Of a stretch of DNA of 55,702 bases, positions 1-55,702 are shown one piece after another. The notes beneath the pieces were generated by a model. That model was not told where the DNA came from and made no database searches. It was given only the letters and a program-made list of their open reading frames with translations. The position numbers and the translations under genes were made by a program. Numbering within the stretch: position 1 is the first letter of the stretch; each line of letters opens with the position of its first letter. Source of the stretch: Candidatus Curtissbacteria bacterium RIFOXYA1_FULL_41_14 (lineage in GTDB: Bacteria; Patescibacteriota; Microgenomatia; Curtissbacterales; GWA2-41-24); NCBI GenBank assembly GCA_001775095.1, contig MFCA01000002.1, positions 1 to 55,702 of the forward strand. Direction: 5' to 3'.

Positions 1-432
1 AGAACTCATGGCAAAAATCTTAAAATCAATATCGTCAAACCCAATCAAGGCTTTTTGATTGATAATGTAAAAGCCGAATATTTTCCGGTTATCCACGGAA
101 AAACCCCGACGTACGGGGTCAAAATAAAAGATAATAAGATTCTCGCTTATATCCCGGACCTAAACAGAATTTTACCCTCCAGTCAAAAAATCATCCGTGA
201 CTGCCACATCCTTATCATCGATGGTTCATCACTAAACCAGGTTGGCCAGGCAAGAGGTCATATCTCAATTGTCGATGGAATAAAACTCGCTAAAAACCTA
301 AAAGCCCGAAAAACTTACTTTGTCCATATTGGCCACAAAACTAGCACTCATCAACTTTTAGAAAAATATCTTGCCGAAAACGCCGGTCCAAATTTCCACA
401 TTGCCTATGACGGCTTAGAGCTGGAAATCTAA
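1..432 (+). CDS. MBL-fold metallo-hydrolase (PhnP-like), C-terminal part; 5' end outside window
   Basis: Frame 1 is open from base 1, so the TTG at 55 is probably internal. The tail ...YFVHIGHKTSTHQLL...HIAYDGLELEI resembles MBL-fold hydrolase C-termini. Confidence 0.45.
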   Translation, partial: RTHGKNLKINIVKPNQGFLIDNVKAEYFPVIHGKTPTYGVKIKDNKILAYIPDLNRILPSSQKIIRDCHILIIDGSSLNQVGQARGHISIVDGIKLAKNLKARKTYFVHIGHKTSTHQLLEKYLAENAGPNFHIAYDGLELEI

Positions 433-450
433 AGTGCTAAAATTAGATTA

Positions 451-1260
451 ATGCCCACCATTCGAAAAATCCTCATTGTACTTGCAGTTATTCTAATTTT
501 TCAATTTTCAATTTTCAATTTTCAATTTTCAATTGCTATCACTCCGCTTGACCAGGCACAAGAGGACTATACTTTTCAGTTCACTAAATACCGTGAAGAG
601 CAAAGTAAATATATCACCGCCCGTTCAAGCTATTTGACTTTTAATACTGCCGTTTCTAAAAGTGAAGCTTTCCTGGCAACAAAAGATTACCTTGGCCAAA
701 TTGATAATCTTTATACCTCCTATATTCTTCTGGTTAACGAACACGCCAACAGTCTAAACTGGACAAACAGCACCCTTCCTAAAGATCTTGTTAGTAAAAT
801 CGCGGGCGAGCAAACCTCCTATCTTAAAGATCATCAAGAAAAAGTCTCTCAATCAACAACTCTTGAAGAACTGCCAGTATTGGCTGCGGAATTGAAAAAA
901 TATGTCGATACCAATCTCGCTGAAAAAATCAATAAAACTTTGGCAATTCTCGAAATCGTTGAAACCGAGTCGGCACTTTCTGATTTTAACGAGCTAACCG
1001 CCATTCTAGACCAGGCAATGACTTCTAAAAATCAACCAGGCGCAAGTCAATCATTTTACGCCAACTGGACCTCCGAAATATCCGATATTCGGACTAAAGC
1101 GGAAGCTTTTAAAGATCAGGCCAAAGCTCAACTTGCCAAAACCGAGGAGGAGACCGCTTCAGAAAGGGAATTATCCTCCATTTCCTATTCCGCACAACAG
1201 GCTAAAAAAGAACTTCAGAGGTCAAAACCATTGTTTGAGGAGGTTATTAAGAGTCTATGA
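451..1260 (+). CDS. Secreted or membrane-anchored coiled-coil protein, function unknown
   Basis: N-terminal hydrophobic segment ILIVLAVILIFQFSIFNFQFSIA, then an Ala/Glu/Lys-rich sequence. Part of the signal region is encoded by a heptamer array. Confidence 0.55.
   Translation: MPTIRKILIVLAVILIFQFSIFNFQFSIAITPLDQAQEDYTFQFTKYREEQSKYITARSSYLTFNTAVSKSEAFLATKDYLGQIDNLYTSYILLVNEHANSLNWTNSTLPKDLVSKIAGEQTSYLKDHQEKVSQSTTLEELPVLAAELKKYVDTNLAEKINKTLAILEIVETESALSDFNELTAILDQAMTSKNQPGASQSFYANWTSEISDIRTKAEAFKDQAKAQLAKTEEETASERELSSISYSAQQAKKELQRSKPLFEEVIKSL
495..534. repeat. Heptanucleotide tandem array (aattttc, about 5.5 units) inside a CDS
   Basis: Read directly: aatttttc aattttc x4 aattg. Translated as FQFSIFNFQFS. 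Confidence 0.9.
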
Positions 1261-1664
1261 ATCAAGATGATATAAACCCCATGGAAGAAGAGATAGCTTC
1301 CGAAGAGGTTACAAACGAAGAAAACCAAAAACGTCCAGAGCCTAAATCTAAAGCTGGGATACCTAAGATGAGGCTTCATTTCACCCTCACCAAACCAAAA
1401 ATTATTACACTGGTCATACTTTTTATGATAATACTTGCAACTTATTTCGCTTTACTTTTACTTTCAGCGAATAAACCGGAAGAAAATCTTTCTTCCATAC
1501 CAACAAATACAACTACCTATAGCCCTAAACCTTTAGTTGATCCCGAAACGGCCGCTCTTATTAATAAAGTAGAAACCTATAATAAGAAATTGGATACTCT
1601 GAATAATTACCCGAAAAAATTGGCCCCGCCCTCCGTCCAACTTGATATTAGCTTTGAAAAGTAA
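1257..1664 (+). CDS. Single-pass membrane protein, function unknown
   Basis: ATGA overlap with the upstream ORF. One TM segment (IITLVILFMIILATYFALLLL). Confidence 0.5.
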   Translation: MNQDDINPMEEEIASEEVTNEENQKRPEPKSKAGIPKMRLHFTLTKPKIITLVILFMIILATYFALLLLSANKPEENLSSIPTNTTTYSPKPLVDPETAALINKVETYNKKLDTLNNYPKKLAPPSVQLDISFEK

Positions 1665-1677
1665 TAAAATACGCGTG

Positions 1678-2277
1678 ATGAAACCATCACAAATAGTAAA
1701 AAATGTTGCGCAATCAGCTTTTGAGCCGTGGGAAACACTTAATTCGCAAATAACAAGGCCTATAATAGAGGAGACCGCTCGTGAGCTGGGATTTGGCGGA
1801 TCAAAGACATCAGGAGCAAAAAGAACAATTGCACAGGAAGAACTTCAACGAGCTAGAGAGAAGCGAAAGCTTGAAGAAGAAGATAGTCAAGATAAAGGGC
1901 AATCTTCTGAAAAAGCCAGCGCCTTAATTTCCCAAATTCAAAGTGAATATCAAATCTTTGAAGCAAGAACTAATAACCAGCAGGGCCCCAAAAAAGAATT
2001 TGTCGAACTTCAAGAAGAGATAGCTAAGCTTTCCAAGACAGCCGGAGTTGAAACAAAAGCTCATCTTGAGACAATTCCCAAAAAAGTAGGAGTTCTAGAT
2101 ATTAAGAGATTAACTTCAATTGTCAGATATTTAAGAATAAAGGTTGAGGAATCCAAAAGCGCAAAAGAGCTAGTTTCTCAAAGAGCCAATGCTAAACGAA
2201 CAACCGGTATGCTTGCCTGGGTTAGCGGCAAGCAAATGAAGGTCCACGAACAAGGCACACTCCAGCTTCAGGGGTAA
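1678..2277 (+). CDS. Hypothetical protein (charged, coiled-coil-like)
   Basis: ORF-track frame. The first ATG after the upstream stop (1664) is at 1678; the TTG at 1642 overlaps the previous gene. Confidence 0.45.
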   Translation: MKPSQIVKNVAQSAFEPWETLNSQITRPIIEETARELGFGGSKTSGAKRTIAQEELQRAREKRKLEEEDSQDKGQSSEKASALISQIQSEYQIFEARTNNQQGPKKEFVELQEEIAKLSKTAGVETKAHLETIPKKVGVLDIKRLTSIVRYLRIKVEESKSAKELVSQRANAKRTTGMLAWVSGKQMKVHEQGTLQLQG

Positions 2278-2311
2278 TTCTCAATTTTCAATTCTCAATT
2301 TTCAATTTCTA
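2277..2311. repeat. Heptanucleotide tandem array (attctca/attttca, 5 units)
   Basis: Read directly, immediately after the stop codon at 2275-2277. Confidence 0.9.
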
Positions 2312-2314
2312 CTG

Positions 2315-2388
2315 TGGGCTCAAGAGGACTCGAACCTCTGGCCTCCACGATGTCAACGTGACGCTCTAACCAACTGAGCTATGAGCCC
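2315..2388 (-). tRNA. tRNA-Val (anticodon GAC)
   Basis: The reverse complement folds as a 74-nt cloverleaf: GGGCTCA TA GCTC AGTTGGTTA GAGC G TCACG TTGACAT CGTGG AGGCC AGAGG TTCGAGT CCTCT TGAGCCC A. CCA is not encoded. Confidence 0.92.
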
Positions 2389-2403
2389 GCTCCAGTAGAA
2401 TAG

Positions 2404-2432
2404 ATTTTACATAAAACCTCCTCTATATTCAA
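2404..2432 (-). promoter_or_regulatory. Putative sigma70-type promoter of tRNA-Val
   Basis: Minus strand reads TTGAAT-17 nt-TAAAAT, ending about 15 nt before the tRNA 5' end. Confidence 0.4.
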
Positions 2433-2496
2433 ATCCTTATGTGTCTATCTGCATCACACCTGGTGTGATAGGAATAATAGGAACGGCAAACCACTC

Positions 2497-2769
2497 TTGC
2501 CAGAAACAAACATTTTCACTTACAATAAGTTTGTGGACGAGCAAAAAACTGTTGAAAAATATTATATTGAGGTAAGCCAATCCGGCCGACAGCGTTTTTT
2601 ACTTGGTCTCATAGGAGGACTTGGCTGGGGTATCGGCATCACTATAGGAACGTCTCTTCTTCTTCTACTAATAGGGTTTATTGTCTCAAAAATTGATTTT
2701 GTACCCGTTCTTGGAAATTTTTTAGCTCAAGTGATAGAATCCGCTCAAACTAACTTCAAGACAAGATGA
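2497..2769 (+). CDS. Small membrane protein, function unknown
   Basis: Two hydrophobic segments (FLLGLIGGLGWGIGITIGTSLLLLLIGFIV). ATGA overlap with thrS. Confidence 0.5.
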   Translation: MPETNIFTYNKFVDEQKTVEKYYIEVSQSGRQRFLLGLIGGLGWGIGITIGTSLLLLLIGFIVSKIDFVPVLGNFLAQVIESAQTNFKTR

Positions 2770-4073
2770 ATAAAACCAATCTTAAAGATCATCGCGAAAT
2801 TGGCCGCGATCTTGATCTATTTTCCTTCCACGAATATGCACCAGGCGCGGTTTTCTGGCATCATAAAGGCTGGATAATTTATCGGATTTTAGAAGAATTT
2901 ATTCGAGAAAACGACCAGCAAGGTGATTATCAAGAAATCTCCACTCCGGTAATGGTTAAAAATCAATTATTCAAGGAGTCTGGTCATTGGGAACACTTTG
3001 GTGAACACAACATGTTCAATCTGGCAATTTACGAGGAAGAAGAGGAAAAAAGGTTCCTCGAGAATTCTAAACTAGCAGAAAAGGAAGGAAGGATAAAAGT
3101 GTACAAAATCGATGGTACTCCAATGATCTTCCCGCAAGCAAACTATTCTCTCAAACCAATGAACTGCCCAGAAGCAGCTCTAGTATTTCGATCTAAAACC
3201 AGAAGTTATCAGGACCTACCAATACGACTAAGTGAGTTTGGAATTTTACACAGAAGGGAACTTTCAGGTGTACTCGGTGGACTTCTGCGTGTTCGTCAGT
3301 TTGTAATTGATGACGCTCATCTTTTTGTCCGGCCTGACCAAATTCAAGGGGAGATTCATAAATTACTTCTTTTAGTTATCGAAGTCTACCAGTCTTTAGG
3401 TTTTAAACCTAAATTTTATCTGGCTACCAGACCCGATAAAGCAATGGGAGATGTTAAAACCTGGAAACTTGCCGAAGAAGACTTAGAAAGTGCGTTAAAA
3501 AAAGCTAAGGTCAACTTTAATCTTAAACCCAAGGACGGCGCTTTTTATGGACCAAAAATTGATATTCACATCAATGATTCACAAGATAGAGATTGGCAGC
3601 TGGCTACAATTCAACTTGATTTCCAAATTCCACAAAGAATGAGTCTTGACTTCGTTAATAATAAGGGAGAAAAAGAAAGACCTGTGATGATTCATCGAGG
3701 TATTTTTGGCTCGTTAGAGCGTTTTATAGGTATATTAACAGAACATTTCCAAGGCGCCTTCCCTGTCTGGCTTTCTCCAGTTCAGACAATCATCTTGCCA
3801 ATTTCCGGCAAATTTAAAGATTATGCAAATAAAATTTACCGTGACCTAAAATCAAGCGGTATAAGAGTAGAACTTAACGAGAGGAATGAGACGTTACAAG
3901 CAAAAATCAGAGATGCAACCTTGCAAAAAATTCCCTATCTTCTAATTGTCGGTGAGAAAGAAGAGTCATCAGGCAAAATCGCTGTTAGAACTCGTGGGAG
4001 TCAAGACCTTGGTCAAATGACTATAGAAAAGTTTGCAGACAAAATTCACAAAGATATTGATAACAAATTATAA
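2766..4073 (+). CDS. thrS: Threonyl-tRNA synthetase, catalytic core plus anticodon-binding domain only
   Basis: Starts at DHREIGRDLDLFSF..APGAVFWHHKGW, equivalent to about residue 240 of E. coli ThrRS. Class II motifs present: KPMNCP, YQDLPIRLSEFG..HR.E.SG, RVRQF..DDAH.F. No TGS or editing domains. Confidence 0.92.
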   Translation: MNKTNLKDHREIGRDLDLFSFHEYAPGAVFWHHKGWIIYRILEEFIRENDQQGDYQEISTPVMVKNQLFKESGHWEHFGEHNMFNLAIYEEEEEKRFLENSKLAEKEGRIKVYKIDGTPMIFPQANYSLKPMNCPEAALVFRSKTRSYQDLPIRLSEFGILHRRELSGVLGGLLRVRQFVIDDAHLFVRPDQIQGEIHKLLLLVIEVYQSLGFKPKFYLATRPDKAMGDVKTWKLAEEDLESALKKAKVNFNLKPKDGAFYGPKIDIHINDSQDRDWQLATIQLDFQIPQRMSLDFVNNKGEKERPVMIHRGIFGSLERFIGILTEHFQGAFPVWLSPVQTIILPISGKFKDYANKIYRDLKSSGIRVELNERNETLQAKIRDATLQKIPYLLIVGEKEESSGKIAVRTRGSQDLGQMTIEKFADKIHKDIDNKL

Positions 4074-4635
4074 AAGTGATAATATCGCGGAGAAAATCCC
4101 AAGGAGGTCAAAAGTAAAGAAACTCTATAAATTAAATCATCAAATCTCAGCCAAAGAGCTAAGAGTTATCGACGAGGAAGGTAAGCAAATAGGAATTTTA
4201 TCACTTTCAGAAGCTTTGAAAAAAGCTCAATCGGCAGAAGCTGATCTTGTAGAAATTGCACCGGATGCTCAGCCTCCAGTTGCAAAAATAATTGATTTTA
4301 AAAAATTTAGATATTTAGAGGAGAAAAAGCAAAAAGAGGCCAGAAAACATACTAAACAAACGGAACTAAAAGAAGTCAGGTTTTCCCCTTTTATCGGAGA
4401 GCATGACTTGCAGACAGCACTTGAAAAAGTCAAGAAGTTTATAGCTGAAGGACATCTTGTAAAAATATCTGTAATTTTTAAGGGAAGACAAATGGCCCAT
4501 ACAGAATTCGGGCCTAAACTTCTAGATAGAATAATGACGGATCTTTCGCAAATCGCGCAGTCGGAAAGAGAAGCAAGATTTGAAGGACGCAGATTTGTTA
4601 CAATAATCAGGCCAGTTAAGGGAGCCAGTAGTTAG
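4033..4635 (+). CDS. infC: Translation initiation factor IF-3 (true start uncertain, probably non-canonical near 4111-4146)
   Basis: KLNHQISAKELRVIDEEGKQIGILSLSEAL...DLVEI..DAQPPVAKIIDFKKF aligns with IF-3. AAGGAGG sits at 4101-4107, downstream of the thrS stop. Confidence 0.9.
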   Translation: MQTKFTKILITNYKSDNIAEKIPRRSKVKKLYKLNHQISAKELRVIDEEGKQIGILSLSEALKKAQSAEADLVEIAPDAQPPVAKIIDFKKFRYLEEKKQKEARKHTKQTELKEVRFSPFIGEHDLQTALEKVKKFIAEGHLVKISVIFKGRQMAHTEFGPKLLDRIMTDLSQIAQSEREARFEGRRFVTIIRPVKGASS

Positions 4636-4637
4636 GC

Positions 4638-4700
4638 AGATCGATAGTTCGATAGAAAATAATTACTACCCAACTATCAAACTACCGAACTACCCAACTA
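4638..4700. repeat. Imperfect palindrome with heptamer-like arms (gatagtt / ctaccga)
   Basis: gatcgatagttcgatag ... ctatcaaactaccgaactacc; the arms are reverse-complementary. Confidence 0.6.
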
Positions 4701-4708
4701 ATTTAAAT

Positions 4709-4903
4709 ATGAAACAAAAAACCAAAAAGGCGGCAGCCAAAAGATTTAAAATTACGCCAAAAGGAAAAATTTTAAGAGGACGCCAAATGGCAGGCCATCT
4801 TAAGATGGCGAAAACAAAAAGTGCCAAAACACGGTATAAGAGGAAGGCCTTTGTCTCTAAACCTGAGAAGAGAAGGATAGAAAGGCTAATGCCGTATAAT
4901 TAA
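4709..4903 (+). CDS. rpmI: Ribosomal protein L35
   Basis: 64-aa basic protein ...AAAKRFKITPKGKILRGRQMAGHL... with the usual position after infC. Confidence 0.93.
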   Translation: MKQKTKKAAAKRFKITPKGKILRGRQMAGHLKMAKTKSAKTRYKRKAFVSKPEKRRIERLMPYN

Positions 4904-4905
4904 AA

Positions 4906-5130
4906 ATCCTAAACTCTAAATTCTAAATCCTAAATAAATCCAAATGAGGTAAAATACAAAATTCAAAACAGGAGGATAACTATATTGTTCGAGCCCTTCG
5001 TCGAAACTCAGGGCGAGAACTAAAACTTCTCACTTTGTTCGAAGACTAAAAGGGTTTTAACTGACTATCTTTCTTTTGAACATTTGAATTTTGAAATTGT
5101 TTAGAGTTTAGAATTTAGAATTTAGAATTT
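4906..5130. repeat. Composite nested palindrome: heptamer-type arms flanking a GC-richer core hairpin
   Basis: Left arm atcctaaactctaaattctaaatcc...caaaattcaaaaca. Right arm ttttgaacatttgaattttgaaattgtttagagtttagaatttagaatttagaattt. Core ttgttcgagccc...gggcgagaac recurs at 37925-38010 and 52862-52963. Confidence 0.8.
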
Positions 5131-5138
5131 CTTAAACA

Positions 5139-5480
5139 ATGAGAGTCAAACGCGGTGTAACAAGTCATAAAAGACATAAGAAACTTCTTGCTTCTGTCAA
5201 GGGCTATCGCGGCGGAAGGTCAAAACTTGTTAAAGAAGCCAAACAGGCTCAAATTCATGCCGGGGCTGATGCTTATCGCGGCCGCAAAGAGAAAAAACGT
5301 CAAATGAGAGGCCTCTGGATTACCCGAATAAACGGCGCGTTAAAACCTTACGATATTTCTTACAATCAATTCATAAATAAACTAAAGTCCAAAAAAATTG
5401 CTCTCGACCGCAAAATCCTCTCTCAAATCGCCATCGAAGACCCCAAAGCTTTCGAAAGCATCGTCAAAAAAATCATCTAG
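5139..5480 (+). CDS. rplT: Ribosomal protein L20
   Basis: MRVKRGVTSHKRHKKLL...GYRG matches the L20 N-terminus. Confidence 0.95.
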   Translation: MRVKRGVTSHKRHKKLLASVKGYRGGRSKLVKEAKQAQIHAGADAYRGRKEKKRQMRGLWITRINGALKPYDISYNQFINKLKSKKIALDRKILSQIAIEDPKAFESIVKKII

Positions 5481-5525
5481 TTGATCTAGTTGACAAAAAG
5501 ATTTTCAGCTGCTATAAATCCATCG

Positions 5526-5569
5526 CCTCTCGTTCTTAAAGCATTTATTTAAGTTCGAGAGGTTTTTTT
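5526..5569 (+). terminator. Intrinsic terminator after rplT
   Basis: cctctcg...(cttaaa/tttaag inner stem)...cgagagg followed by ttttttt. Confidence 0.7.
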
Positions 5570-5608
5570 ATCCAGCTCTGCTGGATCTACTCCAAACATA
5601 CAAACTGC

Positions 5609-5617
5609 TGATATAAT
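5609..5617 (+). promoter_or_regulatory. Extended -10 box (TGaTATAAT) 7 nt upstream of the pheS ATG
   Basis: ctgcTGaTATAAT tcatttc ATG. No SD and no room for a leader. Looks like a remnant end of the TATATCAG/CTGATATA repeat family. Confidence 0.45.
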
Positions 5618-5624
5618 TCATTTC

Positions 5625-6647
5625 ATGGACAAAGAATTAAAAGAATTATTGACCCATGCCCGCGCAAGAATCGGCTCTGTCAATACCACCAAAGATCTCG
5701 ATCAGGTCTACATTGAAATCTTTGGCAAAAGCGGCGAGTTCACAACTCTTACCAAACAACTTGGACAAGTTCCTAAATCAAAAAGACCAAAAATCGGTCA
5801 GCTTCTCAATGAAGCAAAAAAGGAAATAGAGCAACATCTTGAAAAAAAGCGTTCAGCGTTAAGCGCTGGGCGTTCAGCAACTCCTATTGATATTACAGCC
5901 CCCGGCGAAAAGACCAAAATCGGCCACCTTCATCTCGTTTCCCAGGCAATCGAAGAAATCGTCTCCATTTTTAAACAGCTTGGGTTCTCACTTCAAAGTT
6001 ACCCGGAAGTCGAATGGGACTGGTATGCCTTTGAAACTTTAAATATGCCCAAGAACCATCCTGCCAGAGACGATTGGGAAACATTTTTTATAAAATCCAA
6101 ACCTCATCCTAATTTAGGAAATCAAGTATTGACCCCGCACACCTCAAACGGCCAGGTTAGAGAAATGCTAAGAGTCAAAACACCTCCAATTAGAATGCTC
6201 AACATTGCCCGTTGCTACCGAAGACAAATTGATATTTCACATACGCCAATGTTTCATCAATTTGAAGGCCTTTTGGTTGACAAAAATGTTTCGATTCCGG
6301 ATCTTAAGGGTACTTTTGATTATTTCACCACCAGATTCTTTGGTCCCGAACGAGTTACCAGATTAAGACAACATCATTTCCGTTTCACCGAACCATCATT
6401 TGAAGTTGACGTCACTTGTGGGGTTTGTATGGGACGTGGCTGCCGATTCTGCAAATCCGGCTGGGTGGAACTTGGAGGATCCGGTATGGTGCATCCGAGA
6501 GTCCTAAGAGCAGGCAAAATCGACCCTGAAGTCTATAGCGGTTTTGCTTTTGGCTGGGGAATCGAAAGAACAATTGCTATGAAAACCAACATAGGCGACA
6601 TCAGACTTTTGTACCAAAATGATATTAGGTTCTTAGAACAGTTCTGA
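5625..6647 (+). CDS. pheS: Phenylalanyl-tRNA synthetase alpha subunit
   Basis: HPARD..(D)TFF, class II motifs FRFTEPS.E.D, GFAFG.G.ER. pheT follows. Confidence 0.95.
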   Translation: MDKELKELLTHARARIGSVNTTKDLDQVYIEIFGKSGEFTTLTKQLGQVPKSKRPKIGQLLNEAKKEIEQHLEKKRSALSAGRSATPIDITAPGEKTKIGHLHLVSQAIEEIVSIFKQLGFSLQSYPEVEWDWYAFETLNMPKNHPARDDWETFFIKSKPHPNLGNQVLTPHTSNGQVREMLRVKTPPIRMLNIARCYRRQIDISHTPMFHQFEGLLVDKNVSIPDLKGTFDYFTTRFFGPERVTRLRQHHFRFTEPSFEVDVTCGVCMGRGCRFCKSGWVELGGSGMVHPRVLRAGKIDPEVYSGFAFGWGIERTIAMKTNIGDIRLLYQNDIRFLEQF

Positions 6648-6650
6648 GAT

Positions 6651-6784
6651 GAAAATTCGAAATACGAAGCACGAAATTCGAAACAAATTCCAATTTTCAA
6701 AATACAAATGTTCAAGACGTTTTGAATTTAGGTCATTTGAATTTAAGTATTGTTTAGGATTTAGAATTTAGGATTTCGGATTTA
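6651..6784. repeat. Long imperfect palindrome (aaattcgaaa-type arms, centre acgtttt); same family as the carB insertions
   Basis: gaaaattcgaaatacgaagcacgaaattcgaaacaa...caagacgttttgaatttaggtcatttgaattta...ggatttagaatttaggatttcggattt. The 5' half is near-identical to 47299-47390. Confidence 0.85.
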
Positions 6785-6791
6785 AAATATT

Positions 6792-8837
6792 ATGAACATA
6801 CGTATTCCTGCATCCTGGCTGCGAGAATATCTAAAAACAGATATTGCTCTCAAAACTATTGCCAACCATCTTTCGCTGGCTGGTCCAGCGGTCGAAAAAA
6901 TCCAAAAAGTCGAAAACGACTATCTTCTGGATATCGAAGTGACCAGTAATCGCATTGATGCCTTCTCAGTTTTTGGTCTGGCAAGAGAAACTCACGCTAT
7001 TCTAAAAGGGAATAATTTAAAATCAGAACTTGTCAAACCCAAAGGCTTAAATCTTGTGCTCGAACCTGATACCGCAAGTCCTTTAACACTGGATGTCATT
7101 ATCAAAAATCGGAGCCTGTGTCCTCGATTCACTGCAATCATCATTGATAATGTCAAAATTAAACCCTCACCGGCATTTATAAGAAACCGCCTGGAAAAAT
7201 CGGGCATCAGGTCTATAAACAATATTGTTGATATCTCCAATTACATCATGCTTGAACTCGGCCAACCAATGCATACCTTTGACTTTGACAAAATTAAAGG
7301 CGGCAAAATGATTCTCCGTGCAGCCATTGAGGAAGAAAAAATTATCACTCTCGATGGACAAACAAGAAAAATTCCGGCAGGCGCCATAGTTATCGAAGAC
7401 GAGAAAAGGCTTATCGACCTTTGCGGTATCATGGGCGGCGCAAATTCCCAAATCTCCAAAAGAACGAAAAGGGTCGTCCTCTTTGTTCAGGCTTATGATC
7501 CTTTGACCATTCGTAAAACTACCCAGAATCTTGCATTCCGAACAGAGGCAGCAGCCAGGTTCGAAAAAGGAATCGACTTGGAAGGAATTATCCCGTCACT
7601 TTCCCGGGCAGCTTACCTTGCCAAGTTAACAGCGGGTGCAAAAATAGCCTCGGAATTAGTCGACATTGCCAATTATAAGAAGGAACAAAAACCAGTTATC
7701 TTAAATCTGGCAAAGCTTGCTTCTTACCTCAATGTGAAGATACAACCTGAAAAGGCTGCAAGAATCCTTGGGCTTCTTGGTTTTGATGTAAAAACAACAG
7801 CCCAGACTATTACTGCTCAAGCTCCAAGTTGGCGCACAAATGATGTAGAAGATGATGTCGATCTAATTGAGGAAATTGCCCGAATCTACGGTTACCACAA
7901 TCTTTCGTCAAAGCTGCCCAAAGGACAAATTCCTCAAGAGATAAATATCAGTGATCTGGAAAGCGTAATTGATCTTAAAAGGGCTCTTAAGTTTTTAGGA
8001 CTGACCGAAGTTATGACCTATTCGATAATATCTAAAGACCTGCTTAGTCTCGCCCAAGTTGGAGAAAATGAAGCAGTCAAGCTAACTAATCCCCTAACAG
8101 ACCAGTGGCAATTTATGAGGTCAACAATTCTCATATCTTTGGCTCAAATTATTACCAGTAATCAGAATCTACAAAAAAATATGGAAATATTCGAAGTTGC
8201 TAAAACCTACCAGAAAAAAGAGGGTGATTTGCCAAAACAGGATTTAACACTCGCCGTTGCACTCGATAATGCTAATTTTTATCAAATTAAAGGGATTGTT
8301 GAAAACATCTTTGAGATTCTTGCGCGTGATATTAAATTTCAAAAACTGACCGGCAATAATCCACTTTTTGAAAAAGAAAATTCGGCCCAAGTTAAAATAG
8401 GGGATACAGTTGTTGGTACTTTGGGGATTTTAAGTTCGCAAGTCACCGACTATTTTAAAAATGAAAATCCAGTCGCAGCAGTCGAAATAAATCTGTCAGC
8501 AGTCTACAGTCTACCGACTACAGCTAAATCATTTAGGCCGATCCCTAAATACCCGTCGGTTATTGAGGATATCTCGGCTGTATTTGAAGTTGAAACCGCA
8601 CTTGCGGAAATTGTATCTGCAATAAAAGAATCAGGTAAACCCCTAGTTAATAAAGTCGAGGTAATCGACGTTTATCAGAATGAGAAAATCGGGACAGATA
8701 AAAAGTCCGTGACCCTGCGTCTGTCCTATCAAAAATCATCAGGCACACCTACTCAAGAAAAAGTTACTCAGATAAGAAACAAGGTAATTTCCTCCCTTGA
8801 AAAAACTCTTAAAGCAAAAGTCCGAACTTCCACTTGA
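6792..8837 (+). CDS. pheT: Phenylalanyl-tRNA synthetase beta subunit (short form without the OB-fold tRNA-binding domain)
   Basis: The N-terminal B1 motif WLREYL runs directly into DIEVTSNRIDAFSVFGLARE. B3/4, B5 and FDX-ACB-like C-terminal regions are present. 681 aa. Confidence 0.93.
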   Translation: MNIRIPASWLREYLKTDIALKTIANHLSLAGPAVEKIQKVENDYLLDIEVTSNRIDAFSVFGLARETHAILKGNNLKSELVKPKGLNLVLEPDTASPLTLDVIIKNRSLCPRFTAIIIDNVKIKPSPAFIRNRLEKSGIRSINNIVDISNYIMLELGQPMHTFDFDKIKGGKMILRAAIEEEKIITLDGQTRKIPAGAIVIEDEKRLIDLCGIMGGANSQISKRTKRVVLFVQAYDPLTIRKTTQNLAFRTEAAARFEKGIDLEGIIPSLSRAAYLAKLTAGAKIASELVDIANYKKEQKPVILNLAKLASYLNVKIQPEKAARILGLLGFDVKTTAQTITAQAPSWRTNDVEDDVDLIEEIARIYGYHNLSSKLPKGQIPQEINISDLESVIDLKRALKFLGLTEVMTYSIISKDLLSLAQVGENEAVKLTNPLTDQWQFMRSTILISLAQIITSNQNLQKNMEIFEVAKTYQKKEGDLPKQDLTLAVALDNANFYQIKGIVENIFEILARDIKFQKLTGNNPLFEKENSAQVKIGDTVVGTLGILSSQVTDYFKNENPVAAVEINLSAVYSLPTTAKSFRPIPKYPSVIEDISAVFEVETALAEIVSAIKESGKPLVNKVEVIDVYQNEKIGTDKKSVTLRLSYQKSSGTPTQEKVTQIRNKVISSLEKTLKAKVRTST

Positions 8838-8869
8838 TTTTATTTCGCAATTTTTATATTATCTTCAGC

Positions 8870-9325
8870 ATGGTTGAAGCATTAACAGGAGAAAAACTGC
8901 CATTCTCACAAGAAAGCAGCGATGTACTATATCACGCTACTAATGAAGTAAAAAGGCAAGGGATTAATTACAGAAGTATTGATCATTTAGTTTGCGGACT
9001 ACTGAAAGATGATAACATACAAAAAAAGCTAAATGAATTAGGAGTCGATTTGGAAAAAATTAACTCTGCTGTCTGTAAGTCAATACGTTTAACTCCAGGC
9101 AGTCACTCAGTCATTGGTCTAATCGACAATCCAGGAACAACAGAAGAGGTATTACAACTAGCCGCTAAAGAAAGCAGCCAAAGAGGAGCTTGTCAAATTA
9201 CACCTGTTGATATTTTAATAGCAGTCATGACTGAAGGTAACAATACCGCGGCAAAAGCGTTGAGAGAGTCAGGTGTTACCTTTGATAAACTAAGAATCTC
9301 TTGCTACTCAATGCAAAATCTTTAA
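8870..9325 (+). CDS. Stand-alone Clp N-terminal (Clp_R repeat) domain protein
   Basis: Two repeats resemble the ClpA/ClpB N-domain (VLYHATNEVKRQG...IDHLVCGLL; VLQLAAKESSQRG...VDILIAVM). No AAA+ module. First ATG at 8870. Confidence 0.55.
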   Translation: MVEALTGEKLPFSQESSDVLYHATNEVKRQGINYRSIDHLVCGLLKDDNIQKKLNELGVDLEKINSAVCKSIRLTPGSHSVIGLIDNPGTTEEVLQLAAKESSQRGACQITPVDILIAVMTEGNNTAAKALRESGVTFDKLRISCYSMQNL

Positions 9326-9331
9326 CTATAG

Positions 9332-11914
9332 TCAGTCACTCCACGACTCTCCGACAGAAACCGTAATTTCCTGCTCGGAATCACGCCCGGCCTCGTTATA
9401 AGCCTTGACTTTTACTTTGTGTTTACCTTTATTACTTTCGGCAAAGGTAAAATTAAATTTATACGGACCATCGCCTGTCTTGTTGTCTTTTATTGAGCCG
9501 TCTATATAAAACTCAACTTTGGTTACCTTGCGGCCTGTTTGAACCTCGACTTCCGTCTCGAAACTCAAATCCACCTGGTTATGATCTGAGGGTTTATTGA
9601 TCTTAACTTTAATCTCATCAGGATTTTCTGTCGGTTCATTCTTAAGTTCGCTCGGCGGACGATACTTGGGATCGGATTGACTCTGTGCCCAGGCATCAAT
9701 TCCTTCCTGCCAGCGGTTTTTGCCGTCAGTAGAAACTGGATCAAACTCGACAAAAACAAGATAATCCTTGCCGTCTAAAGTCTTTTCAACTAAACAATCG
9801 CGTGTCGGCTCAGTACCTTTAATAAAATACTCGCTTCTTTTAGGGTAATCTCGGCAGGGAAGACCGCCACCTAAAGCATCAATCTCCAGAGCTGTAACAC
9901 TATCGGGCTTGCCAAAACCTTCCGGCCCTTTATCTTTTAAAACTCTACTCATCAGTCGATTCCAAATCGGAGTAGCGCCAGTGACTCCTGAGGCAATCTT
10001 TGGATTCATTTCAGAATTGTCATTATTACCTACCCAAACACCTACAGCTGCAGACGGGGTATAGCCGACAGCCCAGTTGTCCCGTTTATCATCAGTTGTC
10101 CCGGTCTTCACCGCAACAGTTTTACTGCTAATATTTAAAAGGGAAGAAGGTCCAAAGACGTCACTTCTGGCGTTATTGTCTGAAAGAATATGTGAAATCA
10201 GGAAAGCGATATCCTCATCAATGACTTGTTTGCTTTTCCTTTCTTTAACTTCATCCATAACTTTGTTATTTTTATCCTCAACCTTAAGGATGGCAACGGG
10301 TTCGAGATATTTGCCGCGATTTGCTAAAGTCGCATAGCCTGATGTTAGATCCAAAAGCCTAACTTCACCACCTCCAAGAGTTATGGAAAGACCAAAACGC
10401 TTCAGGTTTTCATCTGAAGGTTCCAATGATTTGAGACCGGCTTCATACGCAGTCCTTAGCATGTTCTTAATCCCGACTAAAGCGGTCATCTTAACAGCCG
10501 GCATATTGATTGAATTGCCCAGAGCAAATCGAATTTGAACCGGACCCCGACTTTTTCCATCGTAATTAACGGGTTTATAAGACGGTTGACCAGCCCCTCC
10601 TGGGAATTCGGTAGGAACATCCATTATCACAAAAGCGGGTGTGTAACCGGCTTTAAAAGCCGTAGCGTAAGTAAATGGTTTAAGAGCAGAACCGGGCTGA
10701 CGCAGAGATAACGCCACGTTAACCTGACCCTCATAATCTTTGGCGAAATAATCTTTAGACCCGACCATTGCCAAAACCTCAGAAGTCACCGGATCCATGA
10801 CTACGGCCGCTCCGTTTCCCACATGAAGGTCAGCAACTTTGGCAACCTCCTCAGTCACTATTTTCTGGGCATCATCCTGCAGGTCAAGATCGAGAGTGGT
10901 AGTAACTTTTAACCCTCCCTGTTCCAGAAATTTTTCGCCATATCTTTCTGCCAGCAGGTTTCTGACATAAAAAACGAAATGGGGTGCTCTAATTCCTTGT
11001 TCACTGGCGCTAAATTTAATCTGGGGTATTTCTTTTTTTAATTCTTCCTCTTGCTCACGAGTGATATAACTATCCTCGCGCATTCTCCTTGCCACATCTT
11101 CCGCTCGTTTGATATAAGCCTCGGGTTCCGCCCCAAAAGGTGAATAATATGAAGGACGCTGCGGGAAACCTGCTAAAATAACCGCTTCAGCTAAAGTTAA
11201 ATCCTTTGCTTCTCTACTAAAGTAAGTTTGAGAAGCTGCTTCGATTCCCCAAGCCGTACCGCCGTAGGGAACTTCATTCAAATAAATTTGCAATATTTCG
11301 TCTTTAGTATATTTACGTTCGACTTGAATAGCCAAAATAAATTCTTTTATTTTACGCGTTATTGTCCGCTCCGGAGAAAGAAGGCTATTTTTTACAACTT
11401 GCTGCGTAATTGTAGAACCTCCCTGTAGTTTGTGAAAAATTAAGATGTTAAAAACAGCCCTTCCAATACCTACTGGGGAAAATCCGCGATGCTCATAAAA
11501 ATCTTTATCTTCAATAGCAATTGTTGCCTCTTTAACATATGACGGCAACTCGTTCCATTTAACAAGTGCCCGGTTTTTCTCTCCAAAAATGTCGTAAAGA
11601 AGTTTTCCATTACGATCGTAGATTTTTGTTGAAAGAGAAGCATCTCTGGCTGTTAACTTATATGGAGAGGGCAAATCCTTGGCGAAAACTATAAAAGAGA
11701 AAACTGTAAAGATAATAAGGCCGATTAGCGAAAAAAAGACTAAAGTTGTAATAAGACCAAAAAAACGAATCCAAAAACGGCGCTTATCGAAGTTTGATGG
11801 TTTTAAGAATGGGTGACTGGAAGAGCGGGATGAAAGTTTGGCTAGTCTTGATGAGAATTTACGGCTTCCCGGGCGATATGGTGCAAACTTCATAATTTCA
11901 AACAGAGAAGCCAC
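9332..11914 (-). CDS. Class A penicillin-binding protein (transglycosylase plus transpeptidase) with a C-terminal Ig-like domain
   Basis: GT51 motifs EDKDFYEHRGF, GGSTITQQ, RKIKE. Transpeptidase motifs SALKP, SINMP, KTGTT. The start may be the ATG at 11893 rather than the GTG at 11914. Confidence 0.92.
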   Translation of the reverse strand: MASLFEIMKFAPYRPGSRKFSSRLAKLSSRSSSHPFLKPSNFDKRRFWIRFFGLITTLVFFSLIGLIIFTVFSFIVFAKDLPSPYKLTARDASLSTKIYDRNGKLLYDIFGEKNRALVKWNELPSYVKEATIAIEDKDFYEHRGFSPVGIGRAVFNILIFHKLQGGSTITQQVVKNSLLSPERTITRKIKEFILAIQVERKYTKDEILQIYLNEVPYGGTAWGIEAASQTYFSREAKDLTLAEAVILAGFPQRPSYYSPFGAEPEAYIKRAEDVARRMREDSYITREQEEELKKEIPQIKFSASEQGIRAPHFVFYVRNLLAERYGEKFLEQGGLKVTTTLDLDLQDDAQKIVTEEVAKVADLHVGNGAAVVMDPVTSEVLAMVGSKDYFAKDYEGQVNVALSLRQPGSALKPFTYATAFKAGYTPAFVIMDVPTEFPGGAGQPSYKPVNYDGKSRGPVQIRFALGNSINMPAVKMTALVGIKNMLRTAYEAGLKSLEPSDENLKRFGLSITLGGGEVRLLDLTSGYATLANRGKYLEPVAILKVEDKNNKVMDEVKERKSKQVIDEDIAFLISHILSDNNARSDVFGPSSLLNISSKTVAVKTGTTDDKRDNWAVGYTPSAAVGVWVGNNDNSEMNPKIASGVTGATPIWNRLMSRVLKDKGPEGFGKPDSVTALEIDALGGGLPCRDYPKRSEYFIKGTEPTRDCLVEKTLDGKDYLVFVEFDPVSTDGKNRWQEGIDAWAQSQSDPKYRPPSELKNEPTENPDEIKVKINKPSDHNQVDLSFETEVEVQTGRKVTKVEFYIDGSIKDNKTGDGPYKFNFTFAESNKGKHKVKVKAYNEAGRDSEQEITVSVGESWSD

Positions 11915-11963
11915 ACTGGCATGAAGAACCGTAGTTCTGTGCCAAGTGGACCTGCTGATATAA
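11901..11963. repeat. Degenerate copy of the TATATCAG...CTGATATA palindromic element (family A)
   Basis: aacagagaagccacactggca...tgccaagtggacctgctgatataa aligns with 44237-44312. Confidence 0.6.
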
Positions 11964-12011
11964 AAGCTAAGTAGAGATAATTATATATCAGGACCACCTG
12001 CTTTGCGAACA

Positions 12012-12040
12012 TTGCCATAAAACCTCCATCATTGTAATAT
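12012..12040 (+). promoter_or_regulatory. Putative promoter of tyrS (TTGCCA-17-TAATAT), 8 nt before the ATG
   Basis: Hexamers and spacing read directly. No SD. Implies a leaderless or near-leaderless mRNA. Confidence 0.5.
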
Positions 12041-12048
12041 TTGATGGT

Positions 12049-13215
12049 ATGGATAAGATCGATAAGGTTTTAACAAAAGTAGTCGAGCAAATCCTTCCAA
12101 ACAAAGAGGGTTTAGCTAAACTCATGGCTTCTAAAAAGATCCGCGTTTACCTTGGTGTCGATCCGACAGGTAGTAGACTTCATCTTGGCCATACTATCCC
12201 TCTGCGTAAACTCCAGGAGTTCGCGGACCTTGGCCATGAAGCGATTCTGTTATTTGGCACAGGAACTGTTCTTACAGGTGATCCATCGCAACGCGCTCAA
12301 GCCCGCACAAAAATAACCCAAGAGGAAATTGATAAAAATATTAAAACATGGAAATCCCAAACGCAGAAGATTATCAACTTTGACAAAGTCAAAATTAAGG
12401 AAAATGGTGATTGGCTATTGAAACTGAACCTTGCTGACATTATCAATATCGCCTCGAATTTGTCTGCAACTCAGCTTTTTAAGCGTGACATGTTTCAAGA
12501 CAGGATTAAACACGGCAATACTGTCTGGACTCATGAAATGCTTTACCCAATGCTTCAAGGTTATGATTCGGTCGCAATGGATGTCGATTTGGAAATAGGC
12601 GGCACGGACCAAACTTTCAATATGTTAATCGGCCGCGAACTTCAGAAAAAAATGAAGAACCGGGAAAAATTTGTTTTGACAACACCCTTAATCTCTGGAA
12701 CTAATGATAAACCAATGAGCAAATCCTCAGGAAATTGCATTTGGCTTGATGATTCACCGCAAGATATATTTGGCAAAATCATGTCAATGGCAGACAGTCA
12801 AATAGGAGAGTACTGGCTAAATCTCACTGATCTCGACCCTCAAGAACTAAAAAGTTTCAAGCCTCTAAATGCCAAGAAAAAACTGGCTTTTGAAATCGTC
12901 AAACAGTTTTATGCCGAAGAAATTGCAAGACACACCATGGAAGAATTTGAAAGAGTTTTTCAAAAAAAAATGCTCCCTTTAAATATCCCAATAACCAAAA
13001 GCTCCGGGGCAACAATCTCACAAGCCATATTAGATTCGGGCTTATCTGGAAGCATTTCGGAGTCAAAACGACTTATACAACAGGGAGCAATAAGCGGAAC
13101 TATAAGCCCTAATAAGCCATTCGGAAAGATTTCTGACCCAAAAGAGCCATTCACCGGAGATATTATAGTTAAAAAAGGAATCAATATTGTTAAAATAACA
13201 AAACAGGAAAAATGA
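12049..13215 (+). CDS. tyrS: Tyrosyl-tRNA synthetase
   Basis: HIGH-type motif GVDPTGSRLHLGH, KMSKS-type motif KPMSKSSGN, S4-like C-terminus (SKRLIQQGAI). Confidence 0.93.
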   Translation: MDKIDKVLTKVVEQILPNKEGLAKLMASKKIRVYLGVDPTGSRLHLGHTIPLRKLQEFADLGHEAILLFGTGTVLTGDPSQRAQARTKITQEEIDKNIKTWKSQTQKIINFDKVKIKENGDWLLKLNLADIINIASNLSATQLFKRDMFQDRIKHGNTVWTHEMLYPMLQGYDSVAMDVDLEIGGTDQTFNMLIGRELQKKMKNREKFVLTTPLISGTNDKPMSKSSGNCIWLDDSPQDIFGKIMSMADSQIGEYWLNLTDLDPQELKSFKPLNAKKKLAFEIVKQFYAEEIARHTMEEFERVFQKKMLPLNIPITKSSGATISQAILDSGLSGSISESKRLIQQGAISGTISPNKPFGKISDPKEPFTGDIIVKKGINIVKITKQEK

Positions 13216-13328
13216 AGCTTTTCAAGCGTTCTTATCTTAAAAAAATCTGGATTGCAATTGTTGTCATTGCCGGACTAAGCTTTATCATTGGCCAATTCGC
13301 CTTCTATCTTCTCTACGGCTTTCAATAA
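13212..13328 (+). CDS. Possible 38-aa membrane peptide
   Basis: ATGA overlap with the tyrS stop. MKLFKRSYLKKIWIAIVVIAGLSFIIGQFAFYLLYGFQ has one TM segment. Below the ORF-track size cutoff. Confidence 0.3.
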   Translation: MKLFKRSYLKKIWIAIVVIAGLSFIIGQFAFYLLYGFQ

Positions 13329-13370
13329 AAACTTCAATTGCTAGCCTACATACTGAATTTTTCGAACTCA

Positions 13371-13405
13371 ACTTTACACTTTACACTTTACACTTTACAC
13401 TTTAC
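13371..13405. repeat. Heptanucleotide tandem array (actttac x5) ending 5 nt before the recG ATG
   Basis: Five perfect units read directly. Confidence 0.95.
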
Positions 13406-13410
13406 CTGTT

Positions 13411-15492
13411 ATGGACCCAAAAACTCCTGTTAGTCAGCTTTCCGGAATAGGCAAGTGGTATTCCCAAAAGTTAAAACGCCTAGAAGTCAAAACCTTAGAG
13501 GATCTTATCTATCACTTTCCTTTCCGCTGGGATGATTTTTCTACTATTGCTAATATAAACAATATTACTCCCGGCGAAAAATTAAGCATTCAGGGCATTG
13601 TTTGGAAAATTCAAAATATCAGAACTCGCATGGGCAAATTTGTAACCTTGGCAACGATTGCCGATCAGTCGGGAACAATTGAAGTTATCTGGTTCAATCA
13701 GCCCTTTTTAACAAAAATCATCAAAGCCGGAATGCAAATTTCTCTTGCCGGCAAAGTTGAAGTTGAGGGATCTAAACCAAAACTTGTTTCCCCATCCTAC
13801 GAAATCATCAAAAGCCCTGATGTGCCAAGCTATACCACCCCAGGGGTGTCTTACGTTGACACCTCAGGAAAAGGAGTTTCCCAGACGCTACACACAGGAA
13901 GACTTGTCCCTATTTATCCGGAAACAGAAGGTGCTACTTCAAAATGGATTCGTGCCAAAATCGCTAAATATCTGCCGATTTATACAAAAAACCTGAAAGA
14001 TCATTTACCCAAAAAAATTATGGAGGAGGAACAGTTGGAAAAATTGGAATCAGCGCTAAAAAAAATCCATTTCCCAAAAAATTATGGTGAGGTTAGTCAG
14101 GCAAAGCTGAGATTAGCCTTTGATGAATTATTTCTAACACAACTAATGGCAATTTTGGCAAAAGAAAAATGGAAACAAAATCGCAAAGCGTTACCAATGA
14201 CTATAGACAAATCCAAAATTCTGACCCTTACCAAAGTCCTTCCCTTTAATCTAACCGACGCTCAAAAAAGGGCCTGCCGCGAAATTGCCAAAGATATGCA
14301 AAGGGAAATCCCCATGAATAGACTTCTGGAAGGCGACGTCGGTTCCGGAAAAACGGTTGTTGCCGCTATTGCGTCCTATATCGCATTTCTCAATGGGACA
14401 GATACTCTTGTAGCTGCTCCTACTGAGATTCTAACTTTCCAGCATCAAAAAACTTTTGAGGAAATCCTCTCGCCCTTTAAAGTGACAGTCGGCATTTGGA
14501 CAGGAAGCCGAAAGATCAAAGGTGACATTACGTGCGGCACTCACGCCCTCTTAACTACTTTTAAACCGCAAAAACAAGTCGGATTGGTAATAGTTGACGA
14601 ACAACACCGTTTCGGGACAGCTCAAAGGGCTAAGCTTTTTATGGATCAGTCCGGCAAATTAACTCCTCACCTTTTAACGATGACTGCAACGCCAATTCCC
14701 CGAACCCTTGCCCTGACTCTTTATGGTGATCTTGATTTATCAGTACTTGACCAAATGCCGACAGGCCGTCAAAAAATTGCCACCTTTGTCGTTCCAAACA
14801 ACAAGAGAAACGATGCCTATGGGTTTATTGAAAAAGAGATATCGGCCGGCAGGCAAGCATTTATTATCACACCATTTGTCGAACCTTCAGAAACAATGGC
14901 TACGGTCAAGGCAGCAACAGAAGAATTTACAAAACTCAAGAAAAATTTTTCTAAAAAAGTCAAACTTGGCCTTTTGCACGGCCGCCTTAAATCCAAAGAA
15001 AAAGAAAAAATCATCAATAACTTTAAAAACGTAAAGGTCGATATTTTAGTTGCCACTCCAGTCGTCGAAGTCGGAATTGACGTTCCCAACGCCACTATTA
15101 TGATGATAGAATCTGCTGACCGTTTTGGACTAGCCCAGCTTCATCAACTCCGCGGCCGGGTTGGCAGAGGAAAGTATAAGTCTTATTGTTTGCTTTTTAC
15201 CGATTCCCTACAAGAAAGTTCTATCGGCCGTCTTAAAAGCATGGAAAGACTTCAAATAGGATTTGAATTAGCCGAAGCTGATCTTGAAATGCGCGGACCG
15301 GGCGAAATCTTTGGACTTAAACAATCCGGCTTTGTCGATTTTAAGATTGCCAGTCTTTCCGATCATCAACTAATCGAAAAAACCCAAAAAGCCGCCCAGA
15401 AAGTTGCAAATTCCGATCCCACCCTCAAAAAATACCCGCTCCTTGCTGAAAAAATTTCTCAACTCTCAGCCGATTACTCCCAACCAAACTGA
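13411..15492 (+). CDS. recG: ATP-dependent DNA helicase RecG
   Basis: Wedge/OB N-terminus and helicase motifs GDVGSGKT, DEQHRFG, TATPIPR, QLHQLRGRVGRG. Confidence 0.95.
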   Translation: MDPKTPVSQLSGIGKWYSQKLKRLEVKTLEDLIYHFPFRWDDFSTIANINNITPGEKLSIQGIVWKIQNIRTRMGKFVTLATIADQSGTIEVIWFNQPFLTKIIKAGMQISLAGKVEVEGSKPKLVSPSYEIIKSPDVPSYTTPGVSYVDTSGKGVSQTLHTGRLVPIYPETEGATSKWIRAKIAKYLPIYTKNLKDHLPKKIMEEEQLEKLESALKKIHFPKNYGEVSQAKLRLAFDELFLTQLMAILAKEKWKQNRKALPMTIDKSKILTLTKVLPFNLTDAQKRACREIAKDMQREIPMNRLLEGDVGSGKTVVAAIASYIAFLNGTDTLVAAPTEILTFQHQKTFEEILSPFKVTVGIWTGSRKIKGDITCGTHALLTTFKPQKQVGLVIVDEQHRFGTAQRAKLFMDQSGKLTPHLLTMTATPIPRTLALTLYGDLDLSVLDQMPTGRQKIATFVVPNNKRNDAYGFIEKEISAGRQAFIITPFVEPSETMATVKAATEEFTKLKKNFSKKVKLGLLHGRLKSKEKEKIINNFKNVKVDILVATPVVEVGIDVPNATIMMIESADRFGLAQLHQLRGRVGRGKYKSYCLLFTDSLQESSIGRLKSMERLQIGFELAEADLEMRGPGEIFGLKQSGFVDFKIASLSDHQLIEKTQKAAQKVANSDPTLKKYPLLAEKISQLSADYSQPN

Positions 15493-15509
15493 TATATTTT
15501 CACAAAAAA

Positions 15510-15518
15510 TGATATTAT
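15510..15518 (+). promoter_or_regulatory. Extended -10 box (TGaTATTAT) 8 nt upstream of the ATG at 15527
   Basis: aaaaaTGaTATTAT atctccct ATG, read directly. Confidence 0.35.
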
Positions 15519-15526
15519 ATCTCCCT

Positions 15527-16021
15527 ATGGAAAGACGCAAGTTCTTGAAACTAGTAAGACTATTAGCAATCGTCGGTGGCCTCAAAGCCACTGATAAAAT
15601 CTTTCATTGGGAAAGAGCTTCGATAGATAGAGAATTGGCCATCCGGTTCAACGAAAGATTCGATGCTTTCTATCCAAAAATGTTTCCCGAAGGCACACCT
15701 GAAGAAGAAATGCTAGTTCCCGACGAATTGATGTGGGGAAGGGGCTTTGATATTAACGATCAAAACGGATACGGTCGTGTCGCTCTTGTAAAAAGACCTG
15801 ATTGCAGACGAGGGGTTTTGGCCTACATCCCTTGTGAAAAAAGCCCAATGGAGCTAACTACTCTGGGTAAGGATATAATTATAAGAAAAAACATCGCTTT
15901 AGCAAAAGAGTCAATTGATAGGCTTTGGCAACAAATTGAATCCGCTTGGGAAAACCGTCTAAATCCGCCAGTCCAAACCCCTCAACCTGGTATCCCGCTG
16001 AAACCCTGCTTAGAAAACTAA
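15527..16021 (+). CDS. Hypothetical exported protein (Tat-like N-terminus MERRKFLKLVRLLAIVGG)
   Basis: The internal ATG at 15527 lies just after the recG stop. The longer ORF-track start overlaps recG. Confidence 0.5.
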   Translation: MERRKFLKLVRLLAIVGGLKATDKIFHWERASIDRELAIRFNERFDAFYPKMFPEGTPEEEMLVPDELMWGRGFDINDQNGYGRVALVKRPDCRRGVLAYIPCEKSPMELTTLGKDIIIRKNIALAKESIDRLWQQIESAWENRLNPPVQTPQPGIPLKPCLEN

Positions 16022-16047
16022 GGTTTTCGTTCAGCTAAACTTTAGAT

Positions 16048-16075
16048 TTGACACCAAGTTGGTTTCTGCTATAAT
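16048..16075 (+). promoter_or_regulatory. Near-consensus promoter TTGACA-16-(TGc)TATAAT
   Basis: Read directly. No ORF follows it for about 300 nt. Confidence 0.6.
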
Positions 16076-16082
16076 CCAACCG

Positions 16083-16226
16083 TATCGAAGAGTCAGAGAA
16101 TCAAAACCGTTTGACCCTCTGACTCCTTGACCCCGTTAGAAGTTTGTTTTTAAATCTATATTTCGAAAAGTCTCTTCGGAGATCTTTAAGTCTGTATAAG
16201 TTGAAATACCATACTTCTAACGGGGT
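16083..16226 (+). ncRNA. Candidate structured small RNA of unknown class
   Basis: Downstream of the strong promoter there is a 9-bp perfect hairpin (16090-98/16117-25). It is followed by a 95-nt hairpin with a 13-bp perfect basal stem (16131-43/16213-25) and a cUUCGg-capped apical stem. No ATG-initiated ORF. Confidence 0.35.
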
Positions 16227-16245
16227 TGATACCCAACTATTTTAG

Positions 16246-16280
16246 TCAATTGCCAATTGTCAATTGTAAATTGTAAACTA
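16246..16280. repeat. Heptanucleotide tandem array (tcaattg/taaattg, 5 units)
   Basis: Read directly. Confidence 0.85.
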
Positions 16281-16283
16281 TTT

Positions 16284-16346
16284 ATATATCAGCAGATCGC
16301 CTTGGCACAATTCTTCAAATTCGTGCCAATGGCGCTCCTCTGATAT
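16284..16346. repeat. Family A palindromic element (MITE/REP-like), inverted orientation
   Basis: atatatcagcagatcgccttggcac-aattcttcaaattc-gtgccaatggcgctcctctgatat. Confidence 0.85.
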
Positions 16347-16347
16347 T

Positions 16348-16376
16348 TTTGCAAAATAATATTTATTAAGTAGAAT
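16348..16376 (+). promoter_or_regulatory. Putative rpmF promoter TTTGCA-17-TAGAAT
   Basis: Read directly. An 18-nt leader containing AAGGAAA precedes the ATG at 16395. Confidence 0.5.
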
Positions 16377-16394
16377 TAAGGAAATTTCGCAAAA

Positions 16395-16583
16395 ATGACA
16401 CCTTTACCTAAGAAAAAACACGCAAAGGCAAGAACAAGAAAACGTAAAGCAGCTATCAGCCTTAAAATTCCGGAGCTTGTTGCATGTCAAAGATGCCAAA
16501 ATCTGAAATTTCCGCATCAAGCTTGTCCTAGTTGTGGATTCTACAAAGAGGGGATAGAGCTTAAGGTCAAAAAGGGGAAATGA
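16395..16583 (+). CDS. rpmF: Ribosomal protein L32
   Basis: PKKKHAKARTRKRKA... plus the zinc-ribbon CQRC...CPSCG. Confidence 0.93.
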   Translation: MTPLPKKKHAKARTRKRKAAISLKIPELVACQRCQNLKFPHQACPSCGFYKEGIELKVKKGK

Positions 16584-16966
16584 AACGCAAAGATGATCCG
16601 AGGCACAAAACTAGAATCCAGACAGTAAAGACACTATTTGAAAAAAATTTTAGGCCCAGTCTAAAACTTTCAGAAAATTCACTGGCCCGAAAGGTGATCC
16701 TTGACCAGAAAGAAATTGATAGAATTATCGCCAAAAACGCACCTGTGTGGCCTATTGCGCAGATTGCAACGGTTGACCTAGCAATACTTCGCCTTGCCAT
16801 TTGGGAGCTTGTTTTTAAAAAAAAAGAGCCTTATAAAGTAATTGTTGACGAGGCAGTGGAGATTGCTAAAGAATTCGGTTCGGAAACATCAGCCAGTTTT
16901 GTTAACGGGGTTTTAGGATCAGTGATAAAATCAAATATCAAAATAACAATGCAAAATTTAAAATAA
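16580..16966 (+). CDS. nusB: Transcription antitermination factor NusB
   Basis: VDLAILRLAIWEL...P.KVIVDEAVEIAKEFG...SFVNGVLG. Confidence 0.88.
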   Translation: MKRKDDPRHKTRIQTVKTLFEKNFRPSLKLSENSLARKVILDQKEIDRIIAKNAPVWPIAQIATVDLAILRLAIWELVFKKKEPYKVIVDEAVEIAKEFGSETSASFVNGVLGSVIKSNIKITMQNLK

Positions 16967-17030
16967 GAGAGCTTGTTTTTCTCGCAAGCTCGAAAAATAA
17001 AAAGTTAACATTAGTTAACTTACATAATTT

Positions 17031-17064
17031 TGATTTTTGACTTTTAACTTATAACTTATCTTAT
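17031..17064. repeat. Heptamer array (tgatttt tgacttt taactta taactta) abutting the ATG at 17065
   Basis: Read directly. The same unit type occurs upstream of holB and gyrA. Confidence 0.8.
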
Positions 17065-17310
17065 ATGATTGATTATTTAGAAGATATTAAAAAACTAATC
17101 TCAAAACAATTCGGTATAACTGAAGATGACATCGAGGAAGATTCTTTTCTTGAGGCAGACCTTAATATAACGGATTTAGATCTCGAGGACCTTTTGGAAA
17201 GTATTCAGGATAAATACCAGATCCAGGTCCCCACTGAAAAAGTCGCAACTTTTAAAAAAGTTTCTGACATAGTCTCATACCTTTTTGAAAACGTTGAAAA
17301 TGCAGTCTAA
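17065..17310 (+). CDS. Acyl-carrier-protein-like protein lacking the canonical phosphopantetheine serine
   Basis: Aligns along its length with E. coli AcpP, and is in the usual position upstream of rnc. The DSL motif reads TDL (ADLNITDLDLEDL). Confidence 0.6.
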   Translation: MIDYLEDIKKLISKQFGITEDDIEEDSFLEADLNITDLDLEDLLESIQDKYQIQVPTEKVATFKKVSDIVSYLFENVENAV

Positions 17311-17989
17311 TCTGGTAGACCTCCAAAAAAAAATAGGTTTCAACTTTAGAAATGAATCACTCTTAAAAAACGCATTTATTCACCGCTCGTACCTAAACGA
17401 ACATAAAAACTTTAAGGATGATTCAAATGAACGCCTGGAATTTTTGGGTGATTCGATTCTATCTCTGGTGGTTTCCGCCTACCTTTTCAATAAACTCCCA
17501 AAATATCCCGAAGGAAAACTTACTCAACTTCGGGCGGCCCTCGTCAGAACGGAAACGCTGGGAAAACTAGCAAGCCAGCTCTCCTTAGGCAACTATCTTT
17601 ATCTTTCAAAGGGTGAGGAGGAGTCTGGCGGGCGGACTAGTATTTCGATCTTAGCCAATTCTTTTGAAGCTCTAATAGGAGCAATTTACCTCGATCAGGG
17701 GCTGGAAAAGACTCAAGATTTTTTAAATAAAATGATTCTTCAAAAATGGCAAATCTTGGCTAAATCAGCGGTTTCTGACAATAAATCAAAACTCCAAGAA
17801 CTGACGCAGAGAGAATCTCATCAATCGCCAGTTTATCAATTGTTAAAAAGCTGGGGACCGGATCATGCCCGCAGATTCGAAATCGGAGTTTATTTAGGCG
17901 AAAAACTATTGGGCAAGGGACTGGGTAAAAATAAACAAGAAGCCGCCCAAAACGCCGCTAAAGATGCTCTTAGTAGACTAAAGGGCTAA
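17300..17989 (+). CDS. rnc: Ribonuclease III
   Basis: Signature NERLEFLGDS, then a C-terminal dsRBD (KSKLQE...GKGLGKNKQEAAQNAAKDAL). The ATG at 17300 overlaps the ACP-like stop. Confidence 0.93.
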   Translation: MQSNLVDLQKKIGFNFRNESLLKNAFIHRSYLNEHKNFKDDSNERLEFLGDSILSLVVSAYLFNKLPKYPEGKLTQLRAALVRTETLGKLASQLSLGNYLYLSKGEEESGGRTSISILANSFEALIGAIYLDQGLEKTQDFLNKMILQKWQILAKSAVSDNKSKLQELTQRESHQSPVYQLLKSWGPDHARRFEIGVYLGEKLLGKGLGKNKQEAAQNAAKDALSRLKG

Positions 17990-18007
17990 TTTCTGGGATA
18001 ATCTATA

Positions 18008-18102
18008 CAAATTTTCAATTCTCAATTTGAAATTTTCAATCAAATCTAAATGTTTAAATTTTTAAAAATTAATCATTGAAAATTTATTAAAAATTAAAAA
18101 TT
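18008..18102. repeat. Intergenic repeat module upstream of rpsP (paralogue of 18418-18543)
   Basis: Shares ttgaaattttcaat.aaatctaaat.ttt and an identical 32-mer aatcattgaaaatttattaaaaattaaaaatt (18071-18102 = 18512-18543). Confidence 0.85.
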
Positions 18103-18137
18103 GTAAATTATAAATTTATTTTAAGCATTAAGGAAAT

Positions 18138-18407
18138 ATGTCAGTAAGGATCCGGCTTTCAAAGGTTGGCAAAAAACATCAAGTCTCTTATCGTATAGTC
18201 GCCCAGGACTCCAGAAGTAAAAGAGACGGCCAGTTTCTGGAAAATATTGGCTTTTATAACCCGCAAAACACAACGGATAATATAAAGTTAAAAATAGAAA
18301 GATTTGACTTCTGGATAAAAAAGGGCGCTAAACCGACTCAAGCAGTAGCAAAACTCTTAGAAAGAGCATTGAATGCTAAAGAACCCATCAAGACGACAAA
18401 CAAATAA
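18138..18407 (+). CDS. rpsP: Ribosomal protein S16
   Basis: MSVRIRLSKVGKKHQVSYRIVAQDSRSKRDG...E.IG.YNP. Confidence 0.95.
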   Translation: MSVRIRLSKVGKKHQVSYRIVAQDSRSKRDGQFLENIGFYNPQNTTDNIKLKIERFDFWIKKGAKPTQAVAKLLERALNAKEPIKTTNK

Positions 18408-18417
18408 CAACCTTAAT

Positions 18418-18543
18418 AATTTTCAATTTGAAATTCCCAACCTCGTCTCGACTCGGTCGAGGACGGGTTGAAATTTTCAATAAAATCTAAATATTTTAAG
18501 TTTGAAAATTAAATCATTGAAAATTTATTAAAAATTAAAAATT
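18418..18543. repeat. Intergenic repeat module upstream of the KH-domain gene, with an inserted GC-rich hairpin
   Basis: Same module as 18008-18102, interrupted by cccaacctcgtctcgactcggtcgaggacgggttg. Confidence 0.85.
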
Positions 18544-18545
18544 TT

Positions 18546-18779
18546 ATGGAAGATTTATTAACATATTTAATCAAACCTCTTGTTTCAGATATAAAGAAAG
18601 TCAAAATAGAAAAAGTCCAAGAGGACAACGCTGTCAAATTTCTTATATCTATTCCCAAAAAGGATATCGCTAAAGTTATTGGTAAAGACGGTAAAATGAT
18701 TAAATCTATTAAAAATTTACTAAAGATTAGGGCAATAAAGGAAAATGTCTTTGCATCCATTGAAGTTCAGGAAATCTAA
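18546..18779 (+). CDS. KH-domain RNA-binding protein (KhpA/YlqC-like)
   Basis: GXXG motif VIGKDGKMIKSI. Conserved position between rpsP and trmD. Confidence 0.85.
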   Translation: MEDLLTYLIKPLVSDIKKVKIEKVQEDNAVKFLISIPKKDIAKVIGKDGKMIKSIKNLLKIRAIKENVFASIEVQEI

Positions 18780-18780
18780 A

Positions 18781-18920
18781 GTTTCTGAAACGTCAGAAGA
18801 AATCAGCTAAAATCGGCATGAATCGGATTGAGAATAGACCGAATATATCGAATTCTGATTTATCTGAATTTTCAGCCGTTTGATACACCGATTTCTGCTG
18901 AAACTCCGAAGTTTCTAAAA
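18781..18920. repeat. Imperfect palindromic intergenic element (tcagaagaaatcagc ... gatttctgctga)
   Basis: The arms are read as reverse complements with mismatches. It occupies the position where rimM usually sits. Confidence 0.45.
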
Positions 18921-18923
18921 AAA

Positions 18924-19610
18924 ATGACTTTCTACATTCTCACTCTATTTCCTGAAATGTTTAAAGGAGTTTTAACTTCAAGCATCCTAAAACGAGCTCA
19001 AGCCAAGAAACTTGTAAAAATCAATCTTATAAATATACGCGATTTTGCAAGTGATAAACATAAAACAGTAGATGACAAACCCTATGGCGGAGGAAAAGGA
19101 ATGATCCTCAAAGTGGATGTGGTTGTAAAAGCACTAGCAACAATTAAACCCAAACCTCATGTAATTCTTCTCTCTCCGGCAGGTAAAAAATACGATCAAA
19201 AAAAGACCCGGGCTCTAGCCAGAAAAAAGTCATTGGCCTTAATCTGCGGTCATTACGAAGGAATTGATGCCAGAGTAGAGGAATTTGCAAGTGAAGTTAT
19301 TTCAATTGGCGATTATATTCTGACCGGAGGCGAAATTGCCACCATGGCTATTGTTGACTCAGTAGCCAGACTAATTCCCGGTGTCATTCACCCCGAATCA
19401 TTAATTTCGGAGTCTTTTTCTCTTCCCTCTGATACTTTTGGTACCTTTAATACTTTTGATACTTCTCTTCTTGAGTATCCTCAATACACCAAGCCTGAAA
19501 ACTTCAGAGGCTTAAAAGTACCCTCGGTTCTCCTCTCAGGTAATCACCAAAAAATAGCCAGATGGCGACATCTGCAAAGTATTAAAATAACCAAAAAATG
19601 GCAATTCTGA
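18924..19610 (+). CDS. trmD: tRNA (guanine37-N1)-methyltransferase
   Basis: MTFYILTLFPEMFKG..., DDKPYGGG.GM, GHYEGIDARV, LEYPQYTKP. Internal ATG at 18924. Confidence 0.93.
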   Translation: MTFYILTLFPEMFKGVLTSSILKRAQAKKLVKINLINIRDFASDKHKTVDDKPYGGGKGMILKVDVVVKALATIKPKPHVILLSPAGKKYDQKKTRALARKKSLALICGHYEGIDARVEEFASEVISIGDYILTGGEIATMAIVDSVARLIPGVIHPESLISESFSLPSDTFGTFNTFDTSLLEYPQYTKPENFRGLKVPSVLLSGNHQKIARWRHLQSIKITKKWQF

Positions 19611-19614
19611 AATC

Positions 19615-20394
19615 TTAATACTGTGAAAAGAGATCCGTTTTTCCTTTCGGGACTGGGGGAATTGCTGGTGGAGCAATAAAGCCTGTAGAGAGGACTTGAT
19701 CTAAAGTAGCCGACTCCTCACTTGTCAAATCCTCAATCTGAGATTCAATAGAATTTAATTCTTTAGGCAAAGGTTGCCAGTAGGCATCAATTGTCATAGA
19801 AGCTCTAACTTGAGTTGTTTGTTCAGAGGATGATGCTGAAGATGATAAACTCAGATCCTTTACTGCCATTACTCTCGAGACAGAGAAGATATTTTTTAGA
19901 AATTGCTCAAATGATCTATAATCACCCGTCAACAATATTCTAATTTGTATCTTAGGTGCAAGGTCACCTTGCGTACTTCCAGTACTGCTACCGGCACCTT
20001 TAGTAGCCCCAGCGTCTTTTAATGAACCTGGCGCAAGATCAATTTTATTGAGAAGAACACCAGAAGCTCGCGACGTATTTTCAATTTGCGTAATCAATGT
20101 AAAAACGCCTTTATCTGAAGGGAGCAACTGCTCAGCTATCCCGAGCTTAATATCAAGACCGCGACTGTCAAGACTTGCAAGTGTTTCTACTTTAGAATCA
20201 AGGCTCTCAACACGCTTCGTCAATTGCTCGTTTTCGCTTCTCAGCTGCAGAATTTGAGTAAACTTCGGCCAGATAATAAAAACGATAATAATAACAGAAA
20301 TTAAGATTGCCCCTCCCGGCGCTGCCAGACCCATCCATTTCGAGATTTCTTCCTCGTTTGCAATTTTTGGTAATGTTATACTCGATAGGTTCAT
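19615..20394 (-). CDS. pilO: Type IV pilus assembly protein PilO-like
   Basis: N-terminal TM segment plus coiled coil (LQLRSENEQLTKRVESLDSKVETL). Overlaps pilN in a pilMNO arrangement. Confidence 0.7.
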   Translation of the reverse strand: MNLSSITLPKIANEEEISKWMGLAAPGGAILISVIIIVFIIWPKFTQILQLRSENEQLTKRVESLDSKVETLASLDSRGLDIKLGIAEQLLPSDKGVFTLITQIENTSRASGVLLNKIDLAPGSLKDAGATKGAGSSTGSTQGDLAPKIQIRILLTGDYRSFEQFLKNIFSVSRVMAVKDLSLSSSASSSEQTTQVRASMTIDAYWQPLPKELNSIESQIEDLTSEESATLDQVLSTGFIAPPAIPPVPKGKTDLFSQY

Positions 20395-20930
20395 TTAAAT
20401 CCTACTAACTGCGCCGAGATGGCAAATGTATAAGCTCCGGTTTCGTCAGAACTTAATGAGTCAATAGCAACATCGGAAACAATTCCCGCACCTTCCTCGG
20501 TAAGGTTTTTAATAAGCCAGTTCATATCTTTAGATGATTTAGCCTTACCGGAAATTACAATCTTGCCGGAAGAAATTCTCAGGTCTGAAAAATAAACCTC
20601 CTGAGGAGTAAGTTGTTTTAGTTGATCAAAAACATATGATATATTACTCCGGGCAGAAATAATTTTGTGGGCAGTTGAAGCTTTTTGTTTAACAACAGTA
20701 ATCAACTCTTCGGTTGTTTTCAGGTCACTGATTTGGGCAGTACTCTCTTCAACCTTCGCAAACATATCCTTTCTGACAGACACAAGTCTTGTAAAGAATA
20801 CTAGTGTCGCTAGTGTCAAAATCGCCGTGAAGACTAAAACCGCAATAGAAACAAATAGTAACTTTCTCCTCGCAAGATCAATCCGCTCGGCTGTTTTCTC
20901 TTCTGATGGTAATAAATTTATATCGGCCAT
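20391..20930 (-). CDS. pilN: Type IV pilus assembly protein PilN
   Basis: N-terminal INLLP motif followed by one TM segment. Confidence 0.8.
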   Translation of the reverse strand: MADINLLPSEEKTAERIDLARRKLLFVSIAVLVFTAILTLATLVFFTRLVSVRKDMFAKVEESTAQISDLKTTEELITVVKQKASTAHKIISARSNISYVFDQLKQLTPQEVYFSDLRISSGKIVISGKAKSSKDMNWLIKNLTEEGAGIVSDVAIDSLSSDETGAYTFAISAQLVGFK

Positions 20931-20940
20931 ATATATTAGG

Positions 20941-20982
20941 GTCTAGTGTTTAGGGTTTAGAATACTAGTCTCTAGACACTAA
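20941..20982. repeat. CTAG-rich heptamer array (gtctagt gtttagg gtttaga atactag tctctag)
   Basis: Read directly, upstream of pilN on the minus strand. Confidence 0.6.
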
Positions 20983-20983
20983 T

Positions 20984-21014
20984 TTTTTCTAGACTCTTGT
21001 TTCAGCGTAGCAAA
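20984..21014 (-). promoter_or_regulatory. Conserved pil-operon module TTTGCTAYGMT-N6-AGAGTCTAGAAAAA (copy upstream of pilN)
   Basis: Minus strand reads tttgctacgctgaaacaagagtctagaaaaa. The 14-mer is identical at 37808-37821. Confidence 0.45.
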
Positions 21015-21016
21015 CC

Positions 21017-22039
21017 TTATCTTCTAAGAGCAAGCCCGGTGGAAACACAATAAAAGCTTCCTTGTCCGGGAAGTTTTAATACCACGCCCTCCTTTACAAA
21101 ATCGGCCCATGAATCTCCCAAGGAAACTTCTAAACTTGTTCTCTGCGCCAAAAATTCCGAAAGCCCCGGCAAGTAAGCCCCGCCACCACACATTACTATA
21201 CGACCTATCTGGGAATTTTCAACATGACTGTGCGCAAATTCGATTGCTTTAGTAATTTCGGAAATCAAAATATCCAAAATTGGTTTTAAAACCGCCGCCA
21301 CCTTCCCAGAAAGTTTATCCTCCATAATTCCATAGGTTTGCTTATATTCTTCAGCCTGACTTTGGGGCAAGTTAAATTCAGCCATTATTGCTTTAGTTAA
21401 AGTTATGCCGCCAGCCGCAATAGATCTGGTAAAAAGAACGTTACCCTCATATGCCATAACCAGTTCACTCGAGAACGCTCCCAAGGAAACGATTATCGTA
21501 GGCGGATCTTGTGGTTTAGTCAAAGCTCTGGTTAAAGCAATTGACTCAGTTTCCAGACTTTCAGGCCTTAAAGTGGCATTTCTAACAACATCCAAATACT
21601 TTCTAATAACTCTCTTGGGTGAAGCGATTAAAAGAACATCCATCTTAGCCCCGTTTGTGGCGTTTTGGGGGCGTGAGACCACCTTGTACTGCAAAAAAAC
21701 ATCTTTTATGGGTAAGGGAATATATTGCTCTGCTTCCCAATTAATAGCGGCAGCAAGTTCCTTATCCGTTAGATAGGGGAGCTGAATTAATCTGGCTACT
21801 ACTTGCGACTCGATGAGAGAAACAACGCATTTGTCTGTAGTAATTTTTGCCTGATTGACACAATTTCGAATAGCTTCGGACAGATTCTTTAAGTCAATCG
21901 GAGACTCTGACTGCATTCCGCCTGGAGGAGTCTTCAAACTGCCGGCAGCCAGCAGTCTCTTTTTATCATTCCTAACTTCAACCTGTACAACTTTAATAAA
22001 TGATCTTCCGATATCTAAACCAAATATATTAGCGGCCAT
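21017..22039 (-). CDS. pilM: Type IV pilus assembly protein PilM (actin-like ATPase fold)
   Basis: FGLDIGRSFIKVVQV... and a length and architecture typical of PilM. pilN and pilO follow. Confidence 0.88.
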   Translation of the reverse strand: MAANIFGLDIGRSFIKVVQVEVRNDKKRLLAAGSLKTPPGGMQSESPIDLKNLSEAIRNCVNQAKITTDKCVVSLIESQVVARLIQLPYLTDKELAAAINWEAEQYIPLPIKDVFLQYKVVSRPQNATNGAKMDVLLIASPKRVIRKYLDVVRNATLRPESLETESIALTRALTKPQDPPTIIVSLGAFSSELVMAYEGNVLFTRSIAAGGITLTKAIMAEFNLPQSQAEEYKQTYGIMEDKLSGKVAAVLKPILDILISEITKAIEFAHSHVENSQIGRIVMCGGGAYLPGLSEFLAQRTSLEVSLGDSWADFVKEGVVLKLPGQGSFYCVSTGLALRR

Positions 22040-22079
22040 ACAGCTTTTTAAAACAATCTAAAAAATTATTCCTGAAATT

Positions 22080-22143
22080 TATATCAGAGGAGCGCCCTGA
22101 GTCCTGAGCTTGTCGAAGGATCGAAGGGCGACCTGCTGATTTA
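22080..22143. repeat. Family A palindromic element with a GC-rich centre
   Basis: tatatcagaggagcgccctgagtcctgagcttgtcgaaggatcgaagggcgacctgctgattta. Its left end reads TGaTATAAA on the minus strand, facing pilM. Confidence 0.8.
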
Positions 22144-22189
22144 AACGACCTACCAATATCAAGACCAAAGACTTGGGCAGACATAATAT

Positions 22190-22444
22190 TTACTCTGCAG
22201 ATGGGCTTCCTTCGGAAATCGGCTTTGCTGAAGGAGTCGATGGACTAGCTGTCGGGAAAACCGATTCTTTCTTAGGGGCATTTTTTACTGCCTTCTCGAT
22301 ATTACCAACATCTATTGTCCTTTGCCCTGACGGAATCTCCGGCTGCGTACCTGTGTTCTGAGTAAATACTATAAGAAGAACAACCGGGATAATAATCGCA
22401 CTTACCCCGATTATTGAAAGAATTAACTTCGTCCGCTTGCTCAT
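22190..22444 (-). CDS. Small membrane-anchored protein with a Pro/Ser/Thr-rich tail
   Basis: MSKRTKLILSIIGVSAIIIPVVLLIVF... The upstream TTG at 22462 lies inside a repeat array. Confidence 0.45.
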   Translation of the reverse strand: MSKRTKLILSIIGVSAIIIPVVLLIVFTQNTGTQPEIPSGQRTIDVGNIEKAVKNAPKKESVFPTASPSTPSAKPISEGSPSAE

Positions 22445-22450
22445 TATTTT

Positions 22451-22527
22451 GTCAGTTGTCAAATGTCATCCTTCGACTTCGCTCAGGATGACCCTGAGTC
22501 TATCGAAGGGTCAGTTGTCAATTGTTA
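22451..22527. repeat. GC-rich core hairpin flanked by direct heptamer arrays (gtcagtt gtcaaat / gtcagtt gtcaatt)
   Basis: gtcagttgtcaaatgtcat-ccttcgacttcgctcaggatgaccctgagtctatcgaagg-gtcagttgtcaattgtta. Confidence 0.8.
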
Positions 22528-23310
22528 CTTGGTTATGTCTCCTTCGGAATATAAAACGTAGTCAAAAACCGCCGGCAGTTGCGGCAGAACTGTCTTCGTA
22601 ACCTGAACTTTCCTGGTTAAACCAAGTTCGGTAGTAGCACTGGAGGTAATATCATACTGCTGCAGGGGAAGTGTACCGCCATCACTTACTACTTTAACTG
22701 TCGCCTGATTCCAAAAAGGTCTGATCCTTAATAGGACCGGATTTGTCCCAAGGGGATCAATTCTTCCGCATTTCTCAAAGCCAGTAGGGAGGCAAGATGA
22801 ACTCCCTGGATCATCACCTGGATTTTTAAAACCTGCCTCGGACGCGCCATGTAATGAAGTCCCTTCCCAAGCAAACCTCTGCTGAGTATAATTCCCCGGC
22901 AATCCGCGAATTACTGTTATCTCTATCGAGGCCGGACTGGTCTGCTCTAAAGAATCAGATGACTTAGCCCATTCTATTCGTACCGGAAAATTCGATGCAT
23001 TAGTTAATTCAATCTGTCCAACATCCCCTTCCAAAATTACCGAGTTGTATTGATGCCTCTCATCAACAGTAACGTTCGGTGTAATATCTCCAACTGGAGG
23101 AACCACACCAGTCCAAGCTCCTGTTTTTAAAACAGAAAGGGCGTGCTCAATACCGCCTTCTGCTGCGTTAAACGCCCTTTGTGACTGCTCGCTCTGGGTT
23201 GTAATTCTAAGGTTCGTAAGGTTTCTGGAGGCTACCGAAAGACCAACAGCAAGCGCAACAACAACTACCAGTAAAACAAGTACCAGGACTTGTCCTTTTT
23301 TCTTTTTCAT
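22525..23310 (-). CDS. PilX-like pilus-associated protein
   Basis: MKKKKGQVLVLVLLVVVVALAVGLSVASRNL...QRAFNAAEGGIEHAL resembles the PilX N-terminal domain. The TTG at 23343 lies in a heptamer array. Confidence 0.55.
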   Translation of the reverse strand: MKKKKGQVLVLVLLVVVVALAVGLSVASRNLTNLRITTQSEQSQRAFNAAEGGIEHALSVLKTGAWTGVVPPVGDITPNVTVDERHQYNSVILEGDVGQIELTNASNFPVRIEWAKSSDSLEQTSPASIEITVIRGLPGNYTQQRFAWEGTSLHGASEAGFKNPGDDPGSSSCLPTGFEKCGRIDPLGTNPVLLRIRPFWNQATVKVVSDGGTLPLQQYDITSSATTELGLTRKVQVTKTVLPQLPAVFDYVLYSEGDITK

Positions 23311-23331
23311 CTCTAATTCCAGTTTAGGTTT

Positions 23332-23371
23332 GTCAATTGTCAATTGTCAAATGTCAAATGTTAATTGTTAT
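23332..23371. repeat. Heptanucleotide array (gtcaatt x2, gtcaaat x2, gttaatt, gttattt)
   Basis: Read directly. Confidence 0.9.
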
Positions 23372-23983
23372 TTAATATTGCCTTAGCGAAATCGTCGTCT
23401 CAAACTTGACATTTGCCAAAAAATCCGCGCGTGAAGGAGCATCAATTCCTTGATTGACCATAAAGCTTATGGAAACAATAGGAGGCGACCCGGAGGCCGT
23501 AGGAATTATTTTAAATCCTAAAGGGGGAGTACACGTAATATCTACTCCCGAAATAGTATCTCTACTTGTAATTGATTCATAGTCACCCGTATTAATATCT
23601 GTTCCGGGAGAGACATCTGCTACACCAATCCACCCATTGCTGGAAGGCGACGCAATACTATTGAAACATGCTATATAGAGTGAGTTTCCATCTGTCTTAG
23701 TTATATTAACCCCGCTTGATGAACCATTTGGTGTAATTTCAACAGCTGCGGTTGCACCTCGAATTTGTTTCTCCAGCAAATCCAGAACTGCCTGGCCGTT
23801 TTGCTTAACCTCTGCAGTCACATTAGCCTGATTTGTACCTTTTAAAACATTGGTTAAGAATAAAAGAGTAGCTCCTACGGCCGTAACCAGTATGCCCAAA
23901 ACAACCAGCAGCTCGATCAGGGTGAAACCATCCGAAAATTGAAAATTGAAAATTGAAAATTGAAAATTTTTGCGGAAGGGCAT
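23372..23983 (-). CDS. Minor pilin (prepilin-type N-terminal cleavage/methylation domain; PilW/PulJ-like)
   Basis: ...DG|FTLIELLVVLGIL class III signal. The 19-aa leader MPFRKNFQFSIFNFQFSDG is encoded by a heptamer array. Confidence 0.8.
   Translation of the reverse strand: MPFRKNFQFSIFNFQFSDGFTLIELLVVLGILVTAVGATLLFLTNVLKGTNQANVTAEVKQNGQAVLDLLEKQIRGATAAVEITPNGSSSGVNITKTDGNSLYIACFNSIASPSSNGWIGVADVSPGTDINTGDYESITSRDTISGVDITCTPPLGFKIIPTASGSPPIVSISFMVNQGIDAPSRADFLANVKFETTISLRQY
23934..23968. repeat. Heptanucleotide array (gaaaatt x5) inside the minor-pilin leader coding region
   Basis: Five perfect units between the only in-frame ATG and the G|FTLIE site. Confidence 0.95.
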
Positions 23984-24082
23984 TACTTCAATTGTCTCGA
24001 GAAGTCAGCACATTGTCAATTGCTTGCCCGCCGTAGCTTTAGCGAAGGCGGGCCTGCTCGCCGAAGTCCGGCAAAGCAACTG

Positions 24083-24589
24083 TTAATCATTGCTGGAAAG
24101 AATAGTCTGATTAATGACCGATTGGGTACCTCCAGAATCAGTCCATGAGACAGTAACTGTAACCTTTTTCTGATCGGAATTCGCTCCAATCTCGATCTTT
24201 AAAGATCGATCAAAAACAACTTGATTTAAAAGTACCGACTCGGGACAGTCAACAGAAGGATCTGATGAATTATTTGCCAGTTTCCAATTATTTGGATTAA
24301 TATCGGCAGTATTAGCAAGCACCCAGCAGTCGTTATTTGCCAAACTAGCAAAACCCTGCCTGTCGCGCAAAATTCTAACTTGCTCAATATTTTGCTGAAC
24401 CAATTTTGTAGCCTGGGAAGTATTTTTAGCGGTCCTTGATGCTCTTTGGACAACCAAAGTCGTAGTTACCAAAGCCACTGCCAAACCGACAATCACAGCC
24501 ATGGCGATAACAACCTCAATAAGCGACTGCGCTGACTTACTGACAACTGACAACGGACAACTGACAACTGACTTATGGCTTGCTTTCAT
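24083..24589 (-). CDS. Minor pilin (PilV-like)
   Basis: ...KSA|QSLIEVVIAMAVIVGLAV has Glu at +5. The ATG at 24589 overlaps the upstream gene end. Confidence 0.7.
   Translation of the reverse strand: MKASHKSVVSCPLSVVSKSAQSLIEVVIAMAVIVGLAVALVTTTLVVQRASRTAKNTSQATKLVQQNIEQVRILRDRQGFASLANNDCWVLANTADINPNNWKLANNSSDPSVDCPESVLLNQVVFDRSLKIEIGANSDQKKVTVTVSWTDSGGTQSVINQTILSSND
24533..24575. repeat. Heptanucleotide array (tgacaac-type, 6 units) in the minor-pilin leader coding region
   Basis: tgactta c tgacaac tgacaac ggacaac tgacaac tgactta, translated as HKSVVSCPLSVVSKS. Confidence 0.9.
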
Positions 24590-25346
24590 CCACTTCCCCT
24601 GAAGTCTGAATCTTAACATTATAGGTTTTAGAGGAATCAGATACTAAAATCAAACTTATCGTTAACTGACTTTGCGGAGTAAGTAAATTTTTTAGATTAT
24701 CACTAGTATCGATAAATGGGGGAGCCACATCGTTGTGGAAACTAACACCTGCTGCCACAGACCGATAGAAAATAGTCACGTCATTAACGGAAGAACTAAG
24801 TATACTAATTCCTCCTATCTTCACGTCTCTTGGTAGATTTACCGTTTTTGAGCCAACTGTGTAACTCTCTGTTCTACTAGGATCGTCCTGACAATAACCG
24901 GCCAACAAATATGATTGGGCATCTTGGCTAATTTTAATAAACCACCCGTCAAGAATTAGGTCATCTCTTTCAGGATTACTCTCACATTTACCGCCCGTGC
25001 CCTTATCACCGGATACTGCCTTGTTTTGAATTAAGCGAATGTCGCCTTTTAGCATTTGCGCGGCACTTTTGAGCCGCTGGTTACGTTCAAAAGACAGATA
25101 AGACGCGGTTATGGCTGAAACCGCAATACCAAAAACCGTAATCACAATCATAAACTCAATTAACCCAAAACCATGACGCCTACGGCGCCAGTTGATAGTT
25201 GACCCTTCGATGTACTCAGGGTCACCTCTTCGAGCCTGAGCCTCAGAGCCGAAGGCCTGAGCTTGCCGAATGGGTGATAGTTCATAGTTGACAGTTTTCT
25301 TATTTACGCAGACCGTGAACCGAGAACCATGAACCGTGAACCTCAT
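24573..25346 (-). CDS. Minor pilin (GspH/FimT-like); start uncertain
   Basis: RRRRHG|FGLIEFMIVITVFGIAVSAI...NQRLKSAAQML. The annotated 60-aa leader is made entirely of repeat sequence. Confidence 0.7.
   Translation of the reverse strand: MRFTVHGSRFTVCVNKKTVNYELSPIRQAQAFGSEAQARRGDPEYIEGSTINWRRRRHGFGLIEFMIVITVFGIAVSAITASYLSFERNQRLKSAAQMLKGDIRLIQNKAVSGDKGTGGKCESNPERDDLILDGWFIKISQDAQSYLLAGYCQDDPSRTESYTVGSKTVNLPRDVKIGGISILSSSVNDVTIFYRSVAAGVSFHNDVAPPFIDTSDNLKNLLTPQSQLTISLILVSDSSKTYNVKIQTSGEVDESKP
25191..25341. repeat. Composite element: GC-rich core (25201-25275) within gatagtt-type heptamers, plus an inverted cgtgaac array
   Basis: gttgatagtt-[gacccttcga...ctcagggtc...cctgagcctcagagccgaaggcctgagc...]-gatagttcatagttgacagtt ... 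cgtgaac cgagaac catgaac cgtgaac. Confidence 0.8.
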
Positions 25347-25350
25347 ATAC

Positions 25351-26118
25351 TCAATATAACATTAAATACCACTCAATAATCGGCTTTGCCCAGAAAAGGG
25401 CAGTTAAAAATCCCAGAGCCAGAAATGGAGCGAAGGGGATAGTCTGGCCAAAACTTTTTTTTCCACAAATTATCAAAAGGAGTGAAGCAACAGCACCAAT
25501 TAAAAATGCCAAGAATATTGCTAAAATTGCACCTTTTACACCCAAAACCATACCAATTAAGAAACCAAGTACGATATCTCCTTCGCCCATCCCCCGGCCA
25601 CGAGTCGCCAGAACTATTATTAGAAAAAAAAGACTAGCGGCAAACGCCGCTAACACATGCTCAAAAAAAAGCCCGGAAGATAAGTAAAAGTAATTATAAA
25701 AGAGTGAAATAAGAGAGGCAGCAAATACCAACGTAGTCGGAATAAGCGAGAATTTTTGATCCACAACAGCTACCACCAGAAAAGTCGATACAAGGAAAAA
25801 GTAGTAGAGAAGAGCAGCAACGGAAAGCTGGCCGCTTTGAACCAATACAAGGAAAGAAGAAACAAAAAGCAAAGCAATTATCGTCTCAACCAGCGGATAT
25901 TGCCAAGAGAGGGATTTTTTACAATAGCGGCATCTGGCGCCAAGGGTAATGAAACTTAAAATCGGCACAAGGTCAAACGTTCTCAAAGTCGCTTTGCAGT
26001 AATCGCAATAAGACCGACCCAAAATCGTCTCTCCCCGAGTTGTTCTGTCAATAACCACATTCAAAAAACTGCCAACAGCAGAACCTAAAATGAAAGTAAT
26101 AAGAAGCCAAAAAAACAT
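25351..26118 (-). CDS. pilD: Prepilin peptidase (A24 family)
   Basis: N-terminal Cys pairs CDYC...CRYC. Polytopic, with the catalytic-Asp context GMGEGD. Confidence 0.9.
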   Translation of the reverse strand: MFFWLLITFILGSAVGSFLNVVIDRTTRGETILGRSYCDYCKATLRTFDLVPILSFITLGARCRYCKKSLSWQYPLVETIIALLFVSSFLVLVQSGQLSVAALLYYFFLVSTFLVVAVVDQKFSLIPTTLVFAASLISLFYNYFYLSSGLFFEHVLAAFAASLFFLIIVLATRGRGMGEGDIVLGFLIGMVLGVKGAILAIFLAFLIGAVASLLLIICGKKSFGQTIPFAPFLALGFLTALFWAKPIIEWYLMLY

Positions 26119-26131
26119 CTACTCTCAAGAA

Positions 26132-26662
26132 TTAAGGCTGACAATTACCACTGCCAACCTCGCCTATACTAACGCTTTCCGATCGCCAGCACCAAACCCA
26201 ATTCCCGCTGCCGGAAGTCGGGTCTTCAATTTCGCCATAAACTGCTGCTTCTGATGAAATACCCGAACCTGAAACCAAATACTGATACTCTGTTCCTATA
26301 GGATCAAGAGGTATTATTTTTAAATCTCCTGAAGCCCTTAGCGCTGTTAAACCGCTAACAGAAGCTGGGCCGGCCGGTGAGGGATAAGCGTCATAAGTTG
26401 TGTAATATGCCTTCAGGGCATTGGCAATTTGACCGATATCGTTTTTCCTGGCGGCATCCCGAGCTTGAGATTTACGTTTAACAGGGTTGATGGCAACCAT
26501 AATTGTTGCGGCCAGAACAGCCATAATAGCAATCACAATCAGAAGCTCGATCAGGGTAAAACCATGCCGCCATGAACGGCGGTTAACAGTTGTCGGTTCA
26601 TGGTTCACAGTCTTTTGAATTCTGTGAACTATTAACTGTAAACCGTTAACTAACTTGGGCAT
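26132..26662 (-). CDS. Type IV pilin paralogue 1 (start uncertain)
   Basis: RHG|[19 protein letters not shown]-terminus has the [16 protein letters not shown]...GSGNCQP disulfide loop shared by all three pilins. Confidence 0.85.
26582..26650. repeat. Hairpin with gttcac/gttaac heptamer-type arms in the pilin 5' region
   Basis: gttcacag-tcttttgaattc-ctgtgaac is an 8-bp perfect stem, flanked by gttaac-type repeats. Confidence 0.7.
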
Positions 26663-26702
26663 TACTTTTAGACTACCCTAAAAATTAAACTCTGTAAAGT
26701 GA

Positions 26703-27239
26703 TTATGGAGTACAACTACCTGAAGTAATCTCTTGGACTTTGCCAATTGCCGATTGCCAACACCAAAGCCAATCACCATCACCCGAAGTCGGGTCTTCAA
26801 GCGTAGCATACAGCGCCGCTTCACTATTTGCGGGAGCGCCGCCAAGAGTCAAACAATAATCATCACCGGTAGGTCCGGTTGGTACTTCTTTTAAATCACC
26901 ACTTGTAGTTAGAGCAGTTAAGCCTCCGCTGGTCCCGCAGCCGTCCGGCGTAGGATAATAACCATTTCCGCGGCTGACATAATAAGCATCCAGAGCGTGG
27001 GCTAGGGTTCCGATATTAGTTTTTCGAGAAGAATCCCGTGCTTGCCTTTGTCTTTTGGCGGGATTAACCGCCACTAGAACTGCTGCGGCCAGAATACCTA
27101 GAATACCAATAACTACCAGAAGTTCGATCAGTGTAAAACCATGCCGCCAACGGCGGCAGTTCACGGTTTTGAGTTCACTGTTCACGGACTTTTGTTTTCT
27201 GTAAGCTATGAACTGTGAACTATGAACTAGATTGGGCAT
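26703..27239 (-). CDS. Type IV pilin paralogue 2 (start uncertain: ATG 27239 or GTG 27164)
   Basis: RHG|FTLIELLVVIGILGILAA. C-terminus EDPTSGDGDWLWCWQS...TSGSCTP. Confidence 0.85.
   Translation of the reverse strand: MPNLVHSSQFIAYRKQKSVNSELKTVNCRRWRHGFTLIELLVVIGILGILAAAVLVAVNPAKRQRQARDSSRKTNIGTLAHALDAYYVSRGNGYYPTPDGCGTSGGLTALTTSGDLKEVPTGPTGDDYCLTLGGAPANSEAALYATLEDPTSGDGDWLWCWQSAIGKVQEITSGSCTP
27159..27230. repeat. Hairpin whose arms are inverted heptamer arrays (agttcay / rtgaacn) in the pilin 5' region
   Basis: Minus strand reads agttcat agttcac agttcat agcttac agaaaac aaaagtc cgtgaac agtgaac tcaaaac cgtgaac. Confidence 0.8.
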
Positions 27240-27243
27240 TACT

Positions 27244-27303
27244 TCAATTGTCAATTGTCAATTGTCAATTGTCAATTGTCAGTAGTCAGCAGTCAGTAGT
27301 AGT
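27244..27303. repeat. Longest heptanucleotide array: tcaattg x5 then tcagtag/tcagcag x3
   Basis: Read directly, in the divergent gap between the pilin and the 27316 gene. Confidence 0.95.
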
Positions 27304-27315
27304 ATATTAATTATC

Positions 27316-28494
27316 TTGGCCAAAAACAGCAAAAATATCAAAAGAACACTGCTTCTTGCAATAATCCTAATCCTTTCCTCAATTAGTTTCTTCTCAGCAT
27401 TATCCAAAGTGGGGCTCCCTTATACTTCTGACACACTTTTCTACAAACACATATTTTATCAATTTCAAGGGGGCAGCTTTAATGAGGCTCGGGATAAGGT
27501 ATTAAAGAATCATCAAATACTTTGGCCGGATAAAATCCAAAGGAATATTTTTACAAACGAAGAAACATATAAAAACTCCTATACGTTCTTCACTAAAAGA
27601 CCTCTGTATCCATTCATGGCCTTCATAATCAATAAATTTATAAGAAACGAATTCTATGCATTCATGCTGCCTGTATTCATATCGTTTCTGGGTTTTATCA
27701 CGCTTGCATTTTTTTTACTCATAAAGAGGACTGGTGTCGTTGGAGCCTCTATCGGGTGTCTTTTATTAGTCTCAACCCCGCTTTTTATAAAGAACGCTAT
27801 ATACTTTATGACGGATACAATTGGGGCCTTTTTCTGGCTTACACAAATAATATTGATAATTGCTTTTCTTCAAAAACCTAAGTGGCAGGTTCTGTTACTT
27901 TTTACTATCTGTCTGATTATTTCACTTTTTAATAGGGAACAAAGTCTGTTTATAGTACCCACAATAATTATCGCAGGCTTATTTTTTCTTAAACAGAAAG
28001 AAAGTACTCAAGTCAAGCGGATAGTTCCGCTTTTGCTATTATCCTCCACAATTAGCCTTCTTTATATTCTGGGGCTTTATTTACTGGGGCAAAGGGGAGC
28101 CCTTGACTCAATCGTCTATGCTCAAAATTCCTTTGGATTTTATAACAACTCGTTCACCAAGATTGAAACAGTAGCTTTTATGATTGATTCAATTTCCTAC
28201 GTTCATCAAAAATTTATCAAGGATTTGCTAAGTTCTCCGGCATATACACTATTTTTCACAACTTTTATCTTTGCAGTTTTCAGGTTTTTCAAGCAAAAAA
28301 ATGGTTTCAAAACAATTGACACCTTAATTTTATCCTCAGGAATAGGCTCTTATTTATCAATTTTTATTTTACCTCTCTTGAACTATCGTTATTTTTTCCC
28401 GGTAATGTTTACGGTGATTTATTTTTCTACCATGTATATACTTGAGTTTTTAAAATCATTAGAGCAAAAACCGCCAAATAAAACAGAAATATAA
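27316..28494 (+). CDS. Polytopic membrane protein, possible GT-C-fold glycosyltransferase
   Basis: About 10 predicted TM segments. The first loop has the aromatic-rich FFTKRPLYPF. No family assigned with confidence. Confidence 0.45.
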   Translation: MAKNSKNIKRTLLLAIILILSSISFFSALSKVGLPYTSDTLFYKHIFYQFQGGSFNEARDKVLKNHQILWPDKIQRNIFTNEETYKNSYTFFTKRPLYPFMAFIINKFIRNEFYAFMLPVFISFLGFITLAFFLLIKRTGVVGASIGCLLLVSTPLFIKNAIYFMTDTIGAFFWLTQIILIIAFLQKPKWQVLLLFTICLIISLFNREQSLFIVPTIIIAGLFFLKQKESTQVKRIVPLLLLSSTISLLYILGLYLLGQRGALDSIVYAQNSFGFYNNSFTKIETVAFMIDSISYVHQKFIKDLLSSPAYTLFFTTFIFAVFRFFKQKNGFKTIDTLILSSGIGSYLSIFILPLLNYRYFFPVMFTVIYFSTMYILEFLKSLEQKPPNKTEI

Positions 28495-30675
28495 ATGGGT
28501 AATATTCCAGCCATTCTATTTATTTTTATTGTCAACGTAGTATTCTTTATAAGATTATTTTTGCCTACTTCAGTCTTCGTTACGCCAGATTTTGGCAGAA
28601 GTGATGCCCTTCATTCAAACCTTCCTGAAAAACTAATTCTGCAAAAGAGTCTCAAAAGTTTAAGAGTTCCTCTTTGGGAGAATAACATTGGCCAAGGTTA
28701 TCCTGTCTTTGCCCAGGGAATAATGGGCTTTTTTTATCTGCCTAATTTAGTAATCTTCGGCTTATTGCCATTTAATTTTGCAATACCCACAATGTACGTC
28801 TTTACTTTTCTAACATCATCATTTTCAATGTTTTATCTAATAAAAAAGCTGAGATTCGGTAATTTAGCTGCCACAATTTCGGGTATATCCTTTGCCCTCT
28901 GCGCCTCAATGATTCTTCACGTCCAACATTTTAACTTCATCCAATCAGCATCGCTTCTACCGCTACTTTTCTTATGGCTTTTAAATTTTCTTGAAAAGAA
29001 AAATGTAACCAATGCGATAATCTGCTCACTTATTCTCTCCCAAATAATTCTTGCAGGCTTTGTTCAAATCTTTACTTACACTGCAGTCATTTTCTTTCTT
29101 TTTGCAGCCTTTTTAACATATCTACAAGACAAACAAGGTTTTAAAAAAGTCATACTTTCATACATATGTATAGTTTTGTTCTCAATAATGCTTTCTGCAA
29201 TTCAAATTCTTCCATCATACGAACTCACAAAATCATCAACCAGAAACTCCGGCGTAGCCGGCCAAAATCTACTTGAAGCTTTTCCGCTATTTCCAAGAAA
29301 CTATCTCACTTATTTAAACCCCTTTATTCTAGGCAAAGCTCAGGATGGCTCCTATAACCATACCCAATGGTCCAAATACGGCATCTTTTGGGAAAGCACA
29401 AGCTATATCGGCTTAATACCGTTAATATTTTATTTTGTCGGTCTATACTTTTTACTTCTCAAACGCGCAAATTATGTACTTCTGGCTGTTTTTACAGCAT
29501 CAATAATCGCTATTTTATTGTCCCTTGGCAAATATTCGCCCCTACACATAGTCTTTGCCTTCCCGCCTCTAAACTATTTCAGGGTTCCTGCCAGATTTAT
29601 TCTGCTTGTTCAGTTTCTAACGTTAATAATAGCCGCCTATGGAATCAAAAGTCTTCAGGAAAAAATACCTAAAATAAATATCCCAATTCTTCAAATCACG
29701 CTTGTCATATTCACTGCGGCAAACCTTTTTTTCTACTGGGCAAATTACAACCCAATAGGTGAAACTAAAAAATGGTTAACGCCTCCAGAACTGGCAAATT
29801 CAATTGATAGTAGTCAAAAATGGCGTATATTTTCTTTTGCATCGAAACAATGGAATAACGTATTTACAACTAAAGGCTGGCAAAATCAAGACGAAAACTA
29901 TTACTTTTTCAGGAATTCTCTTGATCAAAATTTGAATTTACTTTACGGCATCAGCCAATTTTCTCACTTTGAAACCTTACCGACTAGAAGGTATGACCTG
30001 CAAAACCTGTTACTCAGAAACTCAATAACGCAAAAGGGTGAAAAAATAAACATTACTAAAAGGGGGCAGAATATCCTAAAACAATCAAATGTAAGGTATT
30101 TAATTTCTCCTAACAAAATCGAGTCGGAAGGACTCTCTCAAGTCAAAAGCGTTAGCAAAGACAATTTCATATTCTATTTATATGAACTGGAGAATCCAAA
30201 CAGCCGTACTAGTCTGTATTACGATTACAAATCGGTAAAAACAACTGGTCAATACGCCAATCTTATAGAAGAAATCAATCCTGCTCAAACCGTTCTTTTA
30301 GAAAATATAGAAAATCTCAAACTAGAGAATGGAAAAGGCTCAATATCGACAATTAAGATAGAAGAGGACTATCAATCTTACAAAATTACTACGGATAAAC
30401 AGGGTATATTTGTAGTTTCAAACTCACCATATCCAGGATGGGAAGCAACAATTGATAACAAAAAAACTACTATTCACCCAGCAAACATCAACTCTCAGGC
30501 AATAATCGTACCACAAGGAGAACACAAAGTAGAATTCGAATATAAACCAAAAAGCTTTCTAGCAGGTCTGATAATCAGCTGTGCGTCTTATATTTTCGCT
30601 CTCATCTGGCTAGTAAAAGAAAGGCTAAAGTTCCTCAACAGGTTTATCAATACCTTCCTTTTGACTCATCTGTGA
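28495..30675 (+). CDS. YfhO-family polytopic membrane protein (GT-C-like)
   Basis: N-terminal FVTPDFGRSDALHSNLP...LRVPLWENNIGQGYPVFAQG...FYLPN pattern, many TM segments and a large C-terminal extracytoplasmic domain, as in YfhO proteins. Confidence 0.6.
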   Translation: MGNIPAILFIFIVNVVFFIRLFLPTSVFVTPDFGRSDALHSNLPEKLILQKSLKSLRVPLWENNIGQGYPVFAQGIMGFFYLPNLVIFGLLPFNFAIPTMYVFTFLTSSFSMFYLIKKLRFGNLAATISGISFALCASMILHVQHFNFIQSASLLPLLFLWLLNFLEKKNVTNAIICSLILSQIILAGFVQIFTYTAVIFFLFAAFLTYLQDKQGFKKVILSYICIVLFSIMLSAIQILPSYELTKSSTRNSGVAGQNLLEAFPLFPRNYLTYLNPFILGKAQDGSYNHTQWSKYGIFWESTSYIGLIPLIFYFVGLYFLLLKRANYVLLAVFTASIIAILLSLGKYSPLHIVFAFPPLNYFRVPARFILLVQFLTLIIAAYGIKSLQEKIPKINIPILQITLVIFTAANLFFYWANYNPIGETKKWLTPPELANSIDSSQKWRIFSFASKQWNNVFTTKGWQNQDENYYFFRNSLDQNLNLLYGISQFSHFETLPTRRYDLQNLLLRNSITQKGEKINITKRGQNILKQSNVRYLISPNKIESEGLSQVKSVSKDNFIFYLYELENPNSRTSLYYDYKSVKTTGQYANLIEEINPAQTVLLENIENLKLENGKGSISTIKIEEDYQSYKITTDKQGIFVVSNSPYPGWEATIDNKKTTIHPANINSQAIIVPQGEHKVEFEYKPKSFLAGLIISCASYIFALIWLVKERLKFLNRFINTFLLTHL

Positions 30676-32685
30676 TCTCTCAAAATACTCATCTGCTTTC
30701 TCGCTGTCATCAAAACAAACGCTGTAAACTTGACCCAAACCTTCCCATGCCTGCCAATAAGATTCATCTATTTTAACAATTGCCAAGAACAAATCCCTTG
30801 ATTTCTCGCAGTCTCTTTTCTCAAAGTAGTAAACGCCTAGTCCAAACATAGAAACATGATTTTCTGGCAAAATCTCTAGACTTTTTTCAAAATATTCCTT
30901 GGATTTATCAATATTCCCGTTCCTCAAAAGCGCAAAAGCATTGTCGGCAAAAACGCCAGAATAAGTTGCTTTAATGTCGTCTTCAAAGAAATTAACATAT
31001 CTGTTCTTAACAAGACTAACTTCAAAACTAAGCTTGTCTAAGCCTTCCAAAACTCTCTTGGAGATCTCAGAATTACTCGGTAAACCATCATGCCGGTAGA
31101 GCCTCTTTAGCATTCCTTGTTGAACCCATACATAATCGGCAGGAACTGAAACTGCCGAATAAGAATAAATTGGAGATTTGTCGTAGTTTATATCGATTAA
31201 TTTAAAAACTGTATCAGCATATTCAGCCTTGCCTTTTGAGGAAAAATTCTCTGGAAAAGAAATTTCGGGATAGAATCTTTCAAGCTGTTTCCTGTAGCTT
31301 TCATGCCTTAACCTTCCTGTCAAAATAATAGGAGACTCCTCGTTTATCTTATCAACGTAATACGAATATTGAGTATTAAAAGTAATTGTATCTCCTTGTA
31401 AGAAAAGTATCCCGGGAGGCTCGGCAGCAGTGAGAATATCCTTACCCAAAATTCCACCAACTTCGTAATCTGAAAGATCTGCTTTTGGCCAGTTTGTAAT
31501 AAACAAATAGAAAGGAAAAATCAAAAATACAGAAGAAAAAAGTAACTTAAAAAAATTTTCTTTCTTAAGATGGAATTTTTTCATCAAATTAAAAATAGAC
31601 TCAGAAATTGCAACCATGCCGAAAAAAGCAAATACTGTAAGAAACACGTAGTTTAGGAGTAAAAATCTCTCGGAAATACCCAGAAGAAGTGATGTAAAAG
31701 GAGGAAAAGACGCATATGCCAAAAAAAACGGACCGCTAAAAAAAGCACAAAGCAAAAAGAACCAAAACCATTCCTTTTTTTTAAAAAAAAGCCAAAAAAA
31801 TCCCAACACAATTAAAATTGCACCGAAAAAAGTAAAGTCAAAAAGGACAACCTTAAAGTACCAGAGAACTTGAACGAGCCGAGCGAAAGCGGAAAAACCG
31901 ACAAGATCGTGAGAAGCTGTAAAAGCTCCGTAATCGGCACGAGTAATTAGCTGCCAGAACCCCGAAATATTCGAAGGATTGTCCCAATTAACCGGAGTTT
32001 CACGCGAGGCAGCCCAAAAAACATATACATAAGGAACCATCCCCAAAAGGAATGCGATAGATAATTTCAATAAGTTTCTAAGATTCTCAAGCTTAAAGAT
32101 TTTTAACTTTAAAAATACATATAAATAAGCCGGTGCTAAAAGTAGAGAAGTATAATGATGAAAAACCGCAAGACCAAAGAAAAACACACATAGGTATAAG
32201 CTCCTTTTTCCAAAAAAACTCTTGGGAAACCACAAATAGTCGAACAAAAAAAACAAAGAAAGAAGAACTAAAATTATAGCAAGTTGAAACACTTCTGCAA
32301 CGTGCGCATAAAGCCAATACAAGGGTACAAAAGCCAAGATTAGAGAACCGGTAATCGATAAAATTAAATTCCCCAAAAGCCTAAACAGAAAAAGACTCAA
32401 AAACCCAATACCAAGGGCCATATAGACAGCTGAAACTAAGTTTGCTTTAAAGGCAAAAGTTCCGGCAGGTATTAATCTGGTTATAATAAATCCCAAAATT
32501 GTATTTAGCGGATACCCTGGAGGATGAGCGACACCGGCAAAATAATAAGAAAGGATAATGTCACCAGAATCTCCACCAAAAACGTTACCAGCTACACCTC
32601 GGAAATAAAGAAGGAAAACTATGAAAGAAAGAAGGACAGCGGCAAATATTCCGTACTTTCCAAGCGCGTAGACAGACTTACTCAT
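30625..32685 (-). CDS. DUF2723-family (TMEM260-like) membrane glycosyltransferase-like protein with C-terminal TPR repeats
   Basis: GGDSGDIILSYYFAGVAHPPGYPL motif near the N-terminus, about 12 TM segments and a TPR-like tail (EKSLEILPENHVSMFGLGVYYFEKRDCEKS...WQAWEGLGQVY). Confidence 0.65.
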   Translation of the reverse strand: MSKSVYALGKYGIFAAVLLSFIVFLLYFRGVAGNVFGGDSGDIILSYYFAGVAHPPGYPLNTILGFIITRLIPAGTFAFKANLVSAVYMALGIGFLSLFLFRLLGNLILSITGSLILAFVPLYWLYAHVAEVFQLAIILVLLSLFFLFDYLWFPKSFFGKRSLYLCVFFFGLAVFHHYTSLLLAPAYLYVFLKLKIFKLENLRNLLKLSIAFLLGMVPYVYVFWAASRETPVNWDNPSNISGFWQLITRADYGAFTASHDLVGFSAFARLVQVLWYFKVVLFDFTFFGAILIVLGFFWLFFKKKEWFWFFLLCAFFSGPFFLAYASFPPFTSLLLGISERFLLLNYVFLTVFAFFGMVAISESIFNLMKKFHLKKENFFKLLFSSVFLIFPFYLFITNWPKADLSDYEVGGILGKDILTAAEPPGILFLQGDTITFNTQYSYYVDKINEESPIILTGRLRHESYRKQLERFYPEISFPENFSSKGKAEYADTVFKLIDINYDKSPIYSYSAVSVPADYVWVQQGMLKRLYRHDGLPSNSEISKRVLEGLDKLSFEVSLVKNRYVNFFEDDIKATYSGVFADNAFALLRNGNIDKSKEYFEKSLEILPENHVSMFGLGVYYFEKRDCEKSRDLFLAIVKIDESYWQAWEGLGQVYSVCFDDSEKADEYFERSQMSQKEGIDKPVEEL

Positions 32686-32904
32686 TTACTTTAAATCCAG
32701 CGTAGATTTTAAAAAGGTTTTTGTCAAAAATGACACATTTACTATAAACTTCCGTGGGCTCTTAGCCCTCGGTCCTGCCTGCCGGTAGGCAGGTATTTTC
32801 CTTTAAGTTTACATGAGCGAGCAAGGTAACCCAAGTACTCGGAAGTATGTATTCTCTCGCTCCTCATCCGTGGACTAATAGTCCACGGTGTTCTGCGAGC
32901 GAGT

Positions 32905-32938
32905 ATAAAGAGAGCACAACAACCTTAATGTTGTGCTC
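32905..32938 (-). terminator. Intrinsic terminator after the major pilin gene
   Basis: Minus strand reads gagcacaac-attaaggtt-gttgtgctc tctttat. Confidence 0.6.
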
Positions 32939-32965
32939 AATAGAAATTATGTCAGAGCCTTAATA

Positions 32966-33424
32966 TTATGGTGTACAATCTCCACTTGACACTTCTGTAG
33001 CTTTACCAGAAACAGATCGCCAACACCATTCATAAGTACCTGTACTCGCCGTAGTAGGATCTTCCAGTGCATCATAGATTGCAGCCTCGCTTGAATCGCT
33101 TGCAACCGTATACGAATATTGACCACTTGTTGGATCAGTTGGAATTGACTTCAGATCCTGAGTTGTTGTTAATGCTACCAAACCTCCCGGTGCACCGCTT
33201 GTGCCAAGATAGTAACCTAGACCTGGTGTTGTGTAATAGGCTTGCAGTGCTGTTGCCATTTGTCCGATGTCGTTTTTGCGGGCAGCATCACGAGCCTGCC
33301 TTTGTCTCTTAGCCGGATTTACAGCTACTAGAACTGCCGCGGCCAAAATCCCTAAAATTGCAATAACAATAAGAAGCTCAATTAAGGTAAAACCAAATAA
33401 TTTCTTGCGGGCAGAAATAACCAT
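32966..33424 (-). CDS. Type IV pilin, likely the major pilin (short canonical leader, strong SD)
   Basis: GAGGAGGTG SD. MVISARKKLFG|[22 protein letters not shown]-terminal WCWRS...SSGDCTP. Confidence 0.9.
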   Translation of the reverse strand: MVISARKKLFGFTLIELLIVIAILGILAAAVLVAVNPAKRQRQARDAARKNDIGQMATALQAYYTTPGLGYYLGTSGAPGGLVALTTTQDLKSIPTDPTSGQYSYTVASDSSEAAIYDALEDPTTASTGTYEWCWRSVSGKATEVSSGDCTP

Positions 33425-33616
33425 CAAAATTTTCTCACCTCCTCTTGAGGATTAATTTTCTAATTTTCCCTCTTATATTTAAGTATTGAGGATTCTCTTG
33501 GCTGTTGTCAAGGGTTCAGAAGTCAAAGTCGAAAGTCAAAGTGAAAAGTATCATAGATAGAAGTAAGTCGTATTGGTCCTATTGGACTTATACGACCTAT
33601 ACGCCATCCTTCTCAT

Positions 33617-34831
33617 CTAAAATTGGCTCGTTAGATTGTAGATGGGTAAGATGATCGAAAGTACCAAAATTCCCACACCCGCACCTAAGATCACTAATAT
33701 AACCGGCTCCAGCGCTGTTGTTAAATTACGAATCAGATTCTCGCTCTCCGCCTCAAAGTAGACAGAAAGCCTCACTAAGACCTCATCCATTTTACCGGTT
33801 TCCTCACCAACTCTGACCATCTGGCCGATAATTGGCGGAAAATCAGGGTTAGTTGCCAGTGGCTGGTAAAGTGGTGAACCTCGCTCGACTCTCGAGATTA
33901 CAAATTCAATCCCTTCTTTGTAAGAAGGAGTTGCTAAAAGATCGGCAACCACCCTAAGGGCAGTAATAATCGGAATACCGCTGCCAATCAATAAACCTAA
34001 AGTTCTTGTAAATTGCGCCAGGACTAAGGTTTTGCGGATTTTTCCCCAAATAGGTAATCTAAGCACCATATTTGAAACTATCATGCTGCCCTTAGGAGTA
34101 CTTACAAAAGCCTTAAAGCTATAGATAAACGCCCCAATCATCATCAAAAGAAGCCACCAAAAATTTCTCATAAAGTTTGAGGTAAAAATTAAAACTCTAG
34201 TAGGCAGCGGCAAAGCAGCGCCGATTTCAGTATAAAGGCTGGTTAATTTCGGAATAACAAAAATCATCATTATACTCATAACAATAATCATCACCACAAC
34301 AACAATTCCCGGATAAATAAAAGCGCCTCTGGTTTTAGATTTAAACTCTCTTTCTTTTTCTAAAGACTCGGCCAGTTTATTCAAAACTTTATCCAAAACG
34401 CCTCCGGTCTCTCCGGCTTCTACCAATCTAATATAAATCACATTAAAAATTTTAGGATGTTTACCCAAAGCCCCAGAAAGAGAAATTCCGCCTTCCACAT
34501 CTGCTACAACTTCAGAAAGAACCCGGATAAAATGCTTATTCTTTGTCTGTTTTTCCAGAATAACCAGAGCATCAGTCAGAGGAAGACCCGCCGAGATCAT
34601 CGTTGAAAGCTGTCTTGTAAAACCTACTATTTCAGAAGAAGGTACGCCTCCAGTTCTAGGTAGAACTTTCTCAATGGAAATTCTGGATTGAGTACCGCGC
34701 TCTTTAATATCAATCGGTACCAGGCCTTGACCTTGAAGTGTTGTAACTAAAGCTTTCTCATCGATTGCTTCGACTTCCCCGACAAACTTTTTACCGGAAG
34801 TATCTTTTGCGCTGTAACGATAAAGTGACAT
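33617..34831 (-). CDS. pilC: Type IV pilus platform protein PilC (GspF family)
   Basis: Two T2SS-F repeats (...GLPL.DAL..L......; GSPLYQPL) and three TM segments. Confidence 0.92.
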   Translation of the reverse strand: MSLYRYSAKDTSGKKFVGEVEAIDEKALVTTLQGQGLVPIDIKERGTQSRISIEKVLPRTGGVPSSEIVGFTRQLSTMISAGLPLTDALVILEKQTKNKHFIRVLSEVVADVEGGISLSGALGKHPKIFNVIYIRLVEAGETGGVLDKVLNKLAESLEKEREFKSKTRGAFIYPGIVVVVMIIVMSIMMIFVIPKLTSLYTEIGAALPLPTRVLIFTSNFMRNFWWLLLMMIGAFIYSFKAFVSTPKGSMIVSNMVLRLPIWGKIRKTLVLAQFTRTLGLLIGSGIPIITALRVVADLLATPSYKEGIEFVISRVERGSPLYQPLATNPDFPPIIGQMVRVGEETGKMDEVLVRLSVYFEAESENLIRNLTTALEPVILVILGAGVGILVLSIILPIYNLTSQF

Positions 34832-34839
34832 ATTTTCAG

Positions 34840-34867
34840 TGTCTAGTTGCTAGTGGCTAGTGACTAG
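34840..34867. repeat. Heptamer array tgNctag x4 immediately upstream of pilC, overlapping the pilT stop
   Basis: tgtctag ttgctag tggctag tgactag. Confidence 0.85.
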
Positions 34868-35930
34868 AACCCTCGCTATTGTTTCCCACCAGCCTATCTA
34901 ATTCGTCCTGTCTAATGCTATAACTTTTAGCGACATCAAGAGCAACCCTGCCGGCACTAACCAGATATGCCAAAGATGCATCAAGAAGAACCATTCCTGC
35001 TTCACCCGATGTCTGAATAATATTGTCGATCATATGGCTTTTTGCTTCTCTGATTGCTGTCTGCACAGCGCCGGAAGTCATAAGGATTTCAACAGCGGGT
35101 AATCTTCCTCCGCCAATTGCCGGTACAAGTCTCATCGAGACTACTGCAGCAATGGTTTCAGCAAGCTGCAGGCGGACTTGGGCCTGCTGATTTTGCGGAA
35201 AGACATCAATAATCCTATCAATAGACTGCGCAGCTGAATTTGTGTGAAGGGTTGCGAAGACTAAATGTCCTGTTTCGGCAATGGTGATAGCAGACGCTAT
35301 CGTTTCATAATCACGCATTTCTCCAACTAAAACCACATCCGGATCTTCACGCAGAGCCGATCTTAAAGCAACCTCCCAAGAGTGAGTATCGAGGTGCATT
35401 TCTCTTTGAGAGATCAAGGATTTACCTTTGGGGTAAACATATTCTATAGGATCCTCAATGGTCACAACGTGAAGAGCTCGAGTCTGATGAATTTCATTGA
35501 TAATTGAGGCAATGGTGGTCGATTTACCATGTCCGGTAGGTCCAGTTATCAGAATGAACCCCTGGCGAAGTTTTACGAAATTGTGACAAATCCTAGGAAG
35601 ATTCAGTTCCTCAATTGATTTAATATAAGAGGGGATAAGCCGCAGTGCCGCAGAAAGATAACCCTTTTGAAAATAAGCATTTACCCTAAATCTGGCAACC
35701 TCTCCAAGTGCAAATGAAAAATCCAACTCTTTATTAACAAGTAACATCTCCTTTTGCTCGGGAGATAAAAGCTCAAATACTAAGCTTTCGGTATCTTCTG
35801 GCGTCAAGAGTGCGCCTGAAACAGGCAAAAGCTGCCCGTCAATACGAATCATCGCTGGTGCCCCGGTTATCAGATGAAGATCTGAGGCTTCCTTTTTAAC
35901 AACTATTTCTAAGTATTCCTGTATAGACAT
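34857..35930 (-). CDS. pilT: Twitching-motility (retraction) ATPase PilT
   Basis: GPTGHGKST Walker A, VGEMRD, TGHLVFATLHT, and the IREAKSHMIDNIIQTS PilT signature region. Confidence 0.92.
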   Translation of the reverse strand: MSIQEYLEIVVKKEASDLHLITGAPAMIRIDGQLLPVSGALLTPEDTESLVFELLSPEQKEMLLVNKELDFSFALGEVARFRVNAYFQKGYLSAALRLIPSYIKSIEELNLPRICHNFVKLRQGFILITGPTGHGKSTTIASIINEIHQTRALHVVTIEDPIEYVYPKGKSLISQREMHLDTHSWEVALRSALREDPDVVLVGEMRDYETIASAITIAETGHLVFATLHTNSAAQSIDRIIDVFPQNQQAQVRLQLAETIAAVVSMRLVPAIGGGRLPAVEILMTSGAVQTAIREAKSHMIDNIIQTSGEAGMVLLDASLAYLVSAGRVALDVAKSYSIRQDELDRLVGNNSEGSSH

Positions 35931-35976
35931 TTGACTTAATTGGTCCTACAAGTCTTATAAGTCGTATAGGACTTGT

Positions 35977-37728
35977 TTACTCCTCCGCAACTCTCAGCAC
36001 TTCTTCGATAGTCGTAACCCCTTCAATAACTTTTAAAAATCCGTCTTGTTTCATAGCTATCATACCTTCGCTAATTGCTTGACTGGCAATTACCATGGCT
36101 GGCTCATGGCTAAGCACCATTCTAGAAACCTTTTCAGAAACAACTAAAACTTCAAAAATACCAATACGTCCTAAATATCCGGTATTATTGCATTCCCGGC
36201 ATCCCTTGCCCGCATAGAAAGTTACTTGTTTACCTTTTTCAAATTTATAAATACCTTCTAAATCCTTTTTTATTCCCGCTAATATTTCCTCTGTCGGCGG
36301 TTTTGGATACCTGCATGCAGAACAAATCCTTCTTACAACTCGCTGACCAACTACGCATGTTACCGTTGAAGCAATTAGATACGGTTCTGCCTGCATGTCC
36401 AGAAGTCGTGGCAAAGCTCCAGCTGCATCATTAGTATGAAGTGTTGAAAAAACTAAATGACCGGTTAGAGCTGCTTGTATTGCCAATTCTGTCGTCTCTG
36501 TGTCACGAATCTCACCAACCATAATAATGTTAGGATCCTGACGCAGAAATGACCGCAGTCCGGAAGCAAACGTCAAACCAGCCTGTAGGTTCACCTGAAC
36601 TTGATTCACTCCGGCGATCTGATATTCGATAGGATCTTCTAAAGTCATAATGTTAACCTTTGTTGAATTCAACTTGGACAAAATTGCGTAAAGTGTCGTT
36701 GTCTTCCCAGAGCCAGTAGGACCGCAAACAAGAATAATCCCGTGAGGTCTGGCGATATTTTCCTCCAGATGTTTAATTGCTATACCACGAAGTCCAAGCT
36801 CCGGCAGTGAGGGAACACCGCCGGTTTTTTTAAGAAGCCTCATTACCACCTTTTCCCCATAAGCAGTAGGCATAGTCGAAAGTCTCAAATCCAAATCTTC
36901 CTGGCCGATTTTAAAGTTAAAACGGGCATCCTGAGGCAAGCGCTTTTCATCGATCTTCATGTTACCTAAAATTTTTATTCTGGAAACAATAGCATCGTGA
37001 ATGCGTCTCGGTAAAATTAACTTCTCATGTAAAATTCCATCAATTCGATAGCGAATTCTTGTCTCGTTTTCCAAAGGCTCAATATGAATATCAGAGGCCC
37101 TGACTTTAATACCGTATTCCAAAAGTGTTGAAACAATTCTGGCAACAGGAGCTTCCCCTAAAATACCGCTTACTTCTGTCTGTATAGTCAGCGGTGCAGT
37201 TAGTCCGGGTGCAGCTTCTTTTAAGGCTTCACCAACTTCAAAAGAAAGCCCTCGACTGTACTGCTCAGCGACTGCTCTCTGAATAGACTGGCTAGTAGCA
37301 ATGTATGGCCTGACAGCAAGACCGGATTTTTTCTCAATAAACTCCAACACCTGTAAGTCCAAGGGGTCAACCATGGCAACAGCGATGGTATCTTTTTCTC
37401 TGGCTATAGGAATTACCGTAAATCTTCTGGCAACCTCTTCAGGCAGATAAGCTAAAACTTCAGGTGAAATTGGTTGTTGAGCAGGATCAACATAAGGAAC
37501 CCCTATAATTTTACCTTTAGCAGCGACAAGCTGCTCTTCATTAACCCAGCCCATCTGGGAAAGAATTTTTTCGGTGGATTCTTGTCTTCTTTTAGCTTCA
37601 TTTTTGATAAAATCCAGCTGCTGAGAGGTTAGTAAACCTTGAGATGCTAAGACATCTTCAATAAAAGAAGAGTGCGTCGAAGAATTCGTACTACTTTGCA
37701 GATTAAACCTCTGGGCAGTATCCGCCAT
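35977..37728 (-). CDS. pilB: Type IV pilus assembly ATPase PilB (GspE family)
   Basis: N-terminal GSPII_E_N-like domain, GPTGSGKTTT, VGEIRD, TGHLVFSTLHT, tetracysteine CSAC...CRECNNTGY. The ATG at 37728 is preferred over the upstream start. Confidence 0.92.
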   Translation of the reverse strand: MADTAQRFNLQSSTNSSTHSSFIEDVLASQGLLTSQQLDFIKNEAKRRQESTEKILSQMGWVNEEQLVAAKGKIIGVPYVDPAQQPISPEVLAYLPEEVARRFTVIPIAREKDTIAVAMVDPLDLQVLEFIEKKSGLAVRPYIATSQSIQRAVAEQYSRGLSFEVGEALKEAAPGLTAPLTIQTEVSGILGEAPVARIVSTLLEYGIKVRASDIHIEPLENETRIRYRIDGILHEKLILPRRIHDAIVSRIKILGNMKIDEKRLPQDARFNFKIGQEDLDLRLSTMPTAYGEKVVMRLLKKTGGVPSLPELGLRGIAIKHLEENIARPHGIILVCGPTGSGKTTTLYAILSKLNSTKVNIMTLEDPIEYQIAGVNQVQVNLQAGLTFASGLRSFLRQDPNIIMVGEIRDTETTELAIQAALTGHLVFSTLHTNDAAGALPRLLDMQAEPYLIASTVTCVVGQRVVRRICSACRYPKPPTEEILAGIKKDLEGIYKFEKGKQVTFYAGKGCRECNNTGYLGRIGIFEVLVVSEKVSRMVLSHEPAMVIASQAISEGMIAMKQDGFLKVIEGVTTIEEVLRVAEE

Positions 37729-37807
37729 GTTAAAAAGTAAACTAGTGTCTAGCAGGACTAGCGGGTAGTTCAAAGTACGCAAAAACTACTAGACCCTATT
37801 CGCTAGT

Positions 37808-37838
37808 TTTTCTAGACTCTATCTTGATCATAGCAAAT
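37808..37838 (-). promoter_or_regulatory. Conserved pil-operon module (TGcTATGAT extended -10, then AGAGTCTAGAAAAA) upstream of pilB
   Basis: Minus strand reads atttgctatgatcaagatagagtctagaaaaa. Paralogous to 20984-21014. Confidence 0.5.
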
Positions 37839-37890
37839 CCGAAGGGCAAATTGAAAATAGGCAAAAGGGGAAGTAGAATGGATGGGTAAA

Positions 37891-38047
37891 TTCAAAATTC
37901 AAAAGGCAAAAGTCAAAATTATGGTAAGTTCTCGATCCTTCGATGAACTCAGAACTCGAACAATAACATATTCTTCGAGTGAGTCAGCGAAGTGACGAAT
38001 CGAGAAGTTTCCTTACTTTTGACTTCTAACTTATAACTTTTAACTTA
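37891..38047. repeat. Composite nested palindrome: inverted heptamer arms (ttcaaaa.../...ttataac ttttaac) around a GC-richer core
   Basis: The core gttctcgatccttcgatgaactcagaactcgaacaata...ttcttcgagtgag is homologous to 4985-5046 and 52862-52963. The right arm abuts the holB ATG. Confidence 0.8.
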
Positions 38048-38055
38048 TTTAAACT

Positions 38056-38748
38056 ATGTCTTTATTCCAATCCTACCTTATCATCGGAGAGGCAAGTCAA
38101 AGAAGAATCCAAACAGAAACCCTCGCCAAAAATCTGGGAATTGATCTTAAAAAAGTTTCTCCGGACATTTTCATAATCGCACCTCAAGATCAGTCGATAT
38201 CAATAAGCCAAGTACGGGATCTAAAAGCCCACATATTTGAAAAACCCGTAAAGTCCAAGTATAAATTTATAATTATTGAAAGTGCCCATAACTTAACCGT
38301 AGAAGCCCAAAACGCACTTCTTAAAATCCTCGAAGAACCGCCGGATTGCGCCATCATCGTCATGGAGGCCAAAACCAGACAAGACCTTTTACCAACAATC
38401 CTCTCAAGAGTAGTCATTAAACGTTCCCAGCAGTCAAAAGCACATTTGTCCTCAAATCCAATATCTTATGAAAAAGAAAATCTTCTAGCTGATTTAGAAA
38501 CAATCGCTCAAGTCAAAGACCCCACAGATTGGATTGATGAACAAATTCAACTACTCTACTGGCAATTACTTGAAAATCTAAAGGATGAAAACTTTTCATC
38601 AGCTATTTGGCATTTAGCACAAATTATCAACAGGTTCCAAAAAGCTAAAATAATGATCGAAGCCAATGTAGACTCAAAATTTGCTCTTGCAGATTTGATT
38701 TTTAGCCTTAAATCGCTTGACTATCCTAAACTTAACCAGTTACATTAA
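38056..38748 (+). CDS. holB: DNA polymerase III delta' subunit (short form)
   Basis: AQNALLKILEEPP and PTILSRV motifs. 230 aa. Confidence 0.8.
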   Translation: MSLFQSYLIIGEASQRRIQTETLAKNLGIDLKKVSPDIFIIAPQDQSISISQVRDLKAHIFEKPVKSKYKFIIIESAHNLTVEAQNALLKILEEPPDCAIIVMEAKTRQDLLPTILSRVVIKRSQQSKAHLSSNPISYEKENLLADLETIAQVKDPTDWIDEQIQLLYWQLLENLKDENFSSAIWHLAQIINRFQKAKIMIEANVDSKFALADLIFSLKSLDYPKLNQLH

Positions 38749-38764
38749 TTAGCCTTAGTTTAGC

Positions 38765-38793
38765 TTGCACTAGAAGCACATTTTTGCTACAAT
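38765..38793 (+). promoter_or_regulatory. Putative promoter TTGCAC-17-(TGc)TACAAT upstream of gyrB
   Basis: Read directly. Transcription would pass through the family A elements before gyrB. Confidence 0.4.
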
Positions 38794-38836
38794 TAATATA
38801 ATGGCCGCTCATCTCAGAGACTTATCACTTTTCACT

Positions 38837-40845
<2,009 letters not shown>

Positions 40846-40851
40846 AATACT

Positions 40852-41382
40852 ATGCCTGAGCCTGAAACAAAAACAGCAGAACTACAAGGTCCAAAATCTT
40901 GGAATGCTCAACCGTTCAAAGACCGCGAAACTGAAACCACCGGTATAGGGTTAGAGTCACAACCATTTAGTATACCAGGGGTTGGTCAGGCGGTTTTTAG
41001 AGTATCTGCAGGTTATCTTGGTAAAGGGCTTGATACCAGATTTTTTACAAGACCTGTAAGTATCCTTGTCGAAGTTGAACTGGTTGAAGACGATGAATCT
41101 CGACGGACATTCGATTACTGGAGACGTAATCTAGAAGTCCAAATTTGCTTGAAGAATCAAAAGATTCTATGGGGTTACCCTGATGAAACAAATAAAACCC
41201 CCAACAAAATCCTCTTTGATCGCTGGACAACAGAAAGACGATACAGAGAATGGGCCCAGACGGGAGATAATAAACTCGAACCTACTCTTTTAATCGTTAA
41301 CGCAGATGAAATTCCAAATCTTCGTTTTCAATTTGTAGACAGTATGGCTACAAATGTACGCATGGAGACTAAGTCAGCCTGA
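40852..41382 (+). CDS. Hypothetical protein encoded between gyrB and gyrA
   Basis: 176-aa ORF starting 6 nt after the gyrB stop. Trp/Arg-rich with no recognisable motif. Followed by an 8-bp palindrome (aagctaat-gca-attagctt). Confidence 0.55.
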   Translation: MPEPETKTAELQGPKSWNAQPFKDRETETTGIGLESQPFSIPGVGQAVFRVSAGYLGKGLDTRFFTRPVSILVEVELVEDDESRRTFDYWRRNLEVQICLKNQKILWGYPDETNKTPNKILFDRWTTERRYREWAQTGDNKLEPTLLIVNADEIPNLRFQFVDSMATNVRMETKSA

Positions 41383-41453
41383 AAATGATCTTTTCGTCCA
41401 AAGTTATCGAAGAACTAAAATAAAAGCTAATGCAATTAGCTTCCATAACTTGT

Positions 41454-41488
41454 GACTTTTAACTTATAACTTATAACTTTTAACTTAA
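41454..41488. repeat. Heptamer array (gactttt aacttat aacttat aactttt aacttaa) ending 5 nt before the gyrA ATG
   Basis: Read directly. Confidence 0.9.
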
Positions 41489-41493
41489 ATAAA

Positions 41494-44145
41494 ATGGCTG
41501 ATATCGGCAAAATCCAACCAGTTGAAATAATCGAGGAAATGCAAAGGTCTTATCTGGACTATGCAATGAGCGTTATTGTTGCCCGGGCGCTGCCGGATGT
41601 TCGCGACGGCTTAAAACCTGTGCAGCGAAGAATTATCTATGCGATGCAGAGAATAGGTGTTACCCATAGCGCCCGCTACACTAAAAGCGCCAAGGTTGTC
41701 GGTGAAGTCTTAGGTAAATATCATCCCCACGGCGATGCTCCTGTCTACGAAGCGCTTGTTAGAATGGCTCAAAATTTCTCGATGCGTATACCGCTCATTG
41801 ATGGCCAAGGTAACTTCGGGTCAGTTGACGGTGACCCTCCGGCTGCTATGCGCTATACGGAAGCCCGCCTGGCCCATATCACCGAAACTTTACTTTACGA
41901 TCTTGACAAAAACACGGTCGATTTTGCCGACAATTTTGATGGTACTCTAAAAGAACCCATATTTTTACCGGCACTTTTACCAAATCTGTTAATTAATGGG
42001 GCATCCGGCATCGCCGTTGGTATGGCTACCAACATTCCTCCTCATAATTTGGGCGAAATTATTGACGCCGTGATCTGCTTAATCAATAACCCTGAAAGTT
42101 CTGTCGAAGGTCTGATGGAAAGTGTCAAAGGCCCGGATTTCCCGACCGGCGCCCAAATTTACGATATAAGCGAGATAACTGCTGCCTATGCTACCGGCCG
42201 GGGCAAAATTTTAATGCGCGGCAAAGCGGATATAGAAGAAACTAAGGCAGGTAAATTCCAAATAATAATCACCGAAATCCCTTACCAAGTCAACAAAGCA
42301 ACTCTGGTTACTAAAATTGCCGATCTTGTCAAAGAGAAAAAACTGGATGGCATCTCTGATTTGCGCGACGAATCAGATCGAAGAGGCATGCGTATAGTTA
42401 TTGAGCTCAAACGGGATGCCAGACCTCAATCAGTACTTAACAATCTTTATAAACATACGGCGCTGCAACAGTCCTTCCCGGTCAATATGGTAGCTCTTGT
42501 CGATGGTACTCCTCAAACCCTTACGCTCAAGATGATCCTAGAGGAGTTTATCAAACACCGTCAAAAGGTCATCATACGAAGAAGCCAGTTTGAACTTGAT
42601 GAAGCTAAGAAACGCGCCCACATTCTGGAAGGGCTAAAAATTGCCGTAGACAACATCGACGCTGTTATCGAAACAATCAAAAAGAGTAAAGACCCTGCTG
42701 AGGCTAAAGTCAACCTAATGCAGAAGTTTAAATTAACGGAAGTCCAAGCGCTGGCTATTCTTGACATGCAGCTTAAAAGACTTGCTGCCTTGGAAAGGCA
42801 AAAAATTGAGGAGGAATTAGCGATGACTTTGGAAGAAATTGCCTACTTGGAAGAACTGCTTAAAAGCCCCGAGAAGATACTTGAAGTTGCTAAAGGAGAA
42901 CTTTTAAAGATTAAAGAGCGCTTCGGTGACGACCGACGAACTCGAGTTTTCAAACAAAAAATAGGTGAATTCTCCGAAGAAGACCTCATTGCAAATGAAG
43001 CAACAATTGTGACTATCACCGTCGGCGGCTATGTCAAAAGACAGGATATTGGTTCATTTCGCACCCAAAGACGGGGAGGCAAAGGCATCTCTGGTATTAC
43101 TACAAAAGAAGAAGACACTGTTGCCCATCTTTTCGCAGCCTATACTCACGATAATTTACTTTTCTTTACCGACAAAGGACGAGTCTTCCAACTTAAGGTC
43201 TACGATCTCCCGGAAAGTTCGAGAACATCCAAAGGTGTAGCCATCGTCAATCTTTTGGATCTTTCCCAGGACGAAAAAGTCCTTTCAATCTTGCCTGTCA
43301 AGAAAAATAAAGAAGCAACAACTAACAACTACAAATATGTACTGATGGCTACCAAAAATGGGGTGGTTAAAAAAACCGAAATTAACCAGTATGCATCAAT
43401 TAGAAGATCAGGAATTATAGCCATAAAATTGTCAGGTGATGACCAACTGCGCTGGGCAAAATTAACTACCGGGGATAATATTGTTTTTCTGGTTTCGAGA
43501 CACGGTATGTCCATTAAATTTGACGAGAGAGATGTCCGGCCAATGGCACGGGATACGATGGGTGTGCGCGGCATAAAAATTAAGACGGGCGATGAACTTA
43601 TCGGAATGGACGTTATCGACAAAAATGACATTAAAGCCGACCTTCTAGTTGTTACCGACAAAGGAATTGGTAAAAAAACTCAGGGTTTAGCCTGGCCAAA
43701 ACAGCTAAGAGGCGGCGTTGGCGTAAAGGCTGCCAACCTTACAGACAAAACCGGCGAAATCGTCTGCGCCCAAATTCTGACCAAAGCAGATGAAGCACTA
43801 ATTTTAACTTCTCAAAAAGGTCAAGTAATGAGAACGACCTTAAGATCAATCCCCAGACTGACGCGCGATACCCAAGGTGTAATTATCATGAGACTTGGGT
43901 CAGACGACAAGGTGGCTGCGACGACTGTCATTCAAAAAAAACAAGACGAGGAGCAAATACCAGACGTAACCGTTAAATCTGTGCCAAAAAAGCCAAAAAT
44001 TACACCTAAGACTCAGATAAAAATTAAATCCCAACAAACAATCAAAGTTAAATCTAAACCTAAAGCCTATTTTAGGGCTAAATCGAAACCACAAGTGAAA
44101 ACAAAACTAAAAATAAAAGTTGTTAAAAAGGCAAAAAAGAGGTAA
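41494..44145 (+). CDS. gyrA: DNA gyrase subunit A with a Lys-rich C-terminal tail
   Basis: [16 protein letters not shown], active-site region [10 protein letters not shown], beta-pinwheel CTD. The last ~60 aa are KxK-rich. Confidence 0.97.
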
Positions 44146-44191
44146 TGTTGTCATGATGTTAAGGAAAAAACCGGCAACGATACTCCACTTA

Positions 44192-44216
44192 GAAGCCCCA
44201 GGGGCTTCTTTTTTTA
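44192..44216 (+). terminator. Intrinsic terminator after gyrA
   Basis: gaagcc-ccagg-ggcttc followed by ttttttt. Confidence 0.75.
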
Positions 44217-44237
44217 ATTTGCACAAAAGTGCAAATT
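44216..44237. promoter_or_regulatory. Perfect 9-4-9 palindrome AATTTGCAC-AAAA-GTGCAAATT (possible operator)
   Basis: Read directly, between the gyrA terminator and carA. Confidence 0.3.
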
Positions 44238-44312
44238 ATATCAGAGGAGCGCCATTGGCAGGACGAGTCGAGTCTGACTCGACGAAGTCTGCCAAGACGA
44301 CCTGCTGATATA
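44237..44312. repeat. Family A palindromic element (most complete copy)
   Basis: tatatcagaggagcgccattggcaggacgagtcgagtctgactcgacgaagtctgccaagacgacctgctgatata. The right end is TGaTATAAA, 6 nt before an ATG at 44321. Confidence 0.9.
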
Positions 44313-44343
44313 AATTAACAATGGCAAACGAAAAAAATACAAA

Positions 44344-45558
44344 ATGCAAAATAAAAAAGCAAGATTAATTCTCGAAGACGGCACCATCTTTAAAGGTAAT
44401 GCAGCCGGCAGTCAGACCTCTTCAGCAGGCGAAGTAGTTTTTGCAACAGGCATGGTCGGTTATGATTTATCGCTTACCGACCCTTCTTACGCCGGCCAGA
44501 TATTAACCTTCACATACCCTTTAATCGGTAATTGGGGTGTACCGCCAAAAGAGTTTTGGGAATCGGATAAAATCCAAGTTGCTGGTCTTGTAGTCAGCGA
44601 CTTAACTACAAAACCCAGCCATTGGCAATCGCAACAAACTCTTGATGAATGGCTGAAAGAAGAAGGAGTCTCTGCAATTTTTGGTATAGATACAAGACTC
44701 TTGACCCAAAAATTACGAGATAGGGGAGTAATGCTGGGTAAAATTGTAGTTGAGGATCAGGATATCGAATTTTATGATCCGAATGCCGAAAATCTTGTCG
44801 CCAAAGTTTCGCCGAAAGAACCAAAAATCCTCAAATCCGAAATCCGAAATCCGAAATCCGAAATCCGGGTCGGCCTATTAAATTGTGGAGCGAAAAGAAA
44901 TATCCTGCGCAGTCTTCTTGCTCGAGGAGTAACCGTTTATGATCTCCCATGGAATTTCGATCCGTTCGTTTCGGACGGGTGGCAGTCGTGGAAAGGTTCC
45001 CGACAGCGCGGACCCCGCACTTTTACAAATTCTGATCAAAATCACAAATATCAAACCAACCTAAAAGTGCGGGGGAGCACTGACGGGAAGGAAACGACTG
45101 ACAGGACCCGTCCGGAATTCCCCAAACTTGACGGCCTGGTCATTTCCAATGGTCCGGGAGACCCTAAAATGGCCAAAGAGACCATCAATATTATCAAAAA
45201 AGCTTTAAAAAAGAAGATCCCAACATTCGGAATATGTCTTGGCAACCAGCTTCTGGCTTTAGCGACCGGGGGAGATACTTACAAATTAAAATTCGGCCAT
45301 CGGGCACAAAATCAACCGACTATTCAAGCCGGAACCAAACGCTGCTACATCACCACTCAAAATCATGGCTTTGCGGTCGACGAGAAAAAAATGCCAAAAG
45401 GCTTTAAGAGATGGTTTCATAATGCTAACGATAATACTAATGAGGGAATAATCCATGAGAATCTCTCATTTTTTTCCGTCCAATTCCATCCGGAAGCCAG
45501 TCCCGGGCCAACAGATACCGAATGGCTCTTTGATTACTTTTTGGAGAAATTTAAATGA
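44344..45558 (+). CDS. carA: Carbamoyl-phosphate synthase small (glutaminase) subunit, carrying two in-frame repeat insertions
   Basis: ARLILEDGTIFKG, GAKRNILR, SNGPGDP, GICLGNQLL, VQFHPEA. Confidence 0.95.
   Translation: MQNKKARLILEDGTIFKGNAAGSQTSSAGEVVFATGMVGYDLSLTDPSYAGQILTFTYPLIGNWGVPPKEFWESDKIQVAGLVVSDLTTKPSHWQSQQTLDEWLKEEGVSAIFGIDTRLLTQKLRDRGVMLGKIVVEDQDIEFYDPNAENLVAKVSPKEPKILKSEIRNPKSEIRVGLLNCGAKRNILRSLLARGVTVYDLPWNFDPFVSDGWQSWKGSRQRGPRTFTNSDQNHKYQTNLKVRGSTDGKETTDRTRPEFPKLDGLVISNGPGDPKMAKETINIIKKALKKKIPTFGICLGNQLLALATGGDTYKLKFGHRAQNQPTIQAGTKRCYITTQNHGFAVDEKKMPKGFKRWFHNANDNTNEGIIHENLSFFSVQFHPEASPGPTDTEWLFDYFLEKFK
44833..44867. repeat. Heptanucleotide array (aaatccg x5) in frame inside carA
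   Basis: Five perfect units plus a degenerate unit at 44825-32. Translated as LKSEIRNPKSEIR. Confidence 0.95.
44971..45116. repeat. GC-rich ~146-nt imperfect palindrome in frame inside carA
   Basis: The left arm tcggacgggtggcagtcgtggaaaggttcccgacagcgcggaccccgcacttttac pairs with the right arm ctaaaagtgcgggggagcactgacgggaaggaaacgactgacaggacccgtccgga. Confidence 0.9.
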
Positions 45559-48500
45559 GAAAAATCCTTCTTCTTGGATCCGGAGCTTTAAAAATCGGCC
45601 AAGCCGGCGAGTTTGATTATTCCGGATCGCAGGCAATTAAAGCTCTTAAGGAGGAAGAAATTAAGGTAATTTTAATTAACCCAAATATCGCCACAGTCCA
45701 AACATCCGAAGGCTTCGCAGACCAAGTCTATTTCTTACCTGTTGAAACACACTTCGTCAAAGAAATCATCAAGAAAGAAAGACCCGAAGGTATTATTCTT
45801 TCGTTTGGAGGACAAACCGCCTTAAATTGCGCTCTGGAACTTGCAAAATTAAGAATACTAGAAAAATATCGAGTTAAAGTTCTAGGGACCCAAATAGACA
45901 CAATTGAAAAAACCGAGGATAGGGAACTTTTCAATGAAACTTTGAGAAAAATTGGTCTGTCAATTCCAAAAAGTGTTGCGTGTAAAAGTTTAAGCCAGGC
46001 GGAAATTGCTATCGGCAAAATCGGTTATCCTGTTATCGCGCGATGCGGTTTTTCTTTAGGAGGTCAGGATTCACAAGTCATTTTCAATAATACTCAGCTG
46101 AAAGAAGCTGTCATCAGGGCTCTTTCCAAATCTCCACAAGTTCTAATTGAAGAATACTTAGAAGGCTGGAAAGAAGTGGAGTACGATGTAGTCAGAGACA
46201 AGTATGACAACTGTATTACTGTCTGCAACATGGAAAATGTCGATCCGATGGGTATTCACACCGGCGAATCAATCGTTGTCGCTCCTTCGCAAACTCTGAA
46301 TAATTTTGAATATCATAAGCTTCGGGAAATCGCCATCAAAGTGATCCGTCACCTAAAAATAGTCGGGGAGTGCAATATTCAGTTTGCTCTAAACCCCCGT
46401 CCGACAAACTCTAAATCCGAAATCCTAAATTCTAAACAATCTCAAAATCCAAATGACCTAAATTCAAAACGTTTTGAGCATTTGAATTTAGAAAATTCGG
46501 ATTTGTTTAGAAATTCGGATTTAGAAATTAGAAATTACCTCGATTATAGAATTATCGAGGTTAACGCTCGTCTTTCTCGAAGTTCTGCCCTGGCTTCGAA
46601 AGCAACCGGTTATCCATTGGCTTATATAGCAGCCAAATTGGCACTCGGATATTCGCTGACCGAACTTAAAAATACCGTTACAAAAAAAACCATAGCCTGC
46701 TTTGAACCTGCCCTCGATTATCTGGTTGTCAAAATTCCACGCTGGGATCTGGGTAAATTTCTAAAAAGCGAAACGCAAATCGGACCCTCTATGCAATCTG
46801 TGGGAGAAGTAATGGCAGTAGGACGCAAATTCGAAGAAGCAATTCAGAAAGCAATCCGCATGCTTGATATCGGACTCGAAGGTATTTTGGACAAACGCGC
46901 CCCAATCTCCAAGTATCAAAAACCCACCCCCTGGCGAATTTTCTCCGTGGCAAAAAGTCTGGCGGCCGGAGAGGCTGTCGACAAAATTTACAAGGCAACC
47001 GGCATCGACCCATTTTTTCTGGAAAAGATCAAAAACATAGTAGAGTTTGAAAAAAATATTAAAGCCTGTGATACTCGTGATACTCTTACTACCCGTGATA
47101 CTCTTCTTTTAGCCAAGCAACTTGGATTCTCTGATAAACGATTGGCAAAACTTACAAATTCAGCTGAGGAAAAGATTAGGAAACTGCGAAAAAAATATGG
47201 CATCTATCCGAAAGTCAAGCAAATTGACACTCTAGCTGCCGAATACCCGGCCCAGACGAATTACCTCTACCTTACATACAATGGAGAATCGGATGATATA
47301 AATTCGAAATCCAAAGCACGAAATTCGAAACAATATCAAATTTCAAATAACAAAAATTTTAAACGTTTTGAACATTTGAATTTAGAGAATTCGGATTCGT
47401 TTAGAAATTCGAAATACGAGAGCGTATTTTCGGAAAACCGAAAAGTGGAAATTAGAAATTCCCAAAACGATCGCAAGGTGATCGTTTTGGGATCTGGTCC
47501 TTACCGCATTGGGTCTTCCGTTGAATTTGACTGGTGCTCGGTAACATGCACCCAGACCGCTTCAAAAAATAACCTCTCCACAATAATTGTAAACTGCAAC
47601 CCGGAAACAGTCTCTACTGATTACGACATGGCCGACAGGCTTTATTTCGAAGAACTCTCTTTGGAAACTGTTCTGGAAATTTACGAAAGGGAGAAACCCT
47701 TTGGAATAATTCTCTCGATGGGTGGCCAAACTCCCAATAACCTGGCTACAAGTCTTTCTAAAAACGGAGTCAACATTCTGGGTACTAAATCAACTTCTAT
47801 CGATCAGGCAGAAGATCGAAATAAATTCTCAAACCTTTGCGATAAACTGTCAATAGACCAACCGGTCTGGGCTAAATTAAAAAATCTAAAAGAAGCTCTC
47901 ACTTTTGCCGAAAAAATCGGCTATCCGGTTCTAATCAGACCTTCCTACGTTCTTTCCGGAGCAGCTATGAACGTCGCATTCAGTTCTGAAGATCTCGCGA
48001 TATATCTTAAGTTAGCCTCCCGTATCTCTAAGGAATATCCTGTTGTGATCTCAAAATATTACGAGGAGGCTAAAGAGATCGAAATTGACGCAGTTGCGCA
48101 AGAAGGCCAGATTCTATGTTCTGCGATTTCCGAGCACGTTGAAAATGCCGGAGTCCACTCGGGAGACTCAACCATGGTTTTACCTGCTCAAAAACTCTAC
48201 CTCAAAACGGTTACTCAAATCGAAAATATCGCCCAAGAAATTGCCAAAAATTTAAAAATTACGGGCCCTTTTAACATCCAATTTTTGGCAAAAAATAATC
48301 ACGTCATGGTGATTGAATGCAATCTGCGCGCATCCCGAAGTTTTCCGTTTGTTTCCAAAGTAACCGGAGTCAACTTCATAGAGGTTGCAACAAATGCAAT
48401 CCTTAACATTAACCAAATACCAAATACTAAATACCAGATACTAGACTATGTCGGCGTCAAAGCTCCCCAGTTTTCTTTTTCCCGTATTAAAGGTGCTGAT

Positions 48501-49019
48501 CCGATTTTAAGGGTTGAAATGACCTCAACCGGAGAGGTTGGCTGTTTTGGCGATGACATCTATGAGGCCTTTTTAAAATCGCTTTTGGCAACTGGCGTAA
48601 CTCTACCCAAGAAATCGGTTTTTGTATCCCTGGCCGGCGACGAAAATAAAGTAGATTTTTTAGACAGCGCCCAAACTTTAAAAAAACTTGGCCTAAAAAT
48701 TTTCGCCACCGATGGAACCAGCAAATTTCTTAAATCGAAAGGCATAACCTCTACCAAGCTTTACAAAATTCACGAGCACAAGAAACCAAACGTTCTGGAT
48801 TTCCTGCACAATAAAAAAATCGACCTGGTGATTAATATTTTCGACCCCTATTTCAAAAAAGAATTTGATGACGATTATCTAATCCGCCGCTCTGCAATCG
48901 ATTTTGGTATCCCGCTTCTAACAAATATGCAAACCGCCGAGCTTTTTGTCAAAGCAATTTCTCTCAAAAAACTCTCTGATCTTAAAACTCTTCCCTGGTC
49001 ACAATACATCACTCCCTAG
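45555..49019 (+). CDS. carB: Carbamoyl-phosphate synthase large subunit, carrying two in-frame palindromic repeat insertions
   Basis: ILLLGSGALKIGQAGEFDYSGSQA, two ATP-grasp halves (IEVNARLSRSSALASKATGYPLA; IECNLRASRSFPFVSK) and an MGS-like C-terminal domain. Confidence 0.97.
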   Translation: MRKILLLGSGALKIGQAGEFDYSGSQAIKALKEEEIKVILINPNIATVQTSEGFADQVYFLPVETHFVKEIIKKERPEGIILSFGGQTALNCALELAKLRILEKYRVKVLGTQIDTIEKTEDRELFNETLRKIGLSIPKSVACKSLSQAEIAIGKIGYPVIARCGFSLGGQDSQVIFNNTQLKEAVIRALSKSPQVLIEEYLEGWKEVEYDVVRDKYDNCITVCNMENVDPMGIHTGESIVVAPSQTLNNFEYHKLREIAIKVIRHLKIVGECNIQFALNPRPTNSKSEILNSKQSQNPNDLNSKRFEHLNLENSDLFRNSDLEIRNYLDYRIIEVNARLSRSSALASKATGYPLAYIAAKLALGYSLTELKNTVTKKTIACFEPALDYLVVKIPRWDLGKFLKSETQIGPSMQSVGEVMAVGRKFEEAIQKAIRMLDIGLEGILDKRAPISKYQKPTPWRIFSVAKSLAAGEAVDKIYKATGIDPFFLEKIKNIVEFEKNIKACDTRDTLTTRDTLLLAKQLGFSDKRLAKLTNSAEEKIRKLRKKYGIYPKVKQIDTLAAEYPAQTNYLYLTYNGESDDINSKSKARNSKQYQISNNKNFKRFEHLNLENSDSFRNSKYESVFSENRKVEIRNSQNDRKVIVLGSGPYRIGSSVEFDWCSVTCTQTASKNNLSTIIVNCNPETVSTDYDMADRLYFEELSLETVLEIYEREKPFGIILSMGGQTPNNLATSLSKNGVNILGTKSTSIDQAEDRNKFSNLCDKLSIDQPVWAKLKNLKEALTFAEKIGYPVLIRPSYVLSGAAMNVAFSSEDLAIYLKLASRISKEYPVVISKYYEEAKEIEIDAVAQEGQILCSAISEHVENAGVHSGDSTMVLPAQKLYLKTVTQIENIAQEIAKNLKITGPFNIQFLAKNNHVMVIECNLRASRSFPFVSKVTGVNFIEVATNAILNINQIPNTKYQILDYVGVKAPQFSFSRIKGADPILRVEMTSTGEVGCFGDDIYEAFLKSLLATGVTLPKKSVFVSLAGDENKVDFLDSAQTLKKLGLKIFATDGTSKFLKSKGITSTKLYKIHEHKKPNVLDFLHNKKIDLVINIFDPYFKKEFDDDYLIRRSAIDFGIPLLTNMQTAELFVKAISLKKLSDLKTLPWSQYITP
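46408..46537. repeat. ~130-nt imperfect palindrome (aaatccgaaa/ctaaattc arms, centre aaaacgtttt) in frame in carB
   Basis: tctaaatccgaaatcctaaattctaaacaa...cctaaattcaaaacgttttgagcatttgaatttag...aaattcggatttagaaattagaaatt. Confidence 0.9.
47068..47103. repeat. Nonamer tandem repeat (gtgatactc x3 plus 1 degenerate) inside carB
   Basis: Translated as CDTRDTLTTRDTL. The gatact core also occurs in the trmD nonamer repeat at 19431-19467. Confidence 0.8.
47299..47461. repeat. ~160-nt palindromic element in frame in the carB inter-half linker; homologue of the intergenic 6651-6784
   Basis: taaattcgaaatccaaagcacgaaattcgaaacaatatcaaatttcaaataacaaaaattttaaacgttttgaacatttgaatttag... compared with 6651-6740. 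Confidence 0.92.
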
Positions 49020-49042
49020 GATGAATACATCATTGCGGTATA

Positions 49043-49071
49043 TTGACTCTCCACAGCTCTTGAATTAGAAT
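49043..49071 (+). promoter_or_regulatory. Putative promoter TTGACT-17-TAGAAT upstream of the histidine kinase
   Basis: Read directly. Confidence 0.5.
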
Positions 49072-49094
49072 ATCCTCTTCTTTAGAAACTCTAG

Positions 49095-51140
49095 ATGACT
49101 AATTCCTCTAACATTCGGGAATCGGGGATAAGAATGATTGGCAAAGTTCCGTGGGGAACTCATTTTTGCCAATTCTACCAAACCAAAAAGGACCTTCTCG
49201 ATATCCTTATCCCTTACTTCAAATCCGGACTTAAAAACAACGAGTATTGCATGTGGGTCACGTCTAAACCTCTTAACGTGGAGGAAGCCGTAAAACGGAT
49301 GAAAACGACAATGCCTGATTTTGAGTCATATTTAAATAAAGGACAGATAGAAATTATTCCCTACACCAAATGGTACCTCAAAGATGGCAGTTTCGACGAT
49401 AAACGGGTTCTTGAAGGTTGGGTTAATAAACTCAATCAAGCATTGCGCAAGGGATACGATGGTCTGCGACTGACAGGCAATACCCTCTGGTTAGAGCAAA
49501 AAGGCTGGAAAAAATTTACCGAGTATGAGGAAGAAGTAAATGGAGTTATCCGCAACTATAAGATGATCGCCGTTTGTACCTATTCGCTTGACAGATGTGG
49601 TGCTTCGGAAATTGTCGACGTTGTCAACAATCACCAGTTCGCCATGATTAAGAAATCCGGACACTGGACACTTTTCCAAAATTCGGTACGTAAAAAAATG
49701 GAGGAAGCGCTTCAACTTAGCCAGACGCGCTTCAAGTCAAATATTGAACTTACAAGACAAATCCCATGGACTACAAATGCAAACGGTAAGGTTACAGAGG
49801 ATCTGCCTGTATGGAGAAAATTCACCGGACAGACATATGAAGAAATTAAGGGCTCGGATTGGTCCAAAGCTCTGCACCCGGATGATTTTGATCGTACTCT
49901 TAAAATTTGGAAGGATTCGGTCAAGAATAGAAGCAACTATGAGACCGAATATCGTATACGCAGACATAACGGTGTTTACCGGAATTTCCTGGTCCGCGGC
50001 ACTCCGCTTTTTAATGAAGGAGGAAAAATTCGGGAATGGGTGGGTACTTGCATCGATGTCACCGAACGCAAGACGGCCGAAGAAGCACTGCGTGAGAGTG
50101 AATATCGCCTCAAAAGAGCTCAAGAAATTTCTCATCTTGGCAGTTGGGAACTTGATCTTTTAAACAATAAATTAACCTGGTCAGATGAAGTTTACCGAAT
50201 CTTTGGACTTAAACCTCAACAATTCGACGCTACCTATGAAGCTTTTCTCGAAGCGGTTCATCCTGAAGATCGAACCACGGTAGATACCGCATACTCAGGA
50301 TCACTTCGCAAAAAATCAGATGGTTACGAGATAGAGCATCGGATCGTTAGAAAATCAGATAACCAGACCCGCTATGTCTATGAGAAATGTGAGCACATTC
50401 GCGATGGCTCGGGAAAAATTATTAAGTCAATCGGGATGGTCCACGATATCACCGAACGCAAAGAGGAAGAAAAAAGGATTGAGCATTTGCTTGGAATTGC
50501 CCACCATGAACTTAAAACTCCTCTAACCTCACTCAAAGGTTTTAGTCAACTTCTAAAAAAACGCCTCGCGAAAGAGGGTGACGAAAAAAAACTATTTTTT
50601 GTTTCAAAAATTGAAAGCCAAACCGATAGACTGGTCGAACTCATTGACCAGCTATTAAATGTCACTCGAATCAAAGCAGGCAAGATGGAATTTATGGACG
50701 ACTATTTCGATTTAAACAAATTAGTCAATGAGGTCATTGAAAACCTCAAGCCGACTACCAGCCATAAAATTATAAAACAAGGAAGAAAACCAAAAATAAT
50801 TTTTGCTGACCCAAAATATATCAGCAGAATAATCACAAATATGATCACCAATGCCATTAAGTACTCACTCGGAAGAAACAAAATTATCGTTAAAGTCGCA
50901 GGAGAAATAGAATCGGTAACTGTAAGCGTTCAGGATTTTGGACGTGGTATTAAAAAAGGGAAACAATGGGTAATTTTTGAACCATATTCCAGAATCGAAA
51001 CCAGAAAAGAGGAAAAGGTTCCCGGTCTTGGTCTGGGACTTTACATAGCCCGAGAAATAGCCAGTCACTATAAGGGTAAAATTTGGGTAAATAGTAAAAC
51101 AGGTCAAGGCTCGACTTTCTATTTTCAGATGCCTTGTTAG
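49095..51140 (+). CDS. Sensor histidine kinase: MEDS domain, 2x PAS, HisKA, HATPase_c
   Basis: MEDS-like THFCQFYQTKKDLLDILIPYFKSGLKNNEYCMWV. Two PAS/PAC units, each ending in DVTERK/DITERK. H-box IAHHELKTPLTS, N-box NAIKYS, G-boxes DFGRGI and GLGLGLYIA. Confidence 0.9.
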   Translation: MTNSSNIRESGIRMIGKVPWGTHFCQFYQTKKDLLDILIPYFKSGLKNNEYCMWVTSKPLNVEEAVKRMKTTMPDFESYLNKGQIEIIPYTKWYLKDGSFDDKRVLEGWVNKLNQALRKGYDGLRLTGNTLWLEQKGWKKFTEYEEEVNGVIRNYKMIAVCTYSLDRCGASEIVDVVNNHQFAMIKKSGHWTLFQNSVRKKMEEALQLSQTRFKSNIELTRQIPWTTNANGKVTEDLPVWRKFTGQTYEEIKGSDWSKALHPDDFDRTLKIWKDSVKNRSNYETEYRIRRHNGVYRNFLVRGTPLFNEGGKIREWVGTCIDVTERKTAEEALRESEYRLKRAQEISHLGSWELDLLNNKLTWSDEVYRIFGLKPQQFDATYEAFLEAVHPEDRTTVDTAYSGSLRKKSDGYEIEHRIVRKSDNQTRYVYEKCEHIRDGSGKIIKSIGMVHDITERKEEEKRIEHLLGIAHHELKTPLTSLKGFSQLLKKRLAKEGDEKKLFFVSKIESQTDRLVELIDQLLNVTRIKAGKMEFMDDYFDLNKLVNEVIENLKPTTSHKIIKQGRKPKIIFADPKYISRIITNMITNAIKYSLGRNKIIVKVAGEIESVTVSVQDFGRGIKKGKQWVIFEPYSRIETRKEEKVPGLGLGLYIAREIASHYKGKIWVNSKTGQGSTFYFQMPC

Positions 51141-51183
51141 TTGCTTCTTTTTTTTAAATAGATTATATTAGTCTCTTTTAATC

Positions 51184-51549
51184 ATGAGGAACAAGAAGAA
51201 AAAAATCTGGATAATTGACGATGATCTTGCCATTCTTCAATGCATGGCGATCACACTGGAGGACGAAGGTTATCAAGTCTTAACATTTGAAAATGCCACA
51301 GTCTTTGAGAAGGCTATTGAAAGAAACCTTCCAGATATCATACTGATGGATTATTATTTACCTGACCAAAACGGCGACCAGTTAATCTTGAATCTTGAGA
51401 AAAAAAAGAAAACCAAGAAAATTCCGGTAATTTTGATCTCTGCTCATCATGAAGCAAGAAACCTAGCCAAAAAAAACGGCGTGGTTAATTTTCTTGCAAA
51501 ACCTTTTGACACGGATACTCTTTTGAATATCGTTAAAAAGAACATCTAA
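51184..51549 (+). CDS. Single-domain response regulator (CheY-like receiver)
   Basis: IWIIDDD, phospho-acceptor context ILMDYYLPD, LISA, AKPF. Confidence 0.88.
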   Translation: MRNKKKKIWIIDDDLAILQCMAITLEDEGYQVLTFENATVFEKAIERNLPDIILMDYYLPDQNGDQLILNLEKKKKTKKIPVILISAHHEARNLAKKNGVVNFLAKPFDTDTLLNIVKKNI

Positions 51550-51661
51550 GACTTGCCTGCCGGCAGGTAGGTTTCCTTACAAAACCCTTACTTCTTTTTT
51601 ATCTCCTTTTAAATTTAAGGTAGTAAAATAATAGTCTTAAAAATTTAAAAAGGAGGTGAAA

Positions 51662-51832
51662 ATGACTGAAATTGTACTTAATTCCAACTATTTATCAATA
51701 CCTCAAAAACAAGAAGCAACAACGTCATCATTATTAAAGTCGTCTCAAAAAATAGGCATTTACTTTAAAAAGACATTCCAAAAAACAATATTTTTTCAAA
51801 TTTGGGTACTTTTAAAAGAACCGGTAATTTAA
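51662..51832 (+). CDS. Possible 56-aa small protein with a strong SD
   Basis: AAAGGAGGTGAAA-ATG. MTEIVLNSNYLSIPQKQEATTSSLLKSSQKIGIYFKKTFQKTIFFQIWVLLKEPVI. Below the ORF-track cutoff. Confidence 0.35.
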   Translation: MTEIVLNSNYLSIPQKQEATTSSLLKSSQKIGIYFKKTFQKTIFFQIWVLLKEPVI

Positions 51833-51867
51833 ATTAAAAAAATAAATGCAAAACGTGAGATCTCCGC

Positions 51868-52542
51868 CTAAGGGCTTTCACTAATTTTATAACCGAACCC
51901 TCTGACAGTATGTATTAACTTATTTTTAAAACTCTTATCGATTTTCTCTCTCAAATAACCAATGTAAACATCAACAGCCCTGCTTTCAATATCCGGAGAA
52001 TAAAGCCAGATCCGGTTTAAAATCATTTCGCGCGAAAGAATCCTGTTTTTATTAATCATCAAATATTGCAACAGTTTGTATTCTTTGGGAGTAAGTTGAA
52101 TTAATTTGCCTGCGCGTTTCACTTCAAAATTCTTACTATTAAGCTCAAGATCCGCAACTTTTATATCCTCGTTATTTTTTTTGACGCGTCTTAGATTCGC
52201 CTTAATTCTTGCCAAAAGTTCTTCCTCGACAAAAGGCTTAGTTATATAATCATCCGCTCCTAACTCCAACCCGCGGACAATATCACTTTTATCACCTCTG
52301 GCGCTAATAATTAGTATCGGTAAATCTGCAAACTTTTTCTTAAGCTGACGGCAAACTGTTTCTCCGCTTATTTTAGGTAAGATCAAATCGAGAAGCACTA
52401 AATCGGGTTTGGATTTTCCAGCGACTCTTAAAGCCGAAGCTCCGTCATTTGCGGTTTGTACTTCATAACCTTCATCGCCAAGCAGCTCCTGTAAGAAATC
52501 ACAAATATCGGTATCATCCTCCACAATCAGAATCGATGTCAT
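51868..52542 (-). CDS. OmpR-family response regulator (receiver plus winged-helix)
   Basis: ILIVEDD, LLDLILP, ITKPF, C-terminal VDVYIGYLREKI...TVRGFGY. The ATG at 52542 is preferred over the GTG at 52560. Confidence 0.9.
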   Translation of the reverse strand: MTSILIVEDDTDICDFLQELLGDEGYEVQTANDGASALRVAGKSKPDLVLLDLILPKISGETVCRQLKKKFADLPILIISARGDKSDIVRGLELGADDYITKPFVEEELLARIKANLRRVKKNNEDIKVADLELNSKNFEVKRAGKLIQLTPKEYKLLQYLMINKNRILSREMILNRIWLYSPDIESRAVDVYIGYLREKIDKSFKNKLIHTVRGFGYKISESP

Positions 52543-52675
52543 GCCGATGAATTCTATCACATTTTCTTACATAACTATTACAATTTTTTGTATTTTATTT
52601 AAACGAGAAAAATTTAATATGATAACTGCAAATAACTCAGCTTGTTTTTGCAAAACAACACAAAGGGGGTGAAGG

Positions 52676-52834
52676 GTGAGCGATTTTACAGGCTTTTGCA
52701 GATATTGCGAATGGAGTCTGGAACATGACGAACGCAATTGGCAGACAGAAGGGGAAGATAAAGTTTATATCCCCAAATCTTTCAAGAAAATAATAGAGGA
52801 AGAACCTGAAAAGCAAGTTTATATCTACGCGTGA
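52676..52834 (+). CDS. Possible 52-aa Cys-containing small protein
   Basis: AAGGGGG SD, then GTG. VSDFTGFCRYCEWSLEHDERNWQ... Weak evidence only. Confidence 0.2.
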   Translation: MSDFTGFCRYCEWSLEHDERNWQTEGEDKVYIPKSFKKIIEEEPEKQVYIYA

Positions 52835-52861
52835 TAAAATCTTAGTCCGCTGAAAACCTTG

Positions 52862-52963
52862 TTATTCTTCGAACAAAGTGAGAAGTCTGTAGTTCTCGCT
52901 ACGCTCGAACAATATGCAAAGCATGTTGTTCGAGCCCTGAGTTTTACCGAAGGGCTCGAACAA
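52862..52963. repeat. GC-richer core repeat: inverted copy of 4985-5046 plus a perfect 12-bp hairpin ttgttcgagccc/gggctcgaacaa
   Basis: tcttcgaacaaagtgagaagt is the reverse complement of 5025-5045. The hairpin is at 52926-37/52952-63. Confidence 0.85.
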
Positions 52964-52991
52964 TAGGGGTTTCCAGCAATCTCAGATCTAC

Positions 52992-53948
52992 TTATTTATT
53001 CCCGCTATGGAATGCTTTATGAACATCCCTAAGTTGAGCATTGGTAACGTGAGTATAAATTTGGGTTGTTGCCACATTCTTGTGTCCCAAAAGTTCCTGG
53101 ACTGACCTTAAATCCGCACCGTTCATCAGCAAATCCGTCGCAAACGAATGACGCATCACATGGGGTGTAGCCTTAACTGGTAATCGAGCTTTACGTACAT
53201 ACTTTTCTAAAATCCGCTGAACGGATCGAGCAGTTAATCGCATTTTCTCTCCATTAACGGCCGGCTCTTGATTCCCTCTAGTGCGAATAAATAGGGGGTT
53301 AAAGATGTCAGTTCTTTTAGCTAAATAGCGCTCAAGCCAGATTTTTGCTCTGTCAGAAAGAAAGACTACGCGAAGTCTTTGTCCTTTCCCGATAACTCCG
53401 AACTCTCCTCGTTCCAGATTAACCTGGTCGCGATTTAAACGGCAAAGCTCCGAGACTCGAAGACCCGTTGAAAAAAGCATTTCCATAATAGCTTTGTCAC
53501 GAATACCTTGATCAGTAGACATATTAGGCTGGGCGAGCAAACGGTCAACCTGGTCTCTATCTAAAAACTTTAAAGACCGGCTTTCAACCTTTGGCAATTC
53601 AATTTTGTCAGGCGAAATAACGGGTAGATCCTTCCTTATTAAATACTTTAGAAATGACCGAAGAGCGATTACGTAATAATTTTGGGTGACTTTTTTGAGA
53701 GGCAAACCTTGTCCTGAGCGTGTCGAAGGATTACCGTTTGGACTATTGTAATGGGCTAAATTTACTCGATATTTGCGCACTAATTCGACAGTTAAGTCCT
53801 GCGGTTTGCTAATAGGGGAATGAGAACTCGACCAGGTAACAAAATTCTCAAGATAATGCCGATAATCACGAATTGTAAGAGGGGAAAGGTTACGTTCGAT
53901 TTCTAAGTATTCTAAAAACTCATCAACAAGGGCGGGCAAGTCAAACAT
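52992..53948 (-). CDS. xerC: Tyrosine recombinase XerC/XerD family
   Basis: N-terminal SAM-like domain (FLEYLEIERNLSPLTIRDYR). Catalytic R...HVMRHSFAT...GH....T.IYTH. Confidence 0.88.
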   Translation of the reverse strand: MFDLPALVDEFLEYLEIERNLSPLTIRDYRHYLENFVTWSSSHSPISKPQDLTVELVRKYRVNLAHYNSPNGNPSTRSGQGLPLKKVTQNYYVIALRSFLKYLIRKDLPVISPDKIELPKVESRSLKFLDRDQVDRLLAQPNMSTDQGIRDKAIMEMLFSTGLRVSELCRLNRDQVNLERGEFGVIGKGQRLRVVFLSDRAKIWLERYLAKRTDIFNPLFIRTRGNQEPAVNGEKMRLTARSVQRILEKYVRKARLPVKATPHVMRHSFATDLLMNGADLRSVQELLGHKNVATTQIYTHVTNAQLRDVHKAFHSGNK

Positions 53949-53949
53949 G

Positions 53950-54058
53950 TTTGTTATTGTTCGAGAGAAATCGAGAACTTACCTTGTGTCATTCTGGAAG
54001 GAGTGAAACGACTGATAGAATCTCCTTTAGATCCTATCGCTTCGCTCCAGGATGACGA
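53950..54058. repeat. GC-richer hairpin repeats (ttgttcgagag..., gtcattctgg...ccaggatgac)
   Basis: Stem gtcattctgg/ccaggatgac (9 of 10). The motifs are related to 22470-22509 and 52862-52963. Confidence 0.6.
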
Positions 54059-54201
54059 AGGAAAGCTCATACACTATTCTACGACGCTTTCGAAGTAAAA
54101 ATCAATTAGTAGAGAAGTCACTTCCAAAATTCTACGACCCTAGTAATCCGCATGTGCAATCCTAAAACACACCGAGTGTAATGGAAGTATCAACCTATAG
54201 T

Positions 54202-54230
54202 TTGACTAGCTAGGAAAACTCGGGTATAAT
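54202..54230 (+). promoter_or_regulatory. Consensus-like promoter TTGACT-17-TATAAT, 7 nt before the ATG at 54238
   Basis: Read directly. Implies a leaderless mRNA. Confidence 0.55.
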
Positions 54231-54237
54231 TAGAAAC

Positions 54238-55011
54238 ATGGAACCTAAAGAAAAGAAAGGTACCAGAATCGTAATTGGGCCACAAGAGTTAACCCCCGAA
54301 GAACAACGAATCAGAGATGCAACTACTGGAGCCATTGAGCAACTCAGGTCGGATCTCGAAAAATCTCAAGCACTAGCAGAATTTATGGCCAACTATCGTG
54401 CTCTGAGAGCCCTTTGCCGGGCTGACCTTAGCTGGATGCAACCTAATGAAATTACCACAGAATCACTTATTGTATCTTTCCGCTCCCAAACAGAAGCTAT
54501 AGAAGATGCAAAGATTGCCAGTGAACTACTGCCAGTAATCCAATCAACATCTGGTCAACCTGATCAAATCAAAATGACTTTAAAAAGGATTAGGGATAAG
54601 CGAGGTTATTATACCTATGCTGTTTTAGCCCAATTTCCGAAAGGAAAATTTGCGGAGGATCCCGTCTTCGGCCACATGGACAGGCAACCGGATGAGACTG
54701 ACATTATCTATTTTCGGCCAACGTCCCCCTGTGTCCTGCACACGTGTGATGATTTATTCAAAATCCACAGAAATAATGGATTTCATATCCCTTTCAAAAC
54801 AAGAAATGAAGCGGTAGCACTTTTAGAGCAAACTCCAGAAGGTTTAAACGAATATGTAGTATCAAGAACCGAAGAAGGCAGAGTCAAACAAGAAGCCGGT
54901 AATTTTATTTTGGTTGCTTTACACGGCGCATATTCTAACGAAATCAATGTGGTGAGGGTCTCCAAGTTTTTATCAAGACAGACAGGCGCAGAACCATCGA
55001 CACGAAACTAA
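54238..55011 (+). CDS. Hypothetical protein
   Basis: 257-aa ORF with no recognisable motif. It has its own promoter. Confidence 0.55.
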   Translation: MEPKEKKGTRIVIGPQELTPEEQRIRDATTGAIEQLRSDLEKSQALAEFMANYRALRALCRADLSWMQPNEITTESLIVSFRSQTEAIEDAKIASELLPVIQSTSGQPDQIKMTLKRIRDKRGYYTYAVLAQFPKGKFAEDPVFGHMDRQPDETDIIYFRPTSPCVLHTCDDLFKIHRNNGFHIPFKTRNEAVALLEQTPEGLNEYVVSRTEEGRVKQEAGNFILVALHGAYSNEINVVRVSKFLSRQTGAEPSTRN

Positions 55012-55033
55012 TTAGTTGTTACAATTACACTAA

Positions 55034-55702
55034 ATGGCCCAACCTAAGTATAAACGCGTTCTTCTAAAACTTTCCGGTGAAATGTTTCTTGGCAAAAGAG
55101 AATACGGGATTGATCCTGAATTTACCCAGTGGCTAGCAAAGGAAATCGTCAAGGCTCAAAAGGTGGGCTCCCAAATTGCTATTGTCGTTGGCGGCGGTAA
55201 TATCTTCCGCGGTACCGCAGCAGCCGATCATGGCCTTGAACGGACTGTCGGCGACTACATAGGCATGCTGGCAACAATCATGAATTCACTGGCTCTTCAG
55301 GCAGCCTTAGAGAAAGAAAAACAAAAAACACGGGTCCTTTCGGCCATTGAAATTAAAGATGTCGCCGAACCATATATCAGAGGCAGAGCAATCCGCCATC
55401 TGGAAAAGGGGAGAGTCGTCATTTTTGCCGGCGGCACCGGTAATCCTTATTTTACAACCGATACCACTGCAGCCCTACGTGCATTAGAAACTAATTGCGA
55501 AATAATTCTTAAAGCTACCAAAGTTGACGGAGTTTATGATAAAGATCCTAAAAAATTTAAGGATGCCAAAAAATTTGATCACATGTCGTTCAAAAACGCA
55601 ATCACAGACAAACAGATTGGAGTTTTGGATAACAGCGCGCTCTCACTTTGCATGGACCACAAAATTCCGGTTCTGGTTTTTAATCTGAACGAGGAAAATA
55701 AC
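55034..55702 (+). CDS. pyrH: UMP kinase (3' end outside window)
   Basis: YKRVLLKLSGE, IAIVVGGGNIFRG, GGTGNPYFTTDT. The frame is open to the window end. Confidence 0.93.
   Translation, partial: MAQPKYKRVLLKLSGEMFLGKREYGIDPEFTQWLAKEIVKAQKVGSQIAIVVGGGNIFRGTAAADHGLERTVGDYIGMLATIMNSLALQAALEKEKQKTRVLSAIEIKDVAEPYIRGRAIRHLEKGRVVIFAGGTGNPYFTTDTTAALRALETNCEIILKATKVDGVYDKDPKKFKDAKKFDHMSFKNAITDKQIGVLDNSALSLCMDHKIPVLVFNLNEENN

Follow-up and report, generated by a model that had tools for sequence, protein, structure and literature searches.

How could DNA that looks like an intergenic palindromic repeat come to lie in frame inside carB and leave this gene otherwise intact? We analyzed the whole stretch of 55,702 nt that holds the locus, hereafter the window, and its features are collected in Table 1. 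The CarB product matched human CPS1 with 1141 bits and E. coli CarB with 821 bits, and its Pfam domain set was complete. The alignment with CPS1 was interrupted at query residues 584/638, and the E. coli match restarted at its residue 554, equivalent to residue 634 of the query. These breaks agreed with an earlier note on this DNA, which had placed an insertion between the synthetase halves, where the E. coli linker is short; in addition, the translation within the 1154-aa ORF was identical to the stop-free, low-complexity peptide quoted in it. Baseline CarB relatives have about 8 residues at the linker site, and in the alignment the insertion was missing from human CPS1, E. coli CarB and the majority of 120 relatives. 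A CarB group at 55-58% identity also lacked the peptide. The insert is specific to the lineage: six independent 1154-aa records of one species-level cluster, assembled from the Rifle aquifer, all have it in identical form, so that it is fixed there, and it is missing from the nearest other lineages. We consider it probable that positions 47299-47472 are a lineage-specific, in-frame copy of a non-autonomous, hairpin-forming repeat, normally intergenic and found in many phyla and in tailed phages, which is translated here as a tolerated loop.

Table 1. Positions of the repeat copies and associated features within the window.
Feature	Positions	Strand	Description and evidence
Copy A	4901..5134	.	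Intergenic (rpmI-rplT); a nested 104-nt element, 4970-5073, splits its exact centre
Copy B	6645..6787	.	Intergenic, fills the pheS-pheT spacer; nhmmer E = 9e-32; pheS and pheT by Pfam
(AAATCCG)5 array, encodes KSEIRNPKSEIR	44833..44867	+	In frame in carA, where the carA of a relative (L038) holds a full element
carB (carbamoyl-phosphate synthetase large subunit)	45555..49019	+	ORF, 1154 aa; host gene otherwise intact
Copy C	46398..46542	+	First half of carB, ATP-grasp loop, in frame, aa 283-329; nhmmer E = 8.6e-34
Copy D, part homologous to the repeat family (left heptamer arm, core, proximal right arm)	47294..47424	+	nhmmer E = 5.7e-29, model positions 8-138
Whole in-frame insertion	47299..47472	+	In the linker that joins the oligomerisation domain to the second half of the synthetase; about aa 582-639
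Copy D, left arm	47299..47336	+	Tandem heptamers AAATTCG / AAATCCA / AAGCACG / AAATTCG, then AAACAA; sequence
Copy D, palindromic core	47357..47372	+	TTTTAAACGTTTTGAA; family consensus TTCAAAACGTTTTGAA; motif count
Two overlapping mini-hairpins	47412..47444	+	AAATACG-AGAG-CGTATTT and TTTTCGG-AAAA-CCGAAAA, interrupting the right arm; sequence and folds
Junction hairpin	47460..47492	+	13-bp perfect stem; 5' arm encodes SQND and repeats the native (V)IVLG codons in inverted orientation

The repeat family is AT-rich and about 140 nt long, with inverted tandem-heptamer arms, (AAATYCG)n, that vary in unit number and sequence around a short palindromic core. Four copies were found in the window, two of them intergenic and two within carB. 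The core motif occurred three times at ≤2 mismatches and five times at ≤3 mismatches, against 1.4 expected, and no shuffle reached five. Copy C, at which the CPS1 alignment was interrupted at residues 282/329, gave a DNA fold z of -5.67. The nhmmer model used for copy D was built from other copies of the family, and copies D and C were 83-84% identical. The unit order of the left arm of copy D, odd GCAC unit included, was that of positions 6652-6688 and of copies in other phyla. The likeness to the pheS-pheT element had been described as almost base for base; this holds for the left arm, with 34 matches over the first 39 nt, but not beyond it, the identity with 6648-6715 being 76% over 68 nt without gaps. 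In a similar way, the features listed for a palindrome of about 160 nt were all present, but this is the most degraded palindrome of the family (whole-element DNA fold z of -1.65, whereas most other copies fold better than shuffles, with z from -3 to -5.7), and the mini-hairpins at 47412-47444 are extra structures outside the family consensus. The fold z of the region as a whole, -4.6, is owed mainly to the junction hairpin. The right arms of copies A and B were also considered as promoters, with 9/12 sigma-70-like matches directly upstream of rplT and pheT; the counts were no higher than in shuffled sequences, and this candidate was rejected.

At the 3' boundary of the insertion, positions 47460-47472 pair with 47480-47492 through 13 perfect base pairs, or 15 when one G-T pair is accepted. 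The inverted copy of native codons reported in the earlier note is therefore real and longer than the 12 bp given there, but it is a separate hairpin and not the 3' end of the element. In related DNA (1.3 Mb), perfect stems of at least 13 bp had a frequency of 0.022 per kb. Seven of the eight carB DNAs in the initial comparison had the hairpin, as did another distinct locus (L049), and it was kept in relatives that have only a short heptamer tract. Moreover, compensatory changes were observed at three pairs, and none of 500 shuffles reached the observed covariation score. The junction hairpin is a separate feature, older than the repeat element, and it covaries with the native VIVLG codons. 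Template switching during replication creates and maintains perfect hairpins (PMC8794818, PMC7202029), and the resulting quasipalindrome mutations (PMC8794818, PMC5453318, PMC7202029) account for a perfect inverted copy of adjacent native sequence and for one-step 'compensatory' changes, like those in 47460-47492. This is a mutational mechanism and not an element family, and it leaves unexplained the core and arms common to the genomes. On the antisense strand, the hairpin and the T-rich array score as an intrinsic terminator.

Copies outside the window were found at 26 genome loci, in phage contigs and in carB of relatives; the hits in 1.3 Mb amounted to 49 after removal of redundancy. By their MAG-bin labels, the 26 loci come from Planctomycetota, Desulfobacterales and other Deltaproteobacteria, Chloroflexota, Gammaproteobacteria, Stahlbacteria and five CPR classes, and the MAGs with copies fall into at least seven phylum-level groups. 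One match lay in a closed 5.3-Mb Desulfobacterales chromosome, and others lay in contigs of 200-890 kb. The tailed-phage contigs with copies encoded terminase, portal, major head and tape-measure proteins. In IMG/VR, the exact core pattern had no match, and the arm-plus-junction pattern did recover copies; BLASTN with a well-formed copy gave no match in GenBank phages or PLSDB plasmids. The Rfam searches, made with the window at gathering thresholds and with four element-bearing loci at E values up to 1, returned only a tRNA and chance matches to miRNA precursors. A peptide search of a 5.8-billion-protein index gave four candidates, none significant. The copies in other phyla have in common with copy D a core of 16-23 nt, the AAACAA junction and the odd GCAC unit. 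The phrase "this kind of organism", used in the earlier note, was hence too narrow for a family that spans many phyla, but intragenic use does appear enriched in CPR. The distribution and the sequence conservation suggest that the family is mobile; no insertion event was caught between near-identical genomes.

Such a distribution might be that of a classical MITE, with heptamer arms serving as multi-site terminal repeats on which a transposase acts in trans, its gene lying at another place in the genome or in a phage. The arms are indeed inverted, but their units vary in number and sequence, apparently unlike defined terminal inverted repeats. Half-elements, made of the core and one arm, exist and resemble single transposon ends; however, no transposase adjoins them. 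A protein may recognise the repeat, as its strong conservation at the nucleotide level across phyla suggests, and the copies in phage contigs would fit a transposase supplied from there, but no consistent direct repeat flanked the 33 full-length copies, and their ends were fuzzy, variable in length and faded into A5/T5 or arrays. Neither a transposase nor a RAYT gene was present in the 55.7-kb window, in which the sole recombinase was a syntenic Xer-like gene. We regard a MITE as unlikely.

Besides carB, other genes carry the element in frame, namely those of CarA, LepA, a NifS/IscS-like enzyme (class-V aminotransferase), a MiaB-like radical-SAM enzyme, an FNR-like oxidoreductase and a beta-propeller protein. 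An exhaustive peptide search of representative proteins, which detects same-frame copies only, recovered in-frame copies. That several unrelated ORFs carry the element in frame and stay intact is the hallmark of Rickettsia palindromic elements (RPE). All 10 genic copies compared were open in one frame, whereas among 26 intergenic copies only two were, the remaining 24 having stops there. The peptides from genic copies were hydrophilic, and the GRAVY of the right arm was -0.94 in genic and +0.69 in intergenic copies (p = 8e-6, an optimistic value, as is any p-value here, since the genic copies are phylogenetically non-independent and perhaps represent 5-8 separate events). One reading frame alone crosses the core without stops, and we propose that the survivors are copies that arrived in this frame, in permissive loops and at a suitable length. 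Once inserted, a copy would have changed its right arm from F/I/C-rich to E/R/N/S-rich codons, with degradation of the palindrome as well.

The open frame suggests that the segment in carB is translated. Apparently, it is transcribed and translated with the rest of the gene as a hydrophilic, disordered surface loop of about 55 residues, which the enzyme tolerates. In the AlphaFold model of CarB (pTM 0.84), pLDDT was <50 for residues 585-638 of the linker insert and 286-326 of copy C, and both inserts were flanked by confident strands; they are thus predicted to be disordered surface loops compatible with the fold. The peptides predicted to span the insert junctions are FEHLNLENSDSFR, NSKYESVFSENR and NSQNDR. 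A strongly structured nucleic acid within an essential gene might instead be removed before the mature protein is formed, as an intron, as an intein or by translational bypass, and in yeast mitochondria mobile palindromic inserts are bypassed by ribosomes, which offers a precedent. However, no Rfam family was matched, introns included; an intein would have to be longer than about 55 aa, and the Pfam list of CarB contained no intein domain. Besides, all genic copies keep an open frame and the hydrophilic codon shift, needless features in a segment that is removed, and this alternative is very improbable.

The age of the insertion was approached through codon positions. Third-position identity of the element was 72-90% among the other genic copies and 67-82% for the linker copy, versus 44-48% for the carB core in most of the same lineage pairs, and third positions of the element were as conserved as the first and second. 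Since they are better conserved than those of carB, the element is of more recent date than its host gene, or under stronger constraint at the DNA level; such high conservation might stem from selection on a DNA or RNA function instead of a recent arrival. The site-2 copy of L028 and the site-1 copy of L029 were 94.7% identical, with 80.7% identity in the gene core, which suggests copying between sites. At least six insert families, unrelated to one another, occupy the two CarB loops, and CarB pairs about 95% identical in the core had different occupants; pairwise core identities were used instead of the CarB NJ tree, which was too star-like for gain and loss counts.

These data bear on two further alternatives. 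In the first, the insertion arose in place, with slippage generating the arrays, template switching the palindrome, and AT-rich low-complexity convergence the likeness to other copies. The genome is full of period-7 arrays, more than 35 of many unit types in the window, and in the junction hairpin native codons have clearly been duplicated locally in inverted orientation; the self-complementarity of copy D, too, barely exceeds that of shuffles, although mononucleotide shuffles are uninformative for AT-rich sequence. This origin is largely refuted, and in our judgment very improbable, by the HMM match (E = 6e-29), the core, AAACAA junction and GCAC unit common to other phyla, the near identity of copies at different sites and a third-position conservation that far exceeds the host gene. 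In the second, the segment is a selected linker or interaction loop of CPR CarB and not selfish DNA. It is fixed in the species cluster (six records), it is hydrophilic and never out of frame, and the two loops often hold related inserts, but it is missing from distant orthologues, has low predicted confidence and is replaced by unrelated sequences in CarBs about 95% identical in the core. The conservation is at the nucleotide level, with third positions equal to the first and second, and the same sequence occurs between genes with stops in the carB frame. We find a selected protein segment very improbable.

For the repeat copy that we favor, we hypothesize a mechanism based on landing pads and template switching. 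New copies would enter by copy-and-paste into pre-existing heptamer arrays beside hairpins, through homology or template switching during replication or repair, and not by cut-and-paste transposition. Copying into arrays would lead to the same loops being reused and their occupants exchanged. This mechanism would fit the solo heptamer arrays at orthologous sites (carB site 2 of L029 and L031, and the array in carA of the window, at the site orthologous to the full element of L038), the arms that are mosaic between copies, the second elements nested exactly at palindrome centres, the half-elements, the covarying hairpin, and the lack of a target-site duplication and of a transposase.

To our knowledge, textbooks describe palindromic repeats that colonise essential genes in frame for Rickettsia only. 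According to the summary in PMC10969869 of Ogata et al. (2000, 2002), RPE are palindromic repeats of about 100-150 bp, intergenic and intragenic, which are inserted in frame into numerous unrelated housekeeping genes and leave them active, with a peptide predicted at the protein surface and no known transposase. The present family is alike in size, palindrome, genic and intergenic location, in-frame tolerance, predicted surface peptide and lack of a known transposase. In contrast to RPE, which have Rickettsiales as hosts, it occurs in free-living or epibiotic CPR and other phyla and in phages, has tandem-heptamer arms, and sits in loops that are reused by several families with rapid turnover. 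The family is RPE-like by function, as a multi-copy palindrome in unrelated intact ORFs with a predicted loop, and descent from RPE families 1-10 is not claimed. The overall reading of the earlier note, a repeat that colonised an essential gene without disrupting it, thus proved largely right, as neither a homologous peptide in distant orthologues nor a restriction of the copies to the window was found.

Other repeats show part of this architecture. The cyanobacterial STRR (Elhai et al. 2008, cited in PMC3116915) are reportedly tandem heptanucleotide arrays in spacers, and the small dispersed repeats (SDR) are said to be small hairpins embedded in these arrays and nested, with no known transposase and a distribution restricted to a cyanobacterial subgroup. 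The present family is similar in its heptamer arrays, in the small hairpin elements nested within arrays and at palindrome centres, and in having no known transposase, but differs in the Curtissbacteria host, the AAATYCG unit and the larger composite palindromes; STRR and SDR are not known to be used systematically in frame in essential enzymes. Intragenic in-frame copies are known for MITEs, namely ERIC, Coxiella QMITE1 and Anabaena MITEs (PMC10969869, PMC5896051), which like this family are non-autonomous inverted-repeat elements with occasional fusions to host ORFs; unlike it, they come with target-site duplications and a cognate insertion sequence, neither of which was found here, and with defined terminal inverted repeats, from which the inverted but variable arms of this family appear to differ. 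The four-heptanucleotide-repeat elements of Geobacter metallireducens (PMC2700814) are also short tandem-heptamer arrays, genic and intergenic and in many copies, but they are GC-rich (GGACCGG), read as regulatory, known from a single genus and without a palindromic composite. The REP, BIME and REPIN elements are G+C-rich stem-loops of 20-40 nt with a GTAG or CGTC head and a RAYT gene, whereas this family is about 140 nt long, AT-rich and without such a head, and no Y1 transposase was in the window. Within the open-access literature searched, no paper mentioning CPR cites the RPE literature, and none prints these repeat sequences.

Collectively, these results extend the RPE type of selfish DNA inside genes to a CPR lineage and to a family found in many phyla and phages. 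Three aspects have not been described for RPE: a family common to distant phyla and phages, the reuse of the same loops by many repeat families with a turnover that outpaces protein divergence, and element DNA far better conserved than the synonymous sites of the host gene. In practical terms, the inserts inflate CPR protein families and break them up, give rise to spurious low-complexity 'domains', and lead alignments and phylogenies astray; they also flag permissive loops of enzymes, and the architecture of heptamer array and hairpin gives a testable handle on how transposase-free repeats spread. A broader reading, which we offer tentatively as a minority possibility, is that a transposase-free hairpin family, carried by phages across phyla, spreads by template switching at hairpins and arrays in the course of replication or repair, and that arrays in CPR would act as landing pads in permissive loops of essential proteins, overwriting these loops faster than the proteins evolve. 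CarA, CarB, LepA, IscS-like and MiaB-like enzymes, and prepilin leaders would be among the hosts in this equally tentative scheme. If true, the overwriting of loops at landing pads would be a distinct mode of protein-loop evolution.

The window holds housekeeping DNA from Curtissbacteria (CPR, Microgenomates). The carB product had at least 99.5% identity to six independent 1154-aa records, and the three that carry source names were all labelled as Curtissbacteria MAGs. In Pfam scans, the other ORFs included tRNA synthetases, IF3, L20, gyrase, RecG, RNase III, type IV pilus genes and a Xer-like recombinase, and no transposase was found among them. When CarB was compared with PDB entries by phmmer, human CPS1 aligned as three blocks with two breaks (see table), indicating two clean insertions, at sites 1 and 2, and the match to E. 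coli CarB restarted at residue 554, equivalent to query 634. These alignment breaks put the second insertion in the linker between the synthetase halves, where the earlier note had located it, and the sequence, reading frame and peptide reported there were all exact in the window. By bit score, the window CarB resembled human mitochondrial CPS1 (1141 bits) more than E. coli CarB (821 bits). In some GW2011 assemblies of the same species cluster (P0144-P0150), carB is broken near aa 367-440 into two ORFs, about 400 and 740 aa long; neither repeat insert lies at the break, which is probably a frameshift or assembly error.

Repeat copies, arrays and related genes of the window
Feature	Position	Location	Remarks
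Copy A		rpmI-rplT spacer	interrupted at its exact centre by a nested 104-nt element
Copy B		occupies pheS-pheT spacer
Copy C	46398-46542	carB site 1, first ATP-grasp domain	better preserved than copy D; in frame, aa 283-329; alignment break 282/329; DNA fold z = -5.67
Copy D	47294-47424	carB site 2, inter-half linker	whole insertion 47299-47472; alignment break 584/638; insertion of the earlier note
carB	45555-49019	immediately 3' of carA
(AAATCCG)5	44833-44867	carA	in frame, KSEIRNPKSEIR
Second carA insertion	44968-45110	carA	in frame, ~46 aa, GSRQRGPR...GKETTDRTRPEF
(ACCAAAT)4 array	48412-48441	third variable loop of carB	in frame, NQIPNTKYQILDY
Type IV prepilin-like genes	23372-23983, 24573-25346, 26132-26662, 26703-27254		all minus strand
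(AATTTTC)5 array	498-534	N-terminal hydrophobic segment of ORF 451-1260	ILIFQFSIFNFQFSI
Imperfect inverted-repeat motif, ATATCAGAGGAGCGCC ... GGCGACCTGCTGATAT	16285-16346, 22085-22145, 38830-38885, 44238-44312		four copies, variable inner hairpins

The element is laid out as (AAATYCG)3-5, AAACAA, a variable stretch, the core TTCAAAACGTTTTGAA and an inverted arm. The proposed likeness of copy D to the pheS-pheT spacer held in the left arm (34/39), but amounted to only 76% over 68 nt overall. Further nucleotide copies were found outside carB, both in IMG/VR contigs and in species-representative genomes, where the exact 23-nt core pattern occurred at 26 loci. The MAG labels of these loci include Roizman-, Davies-, Shapiro- and Peregrinibacteria and, outside CPR, Planctomycetota, Desulfobacterales, other Deltaproteobacteria, Chloroflexota, Gammaproteobacteria and Stahlbacteria; one Desulfobacterales match sits in a closed 5.3-Mb chromosome. 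The arms formed no part of the search pattern, and all 26 loci had the identical arm type, even the odd GCAC unit. An HMM built from these copies matched copy D with E = 6e-29. Most copies folded as long hairpins (z = -3 to -5.7), copy D being the most degraded (z = -1.65). The IMG/VR members, recovered with an arm pattern, lie in contigs encoding terminase, portal, major head and tape-measure proteins, and extra hairpins are frequently nested at their palindrome centres. Members lie in the tailed-phage contigs L115 (640-798) and L128 (6415-6571), and L115 encodes a group II intron-like reverse transcriptase-HNH protein a few kb from the element. Searches of Rfam, plasmids and GenBank phages gave no match. 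The element nested in copy A (4970-5073; GTTCGAGCCC...GGGCTCGAAC stems) belongs to a separate repeat family and is an inverted relative of 52853-52974, upstream of the Xer-like gene.

Only one frame passes through the core free of TGA. In this frame, all 10 distinct genic copies were open and 24 of 26 intergenic copies had stops. The right-arm peptide was rich in F/I/C/W in intergenic copies (GRAVY +0.69) and in E/R/N/S in genic copies (GRAVY -0.94; Mann-Whitney p = 8e-6, uncorrected for shared ancestry of copies). An AlphaFold2 model (62 homologues, pTM 0.84) gave pLDDT <50 at aa 286-326 and 585-638, both between confident strands. Sequence and model thus offer evidence that genic copies would be translated and filtered.

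The inverted copy of native codons described for copy D proved real, as a 13-bp perfect stem at 47460-47492 whose 5' arm (codons SQND) mirrors the native (V)IVLG codons, but it is not the end of the element. This hairpin was seen in seven of the eight carB DNAs of the first comparison and at an additional distinct locus (L049); in two of these (L029, L031) it adjoins only a short heptamer tract without the core, and it is therefore older than the element and separate from it. Where the native arm differs synonymously or conservatively between loci, the insert-side arm changes with it, with double changes at three pairs, and the covariation score was reached by 0/500 shuffles. Slid controls showed no covariation, save two weakly covarying pairs at offset -3, and loci without the hairpin motif had stems of at most 7 bp at this position. 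Comparable perfect stems also adjoin inserts on their 3' side, with 8-11 bp at carB site 1 and an 18-nt palindrome in lepA, a suggestive association. Such hairpins can arise and be perfected by template switching (PMC8794818, PMC7202029). Read on the minus strand, the 47460-47492 hairpin and the T-rich heptamer array after it were scored as an intrinsic terminator, which could stop antisense transcription through carB.

Other repeats also reside in the window. A relative's carA (L038, 3202-3359) has a full palindromic element exactly where the window carA has (AAATCCG)5, and thus solo array and full element alternate at one locus. The second carA insertion is a long, G+C-richer hairpin (z = -4.85) missing in a 70%-identical CarA; in other lineages, its peptide family (GGKETTDRTR) occupies CarB site 2. 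The third variable carB loop bears insertions in about 10 relatives as well. In the prepilin-like genes, the leader peptide ahead of the G|FTLIEL cleavage motif is unusually long and made of translated heptamer arrays and small palindromes (for example ...SVNSELKTVN); these peptide types recur in relatives' CarB loops, and the cleaved leaders seem to be a further place where repeats are tolerated. (AATTTTC)5 may contribute coding sequence to a signal or transmembrane segment. All four copies of the inverted-repeat motif lie just upstream of gene starts, carA among them; the motif could represent a promoter or 5'-UTR element, or constitute a repeat family of its own. TRF detected more than 35 period-7 arrays in the whole window, mostly at gene boundaries, with diverse units (AATTTTC, TTGTCAA, ACTTATA, ACTGACA, ACCGTGA and others), a heptamer bias similar to that of cyanobacterial STRR.

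We infer that new copies would arise in a copy-and-paste manner, homology or template switching inserting them into heptamer arrays beside hairpins. The observations counted for this were solo arrays at orthologous sites in relatives, mosaic arms between copies, second elements nested at palindrome centres, half-elements, and the finding of no target duplication at 33 full-length copies and of a transposase neither in the window nor adjacent to half-elements; a transposase acting in trans might mobilize the element instead. The element resembles cyanobacterial STRR and SDR and the Geobacter heptanucleotide elements (PMC2700814) in architecture, and RPE in function (PMC10969869). It failed those criteria of MITE and REP that were open to testing, and a literature search found no account of such an element in CPR.

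The RPE-like in-frame colonization suggested earlier was borne out in several unrelated proteins. An exhaustive peptide search and locus analysis located in-frame copies in CarA and LepA (between G2 and DTPGH), in a class-V aminotransferase (labelled Wolfebacteria) and a MiaB-like enzyme (cluster members labelled Patescibacteria), and in both an FNR-like oxidoreductase and a beta-propeller protein. In the lepA (EF4) of a Patescibacteria MAG (L009, 246-388), the element lies between the RGITI (G2) and DTPGH (G3) motifs, directly followed by an 18-nt perfect palindrome of native codons. In the unbiased genome sample, only 1/26 copies was intragenic, in a CPR genome, suggesting that intragenic use is biased towards CPR. 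Among 120 CarB homologues (1058-1184 aa), sites 1 and 2 are reused hot spots, where no fewer than six unrelated families of peptide occur, each translating a different repeat type. Several relatives have orthologues of copy C at site 1, and others have unrelated insert families there. The site-2 occupant differs even between CarBs with ~95% core identity (P0004 vs P0011; P0019 vs P0036 and P0051). The site-2 copy of L028 and the site-1 copy of L029 were 94.7% identical, and their gene cores 80.7%, which points to copying between sites. Between lineages, third-codon identity was 72-90% in the element (67-82% for copy D) versus 44-48% in carB. Judged from these comparisons, there is evidence that the element is a mobile or DNA-constrained entity and not an old loop.

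Follow-up and report, generated by a model that had tools for sequence, protein, structure and literature searches.

To our knowledge, palindromic repeats that lie in frame within genes have so far been a speciality of Rickettsia, for which the palindromic elements RPE-1 to RPE-10 were reportedly described by Ogata et al. in 2000. These are palindromes of about 100-150 bp, dispersed in a small genome. Many interrupt unrelated housekeeping genes without breaking the frame; one frame is readable, and the protein fold tolerates the added peptide (PMC10969869).

Several other systems bear on the locus described here. The STRR of cyanobacteria are tandem heptanucleotide arrays scattered in the genome, gene borders included. 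Quasipalindrome template-switch mutagenesis, which is said to be the work of Ripley and of Lovett and colleagues, is known for correcting short imperfect repeats; we know of no case in which it imports a 130-nt element. REPs are 20-40 bp long, G+C-rich and extragenic, with a GTAG/CGTC tag (PMC3733652). PARCELs, which occur in surface proteins of unknown function, are amphipathic domains of 25 residues in tandem (PMC2996958).

The present analysis finds the same phenomenon as in Rickettsia in the candidate phyla radiation, in the CarB of a tiny groundwater bacterium. The window, meaning the whole stretch of DNA analysed, is 55,702 nucleotides long, and the element occupies positions 46408-46537. 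With a probability of about 0.8, it is one copy of a dispersed, MITE-like palindromic family, which is read through in its only stop-free frame within a turn of CarB and tolerated there. It resembles the Rickettsia elements in being a 130-nt palindrome that folds far better than shuffled sequence (z = -5.4 for DNA and -5.9 for RNA; none of 200 shuffles did as well), in having four copies within 55.7 kb, and in lying in a loop predicted to be disordered; the family is in frame twice in carB, and also in carA, lepA and valS of other Patescibacteria. It differs from them in its host (Patescibacteria, here Candidatus Curtissbacteria, not Rickettsia), in arms made of tandem heptamers, in the mostly intergenic location of the family in many other phyla, and in that one Curtissbacteria CarB loop has been hit by about 15 palindrome families. 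Judged by anatomy and reading and not by sequence homology, the carB element would thus work like a Rickettsia palindromic element, and we do not file it as a member.

The other comparisons are less close. Bacterial MITEs (Correia, ERIC, Nezha, RUP) are likewise short, non-coding and multicopy with inverted-repeat ends, mostly intergenic and at times in frame in genes. However, the present element is one long palindrome with a variable number of arm units, and no consistent target-site duplication or partner IS was found for it in loci of up to 8 kb around the copies. REP/BIME sequences with their RAYT share the palindromic form, the high copy number, the lack of target duplication and occasional nesting; the carB element, by contrast, is 130 nt, A+T-rich and inside a gene. 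Heptamer arrays are shared with STRR, but the unit sequences differ, and in the present element the heptamers build both arms of a defined palindrome around a non-heptamer core that is conserved. PARCELs are also palindromic coding repeats spread over distant microbes, although the carB element, a single insert in a conserved enzyme and not a series of tandem surface-protein domains, is not one of them (PMC2996958).

The insert in the first ATP-grasp domain of CarB

The host gene and the parts of the insert are as follows.
45555-49019, forward strand: carB, open reading frame for the carbamoyl-phosphate synthase large subunit (1154 aa), host gene of the insert
46408-46537, forward strand: the insert itself, a heptamer-armed palindromic repeat read in frame and coding for about 43 extra residues (SKSEILNSKQSQNPNDLNSKRFEHLNLENSDLFRNSDLEIRN), defined by nhmmer, fold, frame and pLDDT
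46410-46439, forward strand: left outer arm, heptamer units AAACTCT AAATCCG AAATCCT AAATTCT AAACAAT, pairing with 46503-46532
46445-46504, forward strand: inner arms and centre, with the centre AAAACGTTTT at 46466-46475 and the conserved core CGTTTTGAGCATTTGAATTT within, defined by inverted repeat and family consensus
46503-46532, forward strand: right outer arm (TTGTTTAG AAATTCG GATTTAG AAATTAG A), an inverted repeat with the left outer arm

CarB is an essential enzyme at the core of the pyrimidine and arginine pathways, and the product of this gene matches CPS1 in the PDB and E. coli CarB at E = 0 and 1e-245. Around the insert the protein runs FALNP-RPTNSKSEILNSKQSQNPNDLNSKRFEHLNLENSDLFRNSDLEIRNYLDYR-IIEVNARLSRSS. 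The 130 nt of the insert are A+T-rich and form an imperfect palindrome in frame: the outer arms 46410-46439 and 46503-46532 are an inverted repeat of 30 nt (83% complementary), the inner arms 46445-46468 and 46481-46504 one of 24 nt (83%), and the centre is aaaacgtttt. Altogether the arms pair over about 55 nt; the element has the terminal inverted repeats and the small, gene-less size of a MITE. The frame in use is the only one of the six without a stop; the insert would then be translated, and the putative peptide includes FEHLNLENSDLFR.

The turn that holds the insert joins strands NIQFALNP and YRIIEVN of the first ATP-grasp domain. The insert comes a few residues ahead of the IEVN motif, which we take, from the biochemistry of the E. 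coli enzyme, to carry the ATP/Mg-binding residues. AlphaFold2 gives pLDDT values below 50 for residues 286-326, between strands 271-279 and 331-337, and predicts a disordered loop between two β-strands. In E. coli CarB there are 5 residues between NPK291 and V297, the equivalent stretch of human CPS1 is HPT-S-MEYCIIEV with a loop of 5 residues, and the 5-residue loop is also found in about 100 outgroup loci from outside Curtissbacteria. The shortest Curtissbacteria loops at the site read NPxPKxxxL, and LDYRIIEVNAR is kept in relatives that lack the insert. By this comparison the LDYR residues beside the insert read as native, and NPRP is probably native too, so that the inserted part would be about 42-45 residues (about 126-130 nt), and not 51. 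It is worth adding that an earlier note on this DNA had proposed an in-frame palindrome of about 130 nt centred on aaaacgtttt, placed in a surface loop and missing from unrelated CarB proteins. The sequence, the inverted repeats and the shuffle z-scores agree with the palindrome, the predicted structure fits the loop, and the short loops of the unrelated enzymes bear out the rest; its comparison with a 5-residue E. coli loop was right, but its count of 51 inserted residues was too high. The exact borders of the insert, and its age, we infer.

The insert is real and fixed in its species-level cluster, since six full-length variants from independent assemblies show no change within it. Among 120 CarB relatives, 70 have at least 12 extra residues at this same site. 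By sequence they sort into about 15 families, of which nearly all are palindromic, and 18 of the 22 distinct inserts fold with z below -3. Short deletion remnants, such as PKSGGSEFGN, PKWDPASHFSSLTS and PNSKRLEN, also occur. With so many mostly palindromic families, and remnants, at one loop, the conclusion is that the site is an insertion hot spot. A stop-free frame runs through the insert in every Curtissbacteria locus readable at the site (about 36). The colonisation of one CarB loop by about 15 palindrome families goes beyond the Rickettsia picture; it offers a concrete explanation for part of the length variation of patescibacterial proteins, and natural experiments on which enzyme loops bear 40-60 extra residues.

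A dispersed family of heptamer-armed palindromes

Alignment of 28 compact copies gave a family profile that takes in the heptamer arms, the inner arms and the core CGTTTTGANCATTTGAATTT. Members measure about 130 nt, with arms of CGAAATY/CTAAATY heptamers and the centre ...CAAAACG|CGTTTTGAACATTTGAATTT..., also given as CAAAACGTTTTG, and the consensus has one open frame per strand. The carB insert matches this profile over its full length (nhmmer 46402-46543, model positions 6-149, E 1.1e-28, 100 bits). The core is exact at 46465-46491 and recurs with 3 mismatches at 47359-47385, where 0 would be expected by chance. The profile search found four copies in the window, that is the carB insert and three more, and two of these, the linker copy and the copy near 6.7 kb, had been taken by the earlier note for the same element; both match the profile full length. 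The further copies, and a related array in carA, are listed here.
47297-47468, forward strand: second in-frame family copy, in the linker between the two CarB halves, with extra nested sequence at its 3' side (nhmmer 47297-47432, E 8.9e-25)
6644-6785, no strand assigned: full-length intergenic family copy, directly upstream of the ORF starting at 6792 (nhmmer E 4.3e-29)
4903-5139, no strand assigned: split family copy between rpmI and rplT, arms 4903-4966 and 5074-5139 with about 107 nt of other sequence between them (nhmmer half-matches)
44830-44866, forward strand: (AAATCCG)x5 heptamer array in frame in carA (KSEIRNPKSEIR), from repeat scan and carA alignment

The linker copy is open solely in the frame in use, has pLDDT below 50 for residues 585-638, and is absent at that site from the two closest relatives. 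The intergenic copy at 6644-6785 has stop codons in all six frames, and the split copy retains an inverted repeat (4904-4944 and 5090-5130, 83%). The carA array is one of 13 heptamer arrays in the window, some of them within genes, and at the same carA site another Curtissbacterium (L204) has a full element (3190-3366 of that locus).

Outside the window, nhmmer with the family profile located 157 places in 3.07 Mb, and the core pattern is present in at least 119 contigs. Most of these matches have heptamer arms; a handful, for example in Acinetobacter and Streptococcus, are bare and are chance matches. By record title, the hosts among Patescibacteria are Curtiss-, Roizman-, Falkow-, Berkel-, Shapiro- and Saccharibacteria and Peregrinibacteria, and the others are Planctomycetota, Desulfobacterota, Omnitrophica, WOR-3, Stahlbacteria, Aminicenantes, Verrucomicrobiota, Nitrospirae and Chloroflexota. 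A single family common to such distant phyla is again more than is seen in Rickettsia. About 85% of the scorable copies lie outside open frames. On intergenic copies, gene callers find only spurious ORFs of 36-76 aa. A peptide-profile search of 5.8 billion proteins, which missed the host genes and is a poor way of counting in-frame copies, returned only 37 small ORFs, most of them unnamed or named hypothetical protein and none with a Pfam family on the element peptide. The family explains many small 'hypothetical proteins' called on intergenic copies.

In annotated plasmids and phages, blastn with the consensus gave no match, to which the low-complexity filter may have contributed. A pattern scan of IMG/VR gave a single match, a core without arms and so a chance hit. 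No account of the heptamer-arm family came up in the literature searched, which was queried by sequence string and for MITEs or palindromic elements of the CPR or of Planctomycetes.

The preferred reading, that of a dispersed family copy tolerated within CarB, would then run as follows, its mechanics being those described for the Rickettsia elements. A family copy would enter the carB turn between two ATP-grasp strands and be read through in its only stop-free frame, giving about 43 hydrophilic residues, predicted to be disordered. The enzyme would tolerate them, and the copy would persist because it does. Selection for frame, together with a permissive loop, would act as a filter that leaves only such copies inside genes. 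The element presumably is, or was, mobile. No direct repeats were found at the ends of 69 full-length copies; TAAAT...ATTTA stands at both ends in only 11 of 52 copies, and a TA target duplication of IS630 type is unsupported, there being no TA flank. No transposase linked to the copies was seen in the loci of up to 8 kb around them, and the termini of the element are fuzzy because the number of heptamer units varies, so that classical transposition is not shown. A filled and empty pair of near-identical genomes was not found for the carB insert.

Hairpins at the 3' junctions

Both in-frame copies in carB are followed by a hairpin.
46537-46561, forward strand: 3'-junction hairpin of the carB insert, ACCTCGATTAT-aga-ATTATCGAGGT, native codons (Y)LDY / IIEV, from inverted repeat, relatives and codon tables
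47460-47492, forward strand: 3'-junction hairpin of the linker copy, TCCCAAAACGATC-gcaaggt-GATCGTTTTGGGA, left arm non-native SQND and right arm native VIVLG codons, with perfect stems in four species

At the carB insert, ACCTCGAT (46537-46544) and ATCGAGGT (46554-46561) make the perfect 8-bp inverted repeat that the earlier note had recorded, which extends to 11 nt with one mismatch. In carB, perfect hairpins of at least 8 bp are confined to three places, the element's own centre and the 3' junction of each insert; over the window their background frequency is 0.34 per kb. Both arms of the hairpin at the loop copy are native codons, CTC GAT TAT and AT(T/A) ATC GAG, that is LDY and IIE, which are mutually reverse complementary by the genetic code. 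The same hairpin potential is found in relatives with other inserts or none, and no codon covariation between the arms was apparent in the codon table, as judged by eye.

The linker copy behaves otherwise. Its junction stem is perfect over 13, 14, 12 and 10 bp in the window and in the relatives L200, L201 and L215, and in these four species the upstream arm changes in step with each species' synonymous VIVLG codons. Similarly, a copy in lepA of another patescibacterium ends in a 20-nt perfect palindrome. Its right arm is the native YILN codons, while its upstream arm, which is non-native, agrees with the codons chosen in that species. Over seven independent in-frame copies, a perfect inverted repeat of at least 8 bp is present at the 3' junction in 4 and at the 5' junction in none, against a background of 1.76% of random 47-nt windows. 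If the two copies from which the idea arose are set aside, 2 of 5 remain (p about 0.003, by hand arithmetic from the background rate). Among the four positives, valS copy b may owe its hairpin to another element nested at that junction; discounting it lowers the count to 3 of 7 (p about 2e-4). The sample is small and partly post hoc. Over the family as a whole, 129 of 148 copy ends have no junction stem of at least 6 bp. Insertion into the loop of a pre-existing hairpin was considered and is not supported, flank-to-flank pairing not being enriched.

The earlier note had held that both carB inserts end in a hairpin made with native sequence, had taken this as a hint of hairpin-templated insertion, and had raised the question whether such hairpins are systematic. 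The first of these survives for the linker copy, whose left arm is non-native, but not for the loop copy, where both arms are native. Templating is consistent with the linker copy, the lepA copy and four of the seven in-frame 3' junctions, though not with the carB loop copy. The hairpins are unusual within carB and enriched at in-frame 3' junctions, but they are missing from most family ends. Several in-frame copies that end in hairpins with host codons, and covary with them, have no counterpart in the Rickettsia picture.

Alternative explanations for the carB insert

These hairpins raise a tentative alternative, less probable than not and a widened form of the earlier note's idea, in which replication stalls at a native hairpin and the nascent strand copies a distant element or folds back before returning. 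Such template switching would need no transposase, would make no target duplication and would leave a junction hairpin that includes native codons. It would account for the restriction of long perfect hairpins in carB to the element centre and the 3' junctions, for the codon-tracking arms at the linker and lepA copies, for the excess at 3' over 5' junctions, for the variable termini without target duplication, and for the many unrelated palindrome families at one carB site; quasipalindrome template switching in particular would explain junction arms that are exact reverse complements of native codons and follow them. Against this, nothing is templated at the carB loop copy, where the hairpin could be a coincidence of DY/II codons; most family ends have no junction stem, flank-to-flank pairing is at background, and the in-frame sample carries the limits given above. 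Selection on an mRNA hairpin would yield identical covariation, and a non-heptamer core conserved across phyla suits a discrete element better than local templating. What the junctions do offer is a lead on transposase-free insertion at hairpins. The loop might also have grown in place by heptamer slippage and inverted duplication, which we consider quite improbable: the 13 heptamer arrays of the window, the bare array in carA, in whose place a relative has a complete element, and the fact that CG-type arrays are stop-free in every frame (worked by hand from the unit sequences) favour such growth, but the full-length family match, which includes the inner arms and the non-heptamer core, and the presence of the same core in the intergenic copies of the window and in other phyla argue for insertion. 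An intron- or intein-like sequence missing from the mature protein, or an assembly artefact, is very improbable. Intervening sequences are known in the rRNA of some Patescibacteria, and palindromes can cause assembly errors; yet the frame is stop-free at all of the roughly 36 readable Curtissbacteria loci, which speaks against excision because an excised sequence needs no open frame, there is no Rfam intron match, no intein blocks were seen by eye in the 43-residue low-complexity peptide, and the insert is identical in six independently assembled genomes. A self-splicing intron or intein was rejected on the same grounds.

It is also conceivable, if rather unlikely, that selection maintains the insert, and perhaps the neighbouring hairpin too, for its nucleic acid, whether as an mRNA or DNA structure or as a protein-binding site within carB, and that it is no tolerated passenger. 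The insert shares 82-88% identity with its counterparts at the same carB site in the relatives L218, L200 and L201, against 42-56% at flanking third codon positions, and within the element all codon positions are conserved alike. Over 46466-46570 the window agrees with L218 at 103 of 105 nt, where the gene-wide identity is 0.72 +/- 0.08, and double changes from G:C to U:A preserve pairing of the arms. This conservation exceeds what is expected of junk, and a purely selfish neutral passenger explains neither it nor the similarity of the family across phyla. However, in many relatives the site is filled by an unrelated insert, holds a remnant or is empty, which means that it demands no particular sequence. 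Conservation is far weaker in the left arm than in the right, a pattern that suits a recombination tract more than a constraint on the hairpin. The base composition of the host may be all that lies behind the CG-to-TA changes seen in both arms, and high identity would also result if members of the same subfamily had later inserted independently at the hot spot. With RNAalifold, 30 family copies yield only 12 consensus pairs, too few to judge covariation by, because the arms differ in unit number. Rfam, run at permissive thresholds on eight family loci and on the whole window, gave only spurious microRNA-like hairpins and one tRNA, and no promoter or terminator signal in the element rises above shuffles. 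A broader proposal, which we regard as doubtful, joins these ideas: Patescibacteria, and perhaps other phyla, would harbour palindromic elements that get into genes with no transposase, when replication switches template at a native hairpin; their 3' junction arms would be copies of host codons, and the elements would then be kept at the nucleotide level, with one family near-unchanged across at least ten phyla. If true, essential enzymes of ultra-small bacteria would acquire surface loops by a general route that has so far gone undescribed.

Matches to carB spanning 5 kb and 4 kb in L204 and L220, which might be taken for a large insertion, are carA plus a small ORF before carB. Split CarB gene calls in the species cluster are frameshifts near residues 400-440, unrelated to the inserts.

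The insert in CarB and its hot spot

The element lies within carB, with the following features.

44344-45558, + strand, carA (ORF)
45555-49019, + strand, carB (ORF)
46408-46537, + strand, imperfect palindrome found by inverted-repeat search
46410-46439 with 46503-46532, outer arms, 83% complementary
46445-46468 with 46481-46504, inner arms, 83% complementary
46537-46544 with 46554-46561, 8-bp inverted repeat ACCTCGAT/ATCGAGGT

The extra stretch that the earlier note quoted between FALNP and IIEVNARLSRSS of the window's CarB is confirmed, as are the ~130-nt palindrome and the 8-bp inverted repeat at its 3' junction. The palindrome is centred on AAAACGTTTT, and none of 200 shuffled sequences folded as well (z = -5.4 as DNA, -5.9 as RNA). 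E. coli CarB does have five residues at the matching position. The insertion itself, put at 51 residues, is shorter, at about 42-45, because LDYR, and probably NPRP, are native. Six full-length variants of the species-level cluster, taken from independent assemblies, agree in the insertion, which is therefore neither an artefact nor polymorphic in that cluster.

The closest CarB proteins carry the name Candidatus Curtissbacteria (Patescibacteria). In about 100 non-Curtissbacteria loci (Woesearchaeota, Ignavibacteria, Melioribacter and others) the loop from NIQ[FY]AL to DYR[IV]IEVNAR always has five residues, so that the insertion is not conserved in unrelated CarB. Human CPS1 reads HPT-S-MEYCIIEV at this site (site 1), and the minimal Curtissbacteria loop is NPxPKxxxL-DYRIIEV. 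An AlphaFold2 model of CarB (59 homologs, pTM 0.83) has pLDDT < 50 at residues 286-326, between strands 271-279 and 331-337; pLDDT is also < 50 at residues 585-638, the copy in the linker between the two CarB halves. The proposal of a mobile in-frame element in a predicted surface loop is supported. It is worth adding that the window's CarB scores 1141 bits against human mitochondrial CPS1 and 821 bits against E. coli CarB, and that its nearest non-CPR relatives are Woesearchaeota/Nanoarchaeota and Ignavibacteria/Melioribacter, an unusual distribution for this gene.

At least 12 extra residues are present at site 1 in 70 of 120 homologs. By peptide similarity the inserts group into about 15 families, among them F1, to which 46408-46537 belongs (17 members, the clustering having also taken in a few heptamer-type inserts lacking the family core), F2 (17) and F3 (10). 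Among 22 distinct inserts compared as DNA, 18 fold with z < -3. Short forms such as PKSGGSEFGN, PKWDPASHFSSLTS and PNSKRLEN retain just the two ends of a family, as expected after an internal deletion from a palindrome. CarB has two further hot spots, the inter-half linker (insert in 40/120 homologs) and residues 959-964 (24/120).

The window's two nearest relatives, L200 and L218 (~79% identity over conserved columns), and the relatives' loci L201 and L202 have a copy of the family that matches the window's in position, orientation and frame. Relatives at ~75% identity have other insert families, remnants or nothing, and site 1 has therefore been repeatedly gained, lost or replaced. L200 and L218 lack both the linker copy and the carA palindrome at 44969-45117; thus the content of such sites varies between related species. 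An unexpected result is that the window's site-1 copy is 82-88% identical to those of L218, L200 and L201, with identity even over codon positions; third codon positions of the flanking carB (600 nt) are only 42-56% identical. Over 46466-46570, which takes in the element's right half, the hairpin and the IIEVNA codons, the window and L218 share 103 of 105 nt, against a gene-wide identity of 0.72 +/- 0.08; their left arms are far more diverged. Such conservation could stem from a recombination tract, from selection acting on the nucleic acid, or from re-insertion at a hot spot at a later time.

A repeat family spanning many phyla

A family profile found 157 places in 3.07 Mb of DNA with nhmmer, including the following in the window.

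46402-46543, copy in carB, full length, E 1e-28
47297-47432, copy in the carB linker, E 9e-25
6644-6785, intergenic copy, E 4e-29
4903-4966 and 5074-5139, split copy

The carB, linker and ~6.7-kb sequences match one profile, which bears out the suggestion of a shared element. At least 119 contigs of a species-representative genome collection contain the core CGTTTTGANCATTTGAATTT, and among the matches listed most contigs have the same heptamer arms on either side of it. The consensus, from 28 compact copies, is AAATCCGAAATTCGAATATCGAAATCCGAAACAAATTC...CAAAATTCAAAACGTTTTGAACATTTGAATTT...ATTGTTTCGGATTTCGGATTTCGTGCTTCGGATTT, with CG-to-TA variants in low-G+C hosts. By record label the hosts are many Patescibacteria classes, Planctomycetota, Desulfobacterota, Omnitrophica, WOR-3, Stahlbacteria, Aminicenantes, Verrucomicrobiota, Nitrospirae and Chloroflexota. 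In several 8-kb loci two copies occur together. No family in Rfam corresponds to the repeat, and no description was found in the searchable literature. Gene prediction has put "hypothetical proteins" of 36-76 residues on intergenic copies, and the element peptide in them has no Pfam family.

In some copies 40-100 nt of unrelated sequence interrupts the centre, and others are a single half. The rpmI-rplT copy has ~107 nt of unrelated sequence between its arms (4967-5073), and copies in other phyla, such as those of Planctomycetaceae (L090, L153, L165), hold a conserved-looking central "cargo" of 40-70 nt. At loci L095, L112, L123, L085, L084, L088 and L132 copies are fused to or nested in other widespread hairpin repeats, for example GTCATTCCCGCGGAAGCGGGAATCC, a pattern that points to modular, nested palindromes across many phyla.

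About 85% of scorable copies lie outside any open frame. Patescibacteria alone yielded genuine in-frame copies in conserved proteins; besides those of the window's carB, they are as follows.

L110:245-392, LepA, within the GTPase domain before the DTPGH motif
L119:3808-3871 and 4520-4624, ValS, two partial copies
L204, carA of another Curtissbacterium
L082:1759-1849, a 1965-residue saccharibacterial protein

The consensus has one stop-free frame per strand. Each carB copy has a single open frame, the one used, and the intergenic 6.7-kb copy has stops in all six frames.

Junction hairpins and the mode of insertion

At the 3' junction of site 1 each hairpin arm encodes conserved residues: by the genetic code, CTC-GAT-TAT (LDY) is the reverse complement of ATA-ATC-GAG (IIE), and outgroups too keep DYRIIEV. 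The relatives' loci L004, L011 and L215, each with a different insert, have hairpins of 8-11 bp, and at L013 an 11-bp hairpin adjoins a degraded F1 copy. In a codon table inspected by eye, the D/Y/L and I/I/E codons showed no covariation. Given native arms, recurrence with other inserts and no visible covariation, the site-1 hairpin was not made by insertion. The earlier note's view of it as insert pairing with native sequence is thus not borne out, and templating is unsupported for the 46408-46537 copy.

The remark that both carB inserts end at a hairpin stands: carB has only three perfect hairpins of at least 8 bp, these being the element's own centre and the two 3' junctions, and the coincidence is not trivial. 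The linker hairpin has a non-native upstream arm (SQND...), which in each of four species exactly complements the VIVLG codons of that species; stem lengths are 13 bp (window), 14 bp (L200), 12 bp (L201) and 10 bp (L215). In lepA, native YILN codons form the right arm of a perfect 20-nt palindrome at the end of the copy. Among independent in-frame copies, 4/7 have a 3' junction hairpin and 0/7 a 5' one (background 1.76%); in valS copy b the hairpin could belong to another element nested there, and not counting it gives 3/7. Hairpin-templated insertion thus draws some support from these other copies. Junction hairpins are uncommon in the family as a whole: 129 of 148 ends have no junction stem of at least 6 bp, and flank-to-flank pairing is not enriched.

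The best-supported account is that the carB insert would derive from a selfish, MITE-like palindromic family, whose intragenic survivors would be insertions into the single open frame and a permissive loop, the same survival described for Rickettsia palindromic elements (PMC10969869). Like those elements, this one is palindromic and lies in frame in a gene, in a permissive loop; unlike them, it has a CPR host, heptamer arms, a phylum-spanning family and an insertion hot spot. Neither a target-site duplication nor a consistent TA flank was found at the ends of family copies, no transposase was seen in the loci around them, and no promoter or terminator signal in the element exceeded chance. An alternative still in play for how the elements move is template switching at hairpins: it would explain the missing target-site duplication, the hot spots common to unrelated palindromes, and the covarying junction arms.

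Inserts in carA and other repeats of the window

A second palindrome, richer in G+C and belonging to another family, lies in frame in carA (44969-45117) and adds about 50 residues (SDGWQSWKGSRQRGPRTF...GKETTDRTRPE) at a place that has 4 in human CPS1. It is open only in the frame used, and resembles the F3 inserts of CarB site 1 and the insert at the other carA site (site A) in L210. A heptamer array, (AAATCCG)x5, is also in frame at 44825-44872; other Curtissbacteria have here a full F1 element (L204:3190-3366) or palindromes of other families, and carA therefore has its own hot spot.

Further tandem heptamer arrays in the window
489-540
2274-2311
13365-13413
16242-16282
23326-23379
23928-23973
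24536-24577
27239-27301
41445-41490
48411-48446

Their units include TTTTCAA, CTTTACA, CAATTGT, AAAATTG, GACAACT, ACTTATA and AAATACC. Many lie at gene borders and some within ORFs, including the third carB site (48411-48446). A further long intergenic inverted repeat (37889-38046) has 53-nt arms that are 74% complementary and made of different A+T-rich short repeats, including ACTTATAACTT-type units. GyrA (41494-44145) has a C-terminal tail of about 60 lysine-rich residues.
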